Virus record (IMG/VR): IMGVR_UViG_3300044627_000710 | DNA from: an uncultured virus (IMG/VR IMGVR_UViG_3300044627_000710) | Lineage: Duplodnaviria; Heunggongvirae; Uroviricota; Caudoviricetes | Reading direction: 5' to 3' (one strand) | DNA length: 64,000 nucleotides | In this document: positions 1 to 64,000 of the stretch, piece after piece | Layout of the letters: each line of letters starts with the position of its first letter | Numbering within the stretch: position 1 is the first letter of the stretch | Translations under genes and position numbers: made by a program | Notes under the pieces: generated by a model | What the model was told of the DNA's origin: nothing | The model's input: the letters and a program-made list of their open reading frames with translations, nothing else | Database searches by the model: none

Positions 1-2
1 TC

Positions 3-272
3 GTCATGCAGCCTGCGGCTACAGCGCACGGCATCACGCTGACCGCTGCCGACACGGTGATCTTTTACGGCCCGCTGATGAGCGTGGAGCAGTACACCCA
101 GTGCATCGCACGGGCTGACCGCAAGGGGCAGAACGCCGACAAGGTGACCGTCATCCACATCGAGGGCTCGCCCGTGGAGAAGAAGATGTTCAAGGCGCTC
201 ACCGCCAAGGTGGACGACAACGCACTGCTCGTTGACCTGTTCAACAGCGAAATTAAAGAAAGGGGGTTGTAA
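3..272 (+). CDS. SNF2-family helicase, C-terminal part (partial)
   Basis: HELICc-type motifs QPAATAHGITLT and QCIARADRKGQ; matching N-terminus at the window's right edge. Confidence 0.85.
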   Translation, partial: VMQPAATAHGITLTAADTVIFYGPLMSVEQYTQCIARADRKGQNADKVTVIHIEGSPVEKKMFKALTAKVDDNALLVDLFNSEIKERGL

Positions 273-294
273 TCGACTCTGGACACTGTATACT
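267..294 (+). promoter_or_regulatory. putative sigma70 promoter
   Basis: TTGTAA-16 nt-TATACT upstream of RBS AGGAG (311) and ATG 322. Confidence 0.5.
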
Positions 295-321
295 CTTAGA
301 CACAAAGATAAGGAGAAAGCA

Positions 322-711
322 ATGACTGAAGACACCATCCCGATGGACAAGCTCGTGCGCATGTACACCAAGATGCGCACGGCCATCCAAGACCTCGACA
401 AGCAGATCGAAAACATCAAGGAGCAGCAGCAAGAGGTGAAGAACGCCATGAAGGATCAGATGATGGCGCTCGGTACCAAGTCTGTTCGCACCGACTTCGG
501 CACGATCACGCTCAAGGAGAAGACCCGGTACTACACCCAGGACTGGGACAGCTTCAAGAAGTTTGTGATCGAGCACGACGCTGTCGATCTGCTTGAGAAG
601 CGCATCGCGCAAACCAACATGCAGACGTTCTTGGAAGAGAACCCCAGCCTGCATCCCCCTGGACTCAGCAATACTGCCGAGTTCGATATCGCTGTTACCA
701 AGCCTCGTTAA
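322..711 (+). CDS. phage replication-module protein with N-terminal coiled coil
   Basis: RBS AGGAGAAAGC before ATG 322; lies between helicase and SSB-like gene. Confidence 0.75.
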   Translation: MTEDTIPMDKLVRMYTKMRTAIQDLDKQIENIKEQQQEVKNAMKDQMMALGTKSVRTDFGTITLKEKTRYYTQDWDSFKKFVIEHDAVDLLEKRIAQTNMQTFLEENPSLHPPGLSNTAEFDIAVTKPR

Positions 712-723
712 GGAGAAAGCACC

Positions 724-1620
724 ATGAGCAACATCGCTCTTTTTTCTGGTTCCAATGTTCCCGCCTTCGCCAAGAAAGGCGAACTGTCCGACCTCGCCAA
801 GTCCCTCGCAGGTGGCACTGGTGGTGGCGGCGGCAAGCGGGTGTCGATCAAAGGCGGCGTCTTCCGTCTACTCGTAGGTGGCAAGGAGGTCGCTGCAATT
901 GATGAACGCTATCTGGACGTGGTTGTCGTCAACGCTGCCCCCAAGATCGGTCGTACCTTCTACGCCAAGGCGTACGACGGTGAGACGCTCTCTGGCCCGG
1001 ACTGCTGGTCTGCGGATGGCGAGACGCCTAGCCCCGAGGCTGCGAACAGGCAATCAGATCGCTGCGCGACCTGCCCCCAGAACGTCAAGGGCTCCGGTAT
1101 GGGCGAGTCTCGTGCCTGCCGGTTTAGTCAGCGCCTCGCTGTTGTTCTTGCTAATGATATTGACGGCGACGTGATGCAGTTGCAGTTGCCCGCCACGTCG
1201 ATCTTCGGCAAGGAGGAAGGCGACAAGCGCCCGCTGCAAGCCTACGCTCGCTACCTCGCCGCACAAGGCGTGAGCCCCGAGACGCTGGTCACCCGCATGC
1301 AGTTCGACACCAAGGCCGAGGCACCCAAGCTCTTCTTCAAGCCGATGCGTTGGCTGACCGAGGAGGAGTACGAAAGCTCTGTGCGCCAGGGCCAGACCGA
1401 AGACGCCAAGCGCGCCGTTACCATGACGGTGGCCAAGACGGACAAGGTCGCGGCTCCCCTGGCCCTGGAGGGTACCAAGCCCAAGGCTAAGGCCGAGGCG
1501 CCCGCAGCCGAGGAAGAAGAGAACGCCCCGCCGACCAAGCGCAAGAGCAAGTCGGAAGAACCCGCAACCGCAGGCAAGCCGAATCTGGCTAAGCTCGCGG
1601 CTCAGTGGGACGATGAGTAA
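724..1620 (+). CDS. putative ssDNA-binding/annealing protein
   Basis: RBS; Cys cluster (PDCWS..CATCPQN..ACR); flexible tail ending WDDE; replication context. Confidence 0.6.
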   Translation: MSNIALFSGSNVPAFAKKGELSDLAKSLAGGTGGGGGKRVSIKGGVFRLLVGGKEVAAIDERYLDVVVVNAAPKIGRTFYAKAYDGETLSGPDCWSADGETPSPEAANRQSDRCATCPQNVKGSGMGESRACRFSQRLAVVLANDIDGDVMQLQLPATSIFGKEEGDKRPLQAYARYLAAQGVSPETLVTRMQFDTKAEAPKLFFKPMRWLTEEEYESSVRQGQTEDAKRAVTMTVAKTDKVAAPLALEGTKPKAKAEAPAAEEEENAPPTKRKSKSEEPATAGKPNLAKLAAQWDDE

Positions 1621-1626
1621 TCAACC

Positions 1627-1642
1627 GGGGGCTTCGGCCCCC
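1627..1642 (+). terminator. UUCG hairpin (weak terminator or processing site)
   Basis: GGGGGC-TTCG-GCCCCC just after the stop codon; only a short T run follows. Confidence 0.45.
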
Positions 1643-1649
1643 TTCCACC

Positions 1650-1931
1650 ATGTCCTATTCAGTCAAGACTGTTAAGGCCGTAAAGGCATCACCCAAAACG
1701 CTCGGGAGTCAACTCGGGCGTTGGGCCGTACATTTGGACTTCTCGGTCATCCGCATCGCCCAGGTTACGGGCGCATCGCGTCAGACTGTATACAACTGGA
1801 TCACTGGCAAGAACACCGTGCTCGCGCCTTATCGGCCTGCCGTTGAGCAACTGCTGGAGATTCTGATGAAGTCCAACGATAACGAACAAGCATGGAGCAA
1901 AGCATGTCAGGAATTCAGTATCAAAGCCTGA
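1650..1931 (+). CDS. helix-turn-helix DNA-binding protein
   Basis: VIRIAQVTGASRQTVYNWITG, a Cro/XRE-type HTH. Confidence 0.75.
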   Translation: MSYSVKTVKAVKASPKTLGSQLGRWAVHLDFSVIRIAQVTGASRQTVYNWITGKNTVLAPYRPAVEQLLEILMKSNDNEQAWSKACQEFSIKA

Positions 1932-2101
1932 GCGACGACGAGTTCGCTAGGCAGATTCAAGCCATCATCGACAAGGCGGGCGTGCTGCCGTCTGAAGTGA
2001 TTAACGAATTGGTCTACCGCGTGGACAACGGCGGGCGAGACAAAGAGCACGAACGGGCGCGTACCAACCCCAACCAACTGCCGCTGCCCTTCAACGAATA
2101 A
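1904..2101 (+). CDS. hypothetical protein
   Basis: GGAG RBS before ATG 1904; ends in QLPLPF, resembling a beta-clamp-binding motif. Confidence 0.6.
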   Translation: MSGIQYQSLSDDEFARQIQAIIDKAGVLPSEVINELVYRVDNGGRDKEHERARTNPNQLPLPFNE

Positions 2102-2113
2102 CTCGGGACATTC

Positions 2114-4993
2114 ATGGAACCGCTAGATTTCTTAGCGGCGGTTTTGCCGTCTCCGGGTCACGGGTATTACTGTGCGGCAGAACTCTCCTCACCCAAGAAA
2201 CAGCACGTCTTCACCGAAGACTTGGCTGAGATACCCACACACGCACGAAGCTGGCTTGAGGGGCAGCAGGATGTGTATTTCGCGCTTGCTACGTTTGCGG
2301 ATCGGGGTAAGCGCACCGCCGACAACGCCGAGTACATCAAGTCCCTGTTCATCGACATGGACGGGTACGACAGCCGCGAGGCTGCGCAAGCTGCACTTGA
2401 TGCGTTCCTAGCCGATACTGGGCTGGACGCCTATGGCAACCCGTGGGTCGTCGCTTCTGGCGGCGGGCTGCACTGCTACTGGCCATTCGACAAACCCCTG
2501 ACTGTGGCCCAGTGGAAGCCCATCGCGGAGGCGTTCAAGCGCCTGTGCAAGCAACGCTCCCTGGCCATCGACAACACGGTCACGGCAGACGCCGCCCGGG
2601 TGCTGCGCATTCCTGGCACCAAGAACTTCAAGAAGAAATACGGCGAGCCCAGGCCGGTGGAAGTCCTGTCGCAAGGCGCGGCGGTCCTCGATGCTGACGA
2701 GTTCTTCGCCAAGCTCAGCAGCCTGTTGGGCACAGCCGTGCCCACCCCCGCACCCCTGATTGATCTCCCAGGCAAGCGCCCAATCAACGCCACCAAGACG
2801 GGCGTGCAGATGCTGGCCAACAGCGTCGTGCGTTTCGGCACGATCATGAAGCGCACCAGTAGCGGAGACGGCTGCGCGCAGTTGGCCCACTACGTGGAGA
2901 ACGCTGAAGACGACGGCATGGAGCCGCTGTGGCGCGGGCTGCTGAGTCAGGCCAAGTACTGCGCGGATGGGGACAAGGCGGCGGTCATGCTCAGCCAACT
3001 GCACCCGTACGACGAAGACCGGATGCACGCCAAGCTGCGCGATATCAAAGGCCCCTACCCCTGCATCAAGTTCGATAGCGAAAACCCAGGCGTTTGCCAG
3101 AACTGCAAGCACTTCGGCAAGATCACCAACCCCCTGGCCCTGGGCCGGGAGGTCATGGCTGACACGTCGGAGAAGGAACTGGAGATCACCCCGGCTGACC
3201 CGGACGATCCCGATGCGCCCACCATCAAGGTGGTGCGCCCGACGCCTCCCCGGGGATACGCCTACGGAGTCAACGGCGGCGTGTACGTGGAGAAGATGGT
3301 CGAGGACGCGGACGGGAACAAGCGCAAGCAGCAGGTCATGATCTTGCCCTACGACATGTTCGTGGTGGACATCCTGAACAAGGAGAACGAGCACACTGTT
3401 CACATGATCGCGCACCGCCCAGGCAAGCCTGCGGATGTCCTGTTCCCACAGAAGGCGTCGGTCAGCAAGGACGAGTTGATCAAGGCCCTGGCCGCGCAGA
3501 ACATCATGGCCTCCTACGGGTCAGGCAACGACAAGAACCTGTTCGAGTACGTCCGGGCCTGCGTCGAAGAGGCCAGCGTCAACAAGAAGACCGTCAAGAT
3601 TCCTGGCCAGTACGGGTGGCAAGAGGACGGCACCTTCGTCTACAGCGGCAAGATTTACCTGCAAGACGGCACCACCCGCACGGTGCCCATGCCCGACCTG
3701 CAGAACATCACCCGCATCACGCGCTCGGCGGGTAACCTGGAGAAGTGGCGGCGCTTCCCTCAGATGCTGATCAAGCGGGAGTTGTACGACCTGTTGGCGA
3801 TCTCGTGCATCTCCTTCGGCGCTCCGCTCATGCGCTTCACCCAGATGCCCTGCCTGACGTTTCATGCAGGCTCAACCCAGTCGGGTACGGGTAAATCCCT
3901 AGCGCTGTCGCTGCTCAATTCGGTGTGGGGTCACCCGGTGCGATATCGCACAGGCAAAAGCACCTCCCCCGTTACGATGCAGCAGCGGATTGGCAATCTT
4001 AACTCACTCCCCTTCACATCGGACGAAATCACGCACAAGTCGCGTCACGACATGGAGTGGTTCCCGGGCATGGTGTTCGACCTGTCCGAGGGCCAGGGCA
4101 AGGAGAAGTCAGAGGTTCACCATAACCGCGAGCGCATCAACCTCGTGTCGTGGGCGACCCTGGCGCTCTTCACGTCCAACACACACATGCAGGACTACAT
4201 GGCTGGTGTGCGAGCGCACACTTCCCAAGGCGAGTTACTGCGGATGCTGGAGTGGACGCCCGAGGAGAAGCTGAACTGGACGCCTGAAGAAGAGCAGACC
4301 ATCCGCGTCCTGCAGGAGAACTACGGTGTGGCCGGTGAAGCCTACGTGCGTTGGCTCGTGCAGAACCAAGAGACGGCTGAGCGCGTGACCCGGGAAACCA
4401 TCGCCATGATCAAGCGCGACTGGCAGATGACTGGTGATGAGCGTTTCTGGGCCGGTGGCTGCGGCGCGATGATCGCAAGCGCCATCCTCGTCTCGTCCAA
4501 GTACGCAGGCATCATCGACCTGCCTGTCGCGGAGATCATCAAGAGTCTCAAGCGCATGGTGGACAAGGCCCGCCGCGTGGTGCGCAACGGCGTGCGCACG
4601 GCAGAGGATGTGCTCAACGCTTTCACCCGTGACAGCTACGGTCAGTTCGTCGTGATCAAGAAGAGCGACGGCAAGGTGTTGGCTGCACTGGGCAGCGGGG
4701 AGATCATCGACCAGACGATCACGCGCAACAAAGTCTTGGGGCGCGTGGAGCACGAGATCGAGGTAGCCGGGTACGTGGACTACTTCATCGAGGAGCAGGT
4801 CATCCGCTCACACTGCGTGGCGATGTCGTTCGGTTACGAAGACTTCAAGAAACAGTTGGAGCAGATCGACGGCTACACCGTGTCGTACATGCGCAAGGAC
4901 ATGATGGCCCGCACCAGAGGACCGCAGATGCGCATCCGAGCCATGTGCATCAGGCGCAGGGTTGAGCGTGATGCTCCCGTGGAAGACGCTTGA
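2114..4993 (+). CDS. primase-helicase (AEP/RepB-like primase, DUF927-like region, P-loop helicase)
   Basis: AEP motifs FIDMD, SGGGLHCYW, RVLRIPGT; Cys cluster CIKF..CQNC; Walker A QSGTGKS, Walker B FTSDE. Confidence 0.85.
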   Translation: MEPLDFLAAVLPSPGHGYYCAAELSSPKKQHVFTEDLAEIPTHARSWLEGQQDVYFALATFADRGKRTADNAEYIKSLFIDMDGYDSREAAQAALDAFLADTGLDAYGNPWVVASGGGLHCYWPFDKPLTVAQWKPIAEAFKRLCKQRSLAIDNTVTADAARVLRIPGTKNFKKKYGEPRPVEVLSQGAAVLDADEFFAKLSSLLGTAVPTPAPLIDLPGKRPINATKTGVQMLANSVVRFGTIMKRTSSGDGCAQLAHYVENAEDDGMEPLWRGLLSQAKYCADGDKAAVMLSQLHPYDEDRMHAKLRDIKGPYPCIKFDSENPGVCQNCKHFGKITNPLALGREVMADTSEKELEITPADPDDPDAPTIKVVRPTPPRGYAYGVNGGVYVEKMVEDADGNKRKQQVMILPYDMFVVDILNKENEHTVHMIAHRPGKPADVLFPQKASVSKDELIKALAAQNIMASYGSGNDKNLFEYVRACVEEASVNKKTVKIPGQYGWQEDGTFVYSGKIYLQDGTTRTVPMPDLQNITRITRSAGNLEKWRRFPQMLIKRELYDLLAISCISFGAPLMRFTQMPCLTFHAGSTQSGTGKSLALSLLNSVWGHPVRYRTGKSTSPVTMQQRIGNLNSLPFTSDEITHKSRHDMEWFPGMVFDLSEGQGKEKSEVHHNRERINLVSWATLALFTSNTHMQDYMAGVRAHTSQGELLRMLEWTPEEKLNWTPEEEQTIRVLQENYGVAGEAYVRWLVQNQETAERVTRETIAMIKRDWQMTGDERFWAGGCGAMIASAILVSSKYAGIIDLPVAEIIKSLKRMVDKARRVVRNGVRTAEDVLNAFTRDSYGQFVVIKKSDGKVLAALGSGEIIDQTITRNKVLGRVEHEIEVAGYVDYFIEEQVIRSHCVAMSFGYEDFKKQLEQIDGYTVSYMRKDMMARTRGPQMRIRAMCIRRRVERDAPVEDA

Positions 4994-5198
4994 GAAGGGG
5001 CAGGGGTTCTTCATCCCTGCCCTAGACCTCGACGCCACGCGTGAGGCGGGGCTAGTGGACGCTGTCAGGCAGCGGGTGGTGGACGCGCACGCTATGTACG
5101 CCATCCACCAGGGCATGCAGGGTGTGCTGTTTTACCGGCACACCAAGCACGTCACATCTCCCTCAACTTTGCGGCGTCCGAAGCGTCCCGCACCATAG
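4971..5198 (+). CDS. hypothetical protein
   Basis: Overlaps primase stop; PWKTLEKGQGFFIP start; overlaps the convergent giant gene at its 3' end. Confidence 0.55.
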   Translation: MLPWKTLEKGQGFFIPALDLDATREAGLVDAVRQRVVDAHAMYAIHQGMQGVLFYRHTKHVTSPSTLRRPKRPAP

Positions 5199-8100
5199 AC
5201 GACAGCTTGATCTTCACCTGCTGAATCCGATCCAACAGCGCGCGCTTCTCGTCTGGCGTCTTGTTGGATGCCCGGATGGCAGCTTCGACCTGCGTCAACT
5301 CACCCATCTCCTGTCGGTAGTAGCCCGCCAGTTCAGCACGGGCGTACTCGTTGGCACGGGCGTCGAGCAGCGCACGGGCCTCAGCCTTGTCACCCCGATT
5401 GACCAACTCGTTGAACGACGACTGAACCTTGCGCGAGTCGTCCAGGGCGTCATAGGTGCTGTTGATGACCCACCGGGCATCGTTGGGCTGGAAGGCGCTG
5501 CCAACCACCGGCATGTCGGACAGGCGCTTGGTGGCCTTCTCCGGCGTGTCCTTTGTGGGAATCGGCAGGCTTGCCGCCTGCAGCAGCGCCATACCCATCG
5601 TGCTGAAGTAGCCGCTGATGAGCGCCTCCAGTTTGATGGGGCTGACGCCCGCCGCACCACCGAAGAGCTTGGCCAGTTCGGTCGTCTTCTCGCGGTACTG
5701 ATACTCCGGCAGCAGTGCCTGCTCCTTGGCCGACAGCAGCGGGCGCTCGGTAAACATCGAGTAGTTGGTCATTACCTCGATGGCGGGCTTCATGGCTTGC
5801 GGGATGAAGTAAGCAGAGCCGCCAGGGATGGTGTTTCGCAAGATGCCGAGCAGTGCCTCCTTGGCTTGCTCCCCGCCACGCTCGTTGACGATGGTGTTGT
5901 AGAGCGCCTCGGGCAACGCCTTAAAGATGTAGCCGATTTCAAACGGGATCGGAATGCGCAGGGGCTCCGACACGCCGGGAAGGCGGATGAACCAATTGCC
6001 GTACTTCTCAGCAGGCAGTGCGTTCTTGTATGCCTCGTCGTCCTGCATTGCGTGGGCGTAGGCCAGGGTAGCCGCCATCAGCATGGCGCCGCGCGTGATG
6101 AGCTTAGCCTTGATCCGAGCACGCTCGCCTGCCGTAATCTGGCCGAACATAGCCCGGTACAGCACGTTCAGGCCCTGCACCTGCGCGTTGAAGAACGGGT
6201 ACAAGGAGTTCGCCATGTGGACACTGGGCGACGCGCCGCGCTTGTTGAAGTTCATCGACTCCAGCGAGAGCAGCGTGGCCTCCATCTCGGACATGCCCTG
6301 CTTGATGTAGCTGTTGTACTGAGCGCGGCGGGTCAAAGCGTCAGCTTCCATACCCGCCCACTCCAGCGCGCCGAGGGTCTTGGTAAGGGCTGACCGGCCC
6401 CCGACAAGATCACGCATGATCTTGCTCAGGTCTTCCTGCGTGCCCGTGAACATCTGCCCACCGGTGATGCCGCGCCGCTCAAGCGTGCCCTTGGCAGAAC
6501 TCTCAATCTCACGGAGCGCGCCCAGCACGGGCGGGAAGTCAGCACCAGACGCAATCGAAGCGGCCAGTGAGTCACGCATCAACTGACGCACCATGTACAG
6601 CGGGTTCAGTGTCACAGCGCGGCGCAGCAACTGCGTCGGAATCGTAACGGCGCGCAGGATGCCCGTGGTCTGGAGCGGGATGCCCTCCATGCCTTTGACC
6701 AGGATGTCCGCGTTGACGCCCGTGTTGACCTTCTTACCGCCGACTTCAACAGTATCGGTTTCAAGAACCGCGTAGCGGTCTTCGCCGTTGTGCTTGAACC
6801 GCACAACCTCCGGGCCGTCAACAGGCTTGGATGTGATCTTGGCCATGCCCAGATCAAGCAACTCGAACATCGCGTTGCGAGTGGCCAGATTGCGCAGCGC
6901 CAAGTCCACCATCATATTGGTGTTCTGCACCGAACTGATCATGAAGTCGAGGATCGGCTTATCGCCGCCCACCAACTCCTGCAGGTGCGGCATGTCCTTG
7001 ACGTTGCCCAGCTTGATCGGAGTCAGCCCACCAAGCGCCAGTTCAGCAACGCCGTTGCGCTCGCGGTACCAGGGAATGTAGTCCTTGGATGCAAGCAGTG
7101 CGTCTGCGTCTTTCTTGCTCAACACGCCCGCCTTTTGGGCGAAGCGCACGAGGTTCTCGTTGTACTGGTTGTAGATATCCCGAGCGTTGTCGAAGATGTC
7201 CTGCAGCCCCTCGACAGACCTAACCTGAGCCACGGTATCCCGCAGCTTCTGCTCAGTGATCTTGGGGTCGCGCAGGTCGAGCTTGTCGAAGCCCACACGC
7301 TCAGCGCGCTTTGCGGCCAGATACAGGGTGAACAGACGGCTCGTAGCATCGACATCGCCGACAAGGCGTGCTGCACCCTTAAGCGTAGTTGCCACCTGCC
7401 GCAGGCTGGGGCCAGTCTGGCTCTCGACAATAAACTCGCGCTCACCATCCCTACGCTGGACTTCGCGGACGTCCAGTGCGCCGTTGGCCACAGACTGCGC
7501 CGTGAAGTTCATGCGCTGGTCGTACATGCGCAGGTAGTACATCATCTGCGTACCCTTGAGCTTGTCCATGTATTTGGACAGCCGCTCGAACCCGGCAAAA
7601 CGATCTACCAGACCCGTCTCCATCGCCAGACCGCTGGACTTGGCGCGGATGGGTTGCCACCAAGATTGGTTGCCCGCAACGATGCTGCGCCCGAACGCAT
7701 CCGCCTCGGCCAGGGCCGGGTTCAGGTTGCGCGGACGATTGAGCATCTTCGGCGCCAACAGCGCGTTGTCAGCCTGGGTCGGACGCGGCACCTTCGTCAT
7801 CAGGTTATCAACCGCAGCCAACGTGGCTTCGAGCATGTTCTCCGGCGTCTTGATGCCGAGCAGTCGCAGCAGTGCGCTCTTGAACGAGTCCCACATGTGG
7901 CGCAGCGTCCACTTCTGCTGCCGCATCTCTGCCTGCATCACGTCGTCAGACAGCGCCTCAGACGCAAACTCACTCAAAGATGTTTTGGCGTTCGCGTTTG
8001 TCGCACCGCGTAACTTCTTATACGCCTCGAAGAGTTCTTCCAGTTCCCGCTTGGCGCGGCGCTGGTCATCCGTAAGCTGGTCTTCCGGCATCTGGATGAC

Positions 8101-11100
8101 GCGCTCGGTGGCAGCGTGGACGCCTTCGTGGATGAACGTGCGCTCGTTCAGACCGTACTTGGCATCCAGGCGGATGAAGGAACCGTCAGCCGCAGCCTGA
8201 CCGTATGCTGCCTGCCCATCCGGGTCACGCAGGTCTTTGACGATTTCGACGCGGGTGTTGCCCAGGAGCAGCTTCAGTCGGTCTGCAACAGCGCGGGCAA
8301 TCTCGGTGCTGCCCGTATCTGCCACGTTAGCTGCAACGACCGCTGCGCTCTTCTCGCTATCAACATCTTCTTTCAGCGCAGGCCCTTGCGACGCAGTCGC
8401 AGCCAGTTGCTGCAGCGTGTCAGGTTTATCAAACAGTGCGTCGAGGTCTTCGGTTCCGGTTTTCAGAATGCCGGTGTCCGCAACTTCTTCAGCGTCAAAC
8501 TCAGCGCGCTCCTGCTCAAGCGCCTTCTCTGCCAGTTCTTCACTGGTGAGTTCTTCTTCGCCCTCTTCTTCGCGGCGCTGACGCTCGACTTCGCTTTCTT
8601 TGGTGGGCTTGCGGCTGCGACGGTAATCCGTCAGCAGCATCTGCTCCAGTTCAGTCAGCGGCTCCTTGCGCTCTTGCTTGTCGCGAGCCTGCTCAACAAG
8701 GGTGAGTTCGGCAAGTCGAGCCTTCTCTTTGGCAGTTGGCGTTTTCTTCAGAAGCGCCTGCTTTTCCCGCTTAATCCGCGCGGCCTCTGTCGTTATTGCC
8801 GTTTCTTGCCCCACGCCCTTGCTGCTGTAGCGCGTGCCCTTGGGCTTGCGCTCCTTCTCAATCTCCGACTTAGTTGTGGCGGTGATATCCAGCTTGGGCG
8901 CGCCTTCACGTGCCGCAGCCTCGGCAAGTTCTTTCTGATTCAGGACGTCCTGAATTTCCTTGAGTTCGGCTTCGGTCTTGCGCTTGCGCGGCTTGGGCGG
9001 CTCAGCGACTTCTACTTCGCCACGATCAACCAGCCCCTTCAGCCACGCCTCACGACGCAGCATCTCAGACAGTGCTGCTTGATAGCCAACCAGACCCTTG
9101 GGCATTACCCGGGCGTTAAGCGCGTTGGTGACCGCGTCGTTGTATGCCTTCTCTAGTGCATTAACAATAGGCATCAAGTTGGCGCGAGCCTGTGACGTCT
9201 TAGCCGCACTATATGCACGCAACGCAGCTTCGTAGGGCGCTCGCTCCTTTACTCCTTCAACGGTCTGCGCACGAGCCTTGTCGTAGGCTTCCTTCAACGC
9301 CTTGGTGATCGTGGTGATGTAGGCGCGATAGCCCTTGAGCACTTGCTGCGGATTGCCCCGCACCTGCCGCATCTCGTCGGCCAAGATAGTGGGCGTGTCG
9401 TCATCCCGTGCCGCGCGCTGTGCGTCGGTAATGGGGTCGTACGCCATTGATCGCAGGGGCTGACCAAACCGATCCACACCCTCCGGCGCTTTCTGCTGAC
9501 GCTCAAGCGCAGCTTGCTGCGCAAGGTAGCCTTCGGTGCGCTTGAGATCGGCTTTGGCTCTGTCGGCGGCGTTTGCTGCGCGCCGCGCCGCCGCCTCTTG
9601 CGCGGCTGTACGCCCCTCGATGGAGCCAATCTCTTTGGTCAGCTTGGATGCCGCCGCTTGGGCAGAACGCAGTTCTTTTTTGGCTGCGGCAAGCGCAGCG
9701 CGATCCACCGCTTCCTGGCTTTCGTACTGATAGGCTTTGAGTTCGGCGTTGGTCAAACGCGCTATTGCGTCAACACGCGCCAGTGCCGCACCAATTGCGT
9801 CGAACTGTTGGGTCAGCGCGTTGATGTGTTTGCCGACAGCGGTCTTGCCCTCTTCCGCAACAAGCTGCTCCTTGAGCAGCGACTTGTCTTTGTCAGAGAT
9901 GTTGAACTTGTCGATGAAGTCCGACGCTTGATTGCGCGGAATCTTGAGTTCGACAAGCGCGGCACCCAGTTCACCCTGGCGCGCCACTGCGGTCAGCACG
10001 CTGCCAAAGTTTTCCTGCACGTTAGCCAGTTCTCTGCGCAGCGAATCGGGGTCAAGTCCGGCGCTGCCAAACTGTTTCTCGGCTGCACGCAGTTTTGCCT
10101 GCTGCTCCTCGGCAACTTTCAAGTACTCGCGGATTGCAGCGATGCGGTCGGTGATACCCGTCGTTCCTGAAACTGTAGCCGTCTCAGGAATCTCAAGGGA
10201 CTCAAGCGCACTCAATTCTTTCTTGAGCGCCCGAATCTGCGTGGCAGGCAGCATCTCTGCCCGCACGGCTTCAATATCGGCAATGACCGCGTTGAGCTTG
10301 GCAATCTTCTCGTTCAGTTCGTCAAGCTGATTACGCGCCCGCCCCAACTTCTTAGCGTCGGGTTCAAACTGTTTGCGCAGACGATCAGCCTCTGCGCTGT
10401 CGAGAAATCGCTGGAACCGACCAGGGGTAGCGCGCTCGGTGACGATCTTGGCCTGCTCTTCGGGGAACAAGCTCGTCTGCCCCATCTCACCTTCGCGTCC
10501 ACGCTCGGCCTGCTCCACAAACGGCTCAAGCTCGGCCTGGAGAGACAGCGGCAGCGCCTTGGTGCTGGGGCCGCGAAGAGTGCCGGGAACAAGTTGATCG
10601 CCCTCAACGCGAGTGGGCGTAAAGTCACGTGCGGGACGCTTGGTTACTGCAGCCTTGGCCTGCGCCATTTTGCGCAAGTTCTCGGGCACTCGGCCTTCTT
10701 CAAAGTCAGCAAAAGACTCAGCACGCGCCTGCTCGGGCTTCATGCCTGCGTTGACCTTCTGCTGATACAGCGCCTGCTTTATGATGTCTTCTGCCGTAGC
10801 ACTTTCAGTAGCGGCCACGTCCGCGCGGCCCTCAGCAGGGAATGCCTGCAACGTAGTCTTGCGACCTGCGCCAGGACGCGCCATGCCCTCTTCGCCGCTT
10901 TCAATACGACGAAGCTGTTCATCAAGCAGGCGGAAAAGGCTGCGTGTAGGCGCGGCTGCTTCACCTTCAGGTGTTATCTTTTTCGGACGGGTTACGTTTG
11001 CAATCTGCTCAATATCTACGAGCATTTTGAGAATCTGCTCGTCGGTTTGTTTTCCTTGCTTACCAAGATTTACCAGGGGAAGTTCTTTACCTTGCCGCAC

Positions 11101-13614
11101 ACGCACATCAGCCACGTCAGGCTTAATGTTTCTTTGTTCGTCAACAGGGCGAATGATCTCTACCGTAACTTCGCTGCCGTCTTCCAAGCGCGCAGGATAG
11201 GAAATCTTTGCTTCTTCCCCGCTTTTGGCAATTACATATCCTGGCGTAGTGGCACCAGTCGTGTATGTAACGCCCGGTTTGAACGCGCCGGGAACCTGCT
11301 CTAGTTCTGCAACCTCACGGTCTTTCTCAGGGAGCGAACGCTCCATCCGGCTCAGGAACTCGTACGCCTCGTCCGACAGTTTGTTACTGGCCATCGCCCG
11401 GGTGAGGCGCTCTTGCAGGTCTTCGCGGGTAACTTCACGCGCAGCAGGCTCAGCCTCACCAAACAGACGGAACTCGCCCTTGGCGCGGCGGGCTTCGCCC
11501 GTGGGCTTGAGGACGTTGCGCGGGACAAGCCCCTGCTCCCCGAGATCGGTGGTGATGTCGAACAGCCTGCGGTTGACCTCTTTGCCAAGCGCGTTCTGTG
11601 CACGCTGAAGCTGATCGGCGCGGCGCTCAAGGCGAACCTTCTCGTCGCCTTCAGCAGTCTTGGCCTTCTCCTGCACATCGCGCAGGAGTGCCGTCGCGCG
11701 GTCGTAGCGCATGGTGGCCGGAGCCATTGAAAGCTGCTGCGTCAGACTGGCCATCACGCGGTTCTGCTGCGCAGGCTCCGTCGCTGCCATCATCCTATCG
11801 ATGAGGTCTTCGGCTTCCTTTGGCAGCGCAAACTCAGGACGGGGGACAACATCGCCCATGCTGCGCTGGAAGCCCGCAACGTCTTGCTGCGGGGCAGTGC
11901 TGGCCTCAAAAGCCAAGCGAGCTTGTTCTTGTTGTGCCGTGCGTGCAGCCGCTTTCTCTTGGCGTTCTGCCTCGTCAGCCTTCTTCTGCTCTTCAAGTGC
12001 GTCGAGTTGCAGCTTCAACCCACCAAGAATTGCGTTGCTCTCACGCTTCTTAAGACCGGGAATTGGCTCGTTCGCTTCTACAAGCGCCTTCGCCATAGCC
12101 GGGTCTTGCATCAGGTAGGCCACATAGAACGCAGGGCGCTCATTGGCTTCTCTTGAGTCTACGTACGCCTGTTCGTTTGCAAGATTGATGCGCGACTGTG
12201 CGTACGTCAATGCCGGTGAGGGGGGTAGCCCGAAGTCTTCTTCGCCCGTAAACACCCGCTGTTGTGCGAGGGGGGACGTAAGGTCAACACCGGCCTGCTC
12301 CATCTGGTATTCCAGAGGGCTGAGCGCAGCAATACGCTTTTGTTCGTCGGTCAGTTCAGGCGGCTTCGGCGGTGCCGGGGGCACAAGCGACTTAACTCGG
12401 TTGTACTCGGGCGCCTGTTCCTTCAGTTGCGTCGCCAGTTCGTTGCGGCGCTTCTTCTGGGCCTCATAGGTTTGCTTCTCAGCAAACGAAGCGCCGGGAG
12501 GCAGCTTCTGCTTGAGCAGGTCGCCAAGGTCGTTGTACTCTTTCTGCAGCGCGTCATGCTGCTGCATGAAGTTGATCGCGTACTCAGGGGTCTGCTTCTC
12601 CGCCGCAGCCTTTTCTTCGGCCAGACGCTCCTGCTCGCGCTGCTCTTTCAGCGCCTTGCCACGCTCAAGTTCTTCCCTGACCTCGACCCGCTCACGGGCT
12701 GCACCGCGCTCGGCCACACGACCGGCAGCACCGATAGGCGCAAGCAGACTGGTCTGGTACGCCGTCTCACCATACTCCTTGAGCGCGTCTTCGCTGAGCA
12801 GCGGCAGTCCTGCCTGCACACGCTCCAGCATCTGCTGCGTGACTTCGGTGGGGATTTCGGCCAGTGCGCCAACCGCCGTGCCCTTGGTCAGCGTCTTGAG
12901 CAGCGTCTCTTTGGCGAGCTTTTCAGCGCCTTCTTCAGCGCCTTTCTCCAGCATCTTGGCAACACCGGGGCCCAGCGCCTTACCGGCCAGAGTGCGGCCT
13001 AGCGGAACAAAGGTAGCAGCGACGTCCAGGGCGGCTTGCGGAGCGGCTGCACCATAGGCAGCAGCACGGCTGATGGGTTGGCCCTCAGCGGCTTGGCGCT
13101 GAATGTTCCCTCCAGCCTGTTGGAAGAACGATGGCGCAACAGCACCGGCAATACCGCCAACAATAGCCCCCGGGACACCAAACGGTGCACCGGCCATAGC
13201 ACCCAGGCGCGCGCTTGCGAGCGTGGTGGCGATATTGGGCGCCTGCTCAGCCAAGGCATAAGGCACTTGGCTAATGACCTCTCCGGCAGCGGGCAGCAGG
13301 CCGCGCTCTTGGTAGGCTTTCTTGACCCGGTCAAGGCTGACCTGCTCAGCGTAGCGGCGCTGAATGTCTTCTTCCCGAAGACGCGCTTCTCTTGCCGCCT
13401 CCTCGGGGGCGACGACGCCTTTGACACCTGCGCGCAAGGCGCTCAGTGCAGACTCTGCACCTTTGCCGACAGCGGCAAGAACGCCTTCTGAGGGCTTGGG
13501 CTGCTGCGCGATCTGCTGCTTGACTACAGCAATGATCTGTTCTTCGGAAGCGCCTGCTGGCCCCTCCACATCGTAAATTCTCCCGTCCGGGCCTTGTACG
13601 CTGTAAATGGGCAT
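5152..13614 (-). CDS. giant internal virion/ejection protein (polyvalent-type; zincin HEXXH, C-terminal LPD38-like domain)
   Basis: 2820 aa; FIHEGVHAAT..SEFASEAL; C-terminal IPIPFEIG..PAIEVMTNYS..SPIKLE pattern; last gene of late operon. Confidence 0.75.
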   Translation of the reverse strand: MPIYSVQGPDGRIYDVEGPAGASEEQIIAVVKQQIAQQPKPSEGVLAAVGKGAESALSALRAGVKGVVAPEEAAREARLREEDIQRRYAEQVSLDRVKKAYQERGLLPAAGEVISQVPYALAEQAPNIATTLASARLGAMAGAPFGVPGAIVGGIAGAVAPSFFQQAGGNIQRQAAEGQPISRAAAYGAAAPQAALDVAATFVPLGRTLAGKALGPGVAKMLEKGAEEGAEKLAKETLLKTLTKGTAVGALAEIPTEVTQQMLERVQAGLPLLSEDALKEYGETAYQTSLLAPIGAAGRVAERGAARERVEVREELERGKALKEQREQERLAEEKAAAEKQTPEYAINFMQQHDALQKEYNDLGDLLKQKLPPGASFAEKQTYEAQKKRRNELATQLKEQAPEYNRVKSLVPPAPPKPPELTDEQKRIAALSPLEYQMEQAGVDLTSPLAQQRVFTGEEDFGLPPSPALTYAQSRINLANEQAYVDSREANERPAFYVAYLMQDPAMAKALVEANEPIPGLKKRESNAILGGLKLQLDALEEQKKADEAERQEKAAARTAQQEQARLAFEASTAPQQDVAGFQRSMGDVVPRPEFALPKEAEDLIDRMMAATEPAQQNRVMASLTQQLSMAPATMRYDRATALLRDVQEKAKTAEGDEKVRLERRADQLQRAQNALGKEVNRRLFDITTDLGEQGLVPRNVLKPTGEARRAKGEFRLFGEAEPAAREVTREDLQERLTRAMASNKLSDEAYEFLSRMERSLPEKDREVAELEQVPGAFKPGVTYTTGATTPGYVIAKSGEEAKISYPARLEDGSEVTVEIIRPVDEQRNIKPDVADVRVRQGKELPLVNLGKQGKQTDEQILKMLVDIEQIANVTRPKKITPEGEAAAPTRSLFRLLDEQLRRIESGEEGMARPGAGRKTTLQAFPAEGRADVAATESATAEDIIKQALYQQKVNAGMKPEQARAESFADFEEGRVPENLRKMAQAKAAVTKRPARDFTPTRVEGDQLVPGTLRGPSTKALPLSLQAELEPFVEQAERGREGEMGQTSLFPEEQAKIVTERATPGRFQRFLDSAEADRLRKQFEPDAKKLGRARNQLDELNEKIAKLNAVIADIEAVRAEMLPATQIRALKKELSALESLEIPETATVSGTTGITDRIAAIREYLKVAEEQQAKLRAAEKQFGSAGLDPDSLRRELANVQENFGSVLTAVARQGELGAALVELKIPRNQASDFIDKFNISDKDKSLLKEQLVAEEGKTAVGKHINALTQQFDAIGAALARVDAIARLTNAELKAYQYESQEAVDRAALAAAKKELRSAQAAASKLTKEIGSIEGRTAAQEAAARRAANAADRAKADLKRTEGYLAQQAALERQQKAPEGVDRFGQPLRSMAYDPITDAQRAARDDDTPTILADEMRQVRGNPQQVLKGYRAYITTITKALKEAYDKARAQTVEGVKERAPYEAALRAYSAAKTSQARANLMPIVNALEKAYNDAVTNALNARVMPKGLVGYQAALSEMLRREAWLKGLVDRGEVEVAEPPKPRKRKTEAELKEIQDVLNQKELAEAAAREGAPKLDITATTKSEIEKERKPKGTRYSSKGVGQETAITTEAARIKREKQALLKKTPTAKEKARLAELTLVEQARDKQERKEPLTELEQMLLTDYRRSRKPTKESEVERQRREEEGEEELTSEELAEKALEQERAEFDAEEVADTGILKTGTEDLDALFDKPDTLQQLAATASQGPALKEDVDSEKSAAVVAANVADTGSTEIARAVADRLKLLLGNTRVEIVKDLRDPDGQAAYGQAAADGSFIRLDAKYGLNERTFIHEGVHAATERVIQMPEDQLTDDQRRAKRELEELFEAYKKLRGATNANAKTSLSEFASEALSDDVMQAEMRQQKWTLRHMWDSFKSALLRLLGIKTPENMLEATLAAVDNLMTKVPRPTQADNALLAPKMLNRPRNLNPALAEADAFGRSIVAGNQSWWQPIRAKSSGLAMETGLVDRFAGFERLSKYMDKLKGTQMMYYLRMYDQRMNFTAQSVANGALDVREVQRRDGEREFIVESQTGPSLRQVATTLKGAARLVGDVDATSRLFTLYLAAKRAERVGFDKLDLRDPKITEQKLRDTVAQVRSVEGLQDIFDNARDIYNQYNENLVRFAQKAGVLSKKDADALLASKDYIPWYRERNGVAELALGGLTPIKLGNVKDMPHLQELVGGDKPILDFMISSVQNTNMMVDLALRNLATRNAMFELLDLGMAKITSKPVDGPEVVRFKHNGEDRYAVLETDTVEVGGKKVNTGVNADILVKGMEGIPLQTTGILRAVTIPTQLLRRAVTLNPLYMVRQLMRDSLAASIASGADFPPVLGALREIESSAKGTLERRGITGGQMFTGTQEDLSKIMRDLVGGRSALTKTLGALEWAGMEADALTRRAQYNSYIKQGMSEMEATLLSLESMNFNKRGASPSVHMANSLYPFFNAQVQGLNVLYRAMFGQITAGERARIKAKLITRGAMLMAATLAYAHAMQDDEAYKNALPAEKYGNWFIRLPGVSEPLRIPIPFEIGYIFKALPEALYNTIVNERGGEQAKEALLGILRNTIPGGSAYFIPQAMKPAIEVMTNYSMFTERPLLSAKEQALLPEYQYREKTTELAKLFGGAAGVSPIKLEALISGYFSTMGMALLQAASLPIPTKDTPEKATKRLSDMPVVGSAFQPNDARWVINSTYDALDDSRKVQSSFNELVNRGDKAEARALLDARANEYARAELAGYYRQEMGELTQVEAAIRASNKTPDEKRALLDRIQQVKIKLSSMVRDASDAAKLREM

Positions 13615-13632
13615 TGCTGCGCTTCCTAATTG

Positions 13633-15729
13633 TTAGGGGTTACGTACCCCCAAAACTCTAAACCCGGTTGTATCAACGGACGCCCCGGTGGGTTTAGATG
13701 ATACTCCACCAGGGGCTTCCAGGCCAAGCGCCGCAAAGGTCTGCCGCAAAATTTCGTCGTACTTAGCCTTGCGCTGTTCCTCGGTCATCTCCAACTTCTG
13801 CAGGGCCGACAGACCCTTCTCCCAGTTGGCAAACGCCACGTTGGCTTGCTGCAGTGCAGCAGTCTTGCCTCGGGTACCTTCCTCGTACATCGACGCCTTG
13901 CCCTCGGCTTCGCGCGTGAGAGCCGCACGGTATTTCTCTTCAGACAACGCCTTGGCTTCCTCGCGCTCGACCTTCTCGCGCTCCTTGCGTGCGGCCAGAG
14001 CACCAAGACCCGCGCGTCCTGCAGAACCCAAAAACCCGGCAAACCCTTCTCCGCTTCGGCCCGGATCAGCCATCATGCGCAGGCCGATTTCAATCAAGTC
14101 GTCGTTCGTAAACCCTTTGCGGTCTTTCTTGGGAAGCTCTTCCTTGGCGGTAGCAATCGCTTCTTTCTTGACGTCCTTGGGCAAGTCTTCGCGCTTGATG
14201 GGTGCGGGGTAATTCCGGCCTTCGTTGCTGTAACTGGCCTGCTCAAGCATCGTGGGCAGCGCTGTACGCCCGGATTCACCTTCGCTTGCAACCGCAGCAG
14301 CGGTAAGGTTCTTGGCGGTTTGCGCCGCAGCAACCCTCGGCGACGCCACAGTAGCTGCCCGGGCAGCTTCCCGCGCACGTTCTGCCTGCTGAAGAAGCTG
14401 AATGCGCTCAGCCGCTGACGGGGCCTTGGCTGCTTGCTCGGCAAGACGCTCTGCCATAACTGCCTGCGAAACCGTTTGCGCTTCACCAGACATGGCGCCT
14501 GCCATACGCGCAGCCTCTGCGGCGTCTTCTGCGGCTTTGGTATTCCTACCAGCGGCAGCGGCAACTTGCATAGCCTGAATCTCTTCCGGCGTGAGCGTGC
14601 GTGCAGCAGACGGCGAGCCAAAGAATCGACGCGTGCCTTCGTACAGCCGCTGAATACCAGAGGCTTCGCCTGCTGCTTTGCCCGGAGCGGTCACCGCTGC
14701 CATAGGCGTGGGTGCCATCAGGATGTTGCCAAGGTTACGCTTGGTTTCCTCGGACATACCGAGACTGGAGCCCATCCGGCTAAAGAAGCCTTCGGGCACG
14801 GCAGGCGGCGCCTGAACCGCTTGGCCAGGGATTTGCGCACCGGAAACCGCTTGTGCAGAAGCCGCCTGTGCAGCCTGGGCCGATCCAACGGGAACCAAAC
14901 TGGTGAGCGTAGCGGCCAACTTCTTGCCATAGTCCGGGTCAGTGGCGTACGTGCCAATCCTGCCAGAAGACAAACCTTCTGTGAATGCGCCAAGATCGCG
15001 ACCTGCGCCGACAGCGTTGGGGAAGTTGCGCTTAACCAAGCTCGTGTAGTCCCGCGCAAAATCTTCAGGCGACTTGTAACTCTTGTAGGCAGCTTCGCTG
15101 CCTTCCAATTTGTCAAAGGCTTTTTTGCCCTTGCCGGTCACGTCCTTGATGTTGCCCAGGTTGTATTGACCAATCGTCTTGGTGCCCCAGCCAGACTCAA
15201 GGCCCCACTGAGACAGGATGATGTCAGGATCAACGCCAAGCTCAGTGCCGACCTTTTCTGCCACGTCGCGGTACTGCTCGACAAAGCGAGACTTAACGTC
15301 CCCGCCCTTTTGGTACCGCGCCACCCCACCATCGGCCATGCGCACGACAGGCTCACTGCGCTGAGTGAAGTCAAACATGCCGCCGCGAGAGAACGAGTCC
15401 TCTGCGCTATCGGCTACACCACCTTCGGCGTAGCCTGCAATCCCGCCGTCAGCCATGCCCTCCATGTTGGGTGCCTGCAACCCGGCGATGCCCGGTGCGG
15501 GCTGCGGAGGGGTACCCATCGCAGCAAGCGCTTTATCGACCACCTTGGGCTGAGGCTGTGCCATCTGAGCTTGCGCAGCTTGGCGCATCTTTTTGCGCGA
15601 AGTGTCCTCAGAGATGACCATCGGCAAGATATATGGGTCATTCTTGTACATCTGCGCCATGCGTTGCAGTGCCTGATCCGGCATCATGCGCAGTTGCTCA
15701 GTGAGTTGATTGACGTTCAGCATGATCAA
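13633..15729 (-). CDS. internal virion protein with glucosaminidase (GH73/FlgJ-like) domain
   Basis: ILSQWGLESGWG, YNLGNIK, YATDPDYGKKL. Confidence 0.8.
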   Translation of the reverse strand: MIMLNVNQLTEQLRMMPDQALQRMAQMYKNDPYILPMVISEDTSRKKMRQAAQAQMAQPQPKVVDKALAAMGTPPQPAPGIAGLQAPNMEGMADGGIAGYAEGGVADSAEDSFSRGGMFDFTQRSEPVVRMADGGVARYQKGGDVKSRFVEQYRDVAEKVGTELGVDPDIILSQWGLESGWGTKTIGQYNLGNIKDVTGKGKKAFDKLEGSEAAYKSYKSPEDFARDYTSLVKRNFPNAVGAGRDLGAFTEGLSSGRIGTYATDPDYGKKLAATLTSLVPVGSAQAAQAASAQAVSGAQIPGQAVQAPPAVPEGFFSRMGSSLGMSEETKRNLGNILMAPTPMAAVTAPGKAAGEASGIQRLYEGTRRFFGSPSAARTLTPEEIQAMQVAAAAGRNTKAAEDAAEAARMAGAMSGEAQTVSQAVMAERLAEQAAKAPSAAERIQLLQQAERAREAARAATVASPRVAAAQTAKNLTAAAVASEGESGRTALPTMLEQASYSNEGRNYPAPIKREDLPKDVKKEAIATAKEELPKKDRKGFTNDDLIEIGLRMMADPGRSGEGFAGFLGSAGRAGLGALAARKEREKVEREEAKALSEEKYRAALTREAEGKASMYEEGTRGKTAALQQANVAFANWEKGLSALQKLEMTEEQRKAKYDEILRQTFAALGLEAPGGVSSKPTGASVDTTGFRVLGVRNP

Positions 15730-17882
15730 CGACCCATGTTATAGATAGCCAACTCATTCAGGCCAGCAGGACGGCCAACCATCCCCCCACCCGCAAATAA
15801 GCCAAGTCCTCTAGCCGCAATACCAGCGCCCGCAACTTGACCAAGCATTGAGGGTGGTTGCTGATAAATAGCCGCGCCGGTTTGCGACAAAGGTGATCCG
15901 CGCAGGATGTCAGACATGAAGCCCAGTTGCTTGTACGGTTGGTTCTGGTAGTTCAGGAAATCTTGGTACTGGTTGTTCAGAATGTTCTGAGCCTGCTGCT
16001 GTTGCTGCGTGCCCAACTGACTCTGAAGGTTTGTTGCAGCCAACTGCTGACCAAACTGCGCCTGACCCAAGTTGCCCAACTGTTGAGCACCTGTCATCGC
16101 CGTCTGCAAACCCTGTAGACCTAAACCTGCGCCAAACTGGGCTGACTGCTCGTTGAGTTGCTGTGCGGCCTGACCGTACTGAGCGCCCAGTCCTGCGGCC
16201 TGCATGGCTTGACCGAACCCAAACTGCTTAGACTGCTCAGCCAACTGCTGTGCATTCATCGCTGCCTGTTGGTTCGCCAGTTGCGCTTGGAGGTCTTGCT
16301 GAGCGCCCAGTTGCTGCGTGCCCAGCGCGGCACCCAGGTTTTGCTGACCGATGGTCAACCCTGCTTGCTGATTCGCCAATGCAGCCTGCATCGCCTGCTG
16401 TGCCGTCATGCCCTGCGCTTGCAGTTGTGCAGCTTGGTTCTGCACTGCGGCCTGTTGAGCAGCGTTGAGGTTGGCAAGCGATGTTTGCAGACCCGTCTGC
16501 ACACCCAACTGTTGGGCTTGCATCTGTGCTTGTTGGTTCTGCAAAGCAGCCTGCTGCTGCGCTTGCTGATTGGCGAGTGCCGTCTGCTGTGCCATCTGTG
16601 CAGACATGCCAGACGCCTGAAGAGCGTTGGCTGCATTCTGCACGTTCGACTGCTGCTGCGCCTGATGATTGGCCAGTGCCACTTGCATGGCGTTCTGCGC
16701 CGTCATGCCCTGCGCCTGTAGGCGATTGGCTTCGTTCTGCACCCGAGACTGCTGCTCGTTGGTCAGGTTAGCCATCTCAACCTGCAACTTCTGGCCAGCG
16801 CCCAACTGCTGCACCCCAAGCGCAGCGGCAAGGTTCTGAATGCCCGTGGTCAGACCGGCCTGTTGATTGGCCTGTGCCGCAGCGAGTTTGGCCTGTTGCT
16901 CAGCGTTGAACTGCTGTTGCGCCATCTCGTACGCAGACTGCAAGCCCTTGGCTTGAATGTCGCTCTTGAGCGTGCCCAGGTTGCGTGCGGCCTCAGCTTC
17001 TTCAATCGCTTGCCGCGCACCACCAAACGCGCCTGCCTTGGCGTATCGAGCACTGCGGCTCTCGCGGGCAATGTCAGCCTGCCGGGTTGCTTCACGCTGC
17101 TGGATGTCCAACACGTTCTGCATGTACGGCGACATATACATGGACGCGGTCTGCGGACCAACAAACGATCCGGCCTGCACGCGCTCGTACGGCCCCATCT
17201 GGAAGGTCTGCAAGTCAGGCCGATACTGGCTTTGCGCGGCTTGAATAGCGCGAGACTCGATGGCAGACGGTGCGCCCTCAACCTTGGCGGCTTGGATTCG
17301 CTCAGCAGTAACCGTGGGTGCAGCAGCGGCAAGTGAGGCTTGCATCTCAGCAGCCCGCACCTCCGGCGCGTACGTTGTTTGCGCCGCCTGCATCTGCGGA
17401 GCCGTGAGTTCGCGGTAGCCGACATCCTTAACCGGACCCATCTCATAACGGGTGAGGTCGCGGGTACTGACGCCCGGACGCTCAAACGACGACGGCTGAA
17501 ACTGCTCAGGCGCAACAAACTGATTGGTTGCTTGCCCGGGGGTATAACCGTAGCCCAGTGCGCGTTGTGCGGCCAGACCGGCGATACCAGAGGCGTCTGC
17601 AAGTTGACCTGCCGGAGCCAAGATACCGGCCTGCGCCATCGCTTGCTGTTGCAGCGGAGAGAACTGAGCAACACGTTCGCCTTGGTACTGTTGGTACGGT
17701 TGGAAGCCCTTGATCTTGGGCATCCCAGAGGCGTCCATGACGATGTTGCCCTGCGCGTCCCGCTCATACTGGAAGACGCTGCCTTCCATCGCGCCGAGCA
17801 TGCGCTCGGCGTAGGGGGCGATCTGCGGGGCAAACCCGGTCTGGTACTGGGTAACTTGCGTTGGGGTAGGGGCAGTAGCCAT
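15726..17882 (-). CDS. Gln/Ala-rich internal virion (DNA transfer/pilot-like) protein
   Basis: YMSPYMQNV, GAFGGARQAI, repeated LANQQA/QQLG units; position among ejection proteins. Confidence 0.65.
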   Translation of the reverse strand: MATAPTPTQVTQYQTGFAPQIAPYAERMLGAMEGSVFQYERDAQGNIVMDASGMPKIKGFQPYQQYQGERVAQFSPLQQQAMAQAGILAPAGQLADASGIAGLAAQRALGYGYTPGQATNQFVAPEQFQPSSFERPGVSTRDLTRYEMGPVKDVGYRELTAPQMQAAQTTYAPEVRAAEMQASLAAAAPTVTAERIQAAKVEGAPSAIESRAIQAAQSQYRPDLQTFQMGPYERVQAGSFVGPQTASMYMSPYMQNVLDIQQREATRQADIARESRSARYAKAGAFGGARQAIEEAEAARNLGTLKSDIQAKGLQSAYEMAQQQFNAEQQAKLAAAQANQQAGLTTGIQNLAAALGVQQLGAGQKLQVEMANLTNEQQSRVQNEANRLQAQGMTAQNAMQVALANHQAQQQSNVQNAANALQASGMSAQMAQQTALANQQAQQQAALQNQQAQMQAQQLGVQTGLQTSLANLNAAQQAAVQNQAAQLQAQGMTAQQAMQAALANQQAGLTIGQQNLGAALGTQQLGAQQDLQAQLANQQAAMNAQQLAEQSKQFGFGQAMQAAGLGAQYGQAAQQLNEQSAQFGAGLGLQGLQTAMTGAQQLGNLGQAQFGQQLAATNLQSQLGTQQQQQAQNILNNQYQDFLNYQNQPYKQLGFMSDILRGSPLSQTGAAIYQQPPSMLGQVAGAGIAARGLGLFAGGGMVGRPAGLNELAIYNMGR

Positions 17883-17891
17883 GATGCTTCC

Positions 17892-20135
17892 TTATGCGGG
17901 CAGGTACTTGTCGGCGCGGGTGTTCTTAGCCACCTTGCCCTTACCAGTTGTTTTAGCGCGTGCGCGTTGCACACGATCCATCATTGCGTAGAGCTTACGT
18001 GCTCCGGCCTCAGTTGAGCCGTTGCCGATCTCAGAAACAATCCTTGCCGGAATCACAAACTCACCATCGGCAAGCCGCGCGGGTTGACGGTTTCCAATCG
18101 TAGCGGGGATGCTGTCAGATACGCCGTCACCGGGGCCGCGAAGCAAGCGCCCGCCATCGGAGTAACCGCCCAGATTGAATTGGCCACCGCGTGCTGCACC
18201 GGCAGCAGCGACATCGGCAAGACCGCCTCTGCGCATACCGGCCATCATCGCCTTTTCGTCTTCGGTGTATTGATCACCGCTGCCGACATCGTAGTCATAA
18301 GCGGCGGGGTCGTACGTACTGACATCAACCTGACGCTCGGGCAGGCGATTTATGGTGCGGTCCTCAACGGGCACCTTGCTTGCATCCTGCGTACCAAAGA
18401 GGAAGTCGGTAATAGGCGTGCCGGTACCAGAGGTGTTGGTGGTTGAAAAAGGCGGATTGAAGCTGTAGTTTCTGACGCCCGCAGCAATGGCTGCGGCAGC
18501 ATTGGCGTAAGGAGCGCCGTTCGGCCCGTACACAATACCTGTGCCACCCGTTGTGCCACCCGTTGTACCACCAGCCTGTTCCGTTCCACCAGAGCCGGGG
18601 GCCACGCGAGGCGTAGGCGTAAAGCCGCCCGCGTCGTCAAACGTACCTTGCCGTCCATAGAACCCAGGCTGCACCATGCCAACCGACTCGGCATAGGGCT
18701 TCATGATGGGGCCACCGCCGGGAATGACCGGATTGAGCGGGTATGCACCCTGACCCATTAGGTAGTCATAAGCAGCCTTGCTGCCGCCCGTGACCGTGGG
18801 TTTGAAGTCTTTAAGGGTGGGCATCTCAACCGTGCCCTTGTACTCCTTGCGGATATCGGCAATCGTTTCGCCAGTCTGTGTGGCTTTGCCGGGGGTTCCC
18901 AAATCAGGCGCGACATACTTCGGAATGGTGATATCACCACCGTAGATTTTGTCTTCGCCTTTGTAGCCTGGGATTGTTTCTTTGCCGATGGGAGACACCA
19001 CAATAGGCTGTCCGCCACCCACTTGCGTAGAGGTGCCAGAGGTAACACCGCCACCCGTGACTGGGCCTGGAGTTGTTGGGAACTTCTTCTCGTAGTAGTA
19101 CGGGTCTTTGTCGTACTCCTTCATGACGCGGAAGTAGTCACCCTCAGTGAACTTGGTGCCCAATGCCTTGTTCCAGAACTCTGTTGCCTGCGTGGGGTTC
19201 ATGTTGGTCTTTGACGTGATGTAGTCAAGACCGCGCTGGGTGGCAACTCCGTGATCTGCGCCACCTTCGTAGATCATCTGCTTAAACTCTTCGGGCGACA
19301 AAGGCTTAGAGGCTCCGCCCGCAGCAAGCGCCACGATACCGCCACTCGCGCCGCCAGGAGGTTGCTGATAACCCGTAGCGGAAATCATCGGCAACTGCTC
19401 AAGCGTCTGGCCATACTGATTGAACGCCATCGGGCGGATGCGGAAAGGATAGGGCGTTGCACCTGCACCGGGCATTCCAGTAGCAGTAGGCACCATCGCA
19501 TCAGCCATGATCGGGGCTGCTGCCATCATGGCGGGTTTTGCAATCGCACCCAAGCCACCGAACATCCCACCCGGCGCATTTTTAAGCGCGGTAAAGCTGC
19601 CCGCTGCCTGATCCATGAACGGCTTAGCGGCAAAGTCAGCGTAGGCTTTAGTGGCGGCTTGCTGTGCGGCTTCACTAGTTACAGGAAACGCCATGCCCGC
19701 ATCAGCAGCAGCATTTAATTTAGCAACGGCATCCCCCGCCGCTGCCGTAGCGCCTGCGCTGCTACCACCTACCAAAGCCCCGGCAAGCTCCGAGCCGCCA
19801 TAAGCGCCCAGACCGGCCATGATGCCCTTCTGAAGACTGCCCGTAGCCAAGCCGGTGATGCCACCAACGGTTGCTGCCGCGCCAAGCGAACTCATGATGC
19901 CGAACCCGGCGGGGCCAAGCGCGAAGCCCGCCACCATCGGGAGCACCGACTTGAGCAGACTCTTGAGACTGAAGGCTTCCGGCAGGCCCGTTTCCGGGTT
20001 GATGGTCAGTGCGCCGCCTTGAGACAGTGCAAGTGCATGCAGCCCTTGGACTTCTTCGGGGGACATGTGCACCAGCATCGTGTCGCCGTTGCGACCCTTG
20101 GATGCCATGTGATCGGCTAGTACGGCAAGGCTCAT
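17892..20135 (-). CDS. internal virion protein
   Basis: N-terminal GRNGDTMLVH..INPETGLPE, Gly-rich hydrophobic segments, C-terminal GPGDGVSDSIPA..LADGEFVIP. Confidence 0.65.
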   Translation of the reverse strand: MSLAVLADHMASKGRNGDTMLVHMSPEEVQGLHALALSQGGALTINPETGLPEAFSLKSLLKSVLPMVAGFALGPAGFGIMSSLGAAATVGGITGLATGSLQKGIMAGLGAYGGSELAGALVGGSSAGATAAAGDAVAKLNAAADAGMAFPVTSEAAQQAATKAYADFAAKPFMDQAAGSFTALKNAPGGMFGGLGAIAKPAMMAAAPIMADAMVPTATGMPGAGATPYPFRIRPMAFNQYGQTLEQLPMISATGYQQPPGGASGGIVALAAGGASKPLSPEEFKQMIYEGGADHGVATQRGLDYITSKTNMNPTQATEFWNKALGTKFTEGDYFRVMKEYDKDPYYYEKKFPTTPGPVTGGGVTSGTSTQVGGGQPIVVSPIGKETIPGYKGEDKIYGGDITIPKYVAPDLGTPGKATQTGETIADIRKEYKGTVEMPTLKDFKPTVTGGSKAAYDYLMGQGAYPLNPVIPGGGPIMKPYAESVGMVQPGFYGRQGTFDDAGGFTPTPRVAPGSGGTEQAGGTTGGTTGGTGIVYGPNGAPYANAAAAIAAGVRNYSFNPPFSTTNTSGTGTPITDFLFGTQDASKVPVEDRTINRLPERQVDVSTYDPAAYDYDVGSGDQYTEDEKAMMAGMRRGGLADVAAAGAARGGQFNLGGYSDGGRLLRGPGDGVSDSIPATIGNRQPARLADGEFVIPARIVSEIGNGSTEAGARKLYAMMDRVQRARAKTTGKGKVAKNTRADKYLPA

Positions 20136-20165
20136 GTGCGCCCCTTGGATATGGTTTGAGTCATT

Positions 20166-21542
20166 TTATTGGGTCAAGTCCCAGAAAGCGATAGTGCCGT
20201 AGCAGTCGCCCTGCGGAGTTGCAGAATCCACCGTGCGGATGGCAAGCGTCAAGACGTCACTGGCTCCGGCCAAGGACACGCCCAACTGCAAAGCCCAGTT
20301 ATAGCCCGCCGGATCAACCAGAGGCTGAGTACCGCCCGAGCCGCTTGAGGACACGTAGTCTGTCTGCACCAGGGTGCCGCCCGTTATGGCTGTGGCAGAG
20401 GTATCCATCTCCACGTTGGCGTCAGATGAGACGGCAGACCAAGAAGCGCCGGTCAGCGTTCCGTTCAAGAACAGGCCCACTTCATAGTTTTGGCTCGTGA
20501 TGGGAAGCAACTGCATCCGGCCAGGGAGCACCACCGCACCAAGCGCCGTAGACGCCAGACGGATCGACACCACCGGCTTGAACGTCAGTTGGATGTTGCT
20601 GAGTCTGGTCGTGCGCCGCGCCAAATGGCTCGGAGAATATTGCTCGTAGCCGCCCTCAGAGATGACCGTCGAGCAGATGTGCTTCATGCTCGCGGTGGTG
20701 AGGTTGGACAGGTTCTTGATCTCGTAGCGCACCGGCAGAATGGCCGTGGTCATGTAGACCGAACTGATGTCGTTGGCGTTGTTGAACGTGTGGCAGACGA
20801 TGTACTGGCCATTGATCACGAACCCAGTACGCACCGAGCCCACGCCCAACCACTCGAAGTCACACCAGAAAATCTGCGTCTTTGATACGTCAAGCGTGTA
20901 GCCTGATGCCCCGGTACCGTTTAACTTGTCCCCGTTCCAGTCGGCTTGGTTGACGGTGCGGATATCGCTCGGCGTTCCCGGCGTGGGCAGAGAGTCAGAG
21001 CGCATGACCATCGACAGCGTGGTGCCGTTGGCCTGGAAGAACACGCCGTTCTGGGTGTTGAAGTACCCCACACGCTGCCGGATGTTGGCCGTGGGCGTGT
21101 TCATGGCGAAGGTGGCAAGCACCAACAGGCCCTTGCCCGGTTGGTAGGACATGGAGCGGAACGTCTGCCGCACTGCCTCGGAGTTGGTGGTGCTGTCCAC
21201 CGACATCAGCACAGAGGACTCGTTGCTCAGGAATGTGGTGGATGCGCCGTTGACCGTGCTTGTGTCGAACTGATTGTCTGCAGCGTAACGTTGCTGAGAG
21301 TCAAAGAGCGTGTAGGGCTGACTGACCCGCACCCGCCCAAAGGCGTCTACGTTGGTGCCGCCGATTGAGACTGGGATGGGTGAGGTTGTAGCCACGATCT
21401 TGTTCAGCAGTGCGTTAAGGCGGTTGAAGTACAGACGCAGGACGTTGTTGAACTGCTCGTGGTACCGCGACTCGTACGCCGTTGGGGCCAGAGGTAGGTT
21501 TGGCGGCGCAGGTACGGTTGCATCTTCGATGAGAAATGTCAT
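20166..21542 (-). CDS. putative tail/virion protein
   Basis: 458-aa beta-rich ORF following the nozzle gene. Confidence 0.6.
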   Translation of the reverse strand: MTFLIEDATVPAPPNLPLAPTAYESRYHEQFNNVLRLYFNRLNALLNKIVATTSPIPVSIGGTNVDAFGRVRVSQPYTLFDSQQRYAADNQFDTSTVNGASTTFLSNESSVLMSVDSTTNSEAVRQTFRSMSYQPGKGLLVLATFAMNTPTANIRQRVGYFNTQNGVFFQANGTTLSMVMRSDSLPTPGTPSDIRTVNQADWNGDKLNGTGASGYTLDVSKTQIFWCDFEWLGVGSVRTGFVINGQYIVCHTFNNANDISSVYMTTAILPVRYEIKNLSNLTTASMKHICSTVISEGGYEQYSPSHLARRTTRLSNIQLTFKPVVSIRLASTALGAVVLPGRMQLLPITSQNYEVGLFLNGTLTGASWSAVSSDANVEMDTSATAITGGTLVQTDYVSSSGSGGTQPLVDPAGYNWALQLGVSLAGASDVLTLAIRTVDSATPQGDCYGTIAFWDLTQ

Positions 21543-21544
21543 GG

Positions 21545-23380
21545 TCAGCGCCTGCCGTCAGGACGAATATCGATTCGAGGCGCGCCCAACTGCCACGCTG
21601 TGTCGAGTTGGTTTGAGTTGATCTTGAAAATCATCTGGCGCCCGCGCACACGGGTGTAAATCTGCCCGGTGAACTCTTCGGTGATGTTGTATGTGGTGCC
21701 CTTGACGACGTTTTGACCTGCGTTATCAACACTACCTGAGCCCGAGTTGTACAGCCCGTACAGCGTCATGGTGACGGTGGGCGTGTTGGCCGTTGAGTTG
21801 CTGAAAGTCAGGTCAGGCAGTATGCGCCAGACAAACCCGAAGTTGTGGCCATCACCGATGTCGAACTCCGACGAAGAGATGTTGGCTGCGATTGGGATAG
21901 CCGTACCCGTTTCGTTGTCGTTCAGGCCGTTCTCGTGGTTAACAAGGTTGTTGCTGTAGGTCGCCGCAAACGGATAGTCGCGCAAGCCGGAGTCAAGCCA
22001 CGCCGTGCGTCCTAGCGTGCCGTAGTACCAAATCTTCTCGACGTAGTTGTAGATGACGTAGCGGTCTACGCGGGCATCGTTTGAATTTGCTGAACAGTAG
22101 AACCACCAGACTTCATTGAAGCCTTCGTTTGTCCCTGCAAAAACTTGTGCCGACTGCAACGGGTTGAAGTCTTGGAAGATGTAGCGCCGCAGATCACAGT
22201 TGAGCGTTTGCACTCGACCGTCGTAGGCGTAGAACTTATCCACACCCATCCAGTACACAACGCCAGACGCAATCGCAACAGCGTTCGGCCCCACGATGGA
22301 AATGTTGTCACCCAGAAGCTGACTGCCCCAGACAACCGGCGGCTCCAAATACTGCAACGAGTAAATGGACGAGTCCGTGAACGCCACGATTTCCTGCCGC
22401 GCCTGGATAACCGTTACGATCTCAGACCCGTGAGACAGGCGAATGCTACCGGCTTGGTTGGTGGCCGCAGGCGTCCAGTTGGTGGCGTCTTCTTGTGCCG
22501 ACCACCGGATCAGCATCGGATCAAGCGTTGAGGAGCCGTAGTCGTTGCAGCCGAATGCAAACACAAAGCGGTTGGTATCGGACACAAACAGCGTGTTCTG
22601 CACCGTGGGGACATCGGACGAACCGACAGCGGTTGCCAAGTTGTAGCCGCGCACACCCAGGCCCGTCGTGGCATCCCAGTAGTACACACCGCCGCCGCGT
22701 GGACCAAAGATCAGGTCTTCCCCCCAGTTGCTCTGGCTCCAGAGTCGGATAGACGTATTAGACGTACCACCAACACCCCACGCTCCCTCACTCCAACCAC
22801 CGGCACCCCATCCGTTAAGTGGTACAACTACAGCAGGACCGGTATTGATCTGGTATGCAGCCGAGACTGCCGAGCCGCCCGTGGTGCCCGCCGCTACAAC
22901 AGAAGCCGTGGTGATGCTGTAGGAGTTTGCGTCGATATAGGTGATCTGGTACTCGGCGTTGAGCAACGTAGCGTAGGTGCCCGTCACACCGCTGAAAGTC
23001 ACGAAGTCGTTGTTATTTGCGCCATGAGCAGGCGCGTTGACCACCACCGTAGTGGTGCCGTTTCCGGTAAATGGGTTGGCAGGCAGTGTTGTGGTAGCGC
23101 GAATCGGGGTGACGTCGTTATACGCGCCGCCCCGCTCAATATAGAACTTCAGGTTGGTGCCAACGCCAACAAGGTTCAGGTTACCAAGCGTCACCCAGTT
23201 CCACAAAGAGCGGCACAAGCCAAGAAAAGTGCTAGAAGAAATGCGCTCCCACCCACCAATGATCTCGGGATTGCCTTGGCGAAAGCGCACCTTGTCGCAC
23301 TCATACCAACCGCCCTCAGTCGTGTACCGCGTGTTCTCGCGGTTCACTCCGGGCTTGAACAGGATTTTCTGGAGTGGCAT
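21545..23380 (-). CDS. tail nozzle / DNA stabilisation protein (P22 gp10 or T7 gp12-like)
   Basis: 611 aa, beta-propeller-like; IRWS..W..ATNQAGSIRL, EVWWFYCS, RTAW; position. Confidence 0.7.
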   Translation of the reverse strand: MPLQKILFKPGVNRENTRYTTEGGWYECDKVRFRQGNPEIIGGWERISSSTFLGLCRSLWNWVTLGNLNLVGVGTNLKFYIERGGAYNDVTPIRATTTLPANPFTGNGTTTVVVNAPAHGANNNDFVTFSGVTGTYATLLNAEYQITYIDANSYSITTASVVAAGTTGGSAVSAAYQINTGPAVVVPLNGWGAGGWSEGAWGVGGTSNTSIRLWSQSNWGEDLIFGPRGGGVYYWDATTGLGVRGYNLATAVGSSDVPTVQNTLFVSDTNRFVFAFGCNDYGSSTLDPMLIRWSAQEDATNWTPAATNQAGSIRLSHGSEIVTVIQARQEIVAFTDSSIYSLQYLEPPVVWGSQLLGDNISIVGPNAVAIASGVVYWMGVDKFYAYDGRVQTLNCDLRRYIFQDFNPLQSAQVFAGTNEGFNEVWWFYCSANSNDARVDRYVIYNYVEKIWYYGTLGRTAWLDSGLRDYPFAATYSNNLVNHENGLNDNETGTAIPIAANISSSEFDIGDGHNFGFVWRILPDLTFSNSTANTPTVTMTLYGLYNSGSGSVDNAGQNVVKGTTYNITEEFTGQIYTRVRGRQMIFKINSNQLDTAWQLGAPRIDIRPDGRR

Positions 23381-23395
23381 AACCGTATTCTCGTG

Positions 23396-23899
23396 TCAAG
23401 ACAAGAAAAGGGCAATCTCTGCTTCACGGCGTTTTACCAGACCCGGCAGGACTTTGCCGCCGCCCATCGTCCACTGGCGGAAGGCGTCTGCCGCCCCGTT
23501 CCAGTCGTCCCGGTTGGCCCGCATCCTGATCTGACTGCGCTGAAGGTTGCCTAGCCCTGCATTAAAGGCAAAACTGACCAGAGCGTCAAAGCTGCCTTGA
23601 CGGCCAGATACGCCGGGAACAAGTCGAAGAACACCGCGTTCAAAAGTCCCGACATCATCACGGAATAGTTCGTCGATCTCCGTCTTGGTCCAGACACGGC
23701 TGTCCTCCGGCTTCAGGGGGAACTCGTTGCGGAGCATCCCGGTGTAGCCTTCCTTGCGGATGACCGGGAGCCTAATCTGCTCTTGGTACAAGACGTGGCC
23801 GTAGCCAATCGTCCAGATGTGGGCAGGGCAAAGGTAGGGTTTACTCCTAAACCCCTCATACTTGTGCATGAGGTCTTCGCCCGCCTTGCTCAGTTTCAC
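23396..23899 (-). CDS. endolysin, GH24 lysozyme
   Basis: YEGFRSKPYLCPAHIWTIGYGH, DALVSFAFNAG, LPGLVKRREAEIALF. Confidence 0.92.
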   Translation of the reverse strand: MKLSKAGEDLMHKYEGFRSKPYLCPAHIWTIGYGHVLYQEQIRLPVIRKEGYTGMLRNEFPLKPEDSRVWTKTEIDELFRDDVGTFERGVLRLVPGVSGRQGSFDALVSFAFNAGLGNLQRSQIRMRANRDDWNGAADAFRQWTMGGGKVLPGLVKRREAEIALFLS

Positions 23900-24399
23900 T
23901 TCTTACTCCACTGGCGAGAACCGAACCAGTAGCCGATGATGCCCCCGAGGATCGCCATCTCGTCGGCAGAGAAGATCAGGTCAGAGTACAGGATGATGTC
24001 GTCCATGCTCTGAATGAGCGTCGGATGGTTCCACAGGTACCACGCCATGAAGGCGTTGATGGCCACCAACTCAAACACGAAGATGTAGGTAACCGTAGGC
24101 CGGACGGTGCCGGTGTAGTTCACCACCCACCGGGAAGCCTTGTCCATGATCTTCTGGTCGTGCGCCAGAGCAGCCTCGGTCATCCGGGCGTCAGTCTCCA
24201 TCGCCACCTGCTCGGTGCGAATCTCCTCCATCCGGGCCTGGGCTGCAAAACCTGCCGCTGCCAGTTGAAGTTCGCGCTCGGTCTGAACCTGAGCCAACTT
24301 CAGTTCATGGGCTTGATCTGCCTTGTTCTGGAAGTATTCAAGCAATTTGGGCAGGCCCGAGAGCAGCAAGCCCCCGAGGGTGGAAAGAAGCGACAGCAT
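23896..24399 (-). CDS. putative holin
   Basis: Hydrophobic segments, VRPTVTY, C-terminal GYWFGSR; overlaps endolysin start. Confidence 0.6.
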   Translation of the reverse strand: MLSLLSTLGGLLLSGLPKLLEYFQNKADQAHELKLAQVQTERELQLAAAGFAAQARMEEIRTEQVAMETDARMTEAALAHDQKIMDKASRWVVNYTGTVRPTVTYIFVFELVAINAFMAWYLWNHPTLIQSMDDIILYSDLIFSADEMAILGGIIGYWFGSRQWSKK

Positions 24400-24400
24400 C

Positions 24401-24877
24401 TCAGGCTCCTAGAGCAAAGAAAAACAGAAGCACCCCAACCGCCCCCACGCCGATGGAGGCATAGAACAGGCTCAGGGTGACGGCCAGGATGGCCGCAGAG
24501 GACAGGACGATGGCCAGTTGCAGTGCCATGCCGGAGTAGGAGTAGTAGGAAGACTTGGCCTTGGCAGCATCGCGCTTGGCTTCAGCCGCACGGGCCTTTT
24601 CCATGATCTCGTCCATGTCGGCGCGTTGCTTCGTGGCCTTCTGCTCGTTGTTGGTGACCTCGTAGATGGTCGCCCGAACATTCTTGGCCTGATACCACGC
24701 CCACAGGTTGTTGGACTCTATGGTTCCGTTGAGAACCGCAGATGAGTTCCTTCCGGCAAAGTAATTTGTAACAGCAAGGAGTAGAGCAAGCAGGCTAATA
24801 GAAACCGCAGCAAGAGCCTTGACATGGGCCTCCCTCTCTGAACGGCTTGCACCCTCCGGCGGCTTCCTGAAACTCAT
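24401..24877 (-). CDS. DUF4337-like membrane protein
   Basis: TM - WAWYQAKNVR - coiled coil - LQLAIVLSSAAIL TM pair. Confidence 0.6.
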   Translation of the reverse strand: MSFRKPPEGASRSEREAHVKALAAVSISLLALLLAVTNYFAGRNSSAVLNGTIESNNLWAWYQAKNVRATIYEVTNNEQKATKQRADMDEIMEKARAAEAKRDAAKAKSSYYSYSGMALQLAIVLSSAAILAVTLSLFYASIGVGAVGVLLFFFALGA

Positions 24878-25368
24878 TGCTGTGCCTTGTCGATTAAGTA
24901 GTAACCCACCGCGATCAGGGCGGTTGCCACGAAGGCAATCGCTGCGCCGTACTTGGCGTTGAGCATGAACTCCTGCTGCCGCAGGCGGTGCTCTCGGTCT
25001 TTCTTCTCGCGCTCCTTCTTGAGTCGGATGCGCTCCATGATCATCTCGTTGTACACGTTCTCACCGTAGTGAGCGATGATCAACAACTTCAGTTCGTACT
25101 CCTGCTTGACCAACGCCTGCTTGTGCATCGTGATCTGCAAGGCTTCCTGCTCGATACTGCCGTCGTGCAACAGGCGCTTAAAGACAGAGGGCTTCTTGTT
25201 GGCCTTCTCGTTGGCTAGGCGGTTGAAGTCCCCGAAAGCGCCGTACCACTTACCAATCTGACCGGCAACGTCCTGAATCTCGCGGCCTGTGGCGACGAGT
25301 TTCTTAACGGCCCCAAATGCAGCATTCGCCGCTGATACTGCCGCGAGAATGCCGGTTATCGGTTCCAT
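24874..25368 (-). CDS. coiled-coil membrane protein
   Basis: MEPITGILAA start, coiled coil, C-terminal TM. Confidence 0.65.
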   Translation of the reverse strand: MEPITGILAAVSAANAAFGAVKKLVATGREIQDVAGQIGKWYGAFGDFNRLANEKANKKPSVFKRLLHDGSIEQEALQITMHKQALVKQEYELKLLIIAHYGENVYNEMIMERIRLKKEREKKDREHRLRQQEFMLNAKYGAAIAFVATALIAVGYYLIDKAQQ

Positions 25369-25371
25369 ACA

Positions 25372-25647
25372 CTACTTGTTCCCCTTGGCGATGCGCTCGC
25401 GTTCCTCAAGCAGCCTGACCTTGACTTGCAACTCGTTGATGTGCGCCATCAGTTGCTCTTTCAGGATCGCCCTGCGTTCTGCGCTGATTGGGCTGTCGGT
25501 GGGCACGCCTTCCTTGGTGATGAGCGCGGGCATCTGCCCCTCAATCTTGGTCAGACGCTCGGAGAAGGATGCCACTTGACCGAGTAGCCACGCCAGTGCG
25601 GCCACCACGATGGGAATGACTGCTTTGAGAACATCTGACCATGCCAT
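25372..25647 (-). CDS. small membrane-anchored coiled-coil protein
   Basis: N-terminal TM followed by heptad pattern. Confidence 0.6.
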   Translation of the reverse strand: MAWSDVLKAVIPIVVAALAWLLGQVASFSERLTKIEGQMPALITKEGVPTDSPISAERRAILKEQLMAHINELQVKVRLLEERERIAKGNK

Positions 25648-25648
25648 G

Positions 25649-25852
25649 TCACAACCCTAGAAGTTTCTTCACCACTTCTGCCATTGCGCCAGGGCCGAGC
25701 AGGACCGCGCCTAGCGTGATGTACAGCCAGATTTCGATGCGGCTCATACGCCTGCTGCCGTCGTCAAGACGCTTCTCAATAGCCTCGTACCGTTGGGCGC
25801 AGACTGCTTCATGCACCGCCACGCGGACTTCAACTGACTCTTCCACAATCAA
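25649..25852 (-). CDS. small membrane protein (XhlA-like topology)
   Basis: HEAVCAQRY coiled coil plus C-terminal TM; RBS AGGAG. Confidence 0.6.
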   Translation of the reverse strand: MIVEESVEVRVAVHEAVCAQRYEAIEKRLDDGSRRMSRIEIWLYITLGAVLLGPGAMAEVVKKLLGL

Positions 25853-25878
25853 ACTCCTGTTAGCTATGCATGCCCGAC

Positions 25879-26592
25879 CTACGGAGTGACGTAAGTAAGC
25901 GTCACGCTCCCGCTTATGGTGCCGAAAACTGATGTGTAGGTTGAGGGAACAATCACGCTGTAAGCTGTGCCTGGAACAACAGCTTGGCTTGCCAAAACTA
26001 TTGTTGTCGGAGAACCGCTCGGGGCTATACCGCCTGCCGCAGATGAGCCAAACATGATTGTTGCCCCACCGTCTTGTGCGTCGCGGTACACCTCGATACC
26101 GTTACTGGAGTTATAAGCGAAGAAGGTTTTGAAAGAGGTGTTTATCTGCGCAGGATAAAAAGTGGTTCCTGCAAACGTACCGCGAATCGTGTACGTAGGG
26201 CCATAAAACGTCACATTGTCCGCTATAAGCGTTGTGTCGCCGTTACTGAGCAGCCACGATGTTTGACCTACAGCACCTGATATTGTGCGTACCCCGGGGG
26301 CACCCACATCAAATACGGGAGTGGCGTTAGCCACCCAAGCGGCGATACCGTTATCAACACTGGCCTGTGTAGGCGGTGTTGAACTTGTGTACTCTCCACG
26401 AGGGCCAATAAGCGGATAATCCCAATAGGCCGGGATTACGGGTTGCCCAATAAGCACTGCGCGAACATTCGTAACGCCTGCCGGGGCTGTCCACGAACTC
26501 GTTGTGAAAAACGATACGGTGGTTGCGGTGCCACCAGACAAAAAGCCCAAGGCTTTTGCCGACGCCACGCCGCGAGTGCTTATTACTGGCAT
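25879..26592 (-). CDS. putative tail fibre/adhesin
   Basis: MPVISTRGVASAKALGF start, FTTSSWTAPAGVT; lower GC. Confidence 0.55.
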   Translation of the reverse strand: MPVISTRGVASAKALGFLSGGTATTVSFFTTSSWTAPAGVTNVRAVLIGQPVIPAYWDYPLIGPRGEYTSSTPPTQASVDNGIAAWVANATPVFDVGAPGVRTISGAVGQTSWLLSNGDTTLIADNVTFYGPTYTIRGTFAGTTFYPAQINTSFKTFFAYNSSNGIEVYRDAQDGGATIMFGSSAAGGIAPSGSPTTIVLASQAVVPGTAYSVIVPSTYTSVFGTISGSVTLTYVTP

Positions 26593-26593
26593 A

Positions 26594-27616
26594 TCAAGCA
26601 AACCTCGTTTGAGACGCAAGTACGGTGAACGTGGCCGAAGCTGTCTTGATTATTGTGTATGAGTACACATCAATGCCGTTTGCGTTACCTGAAATTGGCG
26701 TGTTGCCGTTCTGCCACTTAGGTGTTACCGAGACGCCGTCCACTTGTATGACGTTGTTGTAGTATGCGGTGCTGCCTTGAGTGACAAGAAACGCGGCGGT
26801 TACAGACTCGCCAACAGCCAGTGCGGTATTTAGGCTTGTGCCGCTTGATGCTCGGAAGTTGACCGTCCAGTTTCCAGATGCGTTCGTCGTGTAGTAGACG
26901 ACGGACTGTGTCGTCAAGTCGTAGTTAATCGTTCCTGTTGCGGCAGTGGCACTGACAGTAACGGCCTCAATAGCGTTGAGCAACTTGGTGCCAAGCGTAC
27001 TGGTGCTGCCGGTAAAGGTCTGCTTAGCCGTAAAGTTTGTGGCTGTGCCAGGAGCGACATAGTCCGTACCCGCAGTGGCGGCGCTAAGCGCTGTGCCATT
27101 ACCTTTGACAAGCCCGTTGACCGTGGTGGACAGCGTAAGCGTGGGAGTTGATCCGCCGCTGCTTGTACCGGCAAGCCCGTTGGACGATGCCACTGCGACC
27201 GAAGAAATCCCGATGCTTGAAGACAGCTTTACAAAATCGCTGCCGTTCCAAGCAACGATTGCATTCTCACTGACACCAACAGTGACGCCCGTGGTCGGGC
27301 CTGCGCCACGAATCTTGACCGTGTACGTGCCGGAGGTGTTGATCACCACATAGGTTTTACTCGCCGCCGGGGCGGTAACGGTGATGTTGGCTACATGCCC
27401 CGACGCGATGATGATGGCGTACTGAGAAGACGTGGAGCCTAGCGATGTGCCCGTAGTCTTGGTCAGCGTGGTGTCGGCGTTGACTGTCAGCGCACCGGCC
27501 ACCGAAGCGTCGAGGTACGACGTGATGTAGTTGTTGACGGTGTCACCCCAGGTGCCCGACAGTTCGCCCGTGACTGGCAGCGCCAGACCGAGCAGGGAGG
27601 TGTACGCGGTGGTCAT
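26594..27616 (-). CDS. tail fibre-like protein
   Basis: GELSGTWGDTVN start, GLVKGNG..AGTDYV repeat, Thr/Ser-rich. Confidence 0.65.
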   Translation of the reverse strand: MTTAYTSLLGLALPVTGELSGTWGDTVNNYITSYLDASVAGALTVNADTTLTKTTGTSLGSTSSQYAIIIASGHVANITVTAPAASKTYVVINTSGTYTVKIRGAGPTTGVTVGVSENAIVAWNGSDFVKLSSSIGISSVAVASSNGLAGTSSGGSTPTLTLSTTVNGLVKGNGTALSAATAGTDYVAPGTATNFTAKQTFTGSTSTLGTKLLNAIEAVTVSATAATGTINYDLTTQSVVYYTTNASGNWTVNFRASSGTSLNTALAVGESVTAAFLVTQGSTAYYNNVIQVDGVSVTPKWQNGNTPISGNANGIDVYSYTIIKTASATFTVLASQTRFA

Positions 27617-27626
27617 TCAAGTCTCC

Positions 27627-28004
27627 TTACGCCAACAAGTCCCACTGTTGGGCGTCTTCATTCCAGACATAACGCTTGAGCGCTTCAGGCGTCCCAATGT
27701 CCGTGGGGAACGGAACGGGCGCATACCACTGACAAGTATCCTCGTTCAGCAGCCAAGAAGCAAACGGCTTGGGCGGGATGAACGCATCGCGGGTGCTGTC
27801 GTAGGTGAAACCCTGACCCGCGTAGTTCTTGCGCTTGTTGCCGTTGTATGACGTTTGCACCCAGGTGCCGCCAAACAGATTGCGGCAGAACTCTGCGCCC
27901 TTGGCTTCCTGCTCAACACCGTGCTCATCAAGAAGTTCGTTGTTGTGCACGACGATGACGCGAAGCACCGTGTTGTTCAGACCGATCTCAGCAAAGTGGG
28001 CCAC
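27627..28004 (-). CDS. tail-associated small protein
   Basis: GAGGAG RBS plus GTG start giving MAHFAE..WVQTSYN..RKNYAG. Confidence 0.7.
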   Translation of the reverse strand: MAHFAEIGLNNTVLRVIVVHNNELLDEHGVEQEAKGAEFCRNLFGGTWVQTSYNGNKRKNYAGQGFTYDSTRDAFIPPKPFASWLLNEDTCQWYAPVPFPTDIGTPEALKRYVWNEDAQQWDLLA

Positions 28005-28014
28005 GCATTTCTCC

Positions 28015-28344
28015 TCAGATGGTAATGCTGCCGCTATTGCTGCCCACCGTAATAGTGTCAGCAGAACTTCCGGCAAAGATAATATCTCCGCCAAGGTTGA
28101 CCTCAACCACAGGTAGCACTTCTTCCACGGGCGCGGCCATCCACTTCTGCTCTGACTGGCTCCAGTTGTAGACCATGCCGGGTTCGTTGGGGCACACAGG
28201 CCGCACCACCCATCCGGGCGGGAACCACCACACCACCTCCTGACCTTCGCCGGGAGTCGGGGCTACCTCGACTTCGATCCACCCTTCGGTGCCGTCAGTC
28301 TCAGTCTTGGGGATAGAGCCGTTCTTGGAGTAAAGCATGGTCAT
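28015..28344 (-). CDS. hypothetical tail-associated protein
   Basis: Tightly packed ORF, Trp/Pro-rich like fibre chaperones. Confidence 0.6.
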   Translation of the reverse strand: MTMLYSKNGSIPKTETDGTEGWIEVEVAPTPGEGQEVVWWFPPGWVVRPVCPNEPGMVYNWSQSEQKWMAAPVEEVLPVVEVNLGGDIIFAGSSADTITVGSNSGSITI

Positions 28345-28346
28345 CC

Positions 28347-30404
28347 TCAGAGAAGCGGGAATGCCGTGGTCGGCGGCGTGAAGTTGGCGGTGTACCGGGC
28401 ATAGCCCTTGGTGATGCGGAGGTCGTCGATGTATCCGTTGAGCGAGAACGCCGCATTCGATGCGCCGCCGATGGATAGGGGGTCTGTAGTCACAGCGGGC
28501 GACCCCGTATAACTGCCAGACCCAACATTAGTCCCGTTTGAGTAAATGGTTACTGTGTTTCCGTTACGGACAACAGCAACATGAACCCAACTCCCAACGG
28601 TGTATGCTGATCCAGAAGAGTTAACTACGAGCGAAAAACCAGCCCCGTTGTCGCTTAAATACACATTTATTTGACCACCGGATAACTGAACAACGTACGG
28701 GTTAAATGTGCTGCTTGAGCCTTTTGATACAACATCCGCTCGACTGGTGTTGTTTGCGTATACCCAAAACTCAATCGTCCAATTACCCGTGCCAAAGTTC
28801 ATCCAGGGCGCGTTTGCTGTTACACACACATCACCCGTGCCATCAAACAACATCGACGCCCCACCGAACTTGCTCTGCGCGGTGCTGATTTGCGTAGCGC
28901 CAACCGTTTCAAGGTTGTTCATCATCGCGTTGTCGATGATGCCTGCGTTGGTGAAGTTCAGCAGGAGGCTAGTGTTGGTAATTGCTGTGACAGGCGAAGA
29001 AGGGGGTGTGAAACTACTTGTATAGACAGCAGAACCTTGAACAACGCGCAAATTACTAAGGTAGCCAGTAAGCAATGCCGCGCCGGTACCAAGGTAAGTT
29101 ACAGCGCTTGTTGTTGATATCGCTCCAGACACAGTTATTGTGGAACTGGACACTACGCCGTTCAAAAATAGACGAACTGTAGTTCCTGAGCGCGTCAACG
29201 CAACATGATTCCATTGTCCCGCCACGGCTGTACTTTGATGGGTCAAGGTTGTGGATGTCGCCCCATCTGTTGAAACATCGGCACGCAACGCAGAACTAAA
29301 AGAAACTTGTATGCTTACAAGTGGGTATGCATCACCGCTTCTGTACAAATAAAACGGTGTGCTAATAGCGGTTGAATAAACCCAAAATTCAATATCAAAG
29401 TCTCCATTGAAAGATGGCAGACTGCTAGTGGTCAGCGAATCCCCACTCCCATCAAAGTAACCACTCCCGCCATCAGTGCCTGCGGCATAGGGCGCAGTCG
29501 GAGAGAACGGGCTGAAGCGTTGGATGCTCACATCGCCGTTGCGCGTGATGGTTAGTGCGTTGGTGCTATTGTCGATAAAGCGATTGCTTTGGCAGGTCAG
29601 CAGCGAGGTATTAGTGACAGCGGTGAGCGGTGAAGTTGGTACGGTGAAGTTGGCAGTATAAAGAGCGGTGCCTTTAACAAACCGAAGATTGGAGATATAG
29701 CCGTTGAGTCTGGTTGTAGAAGCGGGGGATTCGCTGTTTGCTCCAATTGTCAATGCCGCCGAATTTGTCACTAACGCTCCGCTAAGCGTTCCGGTGGAAC
29801 CGACCGAAGTTCCGTTCAAGAACATATATACGGTGTTGCTAGAACGAGTTACAGCAACATGATACCAAGTTCCAGTTGCCAAAGCTGTAGTAGAAAGCGG
29901 GCCAACTTCCCAGTTACTACCAGAAGTTGACATATATAAGTTTAACACCCCGCCTGCAGACAAAAACATATTGAACGGAGCGTAAATCGATTCGTCTGCT
30001 CGTTTACTCAATAAACCGACTGCCGAGCCAGACGGTATACGATTGACATAAAACCAATACTCAATCGTAAAGTTTCCAGAACCAAACTCAAATGCCGAAT
30101 TAGTAGGCGAAGATAGCCAATCTCCGGTTCCGTCAAAATAATTACCCCAGTTGCTCCCATACGGCGCAAAGGTGCCCTGGCTCGTGTTGCCGTTGCGGGT
30201 GATGGTGAAGTTGTTGGTGCTGCTGTCGAGGAACGTGTTGTTCTGCGCCCCGTTGGTGCCGTCTCCTGGGAGCAGCATCGTGACGTACTCAAAGTATGGA
30301 TCGGGAAGAATCAGCGGTGGCCAGTTATCGCCTTGCTCTGCACGCTTCTGTTTCTTCAGCGTCCAGATGCCTGACGCAGAGGATTGGGACGGGAACTGAG
30401 CCAT
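28347..30404 (-). CDS. adhesin with three LamG/concanavalin A-like domains
   Basis: Three repeats of F/W-T/D-IE-x-W..W-x-HVA..NG..GY-I/L-xxLR. Confidence 0.85.
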   Translation of the reverse strand: MAQFPSQSSASGIWTLKKQKRAEQGDNWPPLILPDPYFEYVTMLLPGDGTNGAQNNTFLDSSTNNFTITRNGNTSQGTFAPYGSNWGNYFDGTGDWLSSPTNSAFEFGSGNFTIEYWFYVNRIPSGSAVGLLSKRADESIYAPFNMFLSAGGVLNLYMSTSGSNWEVGPLSTTALATGTWYHVAVTRSSNTVYMFLNGTSVGSTGTLSGALVTNSAALTIGANSESPASTTRLNGYISNLRFVKGTALYTANFTVPTSPLTAVTNTSLLTCQSNRFIDNSTNALTITRNGDVSIQRFSPFSPTAPYAAGTDGGSGYFDGSGDSLTTSSLPSFNGDFDIEFWVYSTAISTPFYLYRSGDAYPLVSIQVSFSSALRADVSTDGATSTTLTHQSTAVAGQWNHVALTRSGTTVRLFLNGVVSSSTITVSGAISTTSAVTYLGTGAALLTGYLSNLRVVQGSAVYTSSFTPPSSPVTAITNTSLLLNFTNAGIIDNAMMNNLETVGATQISTAQSKFGGASMLFDGTGDVCVTANAPWMNFGTGNWTIEFWVYANNTSRADVVSKGSSSTFNPYVVQLSGGQINVYLSDNGAGFSLVVNSSGSAYTVGSWVHVAVVRNGNTVTIYSNGTNVGSGSYTGSPAVTTDPLSIGGASNAAFSLNGYIDDLRITKGYARYTANFTPPTTAFPLL

Positions 30405-30407
30405 GCG

Positions 30408-30800
30408 TTACTCCGGCTGCGTAGGCCACTGCACGTTCCAAGGGAACCCCGGCTGTGAAGGCACATCCCGAAGTGCTTGACGGTACGTTGCCCATACCGC
30501 CTTATCCGCAGGGGAGTCAGCAAGCTGAGTCCAGTCAGTCGCGGCCAACTTAGCGTCGCGCTGCTTACGGACCTTTGTCGCCATCTCATCCGCAGGAATC
30601 TGCGCGACAACCCAGTTCATACGCCACTGGCCGTCTTGCTGCACGGGAGCACCCTCATACAGCCGCTCAGTATCCCGATTGAAACTCGGTGGGTCAACCC
30701 ACTCGACGGGCGCGTAGTCCGCCATGCCTGCCGGATCAACCTCGATATCCCCGATATGGCGAGGGTACTCAAGCGTGGAGAGTTTGATGTATGCGCTCAT
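30408..30800 (-). CDS. tail fibre assembly chaperone-like protein
   Basis: VRKQRDAKLAATDWTQLADSP..WATYRQALRDVP..WP; ATGA overlap with upstream gene. Confidence 0.8.
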   Translation of the reverse strand: MSAYIKLSTLEYPRHIGDIEVDPAGMADYAPVEWVDPPSFNRDTERLYEGAPVQQDGQWRMNWVVAQIPADEMATKVRKQRDAKLAATDWTQLADSPADKAVWATYRQALRDVPSQPGFPWNVQWPTQPE

Positions 30801-32128
30801 AGGGATGCTGTTGTTGAGGTGAGAGTGGAGTCTGACGACGTAAACGACGTCGCGGTGTCTGTCAGCGAAGACGCTGATGAAGTCAGACCCGACGCTGTGG
30901 CAGTGAATGAGCCCGCAGCATCTGTCAATGAACTGGCGGCGTAAGTGCTTGAGAACGAGCCAACCGCATACGAGCCCGTCTTGCCACCGTTCGACGGAAG
31001 TTTCCAAATCACTGCAGAGTTATTTGCTGCGGCGGTGCCACCAATGTTGGCCTGCGCGATTAAATGTAAAACGCCTGCGGAATCAATTGCCAAATTGTTA
31101 TATGAAGCACTGCTGACACGCAAGTTGCTAAAGCTCCGCTGCCATTGAATGACGCCGCTATCGTTGTACTTTGCAAGCACCTGAATGCCAGGCGTCGAAT
31201 AATCAAAGCCCGTTACGTACACGTTACCCGCTGAATCCACGGTGGCTCCAAGCGCAGTCTTTGTGGTGCCCGTGGTCAGAGTTCGCGACCATTGGAGCGT
31301 GCCGCTGGAATTGAATTTCGCCAGAATAAAGCAGGCAAAAGGGTTATATCCTTCGCCAAAAACATAGACGTTCTCTGACGAATCTATAGCAACAGAACGC
31401 CCCCATTCCGTCGTAGAGTCCATGCTCCTCTGCCACTGAATGGTGCCGAAGGTATCGTATTTTGCGACTTGGACATCAAACGTCCCGGACTGAATGCTGT
31501 ACCCGACCGTGTACACGTTTCCGGCAGAAGAAACCTTTACACTATATGCGATAGCATCATTTCCGCTCGTGGTGGAAAGCGTTCTTTGCCACTGAATATT
31601 GCCGTTGGCGTCATACTTGGCTATCAGTTGCAAATACTTGGAGCCGTTATATGTGACACCGGTAATGTAGACGTTGTTTGAAGAGTCGGTAGATATGCCG
31701 TAAGCGTAGTCGTATCCCGCATAGGCCGAAGCAAGTTGCCGTTGCCACAACACCGTGCCGCTCGGGTTGTACTTTACGAGGCCGCCGCTTCCGCTGGAAT
31801 AATAGAATGAGACATAAATGTTCGACGCCGAATCAACAGCGACGGCGTATCCTGTTGCGTAGTATTCCAACTGCTTTTGCCACTGCAGAACGCCAGTCAA
31901 GTTAAACTTTTGTACGTACAACGCGGTACTTGGGTTACCTCCCGCTGTGTAGACATTCCCGGAAGAGTCAACAGCAATACCTCTGCCGTAGAGGCCGATG
32001 GGGACGCCGGTCAGGGTGCTTACCCAATACGAAGTCGAGTCGGGCCAATTCCCGCCCGCCTGCGCTCGGTACTGATCCATCAGACTCCAAACGTCTGATG
32101 CCGATGTGGTGCTTGGGAATTGGGCCAT
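30797..32128 (-). CDS. beta-propeller repeat (SBBP-like) adhesin
   Basis: About six to seven repeats of IAVDSSGNVY..KY/F..GxxxWQR. Confidence 0.8.
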   Translation of the reverse strand: MAQFPSTTSASDVWSLMDQYRAQAGGNWPDSTSYWVSTLTGVPIGLYGRGIAVDSSGNVYTAGGNPSTALYVQKFNLTGVLQWQKQLEYYATGYAVAVDSASNIYVSFYYSSGSGGLVKYNPSGTVLWQRQLASAYAGYDYAYGISTDSSNNVYITGVTYNGSKYLQLIAKYDANGNIQWQRTLSTTSGNDAIAYSVKVSSAGNVYTVGYSIQSGTFDVQVAKYDTFGTIQWQRSMDSTTEWGRSVAIDSSENVYVFGEGYNPFACFILAKFNSSGTLQWSRTLTTGTTKTALGATVDSAGNVYVTGFDYSTPGIQVLAKYNDSGVIQWQRSFSNLRVSSASYNNLAIDSAGVLHLIAQANIGGTAAANNSAVIWKLPSNGGKTGSYAVGSFSSTYAASSLTDAAGSFTATASGLTSSASSLTDTATSFTSSDSTLTSTTASL

Positions 32129-32130
32129 GA

Positions 32131-33027
32131 TCAGAACGTGATTGAGCCAGAGGCTGTGAACGTATAGATGGTGCGACCGCCGGAAGATGTAACGCTAGGA
32201 GAACCGGTCGTTGCAGATGCCGCTTGAGAAGCGCTGATGATCACGACACCGGAGCCGCCAGACCCACCTGTACCGCCCGTATGAGACTGCGACGCTCCTC
32301 CGCCACCGCCAGTATTTGCTGTGCCAGAAGTACCATTCGTGCCCCCCGCAGCGCCGCCACCGCCACTGCCGCCGCTGCCGCCGGTTATGGTGTATGCCGA
32401 GCCGCCACCGCCACCGGCATAAGTGACGCTTGACCCTGTAATGGATGAGGCTGAACCACTGCCACCATTACCACCGGCTGAACTGGTACCGCTGCCGCCG
32501 ACTGCCCCTGCACCACCGCCGCCACCGCAACCGTAGTAGGGGCCGGCGGATTGTGTAGAACCGCCCGCGCTGCCTTGTCCGCTTACTGCGGAGCCGCCCG
32601 AGTAAAAACTGCCATAACTATTATTGCCCGCACCGCCGCCAGAACCGCCCGATTTTCCCGGAGCAACAGACTCACTGCCGTAAGTGCCCGCACCGCCGCC
32701 GCCAGTAGTGGACGCTATAGCGCCAAACGCAGAATTGTTCCCGTTAGCACCTTGCGTGGCGTATGAGGAGTTACCTGTACCGCCTGCACCAACAGTTATG
32801 GTGTAGGTGGTTCCCGGGGTTAAAGACTGATTACTACCACTTAGCAGTCCCCCCGCGCCCCCACCACCCGAGTGATAATTACCAGGGCCACCCGCGCCAC
32901 CGCCCGCGACAACAAGGTAGTTGACGAGCACGGCCACTCCGGGCCAGTTATCCCCCATGCGCGCATCCCGCACATCCATGAGGTTCCACCGCCCGTAGGC
33001 GCTGGTGGTGGAGGGAAAGTCAGGCAT
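32131..33027 (-). CDS. glycine-rich domain tail protein
   Basis: YLVVAGGGAGG..YTITVGAGG..GGSGVVII..YTFTASG. Confidence 0.8.
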   Translation of the reverse strand: MPDFPSTTSAYGRWNLMDVRDARMGDNWPGVAVLVNYLVVAGGGAGGPGNYHSGGGGAGGLLSGSNQSLTPGTTYTITVGAGGTGNSSYATQGANGNNSAFGAIASTTGGGGAGTYGSESVAPGKSGGSGGGAGNNSYGSFYSGGSAVSGQGSAGGSTQSAGPYYGCGGGGGAGAVGGSGTSSAGGNGGSGSASSITGSSVTYAGGGGGSAYTITGGSGGSGGGGAAGGTNGTSGTANTGGGGGASQSHTGGTGGSGGSGVVIISASQAASATTGSPSVTSSGGRTIYTFTASGSITF

Positions 33028-33380
33028 TACGAGATGTCTTCGTAGGAGCAGACGGCTTCAATGGTCGTATTGGCGTTAGCCGTCAAACGAAGCGAGTCGT
33101 TCTCTTCCAGATACACAGGCTGACTCAGCACATCAAGCGTGGCGTTGGTCGGCACCGTGATTTGATATGCGATATCAAACGCTGTCGTACCGTTCTTGAA
33201 GACATCTACTGTCACCCAACCATTGCTTGCCGCTACGTTAGAGCAATACAGGGCGTTGATCTTCAATACTTTATTGGAACTCGCTGCGTTACTGACAATT
33301 GCAGAAGCAGACGTGGTGACCGCCAACCCAGAAGTTTTACCTGTGATGGTGGTGGCGTTGATGATATTTGGCGCAGCCAT
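33027..33380 (-). CDS. virion protein
   Basis: MAAPNII..YLEENDSL..SYEDIS; operon packing. Confidence 0.7.
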   Translation of the reverse strand: MAAPNIINATTITGKTSGLAVTTSASAIVSNAASSNKVLKINALYCSNVAASNGWVTVDVFKNGTTAFDIAYQITVPTNATLDVLSQPVYLEENDSLRLTANANTTIEAVCSYEDIS

Positions 33381-33392
33381 TAATTTCTCCGA

Positions 33393-33740
33393 TCATCCAA
33401 AAACGAGCGCCATGCCGGTGACACGGGCCTTGGTTGCGGACGGTGCCGCCGGATAGGTGACAAACACGTCCTTAGCACCTGCACTGAAGTTGACCAGAGA
33501 GCCGCTGTTTGACGAAGACAGCACTGTATCCCGGGACAGCGTGGTGCCCGATGAGGTGTAGGTTCCGATGCCAACCTCCCACTCGTTGCCTGTCTGCCCC
33601 GCAATCGTGTAGTACGTGTTGTTGCCGTTACCGATAGCACTAAACGACTGGAAGCCCGTGGCTGCACCGGCAAGCGTTACTGTGCCTGTACCTGTGGTGG
33701 TTGTGGTTTCCTTAACCCGATCTGCGACTACAAATGGCAT
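33393..33740 (-). CDS. tail protein
   Basis: ADRVKETTTTTGTG..WEVGIG..VFVTYPA; RBS AGGAG. Confidence 0.7.
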   Translation of the reverse strand: MPFVVADRVKETTTTTGTGTVTLAGAATGFQSFSAIGNGNNTYYTIAGQTGNEWEVGIGTYTSSGTTLSRDTVLSSSNSGSLVNFSAGAKDVFVTYPAAPSATKARVTGMALVFG

Positions 33741-33749
33741 GGTTGCTCC

Positions 33750-34679
33750 TTATGTTTCCGTGGTAATCAGTTCCCAATCAGAAACTTCGGCTGTGTCTAT
33801 ATTCTGCCAATCGGCGATTTCGCTGTCATCAATCAGACTCCAATAACGCAGCCCCATCGTTCCGACTTGGCCTGTTGCGCCAACACCCGTAAGTGCTACG
33901 GTGCGTGCGCCTATCACGTTTCCAACAGTGCCGGTTGCCTCATTGCCGGTAATTTGAAGCTGGAAGACAACGGTTCCAACCTCGCCCGATGCGCCAACAC
34001 CAGTAAGCGCAACCGTACGAGAACCACTGACACTCCCAACTTGGCCGTGGGCAACAACACCATCTTCGCCTTCGGACGTGATTGCCGCAACAGTACCAAC
34101 CCCGCCAGAAGCCGAGACTCCGGTGAGTGCAACCGTGCGCGAAGAGGCGGATACGGAACCAACTGCGCCATCTGCCTGTACGCCAGTTGGGAAAACAGGG
34201 GTGGCAAACTGAACATTTCCCACCGCCCCCGACGCCGATACGCCCGTTAAGGCAACGACATGGGAAGACGCAACAGCACCAAGGTAGCCATCTGCATGAA
34301 CTTCTTGGATTTCTGGGTTGGGGAATGGGTCCACTCCACCAACAAACCCCTCTGCAGAAACAGAGGTAAGCGCAATCAGCGGTGTAGCAACTGCTGTCCC
34401 AACCTCACCGGAGGCAGAAACCCCCGTGATGGCAACTACATTGTCTTGGGCGACGCTGCCAACTTCACCAGACGCAGACACCCCGGTGAGTGCAACCGAG
34501 ATGGACTGTGTTACAGATCCAACGGCACCATAGGCAACAACGCCGTCTTCGGTTGGGCTGTTGATCTCGGCAACCGTGCCTACTCCGCCGGAGGCCGAAA
34601 CCCCGGTAAGAGCAACCGTGACATTGCCCCCCGCAAGCGAGGAGAACGGCGCTTCGGAGAAGGCGGATATACCGAACAT
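33750..34679 (-). CDS. repeat-containing virion protein
   Basis: Many VALTGVSASGxVG units; MFGISAFSEAPFS start. Confidence 0.75.
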   Translation of the reverse strand: MFGISAFSEAPFSSLAGGNVTVALTGVSASGGVGTVAEINSPTEDGVVAYGAVGSVTQSISVALTGVSASGEVGSVAQDNVVAITGVSASGEVGTAVATPLIALTSVSAEGFVGGVDPFPNPEIQEVHADGYLGAVASSHVVALTGVSASGAVGNVQFATPVFPTGVQADGAVGSVSASSRTVALTGVSASGGVGTVAAITSEGEDGVVAHGQVGSVSGSRTVALTGVGASGEVGTVVFQLQITGNEATGTVGNVIGARTVALTGVGATGQVGTMGLRYWSLIDDSEIADWQNIDTAEVSDWELITTET

Positions 34680-34710
34680 GGCTACTCAGGCGGACTTGCC
34701 GCCTGCCTCT

Positions 34711-35202
34711 TTAGGTGGTAGCCAAGCGGATAAGCGCAGTCGTCGTCGTGTTGGCGGGCATCGTCAGGGTGAACGTACCGGCGGTCACCGTCTGGGAACC
34801 GAACGTGTGCACGCTCACAGCCTTGTTGCCTTGCGTCGAGTTATAGATCAGCACTGCATCAAACGCCGTAGACAGTGTGACGTTGGTGTAGGTGATCGAA
34901 GCAGACGGCGTCCAGTACGCAACGCCCGCCGTAGAAGACGTGTTGCTCGATGCAGGGCCAGTGGCGTTGGTGATGGTCACACCGCCAGGGGTGTAGTTCG
35001 TGCCAGTCACCTCGCCCGTAGACGAGTACACCGTCGTAGAAGCGTTGACCGTGGCCGAAGCCAGATACAGCGCGGCCTTGAACGTATCCGTCGTAGGGTT
35101 GGTAAGACTGCTACGAGAGGTCAGGGTCGTGGAACCAAATTGATGTCCGCCGACAAGCAACTCGCCCATGAACGAGGTGCACATGCTTTGTGTATTTGCC
35201 AT
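34711..35202 (-). CDS. virion structural protein (paralog of 35406-35837)
   Basis: DTFKAALY..GEVTGTNYTPGG..LIY..FG..IRL. Confidence 0.7.
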   Translation of the reverse strand: MANTQSMCTSFMGELLVGGHQFGSTTLTSRSSLTNPTTDTFKAALYLASATVNASTTVYSSTGEVTGTNYTPGGVTITNATGPASSNTSSTAGVAYWTPSASITYTNVTLSTAFDAVLIYNSTQGNKAVSVHTFGSQTVTAGTFTLTMPANTTTTALIRLATT

Positions 35203-35211
35203 GATGTTTCC

Positions 35212-35406
35212 TTACACAATGGATGCTGCTTCAGCGAACAGCGGGGGAGATTGCTTCAAACGAACATGAACCGAACGGTGGACAAGTTCGCCCTCGTGCC
35301 AGTATTCAACCCAAGTCGTATGTTCGATGTCATTATCGACGGAGCCTTCTTTTTTCTCAAGAAGAGCATCGTCCATTACGCCTTTGGTGGTGTTAACGAG
35401 AGCCAT
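35212..35406 (-). CDS. hypothetical protein
   Basis: MALVNTTKG..WVEYW..ELVHRSVHV; TAATG overlap. Confidence 0.65.
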   Translation of the reverse strand: MALVNTTKGVMDDALLEKKEGSVDNDIEHTTWVEYWHEGELVHRSVHVRLKQSPPLFAEAASIV

Positions 35407-35837
35407 TATGCGATCCTTATGATTGCGTTGGTGTTGTCCGCAGTGGGAAACTGAACTTGGAAAGACGTGGTGCAAGTCTTATCCCCGCCAAAGTCGAGAA
35501 CGCACACAGTAGGGTTGCCGCTGCCTACCTTGTAGATCAGCGCCCCACGGCATGTAAACGCTGCCGGGTTCCAAGTCACATTACTGAACGATAGATACGC
35601 CACCGTGTTCTGCGGATTGCTGCCCGTAGTGGGGGCAACGCTGACTGTGAGCGTCTCTCCGCCTGCGGTATAGCCCGTGCCGCTTGTCTCACCCGTGGTC
35701 GTATACGCAGCCGTGTTGGCGCCAATAGATGCGCCCCCGGTGTAAAGCGCCATCTTGAACGTGTCAGTGCTGAAGTTGAACTGGCCAGAAGCCAAGCCCA
35801 CCTTGAACTGATTGGTCGCGCCTTGCTCGATGGGCAT
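35406..35837 (-). CDS. virion structural protein
   Basis: DTFKMALY..GETSGTGYTAGG..ALIY..LDFGGDK..IIRIA. Confidence 0.7.
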   Translation of the reverse strand: MPIEQGATNQFKVGLASGQFNFSTDTFKMALYTGGASIGANTAAYTTTGETSGTGYTAGGETLTVSVAPTTGSNPQNTVAYLSFSNVTWNPAAFTCRGALIYKVGSGNPTVCVLDFGGDKTCTTSFQVQFPTADNTNAIIRIA

Positions 35838-36544
35838 TACTTGACCCCGTTATTCTGCGGCAGCGGAGCCAGACGCGATTGGCCACTGCGGTATGCATCG
35901 CTGCGCTCCAGACCATCACCCAGGCGCTTGGCAAGGGCCAGTGCTTCCTTGTACTTGCCGTCGTACAACGCGATCATGTCCTGCTCACCCTTCATGTAGG
36001 TGTAGGCTTCAACAAGCGAGCCGTACAGCAGCACAGAGTCAAAATTGTCCCCAAGCCAGGACGTGTTTGCCGTCGTGATTGACTCCGGGTAATAGTAGTA
36101 GTGCAACTCGACGTTGTAACTGGCGTCAGGCGTTGGGCCAAGAATGAACGACAACTCGGTCGTGATGGTGCTGCCATTCACCGTAGGGCCGAACAGCGCG
36201 TAGTAACGCGGCAAGCCAGTATCTTGCGGGGACGGATACGACTGGCGGATGAAGTTCACGTCCTTGTTCAACAGGTACTCGTACGTGCCGGTATCAATGT
36301 CACCGCCCGTAACGTCTGTGATGACTGCCATCGAGTACACAGCCAAAAAGTCCGTGGGACACGACAAGTACTTGTTGTTGATGCTCACAACGCCCTTGAC
36401 GTTTTTACGCAAGGACGGGAACTGAACCGTGTTGTAGATGCGCTGCTCAGCTTGTTGAACGAAAACGGGTATCTGAGCAACGAAATCGCTGCTCACGTTC
36501 TCGGTGTACGCCTGGATGGCGTTGCTGAGTTGCGTGTAGTTCAC
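35837..36544 (-). CDS. head-tail adaptor / tail tubular protein A-like
   Basis: MNYTQL..FVQQAEQRI..PRYYA..LGPTPD..LLYGSLVEA. Confidence 0.7.
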   Translation of the reverse strand: MNYTQLSNAIQAYTENVSSDFVAQIPVFVQQAEQRIYNTVQFPSLRKNVKGVVSINNKYLSCPTDFLAVYSMAVITDVTGGDIDTGTYEYLLNKDVNFIRQSYPSPQDTGLPRYYALFGPTVNGSTITTELSFILGPTPDASYNVELHYYYYPESITTANTSWLGDNFDSVLLYGSLVEAYTYMKGEQDMIALYDGKYKEALALAKRLGDGLERSDAYRSGQSRLAPLPQNNGVK

Positions 36545-36738
36545 GCCATCGGTCCCCTGGCCATCGTGCCCTTGGTAGCGCAGCCGTTACCACGGGTCTT
36601 GATACCCGAAGTCTTAGTCGGCTTGTATTCGTTGGCGTGCATGTTGGCCACGGACACGTCCATGCGCAGCGCCTTCTTGATGTCGTCAGCGCCAACAACC
36701 GGTGTGGCCACCGGCTTGGGAGTCTTGTAGGTTGCCAT
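36541..36738 (-). CDS. small basic protein
   Basis: GGAGG RBS; KTRGNGCATKG. Confidence 0.65.
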   Translation of the reverse strand: MATYKTPKPVATPVVGADDIKKALRMDVSVANMHANEYKPTKTSGIKTRGNGCATKGTMARGPMA

Positions 36739-36739
36739 G

Positions 36740-36934
36740 TCAGCCTCCGCGATTTGACTTCTTGTAGGTGTAACCGGGCGACTTCTGATTGGCGACCTTG
36801 GCCAGATTACGGCCCATCTTCAGCATGTCGCTGTTGGTCTTGCCACCCGCCCGCATTTTCTTCACGTCGGCATCAGGGTGCGCACCAGCGCCCTTGGCCA
36901 TGTGCTTCTTCAGCATTTCTTTAACGCCTGCCAT
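36740..36934 (-). CDS. small basic protein
   Basis: AGGAG RBS; Lys/Met-rich; MRAGG, GRNLAKV. Confidence 0.65.
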   Translation of the reverse strand: MAGVKEMLKKHMAKGAGAHPDADVKKMRAGGKTNSDMLKMGRNLAKVANQKSPGYTYKKSNRGG

Positions 36935-36943
36935 TTTTCGCTC

Positions 36944-37372
36944 CTATGCCGTCACAACCGTGACTGTACCAATTTGAACCGTCAACACCAAGTAGTTTGG
37001 CGTCAACCCAGCATCGGGGCCACGCGACCCACCAACCGGATTCCAACCCCACTGAAAGTCTCGACTGCCTTCACTCGGGAAACCCACTGCGTCCTGCGTG
37101 GTTGCCGTCGTGTCTACGACTTGTAGCCCCGTGTTGCCCGACTGCACATAACTCAGATCAGGGCGCGGGTTGCGCAAGCCTTGCGGGTCATCAACCGGAT
37201 ACATGCCCAACTGCAACTGCGGTTGGTCGGGGTCCCAGCAGACCGGGCAGACCAAGAGGTTGTAAGTCTTGGTCTTGATAACTTCCTTGCGCAGTTGCGT
37301 GAGCTTGAACCGAAAGTCGCAGCGGTCACACTGCGCAATCGCATTCTTGCCTGACGCAAACCGGTTGCCCAT
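36944..37372 (-). CDS. Zn-binding head-associated protein
   Basis: CDRC..CPVC..DQPQL..PRPD. Confidence 0.65.
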   Translation of the reverse strand: MGNRFASGKNAIAQCDRCDFRFKLTQLRKEVIKTKTYNLLVCPVCWDPDQPQLQLGMYPVDDPQGLRNPRPDLSYVQSGNTGLQVVDTTATTQDAVGFPSEGSRDFQWGWNPVGGSRGPDAGLTPNYLVLTVQIGTVTVVTA

Positions 37373-38323
37373 TTAGGTGCCGCTCCCGATGTACATCTGC
37401 CGGGGCACAAATCGCACCGCTGCCTTTTCCTGATCCTCGCCTGCGGCGATCATCCAAGCCTCGTCGTACTGCTCTTTAAGAATCTGCAGGCGTTGGATGC
37501 CATCAGGAATCTTCAGAGCGATGTAGTACGCCAGACCGGCCACAAGGCAGGGCAGGAAACGGAAGGGCACGTCAAACGTCTTGATGCCACTGTTGGTAGC
37601 GTCTTGAATACGGCGCATGCGCCAGTACACAAACTGATACGTCGTGCCAGGGTTGGGCGTTGGCCAGACCGTGATGCTGTTCTTCTGCGCCAACGTGATG
37701 GCCGCACCCGAAGAGTGGCCTACGGCGGTTGTTCCGTCTTGGCCACGGGCGCAGTTCAACAACAGTGCTGGGTTGCCCCCACTGGCGGGCTGAACCTCGT
37801 TGAATGCGATCAACTCACTGCCAATCTTGATGAAGCCCGCGTTGGGCACCCCGGCAAGCGAGGTGATGGGAATTGAGGTGGTCGTGGCCAGTATGGTCGC
37901 CTGCAGCGTCCCGGCAAGCACAGAGTCCGACGCAGTCAGGCGTTGAATCCAAACCTGAATAGGTCGGCCCGTGATCAGCTTGTTTGGGATCGTAGCGTAC
38001 GTAGAGACGCTGATCCGGGTGATGGTCAGGTCGGCTTGATTGGTGGGGACGTTCTGGTTGGTGCGAATGACGTGATCGAGCAAGTCCACCGTATCGTCAG
38101 GCAGCGCGTAGGTCGGCTGACCAGTAGCCAAGGTGATGGCGTTTTGCTCAAACGTCCACATGTTCACGCCACGGTTGCCCCAGTCAGCGAACAACAAGTT
38201 CATGCTGCGGCGAGCCGTGCGCAAGTCATAGCCGGTGCGAAGCTCACCGCCTGCACGCTCAAACGCTTCCTCAACAATCTCGTTGAGATCGAGGTTAAAG
38301 TTGGCTACGCCTGAAGTAGTCAT
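37373..38323 (-). CDS. head completion/adaptor protein with inserted beta domain
   Basis: IVEEAFER..ARRSMNL..Y..IPNK..VWPTP..FLPCLVAGLAYY. Confidence 0.7.
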   Translation of the reverse strand: MTTSGVANFNLDLNEIVEEAFERAGGELRTGYDLRTARRSMNLLFADWGNRGVNMWTFEQNAITLATGQPTYALPDDTVDLLDHVIRTNQNVPTNQADLTITRISVSTYATIPNKLITGRPIQVWIQRLTASDSVLAGTLQATILATTTSIPITSLAGVPNAGFIKIGSELIAFNEVQPASGGNPALLLNCARGQDGTTAVGHSSGAAITLAQKNSITVWPTPNPGTTYQFVYWRMRRIQDATNSGIKTFDVPFRFLPCLVAGLAYYIALKIPDGIQRLQILKEQYDEAWMIAAGEDQEKAAVRFVPRQMYIGSGT

Positions 38324-38556
38324 CTGAATCTCGCGGTCTTCTTAGCGATGGCCTTGGGTTGCGCTACGAACTGCTTGCCGGAGGCTTTGCCTGCTCGCTT
38401 TGCTCGGGTTGAGGCGGCGTACTCTTGGGGGGAAAGAGCTTTGATCGCAGCTTCTGGAAGGTATCGCTCACCAGTTTTACTAGACGGCTTACCACTTTTG
38501 GTCCTCCACTTTTGTGCAGTCCAATCCTTTAGCGACTGCTGCGACGGCTTAGTCAC
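38320..38556 (-). CDS. small basic protein (DUF5872-like C-terminal half)
   Basis: GTG start overlapping upstream stop; SLKDWTAQKWRTKSG..RYLP. Confidence 0.65.
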   Translation of the reverse strand: MTKPSQQSLKDWTAQKWRTKSGKPSSKTGERYLPEAAIKALSPQEYAASTRAKRAGKASGKQFVAQPKAIAKKTARFR

Positions 38557-38839
38557 GGTACCCGCCACCCTTGGCCTTGTACTGCTTGGCCAGAAGCTGC
38601 GCTTTGCGGGCGCTCCACTGACCTGCCGCCGTGCCCTGCACAGCCTGCCCCTTGATCTTCTCAAAGAGCGACTTGCGCATACCGGGCTTGGTGTAGTTGC
38701 CCGCTTCGTTGACCTTGGACTTGGTAGTCCCGCCTTCGGCGTACATGTCAACGTCGTTCGGGTCATCCTTGCGTCGGATGACCTTCTTCTTGGGCATCTT
38801 GGAGGGGGCGATGGCCCCCATCCCCCGGCTCGGCATCAT
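38549..38839 (-). CDS. small basic protein (DUF5872-like N-terminal half)
   Basis: YTKPGMRK..GQWSARKAQLLAKQYKAKGGGY. Confidence 0.7.
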   Translation of the reverse strand: MMPSRGMGAIAPSKMPKKKVIRRKDDPNDVDMYAEGGTTKSKVNEAGNYTKPGMRKSLFEKIKGQAVQGTAAGQWSARKAQLLAKQYKAKGGGYRD

Positions 38840-38840
38840 G

Positions 38841-39341
38841 TCAGCACTTGCCGCCGCGCTTCATGCCCAGGGGCGTGCTTCCGGCCATCTTGATCATGGT
38901 GCCCTTGGTCTTGCCCTTGGTGGCCACACCATCGCGGCTCGGAGCAGCGGTCTTCACAGTGCCCATCTTGGCCTTGGTGATGCCGGTACCGGCGCTGCCA
39001 CCCATAGCCATTTTCTTCATGCCCTTCATTTCGGATTCCTCATGTTTGATCATTGACTTAGGAGCACCGGCCTTCTTCATAAAGCCGATCTCTTTCTTAA
39101 CCATCGCCTTGGACTCTTTCACGTTGCCACCTCTTGCAAGAATTGCCGACTTGCCGTGCTCGGTCTTCGGCTTGTTGATGGACTGGACGTCTGCGCGACT
39201 CCCAGAACCGAACTTACGGCCCTTGTCGGCCTTTACAAACTCTGCGCCAACAGACTGCGGAATGCCAACACGCTTGGCAGCGGCGGGGTCATTAGCCACC
39301 ATCGCCATCAAGTTGTGTTGAGCTTTGCTTTTGCTTGGCAT
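38841..39341 (-). CDS. Lys/Met-rich basic protein
   Basis: MPSKSKAQHNLMAMVA..GIPQSVGAEFVKAD; three xxGG motifs. Confidence 0.7.
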   Translation of the reverse strand: MPSKSKAQHNLMAMVANDPAAAKRVGIPQSVGAEFVKADKGRKFGSGSRADVQSINKPKTEHGKSAILARGGNVKESKAMVKKEIGFMKKAGAPKSMIKHEESEMKGMKKMAMGGSAGTGITKAKMGTVKTAAPSRDGVATKGKTKGTMIKMAGSTPLGMKRGGKC

Positions 39342-39342
39342 A

Positions 39343-39597
39343 TCAGCAGTTCCACGCCCTCAAGGATTTGTTAATCCTCGAATTCGGATCGTTTGCGGTT
39401 TTTTCGCTCGTCAACTTCTTTTTCATGCCTTTCATACGGGCGCAAAAAGAGTCGCGGCGTGGACCGCCCTCCGGCTGAGGTGCCTTCAGTCCAGGCTTCC
39501 CTGGATTCGCGGCGTTGTAGGAGGCTCGCCCCTTGGCGTTCAGTCCGCCCTTGGGGTTCTTGCCTTCTTTCCTCTGCCATGCCGGGGTCTTAGCCAT
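39343..39597 (-). CDS. small basic protein (DUF6321-like)
   Basis: GGLNAKGRASY..RRDSFCARM..SRINKSLRAWNC. Confidence 0.7.
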   Translation of the reverse strand: MAKTPAWQRKEGKNPKGGLNAKGRASYNAANPGKPGLKAPQPEGGPRRDSFCARMKGMKKKLTSEKTANDPNSRINKSLRAWNC

Positions 39598-40090
39598 AAA
39601 AGATCGTCGTGGTGACGTTACTGACCAAGCCAACGTAGATACCGTTCTCAGCCAAGATACCTTCACCGGGAATGATCACGTTGAACGCTGTCGGGTTGTA
39701 CGAGTCGGCCTCCAACAAGAGATCGGCGTACATGGTGACCGCAGGGCTTCCAGTGATGGTGCCCGACGCAGTATCCGTAACCGTGAACGTGTTGGCGTTG
39801 GTAACCGTCACAGAGTACACGTTGGTCGTCGCCGTGCCGCCAGTGCCTGCCGAGAAAGACAGCCACACGCGGTCGCCGTTAGCGAGTCCGTGATTTGTGA
39901 TGGTCACCGTGACTGTATTGGTCGAACGACCGTAAGTGCCGGTCTGAGCCAAATTGTTGGCGTACACCGTGTTGCGCGTGGCAGCACTGGCATTGGCCGA
40001 AACAATCGCACCCTTGAGACGCGTACGGTAAGTGACCGCTACACCAGACGCAGCCATGTGCGCTGATTTAACGTCGTATTGCATCGCCAT
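39590..40090 (-). CDS. virion protein with small beta insertion
   Basis: AGGAG RBS; HGLANGDRV insertion; IPGEGIL..IFYG end. Confidence 0.65.
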   Translation of the reverse strand: MAMQYDVKSAHMAASGVAVTYRTRLKGAIVSANASAATRNTVYANNLAQTGTYGRSTNTVTVTITNHGLANGDRVWLSFSAGTGGTATTNVYSVTVTNANTFTVTDTASGTITGSPAVTMYADLLLEADSYNPTAFNVIIPGEGILAENGIYVGLVSNVTTTIFYG

Positions 40091-40102
40091 GATGCGCTCC
40101 TA

Positions 40103-40435
40103 TTAGGTAGCGGTGGTGATGGCAATCCAAGCAGACGCGCCGCGCACATAGATGCGGTCGTTGGTGGTGGTGCCGTCAGTACGCAGGTAAAGCGAACCCT
40201 GAGCAGCCGTCACGGTGGGGGCACCGGAGCCAACAAAGACGCCCAAGTTTGCAGTGGAGGACATCAGAACTGCCGACATACCGCCTGCTGCGGGGGCCGT
40301 GCCGCTGTCAGCGGTCAGATTGCCCGTGGCAGAAACAGAAGTTGCAGTAACCGTGGTAGCGGTGACAGCGCCAGTGATAGCACCAACAAAACCATTATTG
40401 GATACAACTGGCCCGCTGAAGGTCGTGGTTCCCAT
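40103..40435 (-). CDS. capsid decoration/fibre-like protein
   Basis: MGTTTFSGPVVS start; GSGAPT..GSLYLRTDG; GAGGAG RBS. Confidence 0.65.
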   Translation of the reverse strand: MGTTTFSGPVVSNNGFVGAITGAVTATTVTATSVSATGNLTADSGTAPAAGGMSAVLMSSTANLGVFVGSGAPTVTAAQGSLYLRTDGTTTNDRIYVRGASAWIAITTAT

Positions 40436-40443
40436 GTGGAACG

Positions 40444-40499
40444 CTCCTCAAATTGCGCTTGCTGTCTCTGAGGTCAGTCCGCCAAGTCGGTCAGCAAGC
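40444..40499 (-). promoter_or_regulatory. candidate structured 5' leader able to pair with its own RBS
   Basis: 8-bp stem GCTTGCTG/CAGCAAGC; loop CCTCA complementary to TGAGG of the RBS. Confidence 0.4.
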
Positions 40500-40535
40500 A
40501 GGTTGAAAATCTTGGGACTGTGTTGAATATAGGGC

Positions 40536-40565
40536 AAAAAGAAAGGGGGCACAAGGCCCCCTTTC
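40536..40565 (-). terminator. rho-independent terminator after the major capsid gene
   Basis: GAAAGGGGGC-CTTGT-GCCCCCTTTC followed by TTTTT. Confidence 0.85.
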
Positions 40566-40582
40566 CCGATTTCCGACGCTGA

Positions 40583-41512
40583 TTAGGCGCCAGCAGAACC
40601 CCAGATTCCCAGGGGATCAGACCAGCCGAACGAATAACGCTCGCGGGCCTTGTAGCGCACGTTGCCGGTGTCGAAGTCACCGTCCATCGAGGTGGACATG
40701 GCCACACGCTCGAAGTGCTTCAGACCGTTAGGCACGTCCGTGGTCAGGAACCAAGCGTTGACGTCGGTCAAGAAGTGGTTGACGGTGAAGCCACCGGGGA
40801 TCGCACCCATCTGCTTAATAGCGTTGATGTCGTTATCAGCAGTGGCCACGCGCAGTTCCGTGTCAAGCAGACGCTTGGCAACGAACATCAGGCTGGGCGG
40901 AATGACCAGCTTGACCGGCTTGGCAGCGATCAGCAGACCACGTTCGTCCGTCCACGCAGCGATTTGAATCACAGCGTTTTCGAGCGAAGTCTCGTTCAGG
41001 TCCACGGCAACAGACGGGCTGTTGTAGTTCACACCACCGGAAACCAGGGGGTGACCCACGCGAGTGGCCGAAGCGTTAACGCCAAACAGCGACACACCGT
41101 CACCGCCGGGGTAAGCGCCGTTGAAGCCGTTGTTCAGAACGGCAGCGGCCTTAACCTGCTTGGTGTAAGACATCGCACGAGCCAGAGCCTTGGTGTAGCG
41201 GGCAGACAGACTGTCATACAGGTTGTCTTCCACTGCTTCCTCGGTGATCGAGAAGCCAAGGGCGATAGTCTCGTGGTTGTAACGAGCGGTGAAGGCTTCC
41301 TGCGCATTGTCATACGCGATGGCCTGACCTTCGTTCTTCACCGGAGCGGCACTAAAGCCAGCCAGCTTGGTTTCTTCTTCAAAGGAACGCTCGGACTTTT
41401 CAGTCTCGTAGATTTCCTTGTGCTCTTCGCCGTAGCGAGCGTACTCCATGCCGAACAGGGCGTTCAGACCGGGCAGGAGTTCCTTGAGTAGTTGGGCACG
41501 AGAAATTGCCAT
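40583..41512 (-). CDS. major capsid protein
   Basis: 309 aa; KELLPGL, EGQAI.YD, P..LVIPP.L, RERYSFGW (Mu gpT-like HK97 fold); strong RBS and downstream terminator. Confidence 0.85.
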   Translation of the reverse strand: MAISRAQLLKELLPGLNALFGMEYARYGEEHKEIYETEKSERSFEEETKLAGFSAAPVKNEGQAIAYDNAQEAFTARYNHETIALGFSITEEAVEDNLYDSLSARYTKALARAMSYTKQVKAAAVLNNGFNGAYPGGDGVSLFGVNASATRVGHPLVSGGVNYNSPSVAVDLNETSLENAVIQIAAWTDERGLLIAAKPVKLVIPPSLMFVAKRLLDTELRVATADNDINAIKQMGAIPGGFTVNHFLTDVNAWFLTTDVPNGLKHFERVAMSTSMDGDFDTGNVRYKARERYSFGWSDPLGIWGSAGA

Positions 41513-41528
41513 TTCAGATCACTCCTTA

Positions 41529-42137
41529 TCAGGCAACGCCAGTTGCATTCGTGTACGAATGCTGGCCGATGTTGAACTTCACCAACACATCGGTCTTGGC
41601 ATCACCAACAGTCGAGAACGGACCGTTGACAAAACCGACCAGACGGAAACCCGCAGTGAGGGCTTGCGTCGTGGCGCTAAGGGCCGACAGCGAATTGCCC
41701 GTGGTGGTGGAGCCACCCGTGCCTGCCGTACCGCTCTGAGCAGCGGCGAAGAGCATGTTTTGACCCAGTTGAGTCTGCGTCACAGGGCCATCGGCCTGGG
41801 CTTGGAACACGGCGCGGTCATCATCGATGACGTACGCAACAGCGTTCAGCGAACCCGAGGGATAGTACTGCGAGAAGACCGTCTGGCCTTGCGCGTTGAC
41901 GTACGAGCAGCCCACGAAGACACCGATGGTGCCAGCGGGGAATGCGTCGCCGGTGCCACCAGTCTCAGTCACGAGGCGGATGTAACCGTCAGTGTGGATT
42001 TTCACCACTTGGCCGTAGAAGAGGTTGCTCGAATAGCCGGCGGGGTCAATCAGAAACTGACGCGTTTCGCCTGCGTACGGCAGACCGTCAACTCGGTTTA
42101 CAGCCCGTAGGCCGTAGGGAGCAGCAGTAGATGCCAT
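41529..42137 (-). CDS. capsid-associated (cement/decoration) protein
   Basis: PYGLR..GVFVGCSY..YVIDD; directly upstream of capsid gene. Confidence 0.6.
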   Translation of the reverse strand: MASTAAPYGLRAVNRVDGLPYAGETRQFLIDPAGYSSNLFYGQVVKIHTDGYIRLVTETGGTGDAFPAGTIGVFVGCSYVNAQGQTVFSQYYPSGSLNAVAYVIDDDRAVFQAQADGPVTQTQLGQNMLFAAAQSGTAGTGGSTTTGNSLSALSATTQALTAGFRLVGFVNGPFSTVGDAKTDVLVKFNIGQHSYTNATGVA

Positions 42138-42152
42138 TTAAGGACTCCTAAG

Positions 42153-42611
42153 TTACTTTGAACCAGAACCGAACCCACCTCCGCGCGTCGTGCTGGACTT
42201 GCGATCCGAGAACAACGGCATCCGTGGATCATTGTTTCGCATGAAGTGGTTGTCCACTGAGTCCATCTGAGCTTGTGCTTGACGACCGTAGTAATCGTCC
42301 CGTGAGCGTGCGAGTTCAGCAGGCATCTTGCAGAGCATGAGGCCACCAATTTCCACGTTCCCGGTCTTCTCGTTTCCGGCCAGCATAAGTTCAGGATGGT
42401 CAACCGCCTTCACCGGCTCCCAACCCTCACGCATCTTTTTGGACACGTTAGTGGGGTCGGCCTGTCCCAGTACGTGCGTCGCAATCCAGCGATACACATA
42501 ACCCGGATCAGGTGTCGGATCGGGCAGCGAACTCGACGGTGTGTACACCATACGAGCAGATTTTTCGCGTGACTGCATGTCACGAGGCATACGGTTTTGA
42601 GTTTCAGCCAT
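42153..42611 (-). CDS. head-module protein
   Basis: GYVYRWI..REGWEPV..GGLMLCKMP. Confidence 0.7.
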   Translation of the reverse strand: MAETQNRMPRDMQSREKSARMVYTPSSSLPDPTPDPGYVYRWIATHVLGQADPTNVSKKMREGWEPVKAVDHPELMLAGNEKTGNVEIGGLMLCKMPAELARSRDDYYGRQAQAQMDSVDNHFMRNNDPRMPLFSDRKSSTTRGGGFGSGSK

Positions 42612-43560
42612 TTTGGTTCTCCAGTTTTACCACTTGTGCAGCGTATTGCTGCGGGGTCAGGCCCAGCTTCTTAGCCAAAGCAACTTGTGTTTGGGTTAGA
42701 CGGATTTTTCCGGCGCTCGTTGTACGAGCGGCAGGTGCCACGACCGTTGTGGGTTTCTTTTGAACCTCACCCGTTCTCGGCCTGTCTTCGTTGCCACCGA
42801 AAATCTCGGGGAACTTCGACTTCATGCGACCGTCAATCTGGTCGAAATACTCATCGGAGCGGGGATCAACACCCCCGTTGACTAGCTTTTGATGCAGCCC
42901 TAGTGCGTAGCTGGTGTATTCCTCAAACCCCGGTTGCCCGAACCACTGGTTTTTTGCCTGCCAGCGCAGGGATTTCTCGTCGGGTTGAACCTGAGTTTGC
43001 GGTTGTTGCTGAGTTTGTACCGCATATTCTGCGGGTTGTAAAGCCTGCGGACGGAATCTTTTGGCTTCCTCAACACGCCATTTAGCCGACGCCAGTTCTT
43101 CCTGGGCAGCGATGATGGCGTCTGTATCAAAAGACTCCTGCGCTTCCTTGAGTTTGCGGCGGGCCATCTCCAGTTCACCTTCCGCTTCCTTGCGGGCGGA
43201 GTTAACCAAAACTTCTTGGCCTTCGTTGTAACTCTTCTTCAGCCGGTTGTTCTCGTCGATCAACTGCTGTGCAAGACGCTCAAGCTCGGCTTTTTCCCGT
43301 GCTACAGCCTCTTTCTGACGGCGTTCGTCGTGACGTGCGTGGGTCAATTCCTTGATCCGCGACTGCACGTTGGCCGAGTAAGACTCAATCTCTTCGTCGG
43401 TTGGGTCAGCGACCTCCCGCTCCAGAGGCTTACGGCCACGATCACGCTCAGGCGTGTCGTCTACGACTTCAATCTCAACTTCGGTTTCACCGGAAGTTTC
43501 GACTTTGACCTCGTTCTCCTGCTCGTCAGGGAACTTGTACTCTTCTTTGTCAATTGCCAT
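42604..43560 (-). CDS. scaffolding protein
   Basis: Acidic N-terminus, long coiled coil, C-terminal LTQTQVALAKKLGLTPQQYA. Confidence 0.7.
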   Translation of the reverse strand: MAIDKEEYKFPDEQENEVKVETSGETEVEIEVVDDTPERDRGRKPLEREVADPTDEEIESYSANVQSRIKELTHARHDERRQKEAVAREKAELERLAQQLIDENNRLKKSYNEGQEVLVNSARKEAEGELEMARRKLKEAQESFDTDAIIAAQEELASAKWRVEEAKRFRPQALQPAEYAVQTQQQPQTQVQPDEKSLRWQAKNQWFGQPGFEEYTSYALGLHQKLVNGGVDPRSDEYFDQIDGRMKSKFPEIFGGNEDRPRTGEVQKKPTTVVAPAARTTSAGKIRLTQTQVALAKKLGLTPQQYAAQVVKLENQNG

Positions 43561-43571
43561 CTTTCACTCCT

Positions 43572-44012
43572 TCAAGCGCGGGTGAGTCCGCGAGGGTCTT
43601 GCACAACAGCATCCACCTGATCGTCATTGATCAGACGAAACTCTTTGCCAAAGATTTTGAATCTAGTGCCGGAGTAAGTCCTCACCAACACAAAATCTCC
43701 AGGCTTACACCAAGCGCCTGTGGGAAAACGCTCGGGGTCTTTGTAGGCCGATGGGCCTTGTTTGAGCACGAACAGCACCGTGGTGGCGTGTTCTTCTTGG
43801 CGCATGTAACTGTCGGCCTTGATCAGGCTGGAGTTCTCAAACGTGTCTGAAACATCAGGCACGATGCACAGCAGTTTGTGACCTGCAGGCTCTGGAAGGG
43901 CTGTGGCCTTCTCTTCAGGGGCGAGGTTCTCGTCCTGTTCGTCCTGGGGCTGAATGGTCTTAGGCAGGCTAATGCCCGGTGGGAGGATGATTCCCGCTTC
44001 ACTCGTCTGCAT
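43572..44012 (-). CDS. GroES-like co-chaperonin
   Basis: PAGHKLL..VLKQGP..WCKPGDFV..YSGTRF..FRLINDD. Confidence 0.75.
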   Translation of the reverse strand: MQTSEAGIILPPGISLPKTIQPQDEQDENLAPEEKATALPEPAGHKLLCIVPDVSDTFENSSLIKADSYMRQEEHATTVLFVLKQGPSAYKDPERFPTGAWCKPGDFVLVRTYSGTRFKIFGKEFRLINDDQVDAVVQDPRGLTRA

Positions 44013-44193
44013 CTTCGGCTTTCTTTGCAAGGTCAAGGATGTAACGCTCTGCCATCGCCAGACCTTGGATGACGCCGCAGAGCTTTTGGTATTCCTCAAA
44101 ATTGCGACACGCACCACCAGCCAAGTCATCGGCGTAGTTGTTCATGTCGGTGCGTATTTGTTCGCGCAATACGCGTGCGAAGTCTTGGATCAT
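43999..44193 (-). CDS. small protein downstream of portal
   Basis: EEYQKLCGVIQGL; ATGA overlap with portal stop. Confidence 0.7.
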   Translation of the reverse strand: MIQDFARVLREQIRTDMNNYADDLAGGACRNFEEYQKLCGVIQGLAMAERYILDLAKKAEDADE

Positions 44194-46652
44194 TTAGTGG
44201 GCGTTTCCTTTCGGCGTTGTTGGGCCTCTTGCGCTTTGGCCTTGGCGATGTCGATGCCCATGCGGACACCTTCACGTTCTTGTTGCGCGACAAGCATCGC
44301 CTTGTCCTTCTCGATGTCGGACTGCGTTTTCATAGCGCGAAGCTGCAGGTCGCCCTTGACCCGCTCCTGCTCAAGCTCTTGCTTGTCAGCCTCAGCGGCG
44401 GCGTCCATCATGATCTTCTGCGCCTTGAGCTTCAACTCTTCCTGACGCAGCATCAGTTCTTGCTGCTGCATCTGGATCACCGGGTCTTGCGCTTGCTGCT
44501 GAGCCTGCATCATCGCGGCCTGCTGAGCGGCTTGGGCGTTGACTTGCGTAGCAGCTTGGGCCATCATTGACGACAGCGCGATCTCGATTTGCGGCGGAAG
44601 TTTCTCGTCTTCGGGAGGCAGAGGCATGCCCAACTGCGCCTCAATCTGCTTGCGCATCTTGTAGCCCAGGTGTTCAGCAATATGCGCTTGCTGCGCGGCC
44701 ACGATCTGCTGCGCCATCGGGTTCTGCCCCACGACCTGCGCCACCAACGGGTTCTGCGTGATCATCATGTGCACCGCAATGTGTGCGTCGTGATCCTGGT
44801 GCAGGAACGCCTTGACCGGCTTGTTCTTGAGCAGGTCTTGGTTCTCGGTTACCGGGTCGATAGGCTTCTCATCATCAGGCAGCGGAACGAGCTTCTCTGC
44901 GTTCTTGATACCCAACACGTCCAGCATCGCCCTGTGCAACTGCGGCAGGTCGTAAATCTGCGGCGCCATCTGCGCCATCTGAATGACGGCTTGGTACTGA
45001 ATCACCCGTTGCGACATCGTGGCCGCGTTGGGGTCGCTCACCGGAATAACGTCTACGAGGTCGTAGTCCGACTGCTTGGCACGCTTCGTCCCGTACTCAG
45101 GGTCGTACTCGTAGTCCGGCTCGGTGTAGTCGCGGATGATCGACTTCAGGAGCTTGAACTCCTGCTTGAGCGAGTAGTGAGTGCGGGCCTGGACCGCCGT
45201 CAGAATTTTGAGTTGCCGCTCCAGCAGCGCCAGCGTGGTGCCCACCGGCGCCTGCGCAGACATGTCGGCCACCTTCATATCTGCGGTGGCAGCGAAGCGA
45301 CGGCCCTCTTCTACGATGTTGCCCAGCAGGGTGTAGAGAACTTGGCTGGGCTCTTTGTAGGGCAGCGGCAGGATGCTGTCGCGGATGTTGCCGGAGGCTA
45401 CATCGACATCGCGGAACTCTCCAGGGGCGATAGGCGTGTCATCGCCCTTGATCCGCAAACCACGTGACTTCAGTCCACCAGGGAGGTTAGACAGAGTGCC
45501 AGCGTCAACAAGCTGACGCATGAGCGAAGTAGCACTCTTTGCAAAGCCACCGATAAGATGGAACAGACCAAAGCCGTACGCTCCGAAGCCTGGAACGTAC
45601 TGGTAGTGCACGAAGTGCTGGCGCTTGAGTTTGAGGTCGTCATCCTCGTTCCAATTCCTGTAGATGCTCAGGATGGTGTTCGTACCGCGAATAACGGTAA
45701 CCACGTACGGCACGGCAATCTCGCCGTCCTTGTCACCAAACGGGTCATCTGGGATGTGCAGGTCAACGTGCACCTCCATCAGCGTGAAGCGATCATCGTT
45801 GAGATCGCTGAAGCCCGTCTCTTTGTCTTTGGCCTGCTGAATGTCGGACTTGTTCTTGTCCGGCTCGCCCAGTTCTACCTCACGGTAAAACCCTGCAGCC
45901 TGCAGCTTGACGAGGTCGTTCTTGCTCTTGCGCATGACGTGCGTCAGGCGGCGGCACGTGTCCATGTCGGTGGTGCCGTACGGCAGGATGATGTCCTCCG
46001 CAGGCACAAACATGCTGACCTGCCGACCCAGGTTGGGGTCGTAGTACACCTTCTTGAACGCCGAGCCGGTGGCAGGCAGGCTCCACAGCATGCGCTCGTG
46101 CTCAGGCCGGTACTCCTTCATGACTTCGGTCAACTCGAAGTTCATGTCGTCCTGCACACGAACGGCGGCTTCTTTCTTCTGGGGCGTCTCTTTGCCAATG
46201 ATCTTGGTCTTGACCGGGCCTGCTGCAGGGAACGTCTCCGTGATCATCTCTGACTGGAAGCGCACAACGGCTTCCGTGATCATTGGGTGGAACACACCAC
46301 AGGCGCCGTTCCACGGCTCTGTTCTTTCCTCGATCTGCAAGCCCAGCAGCTTCAGACCATCGACGTACGCTTTCTCCCACTCCTTGCGGGACGCCTTGTC
46401 TTGGTCGATGTCGGCAACCAGATCACCGCCTAGACCCTCAATAAACGAAGAATCCAAGTACTCGGCCAAGTTGGCGTCGAATGAGTCTGCGGTCTTGGGT
46501 TCTGGGCGGAGGCTTATCTCCATACCGTCGATGCCGATGTTGACCTCTTCTGGGTCAATGATCTCGATCTCAATCTCCGGTTCGGCCTGAGCCAACTCTT
46601 CGATGCCCGTCGGGGCGGAGTAGAGCGCCTTGTCGATGTTCGTCGCCATCAT
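44190..46652 (-). CDS. portal protein
   Basis: 820 aa after terminase; GSAFKKVYYD, YGFGL; Gln-rich coiled-coil C-terminus as in P22-like portals. Confidence 0.85.
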   Translation of the reverse strand: MMATNIDKALYSAPTGIEELAQAEPEIEIEIIDPEEVNIGIDGMEISLRPEPKTADSFDANLAEYLDSSFIEGLGGDLVADIDQDKASRKEWEKAYVDGLKLLGLQIEERTEPWNGACGVFHPMITEAVVRFQSEMITETFPAAGPVKTKIIGKETPQKKEAAVRVQDDMNFELTEVMKEYRPEHERMLWSLPATGSAFKKVYYDPNLGRQVSMFVPAEDIILPYGTTDMDTCRRLTHVMRKSKNDLVKLQAAGFYREVELGEPDKNKSDIQQAKDKETGFSDLNDDRFTLMEVHVDLHIPDDPFGDKDGEIAVPYVVTVIRGTNTILSIYRNWNEDDDLKLKRQHFVHYQYVPGFGAYGFGLFHLIGGFAKSATSLMRQLVDAGTLSNLPGGLKSRGLRIKGDDTPIAPGEFRDVDVASGNIRDSILPLPYKEPSQVLYTLLGNIVEEGRRFAATADMKVADMSAQAPVGTTLALLERQLKILTAVQARTHYSLKQEFKLLKSIIRDYTEPDYEYDPEYGTKRAKQSDYDLVDVIPVSDPNAATMSQRVIQYQAVIQMAQMAPQIYDLPQLHRAMLDVLGIKNAEKLVPLPDDEKPIDPVTENQDLLKNKPVKAFLHQDHDAHIAVHMMITQNPLVAQVVGQNPMAQQIVAAQQAHIAEHLGYKMRKQIEAQLGMPLPPEDEKLPPQIEIALSSMMAQAATQVNAQAAQQAAMMQAQQQAQDPVIQMQQQELMLRQEELKLKAQKIMMDAAAEADKQELEQERVKGDLQLRAMKTQSDIEKDKAMLVAQQEREGVRMGIDIAKAKAQEAQQRRKETPTK

Positions 46653-46658
46653 GAATCC

Positions 46659-48197
46659 TTAGTAGTACGCCGCTTTGCGGGCGCGGAAGAACGTGTCTTC
46701 CTTCTCGTCTGAGTCCAGACTGATGAAGCCCCCTTGGCGAAACCGCAGGAGCGCCTGGGTCATAGTGTCTACGAAGTCGTCGTGCTCGCCTACTGGGAAC
46801 GCCGCTACTTCCTCGATCACCTCCCGCGCCCAGCGCGTGTCGGGTGCCCAGACTTTGCCGGAGGAGAACAGGTCAGCCACCGCGTTCATCCGCACCACCT
46901 TGTCATTGCCGCGCGACGGCGTGTACTCCGCCACTGGGATGCCCATGTTGCGCAGTTCATACATAAGCGGAGCGCCTGCGGCCTTCTTTTCCACGATGAA
47001 CGCGTCGGGTTCCCACTCTTTATAGTGCTTGAGTGCGACTTGCTTGAGTTCAGGAAACGCCATCCGGTCTTTGAACGCGTCCAGCAGCATCAGTTGTGGG
47101 CTGTTGCCCTCCTCCTCGTTGTACCAAACGCCCCACGTAGTGCAGGCGCTGAAGTCGGAGGTTGTCTTTGTCTCGTAGGCCGTGTCCCAAGACTGGATGA
47201 TGTACTCACACGGTGGAGGATCGTCGTTTGACCAGATGCGCCACAGGTGCCGCCCCACAATGGCAGAAGCGTCAGCCGTAGGCTGCTGCATGTACTGCGC
47301 GTTCCAGAACCTGGGGTCTAGGTTGGCCTTTTTAGACTTGAGTTGGTCCAGTGGCCACTGCTCTGGCCACAGAGACTTCTCGTTCTCGGTGTTTTCGTGC
47401 AGTATCGCGGGCAGTTCCACGACTTCCCACTGATCCGCCTCTGGGTTCTTGGTCTGGTAGTCAATGAGACGCCCGGTGAGGTCAAGAAGTGACCACCGCG
47501 TCATGATGACTATGATGGCGCCCCCTGGCATCAAGCGTTGCAGCGGGCCTGTTTGGAACCAGTTCCACGCCGTGTCGAACGCGAGGCGGCTGTTGATCTT
47601 TATGTCCTGCTCAGAGTGTGGATCGTCAATAACAAACAGATCAGCGCCGCGACCAGCCAGAGCACCACCGACACCAGCAGCGTAATACTGGCCTCCCTTG
47701 GAAGTAGACCACTTCCCGGCGGCTTTTTGGTCCTCAGCCACCAGCGTTTCCGGGAAAAGCTCGGCGTATTCATCCGAGTCGATCAGGTTTCTGATCCTCC
47801 GTCCGAAGTCTTCAGATAGAGACGCAGTGTGCGTGCCCATGATGATCTTCTTCTCGGGGAATTTACCCAGGAAGTACGCCGGAAACAAGTAAGAACTGAA
47901 CTCGGACTTACCCATACGGGGCGCGATGTTGATGATCACGCGTTTTTTCTTACCCGCAAGTACGTCCTCGAAGATTCTGGCCAGTTTTTTGTGGTGCGGC
48001 CCCACCTTGAACCCCGGATAGACGTGTTTTGCAAAGCCAATGAGGTTCTTTTGGGCCAGATCACGCGAAAGTCGGCGCTCGCGCTCTTCCAAGTCCTCAA
48101 AAAGCTCCATCTTCTCCGCCAAAGACATGCTTGGCAGAGCCGTCTGGATGGCAGAAAGCTCACGCGGGGTGAGACTGGTCAGCGTCTGAAGATTCAT
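46659..48197 (-). CDS. terL: terminase large subunit
   Basis: APRMGKS, VIDDP, MTRW, QSWDTA, HDDFVD. Confidence 0.92.
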   Translation of the reverse strand: MNLQTLTSLTPRELSAIQTALPSMSLAEKMELFEDLEERERRLSRDLAQKNLIGFAKHVYPGFKVGPHHKKLARIFEDVLAGKKKRVIINIAPRMGKSEFSSYLFPAYFLGKFPEKKIIMGTHTASLSEDFGRRIRNLIDSDEYAELFPETLVAEDQKAAGKWSTSKGGQYYAAGVGGALAGRGADLFVIDDPHSEQDIKINSRLAFDTAWNWFQTGPLQRLMPGGAIIVIMTRWSLLDLTGRLIDYQTKNPEADQWEVVELPAILHENTENEKSLWPEQWPLDQLKSKKANLDPRFWNAQYMQQPTADASAIVGRHLWRIWSNDDPPPCEYIIQSWDTAYETKTTSDFSACTTWGVWYNEEEGNSPQLMLLDAFKDRMAFPELKQVALKHYKEWEPDAFIVEKKAAGAPLMYELRNMGIPVAEYTPSRGNDKVVRMNAVADLFSSGKVWAPDTRWAREVIEEVAAFPVGEHDDFVDTMTQALLRFRQGGFISLDSDEKEDTFFRARKAAYY

Positions 48198-48777
48198 CGG
48201 TCGGCTGGGCGTGGTCCGGTTCTTCTGCGCCCACATCAATAACGTCGGTGACGTTCATAAAACGGTTGAGCTTGTCCTTGATGCGCTGCTCAAGATCAGC
48301 GTCGGACATTTCCGTCTTCTTTATCTCGATCTTCTCGGTGAACAAGCCCACTTCTGTGACCTTGCCCAGCAAACCAAGCGCCTTCAAGCGGATATTGGCG
48401 TTGGAACTTTGAGTTTCTTCAAGCAGCTTGGCCACCGTGTAGCCACGCAGTTCTTTGGCCTGCTCAACAAACTCCCAGTCGTATGCCGTCAGCATGCCAG
48501 TTAGATGGCGCACGGCTGCGGGAGTTTTAAGTTGGGAAAGTGCTTGATGCTGGAGCGTCTTATCTTGCGCGGTGGCCAGTGCACCAAAGGCTTGGCGGGC
48601 CGCTTCTTTTTCAAAAGGTGCAGTTATAGCTTCGTCATCAACTGCGCCTAACTCTTGAAGCCAGTCGGCAGTGCGCACTTGCGCAGACAAAAGCTCTTCG
48701 GCGGACACTTTCTCAAGTTCCACGAATCCGTCCGGTTTGGTGATTTCCGGCTTGAAGTGCACCAGATGTTCCAGCAT
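48160..48777 (-). CDS. putative terminase small subunit
   Basis: Directly upstream of terL; RLKALGLLGK..VGLFTE. Confidence 0.65.
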   Translation of the reverse strand: MLEHLVHFKPEITKPDGFVELEKVSAEELLSAQVRTADWLQELGAVDDEAITAPFEKEAARQAFGALATAQDKTLQHQALSQLKTPAAVRHLTGMLTAYDWEFVEQAKELRGYTVAKLLEETQSSNANIRLKALGLLGKVTEVGLFTEKIEIKKTEMSDADLEQRIKDKLNRFMNVTDVIDVGAEEPDHAQPTDESSDADQSHPA

Positions 48778-48816
48778 GGGGCTTCCCTTTTGCTGCGCGG
48801 ACTGTACACTAATAAA

Positions 48817-48901
48817 CGACAGCAAGGCAACTTGTCTGTCGCTTCTCCTCTCAGTTGCAAAGCTGACTTATGCCCCGGCTGAAAAGCGCGGGGCTTTTTT
48901 T
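48817..48901 (+). ncRNA. candidate anti-Shine-Dalgarno small RNA
   Basis: Three GNRA-capped hairpins (GCAA, GCAA, GAAA), unpaired CTTCTCCTC linker, T7 tail; -10-like TACACT at 48805-48810. Confidence 0.65.
48872..48901 (+). terminator. rho-independent terminator
   Basis: GCCCCGGCT-GAAA-AGCGCGGGGC-TTTTTTT. Confidence 0.8.
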
Positions 48902-48903
48902 CT

Positions 48904-49086
48904 GGTGGGGTGTCAAATGTTTTACAGGGTTTTCCCGAAATTTTTGTAGTGGGGTGGGGGGTTGGCGCGGGATTGGAGAAGGGGGTGTGTCTAGGGTTTT
49001 ACAAAATGGGTGGTGCGGGTGAGGATTAGTGTTCTTGTGTGGCCGTCCCCTTTGCTCAGCAATTGGGGGGTGGGGGTAGGGTGGGG
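48904..49086 (+). other. G-tract-rich non-coding segment with a G-quadruplex motif
   Basis: G6-T-G5-TA-G3-T-G4 at 49065-49086 and further G runs. Confidence 0.6.
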
Positions 49087-49135
49087 TCGCGGCGCGGCGA
49101 AGTACGCACCGCGCGCAAGGCTACAAAACACGCTG

Positions 49136-49144
49136 TGTTAAAAT
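49136..49144 (+). promoter_or_regulatory. extended -10 early promoter
   Basis: TGTTAAAAT (TGn-TAAAAT) ahead of the first plus-strand gene. Confidence 0.55.
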
Positions 49145-49150
49145 AGAGGC

Positions 49151-49206
49151 ATCGGTTGGGGAGACTTGGCCGATTGGTTTGCCCTGTGCCACACACGGGG
49201 CTTTTT
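49151..49206 (+). promoter_or_regulatory. leader hairpin plus terminator-like hairpin
   Basis: ATCGGTTGGG-GAGA-CTTGGCCGAT, then GCCCTGTG-CCACA-CACGGGGC-TTTTT. Confidence 0.5.
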
Positions 49207-49225
49207 CGTTTCTAGGAGCAATGAC

Positions 49226-49657
49226 ATGAGCAAGAAAGTATTCGAGGGTTTGGTCGTCACCACAGCGATGGCGGCGGTGTTCGAGGATGTGGACAACACG
49301 TCCACGAGTTTCTGCGAGCGACTGCTCGCACTTGGCATCGGCGACCGCGCTACTGCGCGGCCATTCGTCATGCTGTGGGCGGCTAAGAAGTACAACGCCC
49401 GTATCGTGATGGGTCAACGCGGCGAGACTTGGGCGGTGCGCGACTGCGATGCGTCACGCGCTACATCACGGGTTCTTGCCGCTTGCTTCCCAAGCGTTGA
49501 TCTGCCCAAGCGCAAGGGGAACAGCAAGAGCAAGCCCGTGAAGTTCACGCGAGCCATGACTAGTGCCGCTAACTTGTTTCTCGCAGAGTTCGAGGGCAAA
49601 GACAAGGCCGCGCAGATCAAGCAAGCCTTGGCCCTGCTTCGTTCTTTGCAGAAGTAA
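49226..49657 (+). CDS. early hypothetical protein
   Basis: RBS AGGAGCAATGAC before ATG. Confidence 0.7.
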   Translation: MSKKVFEGLVVTTAMAAVFEDVDNTSTSFCERLLALGIGDRATARPFVMLWAAKKYNARIVMGQRGETWAVRDCDASRATSRVLAACFPSVDLPKRKGNSKSKPVKFTRAMTSAANLFLAEFEGKDKAAQIKQALALLRSLQK

Positions 49658-49747
49658 CTTGTGGACAGTTCGTCCACGAGTTTTCCAGGCGGCGATTCCT
49701 GCGAGGGGGTCGCCGCTATTTCTTTTCTTGTCAAAGGAGCAATGACC

Positions 49748-49909
49748 ATGAAGAAGCAATTCACCACCAAGACCATCGACCGCAACACTGGCCGCGAGAT
49801 CAAGAAAGCCCTGCGCGAAGAGCGCAAGGCCAAGGCACGCGCCAACGAGATCAAGCACCGCGCCAACGAGTCCGAGTGGCAAGCCGAACTGCGCCGCCTC
49901 GGTTTCTAA
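49748..49909 (+). CDS. small basic early protein
   Basis: RBS AAAGGAGCAATGACC; phage-like codon usage. Confidence 0.65.
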   Translation: MKKQFTTKTIDRNTGREIKKALREERKAKARANEIKHRANESEWQAELRRLGF

Positions 49910-49990
49910 CTCGTGGACAACTTGTCCACAACATCTTGTGGAGATACCCTAGTAAAAACCCTGAGTGGGTATCGCGTCCTCGATCCCACA

Positions 49991-50242
49991 CTAGTGGACA
50001 TCGCGTGGACACCCGCAAACCCGCGCCAACACTAGCGTCCACCCACAACCACCCCTTACTTACCTATCTCTATATCTATATAAAAAAGGATAAGTAAGTG
50101 TGTGTATGCGGTGGACGCTCTTGTTGTCCGGGAAGTTGGTCTTTCCCTAAGTGCACTCTAAAATGAGATAGGTATGTTGAGACAAAAACCCCGCAACCCG
50201 CGCCAACACTGGCGCTCCCGCTGTCCAGGAAATGTCCACTAG
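49991..50242. repeat. origin-like region with nested inverted and direct repeats around an AT-rich core
   Basis: IR 49991-50011/50222-50242; DR 50012-50037/50190-50214; IR 50061-50070/50165-50174. Confidence 0.6.
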
Positions 50243-50315
50243 CGTGGAATCCAGGACGCAAACGGCTTCAAGTGGGTATGCCGTCCACAAAACACCCCCA
50301 AACAGGAGCAAAACG

Positions 50316-51083
50316 ATGCCCGACACACGCATCTGCACATCTTGCAACACCACTCAACCCGCCGCCAAGTTCCGCGCTTGGATGAGCAAGAAAGAAGCCC
50401 TTGGCCGAGGCTACAGCGGCGAGCGCCGCATCCTTTATGTCTCCTCGCTGTGCCAAACCTGCCGCGCCGCACTCAAGCGCAAGCCAACCAACACCACCAT
50501 CAAACATATCCAAAACCGCATCGGCTCGGGTGACTTGCACCCGCTGGTCGGCAAGTCTTGGATAGCCAAGCGCCGGGACAACGCCAAGGCCAAGCAAGCG
50601 CAAGCCATCGCCAAGGCATGGCGCAAAGCAGACCGCGCCACCTACAAACCCGCACTCGACTCACTCAGAAAGGAACTGCTATGGACTCAGGGCCAGATCA
50701 ACTACCGCTACCCCAAGACCCCGACCGCACCGCCCGACCAACTCTATGCCCACTTCCTGCTCCCGTACCGGGTGCTGCTCCAACGCATCAAGGCGCACAT
50801 CAACGACATCATCAACGCCCCCACCAAACAACGCACCAACCCCAACATACCCACCCATCGCATCCCCCACGCTCAGTTCGCAGACTGGGAGGACTACGCC
50901 ACTGAAGACCAACGCACCCTAGTGCAAACCCTATGGAACAACCTACCTGAAGAAGAAAGGAGGAAGGTGCGCCACACCCCGGCGCTCATCTCGTGGCGTG
51001 CAGCAGAGCAACGCCGCGCACCACCCGCAAGGCCCACACGCCCTGCGAAAAAGAAACTCGTGGACAAGGTGTCCACAACTTAA
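50316..51083 (+). CDS. basic protein with N-terminal Zn finger
   Basis: AGGAG RBS; CTSC..CQTC. Confidence 0.65.
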   Translation: MPDTRICTSCNTTQPAAKFRAWMSKKEALGRGYSGERRILYVSSLCQTCRAALKRKPTNTTIKHIQNRIGSGDLHPLVGKSWIAKRRDNAKAKQAQAIAKAWRKADRATYKPALDSLRKELLWTQGQINYRYPKTPTAPPDQLYAHFLLPYRVLLQRIKAHINDIINAPTKQRTNPNIPTHRIPHAQFADWEDYATEDQRTLVQTLWNNLPEEERRKVRHTPALISWRAAEQRRAPPARPTRPAKKKLVDKVSTT

Positions 51084-51095
51084 AGGAGAAAGCAA

Positions 51096-51692
51096 ATGGC
51101 TACATACCTCGACGACTCAGCGCGTTCCAACATCGTGAGCAAGATCATGGACGATGTGCCCACAACCAACATCGACACGATCAAGCAACAGATACAGGAC
51201 GCACTCTACTTACTCATGAAACCGGAGATCGCTGACTTCCACAAGCAGTACGGCGAGAAGCATCCCGATATGTTCAAGACCGACTACTACGAGTACACCT
51301 TCAACTTGGGTCGCTTCTTTTGGGGCAACCTCAAGGCAGTAAGCCCAACACTCGATGGGTTCAAGCCACTGGAAGACTACTCGGAGTTGCAGCGGAAGCA
51401 AAGCGAGATGCGGGAGAAGCTGCAGGCCATGTTCAAAACCTGCCGCACAGTGAAGTCACTGCACGAGAAGTACCCCGAGTTTGCCAAGTACTACCCCGCT
51501 GACGACACCGTCCCAACCATACGCAACAAGTCAGGCAAGACAGCCGAGGAGTTAGCGGCACTAGCCGAGGCCAAGCGCAAGCAAGAAGAGGAGGAAGCCA
51601 AGCGCAGACTGAACGCGTTCAGTGTTGCAGCCAACCTGTCTGCCCTCGGGTGGACACCCAGTGAAACCAACGAGAAAGGAGCAATGCAATGA
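51096..51692 (+). CDS. Nmad5-like protein
   Basis: KLQAMFKTCRTVKSLHEKYPEFAKYYP motif. Confidence 0.55.
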   Translation: MATYLDDSARSNIVSKIMDDVPTTNIDTIKQQIQDALYLLMKPEIADFHKQYGEKHPDMFKTDYYEYTFNLGRFFWGNLKAVSPTLDGFKPLEDYSELQRKQSEMREKLQAMFKTCRTVKSLHEKYPEFAKYYPADDTVPTIRNKSGKTAEELAALAEAKRKQEEEEAKRRLNAFSVAANLSALGWTPSETNEKGAMQ

Positions 51693-52003
51693 AGATCAAG
51701 ACGAGTGAACTGACCGGAGCCGCGCTCGACTGGATGGTGTGCGTGTGTGAAGGCGAATCCCCGAGCCGATACACCCGGTACTCAACCGACTGGGCGCAAG
51801 GTGGCCCGATCATTGAGAAGGAGAAGATCGATGTGGTTTATGTGGGGTATGCACAATCAGATGACAAGCAATGGGTTGCGATGGATAAGAGCTACGGCCC
51901 CACGCCACTGGTCGCAGCCATGCGGTGCTATGTGGCAAGCCAACTCGGTGACGAGGTGGATGTGCCTGACGAACTCGTGGACAAGTTGTCCACAAGTGTT
52001 TAA
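51689..52003 (+). CDS. NinX/DUF2591-family protein
   Basis: ELTGAALDW..YSTDWAQGGPIIE..GPTPLVAAMRC..LGDEVDVP. Confidence 0.8.
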   Translation: MKIKTSELTGAALDWMVCVCEGESPSRYTRYSTDWAQGGPIIEKEKIDVVYVGYAQSDDKQWVAMDKSYGPTPLVAAMRCYVASQLGDEVDVPDELVDKLSTSV

Positions 52004-52026
52004 CCAACCAAGAAAGGAGCAATGCA

Positions 52027-52347
52027 ATGACTACGAACAAGGTGATATTGCAACGCAGGTGGAACAACCTGCGTAAGAACATGGAGCACATGGAGAAACT
52101 GATCCTTGAACTTATGCGTAACCCTGCCACTGAACCTGAACACATGGCGCAAGCACACGCCATGTATGCCAACGCCGCCAAGCAGATCAGTGAGATCAGC
52201 GCGAGTGTGGACAACGCGTTGAGGGGCGTGGCTCAGCCCGAGCCGAAGCCGGTCTATGTCTGTGTCTGCGGTTGCACCGAGCCACCGATGAAGTCCATAG
52301 ATCACCCCGATGTTTGGCCCTCATGCCCCAACTGCGGAATGGTTTGA
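52027..52347 (+). CDS. hypothetical protein with C-terminal Zn ribbon
   Basis: RBS motif; CVCGC..CPNCG. Confidence 0.65.
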   Translation: MTTNKVILQRRWNNLRKNMEHMEKLILELMRNPATEPEHMAQAHAMYANAAKQISEISASVDNALRGVAQPEPKPVYVCVCGCTEPPMKSIDHPDVWPSCPNCGMV

Positions 52348-52360
52348 AAGGAGAAAGCAA

Positions 52361-52567
52361 ATGACAACAGACAACACCAACAACCCCAACGATCCATTCC
52401 TTGCACACGAGGCGCTGGATCGCACTTACTTGGTGGCGTGCATGGTGGACAGCCACCTGCTAGATCACCCCTACATGGCACGCAACAAGGATGTGCGGAA
52501 GCTGATCAGCCGCGCTTCTGACGCACTCAACAAAGCCTATCAACTCATTGGAGAAAAGACACTATGA
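52361..52567 (+). CDS. hypothetical protein
   Basis: RBS AGGAGAAAGC; HEALDRT..AYQLIG. Confidence 0.65.
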   Translation: MTTDNTNNPNDPFLAHEALDRTYLVACMVDSHLLDHPYMARNKDVRKLISRASDALNKAYQLIGEKTL

Positions 52568-52797
52568 AAAACGGAATCATCATCAACGACTGGTCTGTAG
52601 TACCCACGCCCGACAACCTGGGTTTAGCACTCAAGCCCTTGTTCGAGGATCAGTACGAGATATGCGTAGCCATACGCGAGGGGTACATCGAGGTGTCGCT
52701 TCATGCGGACGGGGTGTACTCGGAACTCGCATCTATGACCTACAAAGTTTCCTACCAACTCACGGCAGACGACATCGCCATGCCGACCATCGACTAA
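52564..52797 (+). CDS. hypothetical protein
   Basis: GGAG RBS; ATGA overlap. Confidence 0.6.
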   Translation: MKNGIIINDWSVVPTPDNLGLALKPLFEDQYEICVAIREGYIEVSLHADGVYSELASMTYKVSYQLTADDIAMPTID

Positions 52798-52816
52798 CCA
52801 AGAAAGGAGCAATGCA

Positions 52817-53824
52817 ATGACTAGATCAACACACCACTCAGCCGATGTGCGTAACTACACACTGGCACAAGCGCACTTCAAAAACATCAAGCCCGTCAAG
52901 TCCAGTGCGTGGCCTGCCAACACCAGACCACTGCACCCCAAGCGCGGCTCTTACCCGCAGTACAAACTGATCCAACACGATGGCGGCAAGTACTACGACA
53001 TCGTGCTGTACGAAACCATCATGGGCAGGCACTACGCTCAGGCGCAGGACGGTTCGTACACCTCGTACTACAACAACCACAACACCGCACTCAGCCGTGA
53101 CTTTCTCTACGACACGCTGCGTAGAAACTGGGCCAACGAGATCACCGATACCAACGGCAAGCAAGTTGTTGTGCACATCGGGTTCTCAGACACCAAGCAC
53201 TACTGCGTTGACCCGACAGATGGGCAGAAGTTCTCAACGCGCATAGTGCTCGTGCAATCACCGACCGACCCAAACAAGTGGCGCATCGACACGGCACGCT
53301 CACACGAGGCCAAGTTCTACAGCAAGGTATCGACTGACGCCGACAAGCAAGCCCGTGCTCAGTTGCGACAGCGGCTTGAGACTCTGGTTGAGATGGCCGC
53401 GCTTCGCTTGCCACAGATGGCGCGTGATGCTGACCCTCAGCGGTGGAAGGGTGAGCCGTTCTCATCGTGGCCGTCCAACGCCAAACGCAAATTCCTAGAC
53501 ATGCGTGGGCTGTGCGACCTGAGAGTTGTGCTCGAAGACGCATGGACAGACGAGGCACGCACTGCGTTCTTCGACGCCGCGCAGCATGTCTACGATACCT
53601 TGCTGAGCAAGCGTGCGTATGTCGAGGTGCGGGGTGCGTGGGACTCGACCTTTGCCGATGCGTGTAACAAGATGATTGATGGGATAACCGAGAAGGATTT
53701 CACGCAGTCCTTCATGCGCTTTCTCATCGACAGATCGGGCAACAACACACAACGCGGACGCAAGTATCTGCCGCAGTTTTCTGCCCCTGGGGAATGGCCC
53801 CGTACTGGGGTTTTTGCTGAGTAG
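52817..53824 (+). CDS. hypothetical protein
   Basis: 335 aa; RBS motif AAGGAGCAATGC. Confidence 0.75.
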   Translation: MTRSTHHSADVRNYTLAQAHFKNIKPVKSSAWPANTRPLHPKRGSYPQYKLIQHDGGKYYDIVLYETIMGRHYAQAQDGSYTSYYNNHNTALSRDFLYDTLRRNWANEITDTNGKQVVVHIGFSDTKHYCVDPTDGQKFSTRIVLVQSPTDPNKWRIDTARSHEAKFYSKVSTDADKQARAQLRQRLETLVEMAALRLPQMARDADPQRWKGEPFSSWPSNAKRKFLDMRGLCDLRVVLEDAWTDEARTAFFDAAQHVYDTLLSKRAYVEVRGAWDSTFADACNKMIDGITEKDFTQSFMRFLIDRSGNNTQRGRKYLPQFSAPGEWPRTGVFAE

Positions 53825-53949
53825 TTTGTTACTGAAAGGAGGTAATTTGATATTGTCAAAGGATGGACAGGGGGGTAAACTTCCCCTGTTCAAAGTCGTG
53901 GACGCGGTGTCCACAAGTTCTCGATTCATCAACTTCAAGGAGCAATGAC

Positions 53950-55086
53950 ATGGCTATCTATCTCAACTTCGAGCAGACCCTCAACGCGCTGATCAACCTC
54001 GGCGACAAGCGCACGATACTCGTGCAGGGCGAGAACGGCATCGGCAAGACCGCGCTGTTCCACGCAATGAAGCGGCATCCCAAGTTCATCAACCACATCG
54101 CGGTTGACCCCATCGACTGCACCCAGTTGTCCGATGGTTCGGTGTGGATGCCTGACATTGACCGTGAGCATGGCGTATCCCGTGAGTTGCCCAACGAGCG
54201 GTTCGGTCTGAGCCACACCAATCAGAAGGGTGTCAACGGTGCGCGTCCCATCCTTGTGTTCTTCGATGAGATTGCCAAGGCTCGTCAGTACATCAAGGAC
54301 ACCATCGCCCCCATCATCTATGAGCATCGACTCGGTGCGTATCACGCGCCTGATGGTTCGACTATCTTCGCGGCAACCAACCTTGCTATCGAGGGACTGG
54401 GCGACTCCATCCAAGCGCACCTGCGTAACCGACTCGTTGTCATCAAGATGCGTAAGCCCACTATGGAGGAGTGGGTCAAGTGGGCGTATGCCAACGGCAT
54501 CCACGAGTACATCATTGCGTTCTGCATGGAGTACCCGATGGTGTTCGACTCGTTCATCGACTACGAGCAGGGCGGCAAGTTCGAGGGCAGGAATCTGTCC
54601 AAGGACAACGGCCACATCTTCAACCCCAAGATTCAGCAAGATGCGTATGCTTCGCCGCGCTCCCTGCATGCGGCGTCTGACATATTGCACAAGTGCTTGA
54701 ATGTTGTTGACGACGACACGCTCGAAGCCCTGCTCACTGGTGCGGTGGGCGAGGTCACATCCAAGTCCATCGGTTCGTTCGTGCGCTTCGGCCATCAGGT
54801 CACGCCGTTCGAGCGTGTGCTCCACGATCCTGCCAACGCACCGCTGACTGACAACGCAGGTGTGCAGTTGGTGCAGGTGTTGCAGTTCATCAACCGCACC
54901 AAGTCTCGTGACGAGGCAGACAAGGTGCTCGTGTATGTGAACCGCATGAAGGAGGAGATGCAGTCGGTGTTCTGCACGCAACTTGCCAACAGCGCAGACA
55001 GCACGCCCAGTGCCCTGCACTTCGGCACTAACAAGAAGTTCGCGGACTTGCTTGCCAAGCACCGCATCTACTTCGGCACTAAGTAA
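53950..55086 (+). CDS. MoxR-like AAA+ ATPase
   Basis: Walker A GENGIGKT, Walker B FFDE, sensor AATN, LRNRL, SPRS. Confidence 0.85.
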   Translation: MAIYLNFEQTLNALINLGDKRTILVQGENGIGKTALFHAMKRHPKFINHIAVDPIDCTQLSDGSVWMPDIDREHGVSRELPNERFGLSHTNQKGVNGARPILVFFDEIAKARQYIKDTIAPIIYEHRLGAYHAPDGSTIFAATNLAIEGLGDSIQAHLRNRLVVIKMRKPTMEEWVKWAYANGIHEYIIAFCMEYPMVFDSFIDYEQGGKFEGRNLSKDNGHIFNPKIQQDAYASPRSLHAASDILHKCLNVVDDDTLEALLTGAVGEVTSKSIGSFVRFGHQVTPFERVLHDPANAPLTDNAGVQLVQVLQFINRTKSRDEADKVLVYVNRMKEEMQSVFCTQLANSADSTPSALHFGTNKKFADLLAKHRIYFGTK

Positions 55087-55109
55087 CCAACCAAGAAAGG
55101 AGCAATGCC

Positions 55110-56312
55110 ATGTCATTCGAGAAACTAACACTCCAACAGCGTGTGTCTGCGGCCAACATCGACTGCATGCGTCACCCTGCCTTCTGTCAGTTCACTGCCT
55201 ACATTGCGATGGGCAAGTCTGAGGTACAGACAGCGGTCAAGACTGCATGCACCAATGGCCGTGACAAGTTGTACGGCGCTGAGTTCATCAAGCCACTCAA
55301 CCGCAAGCAGATGCGCTACCTCGTCATGCACGAGAACCTGCATGTGGCCCTGCGTCACTGCACTGGCTACAAAGCGGTGTCGCGCAAGTACCCCAAGTTA
55401 GCCAACGTAGCCAAGGACTATGTGGTCAACGGCATCATCGAGGAGCTTGACCCCAACTTCCTGTTCGTCGAGCGCCCGACTCCAACCATCCTCATCGACC
55501 CCAAGTATTTCGGTTGGTCATTCCCGCAAGTCTTCAACGACTTGTTCAAGAACGGCAAGGGTGGTGGCGGCGAGGGTGGTGACGAGGATGGTGGCGGCGA
55601 CTTCAATGAACCCATCGACGCACACGAGGAGATGGAGTTCGCTGACGAGGAGGCCGAGCGCCAACACGAGCGCGAGATCGAGGACGCTGCTCGGCAAGGC
55701 CAGTTGATTGCCAAGCGCATGGCGGGTAAGGGTAGTGGTGGCCGGGACATCTTCGGCACTGCGGCGCACCGTGACACTGACTGGGTGTCTGCGTTGCAGG
55801 ACTGGATCGCATCGGTGTCCGAGGGTGACGACCTGTCTCGCTTCTGTCCTCCCAACAAGCGCATGCTTGCCGCAGGGTTCGTGATGCCTTCGCACTTCAG
55901 CGAGTCGCTCGGCGAGTTGGTCATCGCTTGCGATACCTCGGGTTCGATGGGGCCGTACTACACCAACATCTTCGGCGAAGTTGCGCGTATCTGCGAGACG
56001 ACTAAGCCTGCCAAGGTGCGCGTGCTGTGGTGGGACACGTCAGTATGTGGTGACCAAGAGTTCGCCCCTGGCGACTACGACCGCATCGCGTCCCTGCTCA
56101 AGCCTGCGGGTGGTGGCGGCACTACGCCCGATGTAGTTGTGCAGTATCTCAAGGAGAAGAAGATCAACGCCAAGGGTCTGGTCTGGCTAACAGATGGGTA
56201 CATCGGTTGCGACACGCCGCGCACCGACATGCCTGCGATTTGGGGAGTGGTCAATAACGATACGTTCGTGCCTCAGCACGGCAAGGTTCTTCACATCAAC
56301 GTCAACGTTTAA
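55110..56312 (+). CDS. metallopeptidase-VWA protein (DUF2201-like)
   Basis: TACTNG, HENLH, Gly/acidic linker, MIDAS DTSGS, GGGGT, LTDG. Confidence 0.85.
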   Translation: MSFEKLTLQQRVSAANIDCMRHPAFCQFTAYIAMGKSEVQTAVKTACTNGRDKLYGAEFIKPLNRKQMRYLVMHENLHVALRHCTGYKAVSRKYPKLANVAKDYVVNGIIEELDPNFLFVERPTPTILIDPKYFGWSFPQVFNDLFKNGKGGGGEGGDEDGGGDFNEPIDAHEEMEFADEEAERQHEREIEDAARQGQLIAKRMAGKGSGGRDIFGTAAHRDTDWVSALQDWIASVSEGDDLSRFCPPNKRMLAAGFVMPSHFSESLGELVIACDTSGSMGPYYTNIFGEVARICETTKPAKVRVLWWDTSVCGDQEFAPGDYDRIASLLKPAGGGGTTPDVVVQYLKEKKINAKGLVWLTDGYIGCDTPRTDMPAIWGVVNNDTFVPQHGKVLHINVNV

Positions 56313-56334
56313 TCAACTGTAAAGGAGCAAGCAC

Positions 56335-57222
56335 ATGAATACTCAAGTTACCCCCCGCTACAACATCGACACCTGCGCCATGCTCGTGGAGTTCAACGCT
56401 TCGGTGTGGACTGCGCGCAAGTTGGATCGCTCAACCACTGAGGAAGTTGTTACCAACAAGAACGCGGCGGCTAAGGATGCCGCACGTGTCAACAAGCACT
56501 TGCTTGCCGGGCGCAGTGAGTTGGATGTGGTGCAGCAACTGGTCAACCGTGTGCGTACCTTCGTGTACGACAACACCCTGCCGTGGTCTGACTCGGGCCT
56601 GCGCCTGTTGCCCACCAAGAACTTCATCAAGTTCACCGACAAGATGAACGACTTCGAGTCGGAGTTCGAGGCAACCGTCAACGCGTTTGTGGCTATCTAT
56701 CCCACGCTCATCACTGCTCAGGCGATGGCGCTCGGTGACATGTTCAAGCGCGACGACTACCCAACTGCCAATGAGATCGTTACCAAGTTCTCGTTCCGAG
56801 TCAACTACATGCCTGTGCCTACTGCGGGTGACTTCCGGGTTGACGTAGGCAATGCGGCTCAACAAGAATTGCAAACCAAGTTGGCGCAGCTTGCTGACGA
56901 GCGTGTCGAGGCGGCGATGGCAGATGTGCGTGCACGACTGGGCGACCATCTCAAGCGCATGTCTGACCGACTCACTACCGACACCGTGGCAGGTGAAGCC
57001 AAGGCGCGTAGGTTCCACGGCTCCCTTGTCGATGGCGCCTTGGAGTTGTGCGACTTGATCAAGACGCTCAACGTGGTGGGTGACGCCACACTCGAAGCAG
57101 CACGTCACGAGTTGGAGCAAGCACTGGTCGGTGTCACGCCTGACGAGTTGCGTAAGAACGAAGCCGTACGTGACGATACCAAGAAAGCAGTTGACTCGAT
57201 CCTTGGTCGGTTCAACTTCTAA
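56335..57222 (+). CDS. DUF3150-like protein
   Basis: WTARKLD..TLPW..GLRLLP..DYP..KF; follows the AAA/VWA pair. Confidence 0.6.
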   Translation: MNTQVTPRYNIDTCAMLVEFNASVWTARKLDRSTTEEVVTNKNAAAKDAARVNKHLLAGRSELDVVQQLVNRVRTFVYDNTLPWSDSGLRLLPTKNFIKFTDKMNDFESEFEATVNAFVAIYPTLITAQAMALGDMFKRDDYPTANEIVTKFSFRVNYMPVPTAGDFRVDVGNAAQQELQTKLAQLADERVEAAMADVRARLGDHLKRMSDRLTTDTVAGEAKARRFHGSLVDGALELCDLIKTLNVVGDATLEAARHELEQALVGVTPDELRKNEAVRDDTKKAVDSILGRFNF

Positions 57223-57299
57223 GCCGGGGGGCACTGCCCCCTTCCCTCTGCCCGTCCCTCTTGGGAACGGTCATCACCTTTCTTTTTAGGAGAAGCGAC

Positions 57300-57704
57300 A
57301 TGAAAAAGCAAACGCAAGAAACCAACGCAACCGAAACCGTGGCCCCGACCACCCCGACCATCCCCACCAAAACCAACAAGGCTGCGCTCGTCAGAGTGCT
57401 GCTCAAGCAGAAGAAGACTGCGAAACAAATCGCCGCTGAGGTTGGGTGCAAGCCGCAGTACGTTTACAGCGTGCAGAACCACGACCGCGTCAAGGCACGC
57501 AAGGCCAAGGCCAAGCGAGATTACGAGCGCAGGAAGGAGATCGCTGCAGGCTCGGTCAAGCGCAAGTACGTCAAGAGTGGCAAGTTTGCGAAGAAGGCAG
57601 CGCCAGAGGTTCGCACTCAGTACATCGAGATCGAGGTTCCGCAACCGCACTACAACCTGACATGGAGCCAGCGTTTCAAGGCACTGTTCACTGGGAGGGT
57701 TTGA
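57300..57704 (+). CDS. basic helix-turn-helix DNA-binding protein
   Basis: RBS AGGAGAAGCGAC; TAKQIAAEVGCKPQYVYSV. Confidence 0.7.
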   Translation: MKKQTQETNATETVAPTTPTIPTKTNKAALVRVLLKQKKTAKQIAAEVGCKPQYVYSVQNHDRVKARKAKAKRDYERRKEIAAGSVKRKYVKSGKFAKKAAPEVRTQYIEIEVPQPHYNLTWSQRFKALFTGRV

Positions 57705-57868
57705 TGAAGACACGAGCACTGAAACTGGTGCGTGAGTTGTTTGCTGTGGATTACGTACCGATCCACACGCAACGTCACAACCAACGCCAGTGGGTTAAGA
57801 GCGTACGCAGATTGGGTGACAGATGGCTACTCGCAAAGCAACACGTACCCGAAAAGCGCAAAGCATAG
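57704..57868 (+). CDS. hypothetical protein
   Basis: GGAGG RBS; TGATG overlap; RQWVKSVRRLGDRWLLA. Confidence 0.6.
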   Translation: MKTRALKLVRELFAVDYVPIHTQRHNQRQWVKSVRRLGDRWLLAKQHVPEKRKA

Positions 57869-57987
57869 ACCCACCGCCCAAGGTCTGGCCTTTCCCAACG
57901 TGGAAGGGCCAGCCCTACAAGCAACCTAAACAACCTAAGCCAAAGGTGTGGGAGAACGCACCCGAGGCGCTGATGTAGGAGAGCCAG

Positions 57988-58320
57988 ATGAGTAGCGATG
58001 TAGACGTAGGCCGTGCGCTACGTGATGAGGGTGCAAAGATTGCACTGGCGAATGCGGGGGACGAGTGGCATGACCTAGCAATGACGTTGACACTCAAGTA
58101 CTTCGCCGCTGTCGGTGAACGTGGTGCATTGTTTGAGGATGCACGCTCATACGCTGTTGCCTGTGGAATCAGCGCACCACCATCACCAAACGCATGGGGG
58201 GCCGTGGCACTCGACTTGAGTAAGAAGAACCGCATCACGCGCACAGGCGTCATGTTGCCAAGCAAAACCGCCAAGAGCCACGCCCGTGCACAACCTGTTT
58301 GGCGTTTGACCAACATATAG
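57988..58320 (+). CDS. hypothetical protein
   Basis: AGGAG RBS; PPSPNAWGAV..SHAR..VW. Confidence 0.65.
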   Translation: MSSDVDVGRALRDEGAKIALANAGDEWHDLAMTLTLKYFAAVGERGALFEDARSYAVACGISAPPSPNAWGAVALDLSKKNRITRTGVMLPSKTAKSHARAQPVWRLTNI

Positions 58321-58329
58321 GAGAGAAAC

Positions 58330-58452
58330 ATGCAACGACTGAATGAAGATGGACTGGAGGACTTGGGCTGGCTTGTTGCCATGCTGATGGCACTGGGCTT
58401 CCTGTTCTTCTCCCTGGTGTATTTCCTTCACTGGGCGGGGTGGTTGGTATGA
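58330..58452 (+). CDS. 40-aa single-TM protein (not in the ORF track)
   Basis: AGGAG RBS; MQRLNEDGLEDLGWLVAMLMALGFLFFSLVYFLHWAGWLV. Confidence 0.5.
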   Translation: MQRLNEDGLEDLGWLVAMLMALGFLFFSLVYFLHWAGWLV

Positions 58453-58727
58453 GCGGCGACCACAACGCAAACCAGAAGCCCAAGCGAGTCAGAGCAACCA
58501 AAGGACTGTTCGATGACGTACCCCTCCACAACCCAGACCGAGACAAGGCTTGGGAGCGGATCATCAAGCGCAAAGACATGAAGGCGATGATGAAGAAGGG
58601 CGAAGGGTTCAAGTTCCCGCTTGATGGTTCCTACGACCTGTGGTGCATCGCATGGAGTTTGGCATGGGGCGCAGGCGCAAAGGCCGGATGGGAAGCGCGT
58701 GAAGAGTACGAGAAGGAGAAGAAATGA
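58449..58727 (+). CDS. hypothetical protein
   Basis: ATGA overlap; MSGDHN start. Confidence 0.6.
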   Translation: MSGDHNANQKPKRVRATKGLFDDVPLHNPDRDKAWERIIKRKDMKAMMKKGEGFKFPLDGSYDLWCIAWSLAWGAGAKAGWEAREEYEKEKK

Positions 58728-58760
58728 GCAAGATCAACAACCAACTGAAAGGAAACTGAA

Positions 58761-58991
58761 ATGACCAAGACCATTAAAGACAACGATGACGGCGCACGTG
58801 TTTTCGCCGATGGCCGTAGCATCACCATTGGCAAGGGGCGCATCCTGTGGGGCACCGCCACGCAAACGAGCCGCAACCTGATCGTGGAAGAGGGGTGGGT
58901 GCTGCCCGGTGGTCAGCGCACAAAAAACTACGATGTCGCGCAAGCCTACGCTCGCTGGATCGACGCGCAGTGCAGAGTGTGGGGTCGTTAA
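58761..58991 (+). CDS. hypothetical protein
   Basis: AAGGA RBS; GWVLPGG. Confidence 0.6.
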   Translation: MTKTIKDNDDGARVFADGRSITIGKGRILWGTATQTSRNLIVEEGWVLPGGQRTKNYDVAQAYARWIDAQCRVWGR

Positions 58992-58995
58992 CAGT

Positions 58996-59190
58996 ATGAA
59001 GTGCCCAACTTGCCAAGCGAAAACACACACCCTGTCAACGCGGACGATGCTCAACGGACGTAAGCGCAGACGTTACCAGTGTGACAACGGACATCGCTTC
59101 ACAACGCACGGCACAAGCGTAGACCTGCGACTCAAGCACAACATAGAACAACACAAAAACGACGAAAAGATCACCATGATCGGCGGCTAG
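58996..59190 (+). CDS. NrdR-N-terminal-like zinc ribbon protein
   Basis: MKCPTC..TR..RRRYQC.NGHRFTT. Confidence 0.7.
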   Translation: MKCPTCQAKTHTLSTRTMLNGRKRRRYQCDNGHRFTTHGTSVDLRLKHNIEQHKNDEKITMIGG

Positions 59191-59330
59191 GATGAATCAT
59201 GTGCTCAACACGCGCCCGGTAGATGTTCGTGTTGGGAACAAGCGCAACGCACCTAGTCGCTTAAAACCTGCGTTGCGCCATTGCTCGGCTGCGGCGGGGG
59301 GCGCAGAATCTACCCATCCCCCCATCTACA
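59183..59330 (+). ncRNA. candidate double-pseudoknot structured RNA
   Basis: Three stems and two loop pairings in the gap upstream of VRR-NUC/PolA (see findings). Confidence 0.55.
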
Positions 59331-59340
59331 AGGACAACAA

Positions 59341-59625
59341 ATGGCAAGCACACCAGAGGTCAAAGTCAAGAAGCAAATCCGCAAGATGTTGGATGAAGCC
59401 AAGGCTTACTACGCCATGCCCATCGGAACGGGCTACGGCAACTCGGGCGTGCCTGACTTCCTCGTTTGCCACAACGGACGCTTCGTGGGCATAGAGGCCA
59501 AGGCGGGAAAAAACAAACCCACCGCTTTGCAGGAGTTGCACATGGAGCGCATACGAAACTGCGGGGGCACTGCGTTGGTCATCAACGAAGACAACCTGCA
59601 CGAACTTAGGGAGTTGCTTAAATGA
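59341..59625 (+). CDS. VRR-NUC domain nuclease
   Basis: PEVKVK..GVPDFLVC..GIEAK..PTALQ..GG. Confidence 0.85.
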   Translation: MASTPEVKVKKQIRKMLDEAKAYYAMPIGTGYGNSGVPDFLVCHNGRFVGIEAKAGKNKPTALQELHMERIRNCGGTALVINEDNLHELRELLK

Positions 59626-59900
59626 GCCTGTTCAAAACTGAGAAGGAGATTGAGATGCACGTAGAACAAATGACCCCAGATCAGCGTGACCACTTCAAGT
59701 TGGTCATATCCAAACTGATCGAGTGCTACACCGACGAGGAGAAACATGCGGTGGTGTTGATTGGGAACAAGTCCCCGGCAATGATGGTGCTGTGTATCAA
59801 CGCTACCGAAATGGAAGCTGCATCCTTGTTGCAAGCCGCTGACAACCACATGCAGTACAGAGTGACTGAAGATGCGCCGCCCAAGGAGATGTTTAATTGA
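59622..59900 (+). CDS. hypothetical protein
   Basis: Overlaps both neighbours in the operon. Confidence 0.65.
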   Translation: MSLFKTEKEIEMHVEQMTPDQRDHFKLVISKLIECYTDEEKHAVVLIGNKSPAMMVLCINATEMEAASLLQAADNHMQYRVTEDAPPKEMFN

Positions 59901-61867
59901 GCGCCCCGTTCGACCGCATCCTCGTCATCGACTTCGAGACAGCGTGGGACAGGAAAGACTACACCCTGTCCAAGATGACCACAGAGGAGTACGTGCGCGA
60001 CCCACGCTTCAAGGCATGGGGGTTGTGTTGGAAAGAAGTTGGGCAGAACGCATACCCGATGTGGGTGCGGGGCGATGCTATTGAAGAGTGGGCAAGCTAC
60101 ATTGATTGGAGCCGCACTGCTGTGCTCGCACACAACGCCCAGTTCGATGTGACCATCCTGTCCTGGCGCTACGGTATCCACCCCGTCTTCATCTTCGACA
60201 CGCTGTCGATGGCACGTGCACTGCGCGGAGTTGAGGTGGGCAACAGCCTTGCCAAGTTAGCTGAGGACTTTGGTTTGCCACCAAAGGGCAAGGCCGTGCA
60301 CAGTACCGATGGCATGTTGGACGAGATCAGCGAAGAAGTTGAGCGTGAGTTGGCTGAGTACTGCGCGCACGACACTGTCTTGTGCGAAGAGATATTCAGT
60401 CGCCTGCGCCCCGGCTACCCGACCAAGGAGTTGCGGCTCATCGACATGACGCTCAAGATGTACACGCGGCCTTTGCTTGAACTTGATACAGAGATGTTGA
60501 GCAACGCCATTGAAGAAGAAAGGAACGCACGTGAAGAACTACTACAGAGGCTCGGCGTGGATCAGGCTGTACTTGCGTCGAACGAACAGTTTGCTGAAAT
60601 CCTTCGGACCCTTGGGGTGGAGCCGCCAACGAAGATCAGTAAGACTACAGGTAAAGAGACACTCGCGCTTGCTAAAAATGACGCGCTCTTTCAAGCCCTC
60701 AGAAATGGGGATCGGGAAGACGTTTCGCTTATCTGCGAAGCCCGACTCAAGGTCAAGTCCACAAGCGAACGAACAAGAGCGCAACGTTTTCTGGACATCG
60801 CATCGCGTGGCAGGCTCCCGGTTCCTCTGAGTTACTACGGAGCCACAACTGGCAGATGGACTGCGGCCAAGGGCAGCGCCATCAACATGCAGAACTTGAA
60901 GCGCGGATCGTTCCTGCGTAACGCAATCATGGCGCCGCCGGGGCACGTGCTTGTGGCGGGTGACTTGTCGCAGATCGAGCCTCGGGTGCTTGCTTGGCTT
61001 GCTGACTACCAAGACATGCTCGACATCTTCAAGGCCGGGGGCGATCCTTATGCCGCCTTCGGTTCGCAGATGTTCAACATCCCTGGTCTGACCAAAGACT
61101 CCCACCCTGACCTGCGCCAGTCTGCCAAGTCGGCGTTGCTCGGGTGCGGCTACGGGTTGGGGTGGGCATCCTTTGCTCAGCAACTTCTTACTGGCTTCCT
61201 GGGTGCGCCGCCTGTGCGGTACGAGAAGGAGTTTGCCAAGACACTAGGGGTAAACCGGGAGTACGTTGAACGCTTCCTTGAGTGGGAGGACAACGAGAAA
61301 CGTCTTTTGGAGATACCCCACACGTGCACTGAGAAAGAACTTTTGGTGCACGCGCTTGCTGCCAAGAAGATCATCGACGCCTACCGTGCCACTGCATGGC
61401 CCGTGGTGGCGCTGTGGGACTACTTTTCAACTTTGATTCAACGAAGCCTTGCAGACGGCGAAGAAGTGGTGTACAAATGCCTTACGTTCCGCAAAGGCGA
61501 GATTGTGCTGCCCAGCGGCATGAGCCTGCTCTACCCCGACCTTCGACAAAAGAAGGACTCTCGGGGCAGAAGGCAATGGGTGTATGGGCCTGACGAGACG
61601 AAGCTGTATGCGGGAAAGATCACGAACAACGTGGTGCAGGGCACTGCGCGGATCGTGATGACGGACGGGATGCTCAGAGTGGCGAAGCGTTACCCGATTG
61701 TGGGGACGGTGCACGACGAGTTGATTGCTGTTGCGCCTGAAGAAGAGGCAAGTGACGCGAAGACTTGGGTCTTGGCGCAGATGACTATGGAGCCGAGCTA
61801 CATGCCGGGGATACCCCTGGCCGCTGACGGTGGTGCACACAGACGATACGGACTGACAAAGAAATGA
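59897..61867 (+). CDS. family A DNA polymerase with 3'-5' exonuclease
   Basis: IDFET, HNAQFD, YCAHD; TGRW, MQNL, DLSQIEPR, KSALLGCGYG, VHDE; TTG start after AGGAG. Confidence 0.92.
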   Translation: MSAPFDRILVIDFETAWDRKDYTLSKMTTEEYVRDPRFKAWGLCWKEVGQNAYPMWVRGDAIEEWASYIDWSRTAVLAHNAQFDVTILSWRYGIHPVFIFDTLSMARALRGVEVGNSLAKLAEDFGLPPKGKAVHSTDGMLDEISEEVERELAEYCAHDTVLCEEIFSRLRPGYPTKELRLIDMTLKMYTRPLLELDTEMLSNAIEEERNAREELLQRLGVDQAVLASNEQFAEILRTLGVEPPTKISKTTGKETLALAKNDALFQALRNGDREDVSLICEARLKVKSTSERTRAQRFLDIASRGRLPVPLSYYGATTGRWTAAKGSAINMQNLKRGSFLRNAIMAPPGHVLVAGDLSQIEPRVLAWLADYQDMLDIFKAGGDPYAAFGSQMFNIPGLTKDSHPDLRQSAKSALLGCGYGLGWASFAQQLLTGFLGAPPVRYEKEFAKTLGVNREYVERFLEWEDNEKRLLEIPHTCTEKELLVHALAAKKIIDAYRATAWPVVALWDYFSTLIQRSLADGEEVVYKCLTFRKGEIVLPSGMSLLYPDLRQKKDSRGRRQWVYGPDETKLYAGKITNNVVQGTARIVMTDGMLRVAKRYPIVGTVHDELIAVAPEEEASDAKTWVLAQMTMEPSYMPGIPLAADGGAHRRYGLTKK

Positions 61868-62145
61868 AAGAAGTTGTGCTGATTGACTACGCGATGCCCT
61901 TGATGCGGGTGGAGCGTTTAGCCAAAGAGATTCATGACTTGTGCCTTGAGGACAAGTATGAAGAGGCGCGGGAGACTGCCATGCAGTTGGTTGTGGAATC
62001 CCGCTTGTTGCAAACCACGCTCAGATACATGAGCGAAGAAAAGGAGAAGCGATATGCAGTTGCCAAAAACAATCAAGGTAAGCCGGACAACGTACAGCGT
62101 CCAGCAACCAAAAAGTCTGCCGCGAATGGCGCTCGGGCACATTGA
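61864..62145 (+). CDS. hypothetical protein
   Basis: ATGA overlap with polymerase stop; LIDYAMP. Confidence 0.55.
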   Translation: MKEVVLIDYAMPLMRVERLAKEIHDLCLEDKYEEARETAMQLVVESRLLQTTLRYMSEEKEKRYAVAKNNQGKPDNVQRPATKKSAANGARAH

Positions 62146-62344
62146 CTACGAAAGTAGGACGATCCGCATTGCAAAGCAAGCGCACAACAAAGCAGTTGGC
62201 AAGCACGAACGTAGCGACACCTTCTGGCACGAGTTGACCCACGCCATCCTGCACGACATGGACAGCCGACTGGTGAACGACGAGAAGTTTGTGACTCGGT
62301 TCGCCTACCGTCTCAACAACGCCATCAACTCAGCAAAGTTCTAA
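62054..62344 (+). CDS. small zincin-like metallopeptidase
   Basis: LGHIDY..I.I..TFWHELTHAIL..E; RBS AGGAGAAGCGAT. Confidence 0.7.
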   Translation: MQLPKTIKVSRTTYSVQQPKSLPRMALGHIDYESRTIRIAKQAHNKAVGKHERSDTFWHELTHAILHDMDSRLVNDEKFVTRFAYRLNNAINSAKF

Positions 62345-63006
62345 TGAACATCACTTGGTCACACAGCGCCCTCAAGGACTTCGAGGGATGCGCTCGTCGC
62401 TACCACGAGGTCAAGGTTCTCAAGAAGTACCCGTTCCAAGAGACGCAGCACACCATCTACGGCAAGGACTTGCACAAAGCGGCTGAGGAATACGTGCGTG
62501 ATGGCACGCCCCTGCCGCCGCAGTTCGAGTATGTGAAGGAGACGCTCGATGCGCTCATCGCTAAGCCCGGACGTAAGTTGTGCGAACACGAGATGGGGCT
62601 GACCAAGGACTTGCAACCGTGCGCGTTCAATGACCCCAACAGGTGGGTGCGCGGCATCGCCGACTTGCTCATCATCAACGACGACAACTTCACGGCTCGC
62701 GTAGTTGATTACAAGACCGGCAACAACAAGTACCCGGACAGGGATCAGCTTGTGCTGATGTCGCTGATGGTGTTCGCGCACTTCCCACACATACGCAAAG
62801 TTAGCTCGGCTCTGCTGTTCGTTGTGAAGAACGACATGGTGAAGATGACTATGGTGCGCGAAGATGCTGAGAAGGCGTGGTGGCAGTATCGGGAACGAGT
62901 TGCCAAGCTGGAGGCCGCGCACGCCCACGATGTGTGGAACCCCACACAGACACCGCTATGCGGGTGGTGTCAGGTCACTGGATGTGAGTTCAATCCCAAA
63001 CACTAG
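62344..63006 (+). CDS. PD-(D/E)XK exonuclease (Cas4/RecB-like)
   Basis: WSHS..C, G..LH, RGIADL, VDYKTG, QL, CGWC..C. Confidence 0.85.
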   Translation: MNITWSHSALKDFEGCARRYHEVKVLKKYPFQETQHTIYGKDLHKAAEEYVRDGTPLPPQFEYVKETLDALIAKPGRKLCEHEMGLTKDLQPCAFNDPNRWVRGIADLLIINDDNFTARVVDYKTGNNKYPDRDQLVLMSLMVFAHFPHIRKVSSALLFVVKNDMVKMTMVREDAEKAWWQYRERVAKLEAAHAHDVWNPTQTPLCGWCQVTGCEFNPKH

Positions 63007-63015
63007 GAGGTAATC

Positions 63016-63288
63016 ATGCCCTACGTCAACAAGCCCCGCCCCTACAAGAAAGAGTACGAGCAGTACGATGGGACGGAAGCGGTCAAGAAGAAACGTGCTC
63101 AACGCAACAAGGCGCGGCGCATGCTTGAGCGCGAGGGAGTTGTCAGCAAGGGCGATGGTAAAGATGTTGACCACAAGCAACCGCTATCCAAAGGGGGAGC
63201 GACGACGCGCTCCAACCTCAAGGCGGTGAAGGCAAGTGCGAACAGGTCGTACGCACGTAACAGCGACCACACAATAAAGGAGAAGTGA
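63016..63288 (+). CDS. HNH endonuclease
   Basis: DVDHKQPLSKGG..SNL..NRS. Confidence 0.8.
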   Translation: MPYVNKPRPYKKEYEQYDGTEAVKKKRAQRNKARRMLEREGVVSKGDGKDVDHKQPLSKGGATTRSNLKAVKASANRSYARNSDHTIKEK

Positions 63289-63620
63289 TGACACTAGATG
63301 ATGCTCTTAACAAAATAGGGAACTGGCACACAACCCACAACACCATGTACCCAGTTGGCGGCGGCGTGATCGACACGCGCTATCCCACACCAAAAGCGTT
63401 TGTCACGAGCGAGATGCTTGACCATGACGCGTTCAAGATTCCCCTGAGCACGTTGATGGACATGTGGCTTGCTCGATTTGGCAACGACTGGGTGGACACC
63501 GCGACCTTGCAAGACGATCAGTTCTTCGCCATAGCGGCGGAGCGACTGCGCTCAACTGGGCAACTTGAGTCGCACTACCTGACTGACCGTGCGCGATTCG
63601 TTTGTCGCAAGGCTGAGTGA
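63288..63620 (+). CDS. hypothetical protein
   Basis: RBS AGGAGAAG; TGATG overlap. Confidence 0.65.
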   Translation: MTLDDALNKIGNWHTTHNTMYPVGGGVIDTRYPTPKAFVTSEMLDHDAFKIPLSTLMDMWLARFGNDWVDTATLQDDQFFAIAAERLRSTGQLESHYLTDRARFVCRKAE

Positions 63621-63622
63621 TC

Positions 63623-64000
63623 ATGCAGATCGTTGACAACAAAGCGTTGGTTGTCCGAACGCGTAACCCGGACAAGTACACCGTCATCCCCAAGCACAAG
63701 GTCATCCCTCGTTCCGATGGCGGCTTCGATGTGGCCGTCTACTGGGGGCTGGACGAAGCGCGGGTGCTCAAGAACCTGGGCGTCAAGAACGTACCGTCAC
63801 CCATTACCAAGAAGTACGACTGGCCGGGGCGCTACACCCCGATGCAGCACCAGATCGACACCGCATCATTCCTGACCCTACACCGCCGCGCCTTCTGCTT
63901 CAACGACCCCGGTACGGGTAAGACGTTGTCGGCATTGTGGGCGGCTGACTACCTGATGAAGCGTGGTGAGGTGCGCCGCGTGCTGATCCTGTGCCCCCTG
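63623..64000 (+). CDS. SNF2-family helicase, N-terminal part (partial, runs off window)
   Basis: Own translation: PMQHQ, NDPGTGKT, VLILCP. Confidence 0.85.
   Translation, partial: MQIVDNKALVVRTRNPDKYTVIPKHKVIPRSDGGFDVAVYWGLDEARVLKNLGVKNVPSPITKKYDWPGRYTPMQHQIDTASFLTLHRRAFCFNDPGTGKTLSALWAADYLMKRGEVRRVLILCPL

Follow-up and report, generated by a model that had tools for sequence, protein, structure and literature searches.

A family of small RNAs in uncultured tailed phages, predicted to pair with the translation start regions of early genes

The c4 antisense RNA of the phages P1 and P7 is a component of a temperate immunity system. It is processed from a longer transcript, and its short exposed segments pair with ribosome-binding-site sequences, blocking translation. 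For sar of phage P22, transcription runs opposite to the target, and the RNA is therefore fully complementary to it. In Alphaproteobacteria the small RNAs cuckoo/CcsR, AbcR and mmgR use exposed C/U-rich motifs to pair with the ribosome-binding sites of several mRNAs, and the anti-Shine-Dalgarno small RNAs of this bacterial class carry CCUCCUCCC-type motifs in their loops. Phage proteins, namely RegA and RegB of T4, are likewise known to shut down the translation of sets of early mRNAs at ribosome-binding sites.

According to a review published in 2025, about two dozen phage small RNAs have been described, nearly all from temperate phages or prophages (PMC12197685). Almost all of them belong to phages and prophages of enteric bacteria, and most act on host or immunity genes; c4 of P1/P7 is listed in Table 1 of the review, and sar of P22 is presented as a small phage RNA blocking translation initiation by pairing over the start region (PMC12197685). 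The tables of this review contain no RNA resembling the family reported here, and full-text literature searches returned no phage-encoded small RNA with an anti-Shine-Dalgarno segment. The toxic small RNAs of Betaproteobacteria are described as chromosomal RNAs of approximately 57-92 nt with unknown function (PMC4603805).

Here we analyzed a unit of about 85 nt at positions 48817-48901 (plus strand) of a 64,000-nucleotide stretch of phage DNA, which is called the window throughout. The window represents a tailed-phage genome, in which the virion and packaging genes are located on the minus strand, reading leftward from 48777 to 5152. Among them are the large terminase (46659-48239, phrog_38), the portal (44190-46652), a major-head-like gene (40583-41512) and endolysins. 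A 2820-aa protein from the same block only matched LPD38 and phrog_9854; given the size of this protein, N4-like hairpin promoters were considered, and they were rejected as it showed no virion RNA polymerase match. The early and replication genes are encoded on the plus strand from 49226 onward, with further plus-strand genes at 1-4993, and comprise an exonuclease, the DNA polymerase (59897-61867) and the primase (2114-4993). No integrase was detected among the 68 window proteins scanned. Judged by the large terminase, the nearest cultured phages are the Pelagibacter phages HTVC027P and HTVC023P (50-53% identity), followed by Planktothrix and Synechococcus phages (45% identity). Directly upstream of the large terminase lies a putative small terminase gene (48160-48777, minus strand) with no family match of its own, which is the divergent neighbour of the small RNA. 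Between this gene and the first early gene, which run divergently, is a gap of 450 bp; the unit sits in it, in agreement with its initial placement between terS and the early region. A second hairpin-plus-terminator unit is present at 49150-49208, ahead of the first early gene.

A preliminary description of the locus proposed a layout of two hairpins, a linker and a terminator, and each of these elements was recovered at its proposed position in the minimum free energy (MFE) fold of the plus strand. Hairpin 1 (48817-48841) reads CGACAGCAAG-GCAA-CUUG-U-CUGUCG and is closed by a GCAA loop. It is followed by the single-stranded linker CUUCUCCUC (48842-48850), which forms the free core of the seed, by hairpin 2 (48851-48866), also with a GCAA loop, and by an intrinsic terminator (48872-48901), consisting of a bulged G+C-rich stem (48872-48894) with a GAAA loop and seven U residues (48895-48901). 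The seed UGUCGCUUCUCCU spans positions 48837-48849, of which 48837-48841 at the same time belong to the 3' arm of hairpin 1 and to the extended seed. The plus strand folds with -36.8 kcal/mol (z -4.32) and none of 200 shuffled sequences folded as well, compared with z -2.19 and 7 of 200 for the minus strand. In the ensemble of the window copy the MFE structure has a frequency of 0.63. All three loops of the window copy are indeed of the GNRA type, as had been pointed out; however, this pattern is not conserved across the family described below.

The predicted promoter of the unit has the -10 element TACACT (48805-48810), which is part of the near-palindrome (c)TGTACACT, and the predicted transcription start 7 nt past this element is 48817, identical to the 5' end assigned before. 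At the -35 position (48782-48787), 17 nt upstream of the -10, the window carries a degenerate CTTCCC, which had led to the suggestion that a phage activator may be needed. The element is poor in the window, but this is a peculiarity of the window copy: TTGnnn is found at -35 in 33 out of 42 distinct relatives, mostly as TTGCAA, the commonest form, or TTGTAA, and the -10 at a distance of 17 nt is TACACT in 30, TATAAT in 5, TATACT in 4 and TAAACT in 3 of them. Since relatives carry TTGCAA-N17-TACACT, no activator need be invoked. No conserved ORF was found on either reading of the unit, which has the properties of an independent unit, i.e., its own promoter, a Rho-independent terminator and no coding potential.

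The unit is present in nearly unchanged form on three near-identical IMG/VR contigs. In the record nearest to the window (G001) the small RNA region is absent, and cultured phages yielded no blastn match to the intergenic region. More distant relatives were collected via the small-terminase protein, for which 592 relatives were found in viral contigs; the best 80 loci of these show 56-68% identity. In most relatives the region upstream of the small terminase gene has the same layout, with a TGTACACT-type -10, a GCAAG hairpin, a free (U)UGCUUCUCCU, a second hairpin, whose sequence is unrelated and whose pairing is kept, and a T-run terminator. A covariance model built from the window (R1) located the unit in the terminase-upstream slot in 44 of 59 sources, and a second model (R2) found the unit in 15 of 30 further phage records. 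Wherever the context is known, the copies lie divergently upstream of a putative small terminase gene. Matches to a 16-base pattern in viral contigs were mostly due to chance, and with R2 28 of the 80 loci kept proved to be true copies. In total R2 matched 79 sequences in uncultured phage contigs, 76 of which are distinct. In genomes of bacteria and archaea a 22-base pattern matched 10 times, roughly as often as chance would give, with a single true copy (L322); it is located on a contig of only 4.9 kb that was binned into a MAG and therefore points to no host.

The stems of the unit covary in these relatives. In the 76-member R2 alignment, which was fitted to the model and leans toward the structure in its pair counts and covariation, standard pairs occupy 93.0% of 1723 pair cells, 24 of 25 model pairs change on both sides, and the covariation score reaches 0.655, compared with 0.201 ± 0.010 for shuffles (0/500 reach the value) and at most 0.094 for slid controls. 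MAFFT placed the hairpins wrongly in an alignment of 28 copies, which was left out of the pair counts. All ten model pairs of hairpin 1 and all six of hairpin 2 change on both sides, with 92.7% and 92.1% of the cells paired, respectively; hairpin 2 is absent in variants of the G002 type. In the terminator, the outer helix (6 of 9 pairs) is paired in 98.7% and the three inner pairs in 83.7% of the cells, and the relatives listed have a T run after the stem, on the plus strand. Alignment-free folding of single sequences gave three hairpins in 71 of the 76 members. In 51 of them the MFE structure leaves the whole seed core unpaired, and the core has a mean unpaired probability of 0.86. Across the family 274 G-U/U-G pairs stand against 18 A-C/C-A combinations, which shows that the RNA is read from the plus strand and, together with the position of the T run, confirms that G-U pairs and T tail only fit this strand. 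The sequences of hairpin 2 and the terminator vary freely, while the seed is conserved: its consensus is GCUUCUCCU, and CTTCTCC (CUUCUCC) is found in 63 and TCTCC in 72 of the 76 distinct members. On this comparative evidence the unit at 48817-48901 is a member of a real, previously uncatalogued phage small-RNA family.

An Infernal search against Rfam returned no family at the gathering threshold in the whole 64-kb window. The Betaproteobacteria toxic small RNA family RF02278 scored 19.2 bits in the window and 28.4 bits in the best relative (gathering score 50), and anti-hemB (RF02837) 15.9 and 25.6 bits, respectively (gathering score 49.5). A weak match of 15.8 bits was obtained for mmgR (RF00519, gathering score 41). 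For the C4 antisense RNA (RF01695) no match was found up to E = 10 in 48700-49300, and none at gathering level in the 64-kb window.

In the window the seed region 48837-48849, TGTCGCTTCTCCT in DNA letters, is the exact 13-nt complement of 57288-57300; this is its longest trans match, and the next-longest exact match has 11 nt, at 62042. The best exact match falls into the start region AGGAGAAGCGACAUG (57288-57302, plus strand) of a gene for a 134-aa helix-turn-helix-like protein (57300-57704). At 62042-62056 (plus strand) the start region AGGAGAAGCGAUAUG of a gene for a 96-aa HExxH (SprT-like) protein (62054-62344) offers 11 exact nt followed by one G-U and one further pair, UCGCUUCUCCU of the window copy facing AGGAGAAGCGA. 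The start region AGGAGAAGUGAUG (63278-63290, plus strand) of a gene for a 110-aa protein (63288-63620) forms 11 pairs including one G-U. All three matches, at 57288-57300, 62042-62054 and 63278-63288, had been listed in the preliminary description and were found as given there. By simple arithmetic a 13-mer from a 28-nt seed should match about 0.03 times in 128 kb, counting both strands. For AGGAGAAGC, 0.47 occurrences are expected and 4 are found, one being the RNA's own complement, and 0/100 shuffles reach 4; however, stereotyped ribosome-binding cassettes, among them AAAGGAGCAATGnnATG and AAGGAGAAAGCAnATG, recur in the early genes of this phage, so that shuffles understate chance complementarity.

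To rank possible targets, every ATG, GTG or TTG opening at least 50 codons on the coding strand was considered (1436 sites from a crude gene-start caller), and scores were calculated for a 24-nt seed window together with the opening energies of both RNAs. Full-length duplex folding was set aside for the ranking because it yielded unrealistically long interactions. The accessibility-corrected energies were lowest for the start sites 63288 (-12.0 kcal/mol), 57300 (-10.8 kcal/mol) and 62054 (-10.5 kcal/mol), and the next site reached -7.4 kcal/mol. The start regions at 57300 and 62054 therefore outrank other ribosome-binding sites, as had been anticipated, on ranks 2 and 3 of 1436 and behind 63288. 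As the extended seed partly lies in the 3' arm of hairpin 1, this arm must open, at a cost of about 7.8 kcal/mol. The bulged AGGAGAAAGC sites, which had been proposed as additional targets, are present at 311, 711, 51084 and 52349 (4 against 0.17 expected), but rank outside the top 20 of the 1436 starts. Complementarity extends 5-9 nt past the Shine-Dalgarno core into the spacer and the AUG, and so goes beyond the generic AGGAG core as originally stated.

To follow seed and targets through the family, five related records were fetched whole (G002-G006) and 15 more were added, giving 21 genomes including the window. All five related genomes contain an orthologue of the gene at 62054, and none contains one of the gene at 57300. 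For six genomes, the longest exact matches in trans (one or two per genome) fall on start regions of plus-strand genes. The longest seed match is 13 nt in G002 (next best 9 nt) and 12 nt in G004; there are matches of 15, 15 and 14 nt in G003, where an SNF2 helicase gene carries the 14-nt site, of 11 and 11 nt in G005, and of 13 and 11 nt in G006. The start region of the 62054 orthologue offers at least 10 complementary nt to the seed of the same genome in 16 of the 21 genomes. The longest exact complement measures 14 nt in two genomes (G007 and G010), 13 nt in G002, 12 nt in G033, 11 nt in four and 10 nt in eight, followed by single cases of 9 and 8 nt, two of 6 nt and one of 5 nt; the matches of only 5-6 nt are those of G005, G006 and G028.

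Genomes with a deviating seed carry a correspondingly deviating target. The odd seed UAUCUCCAUUGCU of G002 pairs with AGCAAUGGAGAUA over 13 nt, covering the AUG and the next two codons, CUUCUCUCCUCA of G026 pairs with UGAGGAGAGAA over 11 nt, and CAUCUGCUUCUCCU of G007 and G010 pairs with AGGAGAAGCAGAUG over 14 nt. In G003 an extra U in the seed meets an extra A in the target. When the 19 distinct seed-target pairs were permuted, the cognate sum of pairing was 191 compared with 163.7 ± 5.4 (0/20000 permutations reach it) and the summed energy -423.6 compared with -392.9 ± 12.1 (p 0.006), both in a test that ignores relatedness. In 12 of the 19 pairs some non-cognate seed fits the orthologue start region better than the cognate one, and the signal mainly comes from G002, G026, G007/G010 and the window, i.e., four or five lineages. 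Within these limits linker and target covary, as the preliminary description would predict. Two relatives lacking seed, hairpin 2 and terminator have no detectable 62054 orthologue, and each of their records covers over 30 kb of the early side; this joint absence is only a hint, as the two are related to each other. The 96-aa product of the gene at 62054 contains the motif HELTH, with a weak Pfam match to SprT-like proteins (E 0.0021) and a structural lead in the Atlas (TM 0.90) to an SprT-like cluster found only in viruses, while a PDB sequence search and NCBIfam gave nothing useful on the functions of the target proteins. From the comparison of start regions, this small HExxH gene is most probably the most widely conserved predicted partner of the small RNA.

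Covariation, seed conservation, target ranking and natural variants all agree with the original idea of a discrete plus-strand RNA, whose anti-Shine-Dalgarno segment would pair with the extended ribosome-binding sites of particular phage genes. The family very probably acts in trans as a blocker of early-gene translation starts. In our model a sigma-70-type promoter of the unit itself would drive transcription of an RNA of about 85 nt in the direction away from the putative small terminase gene, and the RNA would end at the intrinsic terminator. The two hairpins would keep the C/U-rich seed single-stranded between them, and the seed would pair with the Shine-Dalgarno sequence, the spacer and often the AUG of a few plus-strand mRNAs from the early and replication modules of the same phage, in the window those starting at 62054 (the small HExxH protein), 57300 and 63288. 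This pairing would occlude the 30S binding site and lower translation of the targets. We regard this explanation as a whole as probable. Structure, strand, seed conservation, promoter and terminator, complementarity and co-variation can be read from the compared genomes, while synthesis of the RNA, repression by pairing, its timing and the participation of any chaperone are inferred. Five sequencing runs matched small shares of the stretch, and contigs from four metatranscriptomes lie on neighbouring genes, at 48512-48750 and 49059-49661, and not on 48817-48901; they derive from standard libraries, which cannot show an RNA of about 85 nt, and so carry no weight for or against such a transcript.

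Other explanations have to be weighed against this model, and several of them start from the minus strand. There a divergent promoter of the terminase operon may overlap the small RNA promoter at 48801-48830, with a putative -35 TTGCCT (complement of 48825-48830) and, 18 nt further, a -10 TACAGT (complement of 48801-48806). Many relatives have TTGCGC or TTGCAC on the minus strand, 17-18 nt from TACATT, and TTGCnC-N17/18-TACAnT is readable there in most of them. The unit could thus be a device on the DNA level, in which back-to-back promoters at the TGTACA palindrome exclude each other and the terminated RNA is a by-product that insulates the downstream early promoter. The near-palindromic -10 fits this reading, as does the GCAAG word, which is kept either as loop (37) or as part of the stem (17, with the loop GCAG), and even the seedless relatives retain palindrome and GCAAG. 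A by-product, however, would not keep three helices by compensatory changes, nor a free conserved seed, nor would it change in step with the start region of a gene at a distance of 13 kb, and we consider this reading improbable. It is compatible with a functional small RNA, as the two promoters may overlap and compete and their overlap may set when the RNA is made. Taken one step further, back-to-back promoters on one palindromic -10, of which one fires at a time, would make the RNA the output of a clade-wide early/late switch that silences mRNAs of the replication module (the small HExxH protease-like protein, the helicase and others) and is gone once late transcription takes over, or the converse; this extension is speculative and rather unlikely. 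The same slot, opposite and immediately upstream of the terminase operon in the 44 of 59 sources, and the AGGAGAAGC on the minus strand of the unit would also suit a cis-antisense RNA, if the late terminase transcript started right of 48901 and the small RNA paired perfectly with its leader. Yet a consensus scan of 48600-49400 found no sigma-70-like minus-strand promoter right of the unit, and a perfect antisense RNA needs neither a conserved free seed nor complementarity in trans, nor would it account for a seed that is conserved while the remainder drifts. We judge this possibility to be poor, below that of a promoter device. The minus-strand AGGAGAAGC(AA)ATG could finally provide the terminase mRNA with a ribosome-binding site and start codon for a leader peptide or small upstream ORF, and in 25 of 55 distinct relatives an ATG does lie 8-13 nt after the start of GGAG. 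However, 19 of the 55, the window among them, have no start codon there, the ORFs range from 3 to 53 codons, use all three frames with respect to the terminase gene and encode unrelated peptides, and read on that strand the 274 G-U pairs would turn into A-C mismatches. This leader ORF was excluded.

Two more readings accept the plus-strand RNA and assign it another role. It could be directed at the host and damp host translation broadly or selectively, as the Betaproteobacteria toxic small RNAs, the matches in the phage being incidental. The best sub-threshold Rfam matches are RF02278 and RF02837, and the core UCUCCU pairs with any AGGAGA; their scores, however, stay far under the gathering scores of 50 and 49.5, and the complementarity that reaches 5-9 nt past the Shine-Dalgarno core changes together with the phage start regions. 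We rate this role as improbable too, a little below the promoter device and above cis-antisense action, and it does not exclude a trans-acting small RNA on phage genes. Alternatively, the unit could be a 5' leader or attenuator of the early operon, where transcripts from TACACT stop at the terminator and read through conditionally. It has the same orientation as the early genes, and the second hairpin-plus-terminator unit before the first early gene would suit such an arrangement. Against it speak strong early promoter-like elements (TTGACA-N17-TATAAA in relatives) between terminator and first gene, the dominance of one fold (MFE frequency 0.63), with no anti-terminator alternative evident, and the fact that the best partners of the seed are distant genes. 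Attenuation is thus very improbable, and a trans-acting small RNA remains the preferred explanation.

The family comprises 76 distinct members, is absent from Rfam and occupies a fixed slot in uncultured phages in which no integrase was detected. It appears to address the translation starts of early genes encoded by the phage itself, and the natural variants of seed and target already resemble compensatory mutants. If confirmed, it would represent a new Rfam family and add an RNA layer to the temporal gene control of lytic phages. It would also provide a compact, naturally reprogrammable translation blocker, whose rules could be read from dozens of natural pairs. The predicted targeting also suggests that the small HExxH protein has to be dosed carefully by the phage.

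RF02278 and RF02837 of Burkholderia resemble the family only in design: they too are short, with a C/U-rich anti-Shine-Dalgarno stretch ahead of a G+C-rich terminator. In contrast to these bacterial RNAs the present one is phage-encoded, has a 5' hairpin with a GCAA loop and carries its seed between two hairpins. With cuckoo/CcsR, AbcR and mmgR it shares the design of an exposed C/U-rich motif for pairing with ribosome-binding sites; those RNAs, however, are chromosomal and have their motifs in loops, whereas GCUUCUCCU lies in a linker. To T4 RegA/RegB there is only a functional analogy, as these are proteins and the factor predicted here is an RNA; if the overlapping-promoter switch exists, it would be the RNA counterpart of RegA/RegB in virulent environmental phages. 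The closest systems in function appear to be c4 of P1/P7 and sar of P22. Like sar, the present RNA is a small phage RNA paired over the start region of a phage gene, here by prediction, but it is encoded 8-14 kb away from its predicted targets and pairs over 10-14 nt. Like c4, it is a phage-encoded, structured RNA in the range of 77-85 nt, predicted to act in trans on the phage's own mRNA by pairing with ribosome-binding sites. Unlike c4, it has its own predicted promoter and terminator beside the terminase genes, belongs to a phage whose 68 scanned proteins include no integrase, and seems to address several start regions.

Directly 3' of the terminator of the small RNA lies a conserved palindrome, TGTC-N8-GACA (within 48911-48950 in the window, and in relatives), which reads GTGTCAAATGTTTTACA in the window and TGTCCAGAGTTTGACA and TGTCTAACGTTAGACA in relatives. 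The palindrome overlaps a TTGACA-type -35 element that is followed by TATAAA and, judged from this arrangement, it looks like an operator of the main early promoter.

Between this palindrome and the first early gene, whose start codon is the ATG at 49226, a further unit was found within 49135-49225. It consists of a promoter-like element TGnTAAAAT (49135-49146), a hairpin 3' of it (49151-49174) and a second terminator (49181-49208, plus strand) just 5' of the gene. At the equivalent position five relatives (L082, L066, L074, L019 and L079) gave weak matches to R1, the covariance model built from the window. One metatranscriptome contig (X3), which spans 49148-49315, begins at this unit and continues through the terminator. 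One possibility is that the unit acts as a leader or an attenuator, another that it is a second small RNA.

Many early genes of the window have in common a near-identical ribosome-binding cassette, AAAGGAGCAATGnnATG, with sites at 49210-49228, 49730-49750, 52010-52029, 52800-52819 and 55093-55112. Its spacer contains an out-of-frame ATG 5 nt upstream of the real start, and in two or three genes this ATG opens a mini-ORF of three codons, which has TGA as its stop and overlaps the start codon. A G+C-rich hairpin, GCCGGGGGGCACTGCCCCC, with a T/C-rich tail is located at 57224-57250, between the gene 56335-57222 and the 57300 gene; therefore the latter, the best-matching target, may begin a separate transcription unit.

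The slot of the small RNA differs among the relatives. L334 (record G025), a complete relative, has no match to the successor model R2, and its slot (1380-1460, minus strand of the locus) carries TTGCAA-N17-TATACT, then a single short hairpin and a terminator. Such a unit would specify a small RNA that is shorter and divergent and exposes a different sequence. A sub-clade (L017, L022, L031, L034, L042-L044 and L052, plus records G037 and G038) retains a TGTACAC palindrome and the GCAAG hairpin; these loci lack the seed, hairpin 2 and the terminator. Because the terminase ATG is only 7 nt from the palindrome there, the terminase mRNA may be leaderless. In L045 and L036 palindrome and GCAAG hairpin are missing too. 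An orthologue of the HExxH gene was not found in the two longer records searched, G037 (reached from L045) and G038 (from L043).

Elsewhere in the window, a minus-strand ORF of 2820 aa (5152-13614), whose sole matches are a C-terminal LPD38 domain and phrog_9854, probably encodes a giant virion protein or an injected polyvalent protein.

What the first reader, a model, noticed from the sequence alone, without database searches (positions are those of the whole stretch)
59183..59330. Double-pseudoknot RNA candidate in front of the nuclease-polymerase operon
Seen: most of this ~150-nt gap can be paired. Stems are P1 CTCAACACG 59204-59212/CGTGTTGGG 59228-59236, P2 GCGCAACGCA 59242-59251/TGCGTTGCGC 59269-59278 (perfect) and P3 G6 59296-59301/C6 59318-59323. 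The P2 loop CCTAGTCGC (59252-59260) pairs with upstream GCGGCTAGG (59183-59191). The P1 loop GGTAGAT (59218-59224) pairs with ATCTACC (59308-59314) in the P3 loop. An alternative partner, CATCTAC (59323-59329), abuts the AAGGA RBS of VRR-NUC. I did not recognise hammerhead, twister, pistol or HDV cores. Inference: an unnamed riboregulator, ribozyme or switch linked to replication gene expression.
Basis: partly seen in the sequence, partly recalled or inferred. Interest (0 to 1): 0.75.

Follow-up and report, generated by a model that had tools for sequence, protein, structure and literature searches.

The report
Conserved triple-pseudoknot phage RNA element
The gap between two genes of an uncultured lake-water phage folds into an intricate knotted RNA that is conserved in well over a hundred related phage sequences, matches no catalogued RNA family, and still has no known job.

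Summary
Comparison with relatives adds a sixth helix: S1, CTGCG 59289-93 with CGCAG 59302-06. S1 turns "P3" into an H-type pseudoknot.

The window's own fold is no more stable than shuffled sequence (z -0.2). The support comes from homologues.
- I collected 138 distinct copies from viral and metagenome contigs.
- On a plain MAFFT alignment, 84% of cells pair, against 40-48% when partners are slid. On two model-based alignments the figure is 90%.
- Every helix, including all three pseudoknots, shows compensatory changes.
- G-U pairs outnumber A-C three to one, so the sense-strand RNA is what folds.
- The element is non-coding and occurs once per complete genome (5 of 5).
- It has no match in Rfam 15.

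It starts at the stop codon of whatever gene lies upstream and ends 17-45 nt before the next start codon. That next gene is usually a small nuclease heading a chain of overlapping genes that includes DNA polymerase.

Function is not shown. My best guess (0.4) is a cis-acting, factor-binding leader on the early transcript. Rivals are a ribozyme, an antitermination RNA and an RNA stabiliser.

The parts
58996..59190 (+). Upstream ORF (64 aa), an Ogr/Delta-type zinc-ribbon regulator. Its stop codon TAG 59188-59190 lies inside the first helix strand of the RNA.
   Evidence: Pfam Ogr_Delta E 6.7e-08. PHROG 603 transcriptional regulator E 6.6e-06. Sequence.
59183..59323 (+). The whole structured RNA element (141 nt), from the 5' strand of PK1 to the 3' strand of S2.
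   Evidence: Single covariance-model hit in the window at 59157-59342, + strand, 65.3 bits (the window was in the seed alignment). Family statistics.
59183..59191 (+). PK1 5' strand, GCGGCTAGG. It pairs with the P2 loop.
   Evidence: 9 bp including one G-U. In the family, 9 of 9 PK1 pairs show compensatory changes. PK1 was not part of the model used for alignment.
59204..59236 (+). P1 hairpin. Arms are 59204-12 and 59228-36. Apical pairs are G59214-U59226 and C59215-G59225. The loop nucleotides 59218-24 (GGTAGAT) form the PK2 5' strand.
   Evidence: I2. All P1 stem pairs covary except the invariant C-G.
59242..59278 (+). P2 hairpin. Arms are 59242-51 and 59269-78. The loop nucleotides 59252-60 (CCTAGTCGC) form the PK1 3' strand.
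   Evidence: I3, 10 of 10 complementary. 12 of 12 P2 pairs covary in the family.
59289..59306 (+). S1 helix, new here: CTGCG 59289-93 with CGCAG 59302-06. It encloses GC and the G6 run 59296-59301, which is the S2 5' strand.
   Evidence: S1 is 99-100% paired in the family and 3 of 5 pairs covary (CG/AU/UA/GC types). At least 18 changes of S1 type on a tree.
59308..59314 (+). PK2 3' strand, ATCTACC, in loop 3 of the S1/S2 pseudoknot. It pairs with the P1 loop.
   Evidence: I5. The variable pair is A-U 43, U-A 23, G-C 9, G-U 1, other 1, and A-U 32, U-A 29, G-C 6, G-U 2. It has the second-highest mutual information of all column pairs.
59318..59323 (+).
   Evidence: S2 is 94.8% paired and its outer two pairs covary (GA/UC, AG/CU, GC/CG types).
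59323..59329 (+). It is not part of the conserved element.
   Evidence: Present in 1 of 78 copies, the window only.
59330..59343 (+). Ribosome-binding site AAGGA 59330-34 and start codon ATG 59341-43 of the downstream gene. These lie outside the fold.
   Evidence: In the family the start codon lies 17-45 nt after S2 in most copies, commonly 21-23 nt.
59341..62145 (+). Chain of genes joined by 4-nt stop/start overlaps: small endonuclease 59341-59625, ORF 59622-59900, family-A DNA polymerase 59897-61867 (TTG start), ORF 61864-62145.
   Evidence: overlaps ATGA, TTGA, ATGA. Pfam DNA_pol_A E 3.3e-29. PHROG 93 endonuclease E 3.4e-16.

Best explanation
**What it is (near certain, about 0.95).** It is a member of a previously uncatalogued family of structured RNAs carried by uncultured freshwater phages. 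The sense-strand transcript of the intergenic gap folds into two H-type pseudoknot domains.
- The 5' domain is PK1 + P2, with hairpin P1 sitting in its first loop.
- The 3' domain is S1 + S2.
- The two domains are clamped together by a 7-bp helix between the P1 loop and loop 3 of the 3' pseudoknot (PK2).

**How it works (inferred, about 0.4).** It acts in cis on the early polycistronic mRNA as a factor-binding leader. The factor could be a protein, a small ligand or the translation machinery itself. The leader sets expression of the gene block that follows; in this window that block is the overlapping chain of nuclease, ORF, DNA polymerase and ORF.
- The folded 3' pseudoknot ends about 20 nt before the start codon. 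That places it at the 5' edge of an initiating ribosome, followed by an unpaired A/U-rich stretch carrying the ribosome-binding site.
- Control would therefore be by binding or entrapment at that site, not by hiding the ribosome-binding site.
- The stop codon of the upstream gene is built into the first helix. Each ribosome that terminates there must therefore open PK1 transiently.

**Shown:** the structure, strand, conservation, position and copy number. **Inferred:** any regulatory effect and any bound factor.
For: **Structure.**
- Searches show pairing and covariation far above the slid controls in three alignments.
- PK1, PK2 and S2 were not in the alignment model and still pair in 70-100% of cells.
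- 14 of the 15 column pairs with the highest mutual information belong to the proposed structure.
- Changes are repeated on a tree: PK2 at least 12, S1 at least 18, S2 outer pairs at least 9.

**RNA, sense strand.**
- G-U/U-G 226 against A-C/C-A 75 among 3759 paired cells.
- All 78 model hits are single and on the strand of the downstream ORF.

**Non-coding.**
- 58 of 78 copies have stops in all three frames.
- Lengths of the 76 full copies are 139-158 nt, and all 78 split 22/23/33 by length mod 3.

**Position.**
- A downstream start codon was found in 77 of 78 copies, 17-45 nt after S2 in most.
- The upstream stop sits at the same alignment column inside PK1 in 48 of 78 copies and 31 of 55 new copies.
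- That column is used in 9 of 19 blastp clusters of upstream proteins.

**Copy number.** One copy in each of 5 of 5 genomes rated 92-100% complete, and one in the window.

**Downstream chain.** The genes are joined by 4-nt overlaps.

**Precedent.** T4 gene 32 mRNA is controlled through a pseudoknot just 5' of the gene (passage of PMC10690425 seen; details recalled).
Against: - No expression platform was found. No covariation links the 18 nt after S2 to the element.
- Only 18 of 138 copies have a run of 4 or more T within 14 nt after S2.
- The window's alternative partner is unique to it.
- The downstream gene varies: nuclease in 57 of 78 copies and in 29 of 60 new copies. Other cases have a VIT+VWA protein, a PD-(D/E)XK exonuclease, a polymerase-exonuclease-like ORF, DUF2201_N or unknown small ORFs. 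This fits a gene-specific autogenous operator poorly.
- In the L119/L123 clade a near-consensus sigma-70-like promoter lies between the element and the next gene. Transcripts from that promoter would lack the element.
- 23 of 81 nuclease loci show no element, so it is dispensable.
- No partner gene co-occurs with it within 2.5 kb.
- There are no expression or probing data.
Confidence: 0.4

Rival explanations
1. It is a new class of self-cleaving (or otherwise catalytic) RNA. It would cut the polycistronic early transcript between modules, leaving a structured 3' end on the upstream message and a 5'-hydroxyl end on the downstream one.
For: - The fold is compact and multiply pseudoknotted, with invariant nucleotides in the core: GUAGAU/AUCUAC and the G5/C5 runs.
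- It sits in an intergenic position, in sense orientation, with changing flanking genes.
- It shows presence/absence polymorphism among related phages.
- No expression platform was found.
- Small ribozymes are common in phage genomes (recalled; the theta-ribozyme papers appeared only in the search listing).
Against: - No Rfam ribozyme model matches the window or 8 diverse members.
- The order of helices differs from HDV-like, twister and pistol folds as I recall them.
- A cut 5' of the stop codon in PK1 would leave a non-stop upstream message.
- Cleavage is untested.
Confidence: 0.2
2. It is a processive antitermination (or Rho-blocking) RNA, working like HK022 put or the Bacillus EAR element. 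The nascent fold would bind the RNA polymerase that made it and carry it through terminators into the replication genes.
For: - It lies inside the operon, in sense orientation, directly after the stop codon of small early or regulatory genes: a zinc ribbon here and HTH-looking ORFs elsewhere (the HTH reading is by eye, not tested).
- It is independent of which gene follows.
- There is one copy per genome, on the early strand.
- Strong sequence invariance would fit binding to a conserved host machine.
- No ribosome-binding-site occlusion was found.
- Recalled parallels: lambda nutR and HK022 putR lie just after cro.
Against: - No excess of intrinsic terminators lies downstream. My scan gave 0.14 per kb downstream against 0.15 per kb upstream in 154 loci.
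- The tool's scan of 48-64 kb found 23 terminator-like sites against 17.3 +/- 4.5 expected, none convincing on the + strand after the element.
- It has no likeness to put (two stem-loops, recalled) and no Rfam hit to EAR.
- Rho-dependent sites cannot be predicted here.
Confidence: 0.15
3. It is an RNA stability or processing element. The knotted fold would block exonucleases or 5'-end-dependent decay, acting as a 3' cap for the upstream message and/or a 5' stabiliser for the replication-gene message, in the manner of viral exonuclease-resistant RNAs.
For: - The 5' end is tucked into a pseudoknot, and an apical loop is tied to a 3' pseudoknot.
- The element starts exactly where translation of the upstream gene ends and fills the whole intergenic gap.
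- It works with any flanking genes.
- It is compatible with the promoter after the element in the L119/L123 clade.
Against: - Simple hairpins suffice for this job in bacteria (recalled), so the invariant core and three pseudoknots are more than needed.
- There are no data on RNA ends or half-lives.
- The host and its RNases are unknown.
Confidence: 0.12
4. It is a DNA-level or replication element: an origin-linked primer RNA, or protein-binding inverted repeats, at the head of the replication genes.
For: - It is single-copy and next to the replication genes.
- The cumulative GC skew of the window has its minimum at 54-58 kb, close to the element.
- Invariant G and C runs recall primer-forming transcripts (recalled).
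- The GTAGAT/ATCTAC pair alone could also be read as inverted protein half-sites.
Against: - The 3:1 excess of G-U over A-C pairs and rapid compensatory change in five helices of unrelated sequence fit single-stranded RNA, not duplex DNA sites.
- The skew signal is shallow and confounded by the strand switch of genes at about 48.5 kb.
- The position among genes varies between phages.
Confidence: 0.05

Closest known systems
T4 gene 32 mRNA translational operator (pseudoknot bound by gp32)
   Same: An H-type pseudoknot in the leader of phage replication or recombination genes, followed by an unpaired A/U-rich stretch that carries the ribosome-binding site. The site is not occluded by base pairing.
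   Different: This element is much larger: two pseudoknot domains plus a bridging helix. It is not upstream of a single-strand-binding protein gene, and the downstream gene changes between phages. No binding protein is known. The gene 32 operator has no Rfam model (stated in PMC10690425), so no model comparison was possible.
Processive antitermination RNAs (HK022 put; Bacillus EAR / epsC motif)
   Same: A cis-acting, sense-strand structured RNA placed inside an operon just after a coding region and ahead of a long gene block. EAR also contains a pseudoknot (recalled).
   Different: It shows no sequence or helix-order likeness and no Rfam hit. No terminators were shown downstream. Polymerase binding is untested.
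Pseudoknotted self-cleaving ribozymes (HDV-like including phage theta ribozymes, twister, pistol, glmS)
   Same: A compact fold with several pseudoknots and invariant core nucleotides. It is found in intergenic regions of phage genomes. As in pistol (recalled), a hairpin loop pairs with a downstream strand that is itself enclosed by another helix.
   Different: The helix order is PK1a-P1-P2(PK1b)-S1a-S2a-S1b-PK2b-S2b, which matches none of them as I recall their topologies. Their Rfam models do not match. No cleavage site is known.
Exonuclease-resistant RNAs of flaviviruses (xrRNA)
   Same: The 5' end is drawn into a pseudoknot, and an apical loop is paired to a 3' strand, giving a closed, knot-like topology (recalled).
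   Different: xrRNAs are built on a three-way junction and come from eukaryotic RNA viruses. No resistance assay has been done here, and no homology is claimed.
Bulk catalogue of about 10,000 candidate structured RNAs from IMG/VR (Fremin et al. 2023, PMC10690425)
   Same: It draws on the same kind of data (viral contigs from metagenomes, including freshwater) and the same kind of object (conserved intergenic structures with covariation).
   Different: I could not find this motif in the catalogue. No entry is tied to VRR, Hjc or Holliday-type nuclease domains in the tables I could search. The alignment archives (files 1 and 2) were unreadable, so an anonymous entry cannot be excluded.

Membership tests
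Any Rfam 15 family (4227 models) | A cmscan score reaching the family's gathering threshold, or at least a low E-value. | tested here: not met
   Window 58500-60000 at E <= 10 gave three weak hits, none inside 59183-59340. Eight diverse members at E <= 1 gave 0 hits.
HDV-like ribozymes | A nested double pseudoknot with strand order P1-P2-P3-P3'-P1'-P4-P4'-P2' and cleavage at the 5' end of P1 (recalled definition). | tested here: not met
   The helix order derived is different. No Rfam HDV model matched. Catalysis is not testable here.
Twister / pistol / hatchet / twister-sister / hammerhead ribozymes | The conserved core nucleotides and helices captured by their Rfam models. | tested here: not met
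   No match at E <= 10 in the window or at E <= 1 in 8 members. Rfam models do not encode pseudoknots, so a very distant likeness could be missed.
Riboswitch (generic kind) | A conserved, complex aptamer-like fold consistently placed in the 5' leader of genes. | tested here: met
   Searches support the fold. A start codon lies 17-45 nt downstream on the same strand in most of 78 copies.
Riboswitch (generic kind) | An expression platform: a terminator or anti-terminator, or pairing that hides the ribosome-binding site. | tested here: not met
   No covarying pair involves the 18 nt after S2. A T-run of 4 or more follows S2 in only 18 of 138 copies. The alternative partner is unique to the window.
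Riboswitch (generic kind) | Specific binding of a small ligand. | not testable with these tools
   This needs in-line probing or calorimetry with candidate ligands.
T4 gene 32-type autogenous translational operator | A pseudoknot 5' of an unstructured region that carries the ribosome-binding site. | tested here: met
   The S1/S2 pseudoknot ends 17 nt before the ATG in the window. The tail after S2 shows no conserved pairing.
T4 gene 32-type autogenous translational operator | It sits upstream of the gene whose protein binds it (a single-strand-binding protein in T4). | tested here: not met
   The downstream gene is a small endonuclease here and varies elsewhere. No co-occurring partner gene lies within 2.5 kb.
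put / EAR antitermination RNAs | The family's own structure: put has two stem-loops (recalled); EAR is defined by its Rfam model. | tested here: not met
   The architecture is different and there is no Rfam hit.
put / EAR antitermination RNAs | It lies in the transcript ahead of terminators that it suppresses. | tested here: inconclusive
   The position inside the early operon fits. No clear intrinsic terminators lie downstream. Rho-dependent sites cannot be predicted.
The new family described here | P1 with loop YN-GUAGAU, an S1/S2 H-type pseudoknot with loop 3 carrying AUCUAC-N', and (in most copies) P2 whose loop pairs with the strand at the upstream stop codon. | tested here: met
   The window has all six helices and aligns over the full model (the window was in the seed, so that score is not independent). 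It scores lowest among the full-length copies (65.3 bits).

The most novel reading that the evidence does not exclude
The element is a new kind of cis-acting RNA device that reads translation of the upstream gene. The stop codon is built into its first helix in the main architecture, and in two variant architectures an extra 5' hairpin carries or abuts the stop. A terminating ribosome therefore opens the 5' pseudoknot and toggles the whole knotted fold. The fold in turn acts on the machinery entering the replication genes. It might modify RNA polymerase against termination, as put RNA does, or it might cleave itself. Either outcome would be a new class of antitermination RNA or of ribozyme, found only in phages.
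Probability: 0.15. Interest if true: 0.9.

Novelty: new variant of a known kind. Interest (0 to 1): 0.72.

Why it matters
Large, multiply pseudoknotted RNAs with invariant cores and strong covariation are the class from which new riboswitches, ribozymes and polymerase- or ribosome-binding RNAs have come. It is single-copy and sits at the entry to the replication genes. Its architecture, two H-type pseudoknots clamped by a loop-loop helix, matches nothing in Rfam 15. It now has clear boundaries, a consensus, a covariance model and more than 130 natural variants, so it is ready for probing, cleavage, ligand and reporter tests. A functional answer would show how an uncultured phage group times or protects expression of its DNA polymerase block.

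Tried and rejected
**Folding and structure prediction**
- Thermodynamic test on single sequences: z-scores were -0.21 and -0.08 for the two strands of the window, and -3.29, -1.58, +0.11, -0.90 and -0.89 for five members. Nested folding cannot score the pseudoknots, so this does not discriminate.
- RNAalifold on the MAFFT alignment recovered only 11 pairs: inner P1 and S2.

**Motif counts and signal scans in the window**
GCGCAACGCA gave 11 hits against 12.9 expected, and CATCTACC 44 against 30.5.
- The promoter/terminator scans gave nothing on the + strand around the element and no excess over 48-64 kb.
- GC skew has a shallow minimum at 54-58 kb and is confounded by gene orientation.
- ARAGORN found no tRNA or tmRNA in the window.

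**Genomes, collections and sequencing runs**
- The window's own genome is not held. The nearest record, G001, lacks the region.
- Sequencing runs: no RNA holder listed. I did not use read laying, because the holders are DNA contigs.
- The genome contigs pattern scan returned 120 rows. None of the 80 loci fetched matched the model.
- Cultured phages gave no blastn match to the window region or to L062. The closest polymerase is 33% identical. The model found nothing in Rhizobium phage RHph_TM3_14A or Pseudomonas phage KPP25 (0 of 2).
- The partner-gene search within 2.5 kb of 80 loci found no family specific to element-bearing loci beyond clade effects.

**Literature and earlier findings**
- Three searches found no description of this motif.
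- PMC10690425: I saw passages and searched supplementary tables 3-6 without a match. Its alignment archives could not be read.
- The preprint 10.64898/2026.09.22.753630 concerns other RNAs (passages).
- Earlier findings of this scan: nothing returned.

**Hypotheses rejected**
- Translation of the gap is rejected. 58 of 78 copies have stops in all three frames (the other 20 keep one frame open), lengths are not multiples of three, and the nuclease N-terminus M(A)(S)TPE is conserved from the ATG.
- A ribosomal hop or readthrough joining the two ORFs is rejected. The in-frame continuation after TAG meets another TAG after 21 codons (read). A matching take-off/landing codon appeared only in one clade (by eye).
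Full report
**1. The observation**

The window has a 150-nt gap, 59191-59340. It lies between a 64-aa Ogr/Delta-type zinc-ribbon ORF (58996-59190; Pfam E 6.7e-08) and a 94-aa ORF starting at ATG 59341.

- P1, 9 bp with one G-U.
- P2, 10 perfect bp.
- G6 with C6.
- The P2 loop with 59183-91, 9 bp with one G-U.
- The P1 loop GGTAGAT with ATCTACC.
- The second copy CATCTAC next to the AAGGA ribosome-binding site.

On its own this is not more than chance. The minimum free energy of the region is matched by 84 of 200 shuffles (z -0.21). The opposite strand does as well (z -0.08).

**2. Relatives**

A search of viral contigs with the downstream protein gave 166 relatives, of which 80 loci were kept. 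L001 is identical to the window.

Reading their upstream sequences showed a homologous element in most of them, with visibly compensating differences. A motif filter found it directly upstream in 53 of 81 loci, counting the window.
- Four more loci (L014, L016, L034, L071) carry it one small gene further upstream.
- L025 holds a truncated copy.
- The remaining 23 show none in the DNA held. One of these, L056, has no upstream flank.

Two pattern scans added further copies.
The covariance model confirmed 77 of the 80 fetched loci.
- In all I hold 138 distinct copies.
- The same 17-letter pattern in bacterial and archaeal genomes gave only chance matches: 0 of 80 fetched loci fit the model.

**3. 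Structure**

This is S1, in the window CTGCG 59289-93 with CGCAG 59302-06, and it encloses the G-run. Together with G6/C6 (S2) it forms a classical H-type pseudoknot. Loop 3 of that pseudoknot carries the ATCTAC strand.

The full architecture has three parts.
- A 5' H-type pseudoknot. PK1 is the strand at the upstream stop codon paired to the P2 loop, and P2 is the second stem. Hairpin P1 sits in its first loop.
- A 3' H-type pseudoknot (S1, S2).
- A 7-bp bridge (PK2) between the P1 loop and loop 3.

On a structure-blind MAFFT alignment of 76 distinct copies (A1), the 51 pairs gave these results:

| Measure | As proposed | Controls |
|---|---|---|
| Cells paired | 84.1% | 40.5-48.3% with partners slid 1-3 columns |
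| Covariation score | 0.310 | 0.083-0.114 slid; 0 of 500 shuffles reach it |
| Cells changed on both sides | 443 | 145-158 slid |
| Pairs with any double change | 36 | shuffled mean 34.3; 86 of 500 shuffles reach it |

The last row is the weakest measure.

A covariance model was built from P1, P2 and S1 only (R1). It realigned 78 copies (A2) and 77 metagenome copies (A3; 70 distinct, 60 new).
- A2: 90.1% paired against 39.9-47.8%, covariation 0.408 against 0.068-0.095.
- A3: 89.6% paired, covariation 0.461 against 0.076-0.099.

The three helices that were not in the model behave alike.
- PK1 is 81.5% and 70.3% paired, with 9 of 9 pairs compensating.
- PK2 is 99.4% and 100% paired. Its one variable pair reads A-U 43, U-A 23, G-C 9, G-U 1, other 1 in A2, and A-U 32, U-A 29, G-C 6, G-U 2 in A3.
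- S2 is 94.8% paired in A2, with its two outer pairs compensating.

Two further checks agree.
- An unbiased mutual-information scan put 14 pairs of the proposed structure among the top 15 column pairs.
- On a tree built without the trait columns, the PK2 pair needs at least 12 changes, S1 at least 18 and outer S2 at least 9. Recombination is not modelled.

There are caveats.
- A2 and A3 are fitted to P1, P2 and S1.
- My search patterns and filter required the GTAGAT, GGGGCG and AATCTAC words. Their invariance is therefore partly ascertainment.
- Against that, the model found no divergent copy in the 24 nuclease loci that failed the filter.

**4. RNA, sense strand, non-coding, single copy**

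- G-U/U-G pairs number 226 against 75 A-C/C-A among 3759 paired cells. That asymmetry is expected only if the sense strand folds as RNA.
- All model hits are single per locus and on the strand of the following ORF.
- 58 of 78 copies have stop codons in all three frames. Lengths of the 76 full copies are 139-158 nt, and lengths of all 78 split 22/23/33 modulo 3.
- Five of five genomes rated 92-100% complete (58-66 kb, two with terminal repeats) have exactly one copy. The window has one.
- The window's copy scores lowest among the full-length copies (65.3 bits).

**5. Setting**

The window looks like most of a phage genome.
- Structural genes are on the minus strand from about 5 to 48 kb.
- Early and replication genes are on the plus strand from 48.7 kb onward, continuing at 1-5 kb.
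- The plus-strand genes are a MoxR-type ATPase, a DUF2201/VWA protein, DUF3150, small ORFs, the zinc-ribbon regulator, the element, a small endonuclease, an ORF, a family-A polymerase, an ORF, a PD-(D/E)XK exonuclease, a helicase and a primase/helicase.
- The endonuclease is PHROG 93, E 3.4e-16. Pfam VRR_NUC reaches only E 0.2 and Hjc E 0.16.
- The four genes after the element are joined by 4-nt stop/start overlaps.

The same DNA is held at 72% or more of sampled words in 16 lake-water metagenome studies, beside three possible source samples.

The nearest cultured phages share 33% polymerase identity. Two of them were checked and both lack the element.

**6. Boundaries**

*Upstream.* The upstream ORF ends inside the element.
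- The stop codon occupies the same alignment column of PK1 in 48 of 78 copies and 31 of 55 new copies.
- It lies within 18 nt of the first PK1 column in 73 of 78 copies and 47 of 55 new copies.
- This holds in 9 of 19 blastp clusters of upstream proteins.
- The last codon is then G(G/A)C, fixed by pairing.
- In the window, TAG 59188-90 sits at positions 6-8 of the 9-nt strand.
- In two variant architectures, an extra 5' hairpin carries or abuts the stop instead (L050 clade and L119 clade; read by eye).
- My ORF rule picks the longest frame ending near PK1. The concentration at one column is therefore the finding, not the presence of a stop.

*Downstream.* A start codon follows S2 by 17-45 nt in most copies, commonly 21-23 nt. 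The next gene is the nuclease in 57 of 78 copies. That set is partly nuclease-anchored. It is the nuclease in 29 of 60 new pattern-anchored copies. Elsewhere the next gene is a VIT+VWA protein, a PD-(D/E)XK exonuclease, a polymerase-exonuclease-like ORF, DUF2201_N or an unknown small ORF.

**7. What it does**

Nothing here shows function.

I found no expression platform.
- No covarying pair reaches into the 18 nt after S2.
- Only 18 of 138 copies have a T-run of 4 or more after S2.
- No gene within 2.5 kb tracks the element beyond clade effects. The zinc-ribbon ORF family occurs in 19 loci, 18 of them without the element.

I rank the explanations as follows.
- **Cis-acting, factor-binding leader of the following gene block: 0.4.** The pseudoknot sits at the edge of the initiation site and is followed by an open A/U-rich ribosome-binding region, as in the T4 gene 32 operator. 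The head-of-chain position would pass control on to the polymerase.
- **New self-cleaving RNA: 0.2.** This fits the changing neighbours, the presence/absence pattern and the invariant core. No known core is matched.
- **put/EAR-like antitermination or Rho-blocking RNA: 0.15.** The position right after the stop of small early genes fits. No terminators were found downstream.
- **Stability element: 0.12.**
- **DNA-level or primer function: 0.05.** The G-U excess argues against it.

The near-consensus promoter that follows the element in the L119/L123 clade argues against a pure translational leader in that clade.

**8. Known families**

- Rfam 15 has no match for the window at E <= 10 or for eight diverse members at E <= 1.
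- Three literature searches found no description.
- The IMG/VR catalogue of about 10,000 candidate structured RNAs (PMC10690425) may hold the motif anonymously. I found no entry tied to VRR, Hjc or Holliday-type nuclease domains in the tables I could search. Its alignment archives were unreadable.

I therefore treat it as a new class within the known kind 'conserved structured phage RNA', not as a member of any named family.

**9. Verdict**

The structure and its novelty stand; the proposed switch does not; the function remains open.

Noticed in passing
window 59341-62145: Four consecutive genes (small endonuclease, 92-aa ORF, family-A DNA polymerase with a TTG start, 93-aa ORF) are joined by 4-nt stop/start overlaps (ATGA, TTGA, ATGA). 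This suggests translational coupling down the chain.
   Followed up: partly
L119, L123, L093 (after the element); L092, L095, L162: A near-consensus sigma-70-like promoter (TTGACA, a 16-nt spacer, TATCAT in L119) follows the element in one low-GC clade. The same TTGACA-led word recurs at other loci of what seems the same phage group.
   Followed up: no
L050, L052, L107, L128, L101, L136 (5' of P1): This clade has an extra small hairpin between the upstream stop codon and P1. Its stem length varies by one G-C pair and its loops differ. P2 loops are short and PK1 is doubtful. L177 lacks P2 and PK1 altogether, and L093 is a truncated copy. The 5' domain therefore looks accessory to a core made of P1 plus the S1/S2 pseudoknot.
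   Followed up: partly
L018, L020, L038-L059 group (18 loci): Relatives that carry the Ogr-like zinc-ribbon ORF lack the element. The nuclease start follows a short ORF whose stop TAG overlaps the ribosome-binding site. The window is the only locus with both the zinc-ribbon ORF and the element, and its element is the most divergent.
   Followed up: partly
window 53863-57222: A three-gene module lies upstream of the replication genes: a MoxR-type ATPase (PHROG 1297), DUF2201_N + DUF2201/VWA, and DUF3150. In some relatives the element sits in front of genes of this module instead (L155 DUF2201_N; L360 VIT+VWA).
   Followed up: partly
window 5152-13614 (minus strand): A single ORF of 2820 codons lies in the structural block. 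It was not examined.
   Followed up: no
L441 (Rhizobium phage RHph_TM3_14A) 1453-1853 and 2626-2760: The nearest cultured relative has similar gene order (metallopeptidase-domain protein, hypothetical proteins, polymerase, RecB-family exonuclease). It has unannotated gaps of 400 and 134 nt ahead of the polymerase. The model finds no copy there, and the gaps were not examined further.
   Followed up: no
window 58574-58640: A weak match to the fluoride riboswitch model (11.7 bits against a gathering score of 34, E 5.4) lies inside a predicted ORF. I take it as chance.
   Followed up: no
L099, L081, L141, L184, L110, L034, L339 and others (18 of 138 copies): In some clades the S2 stem is followed within a few bases by a run of 4-6 T, giving a terminator-like look. 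Most copies (93 of 138) have runs of 2 or fewer.
   Followed up: partly
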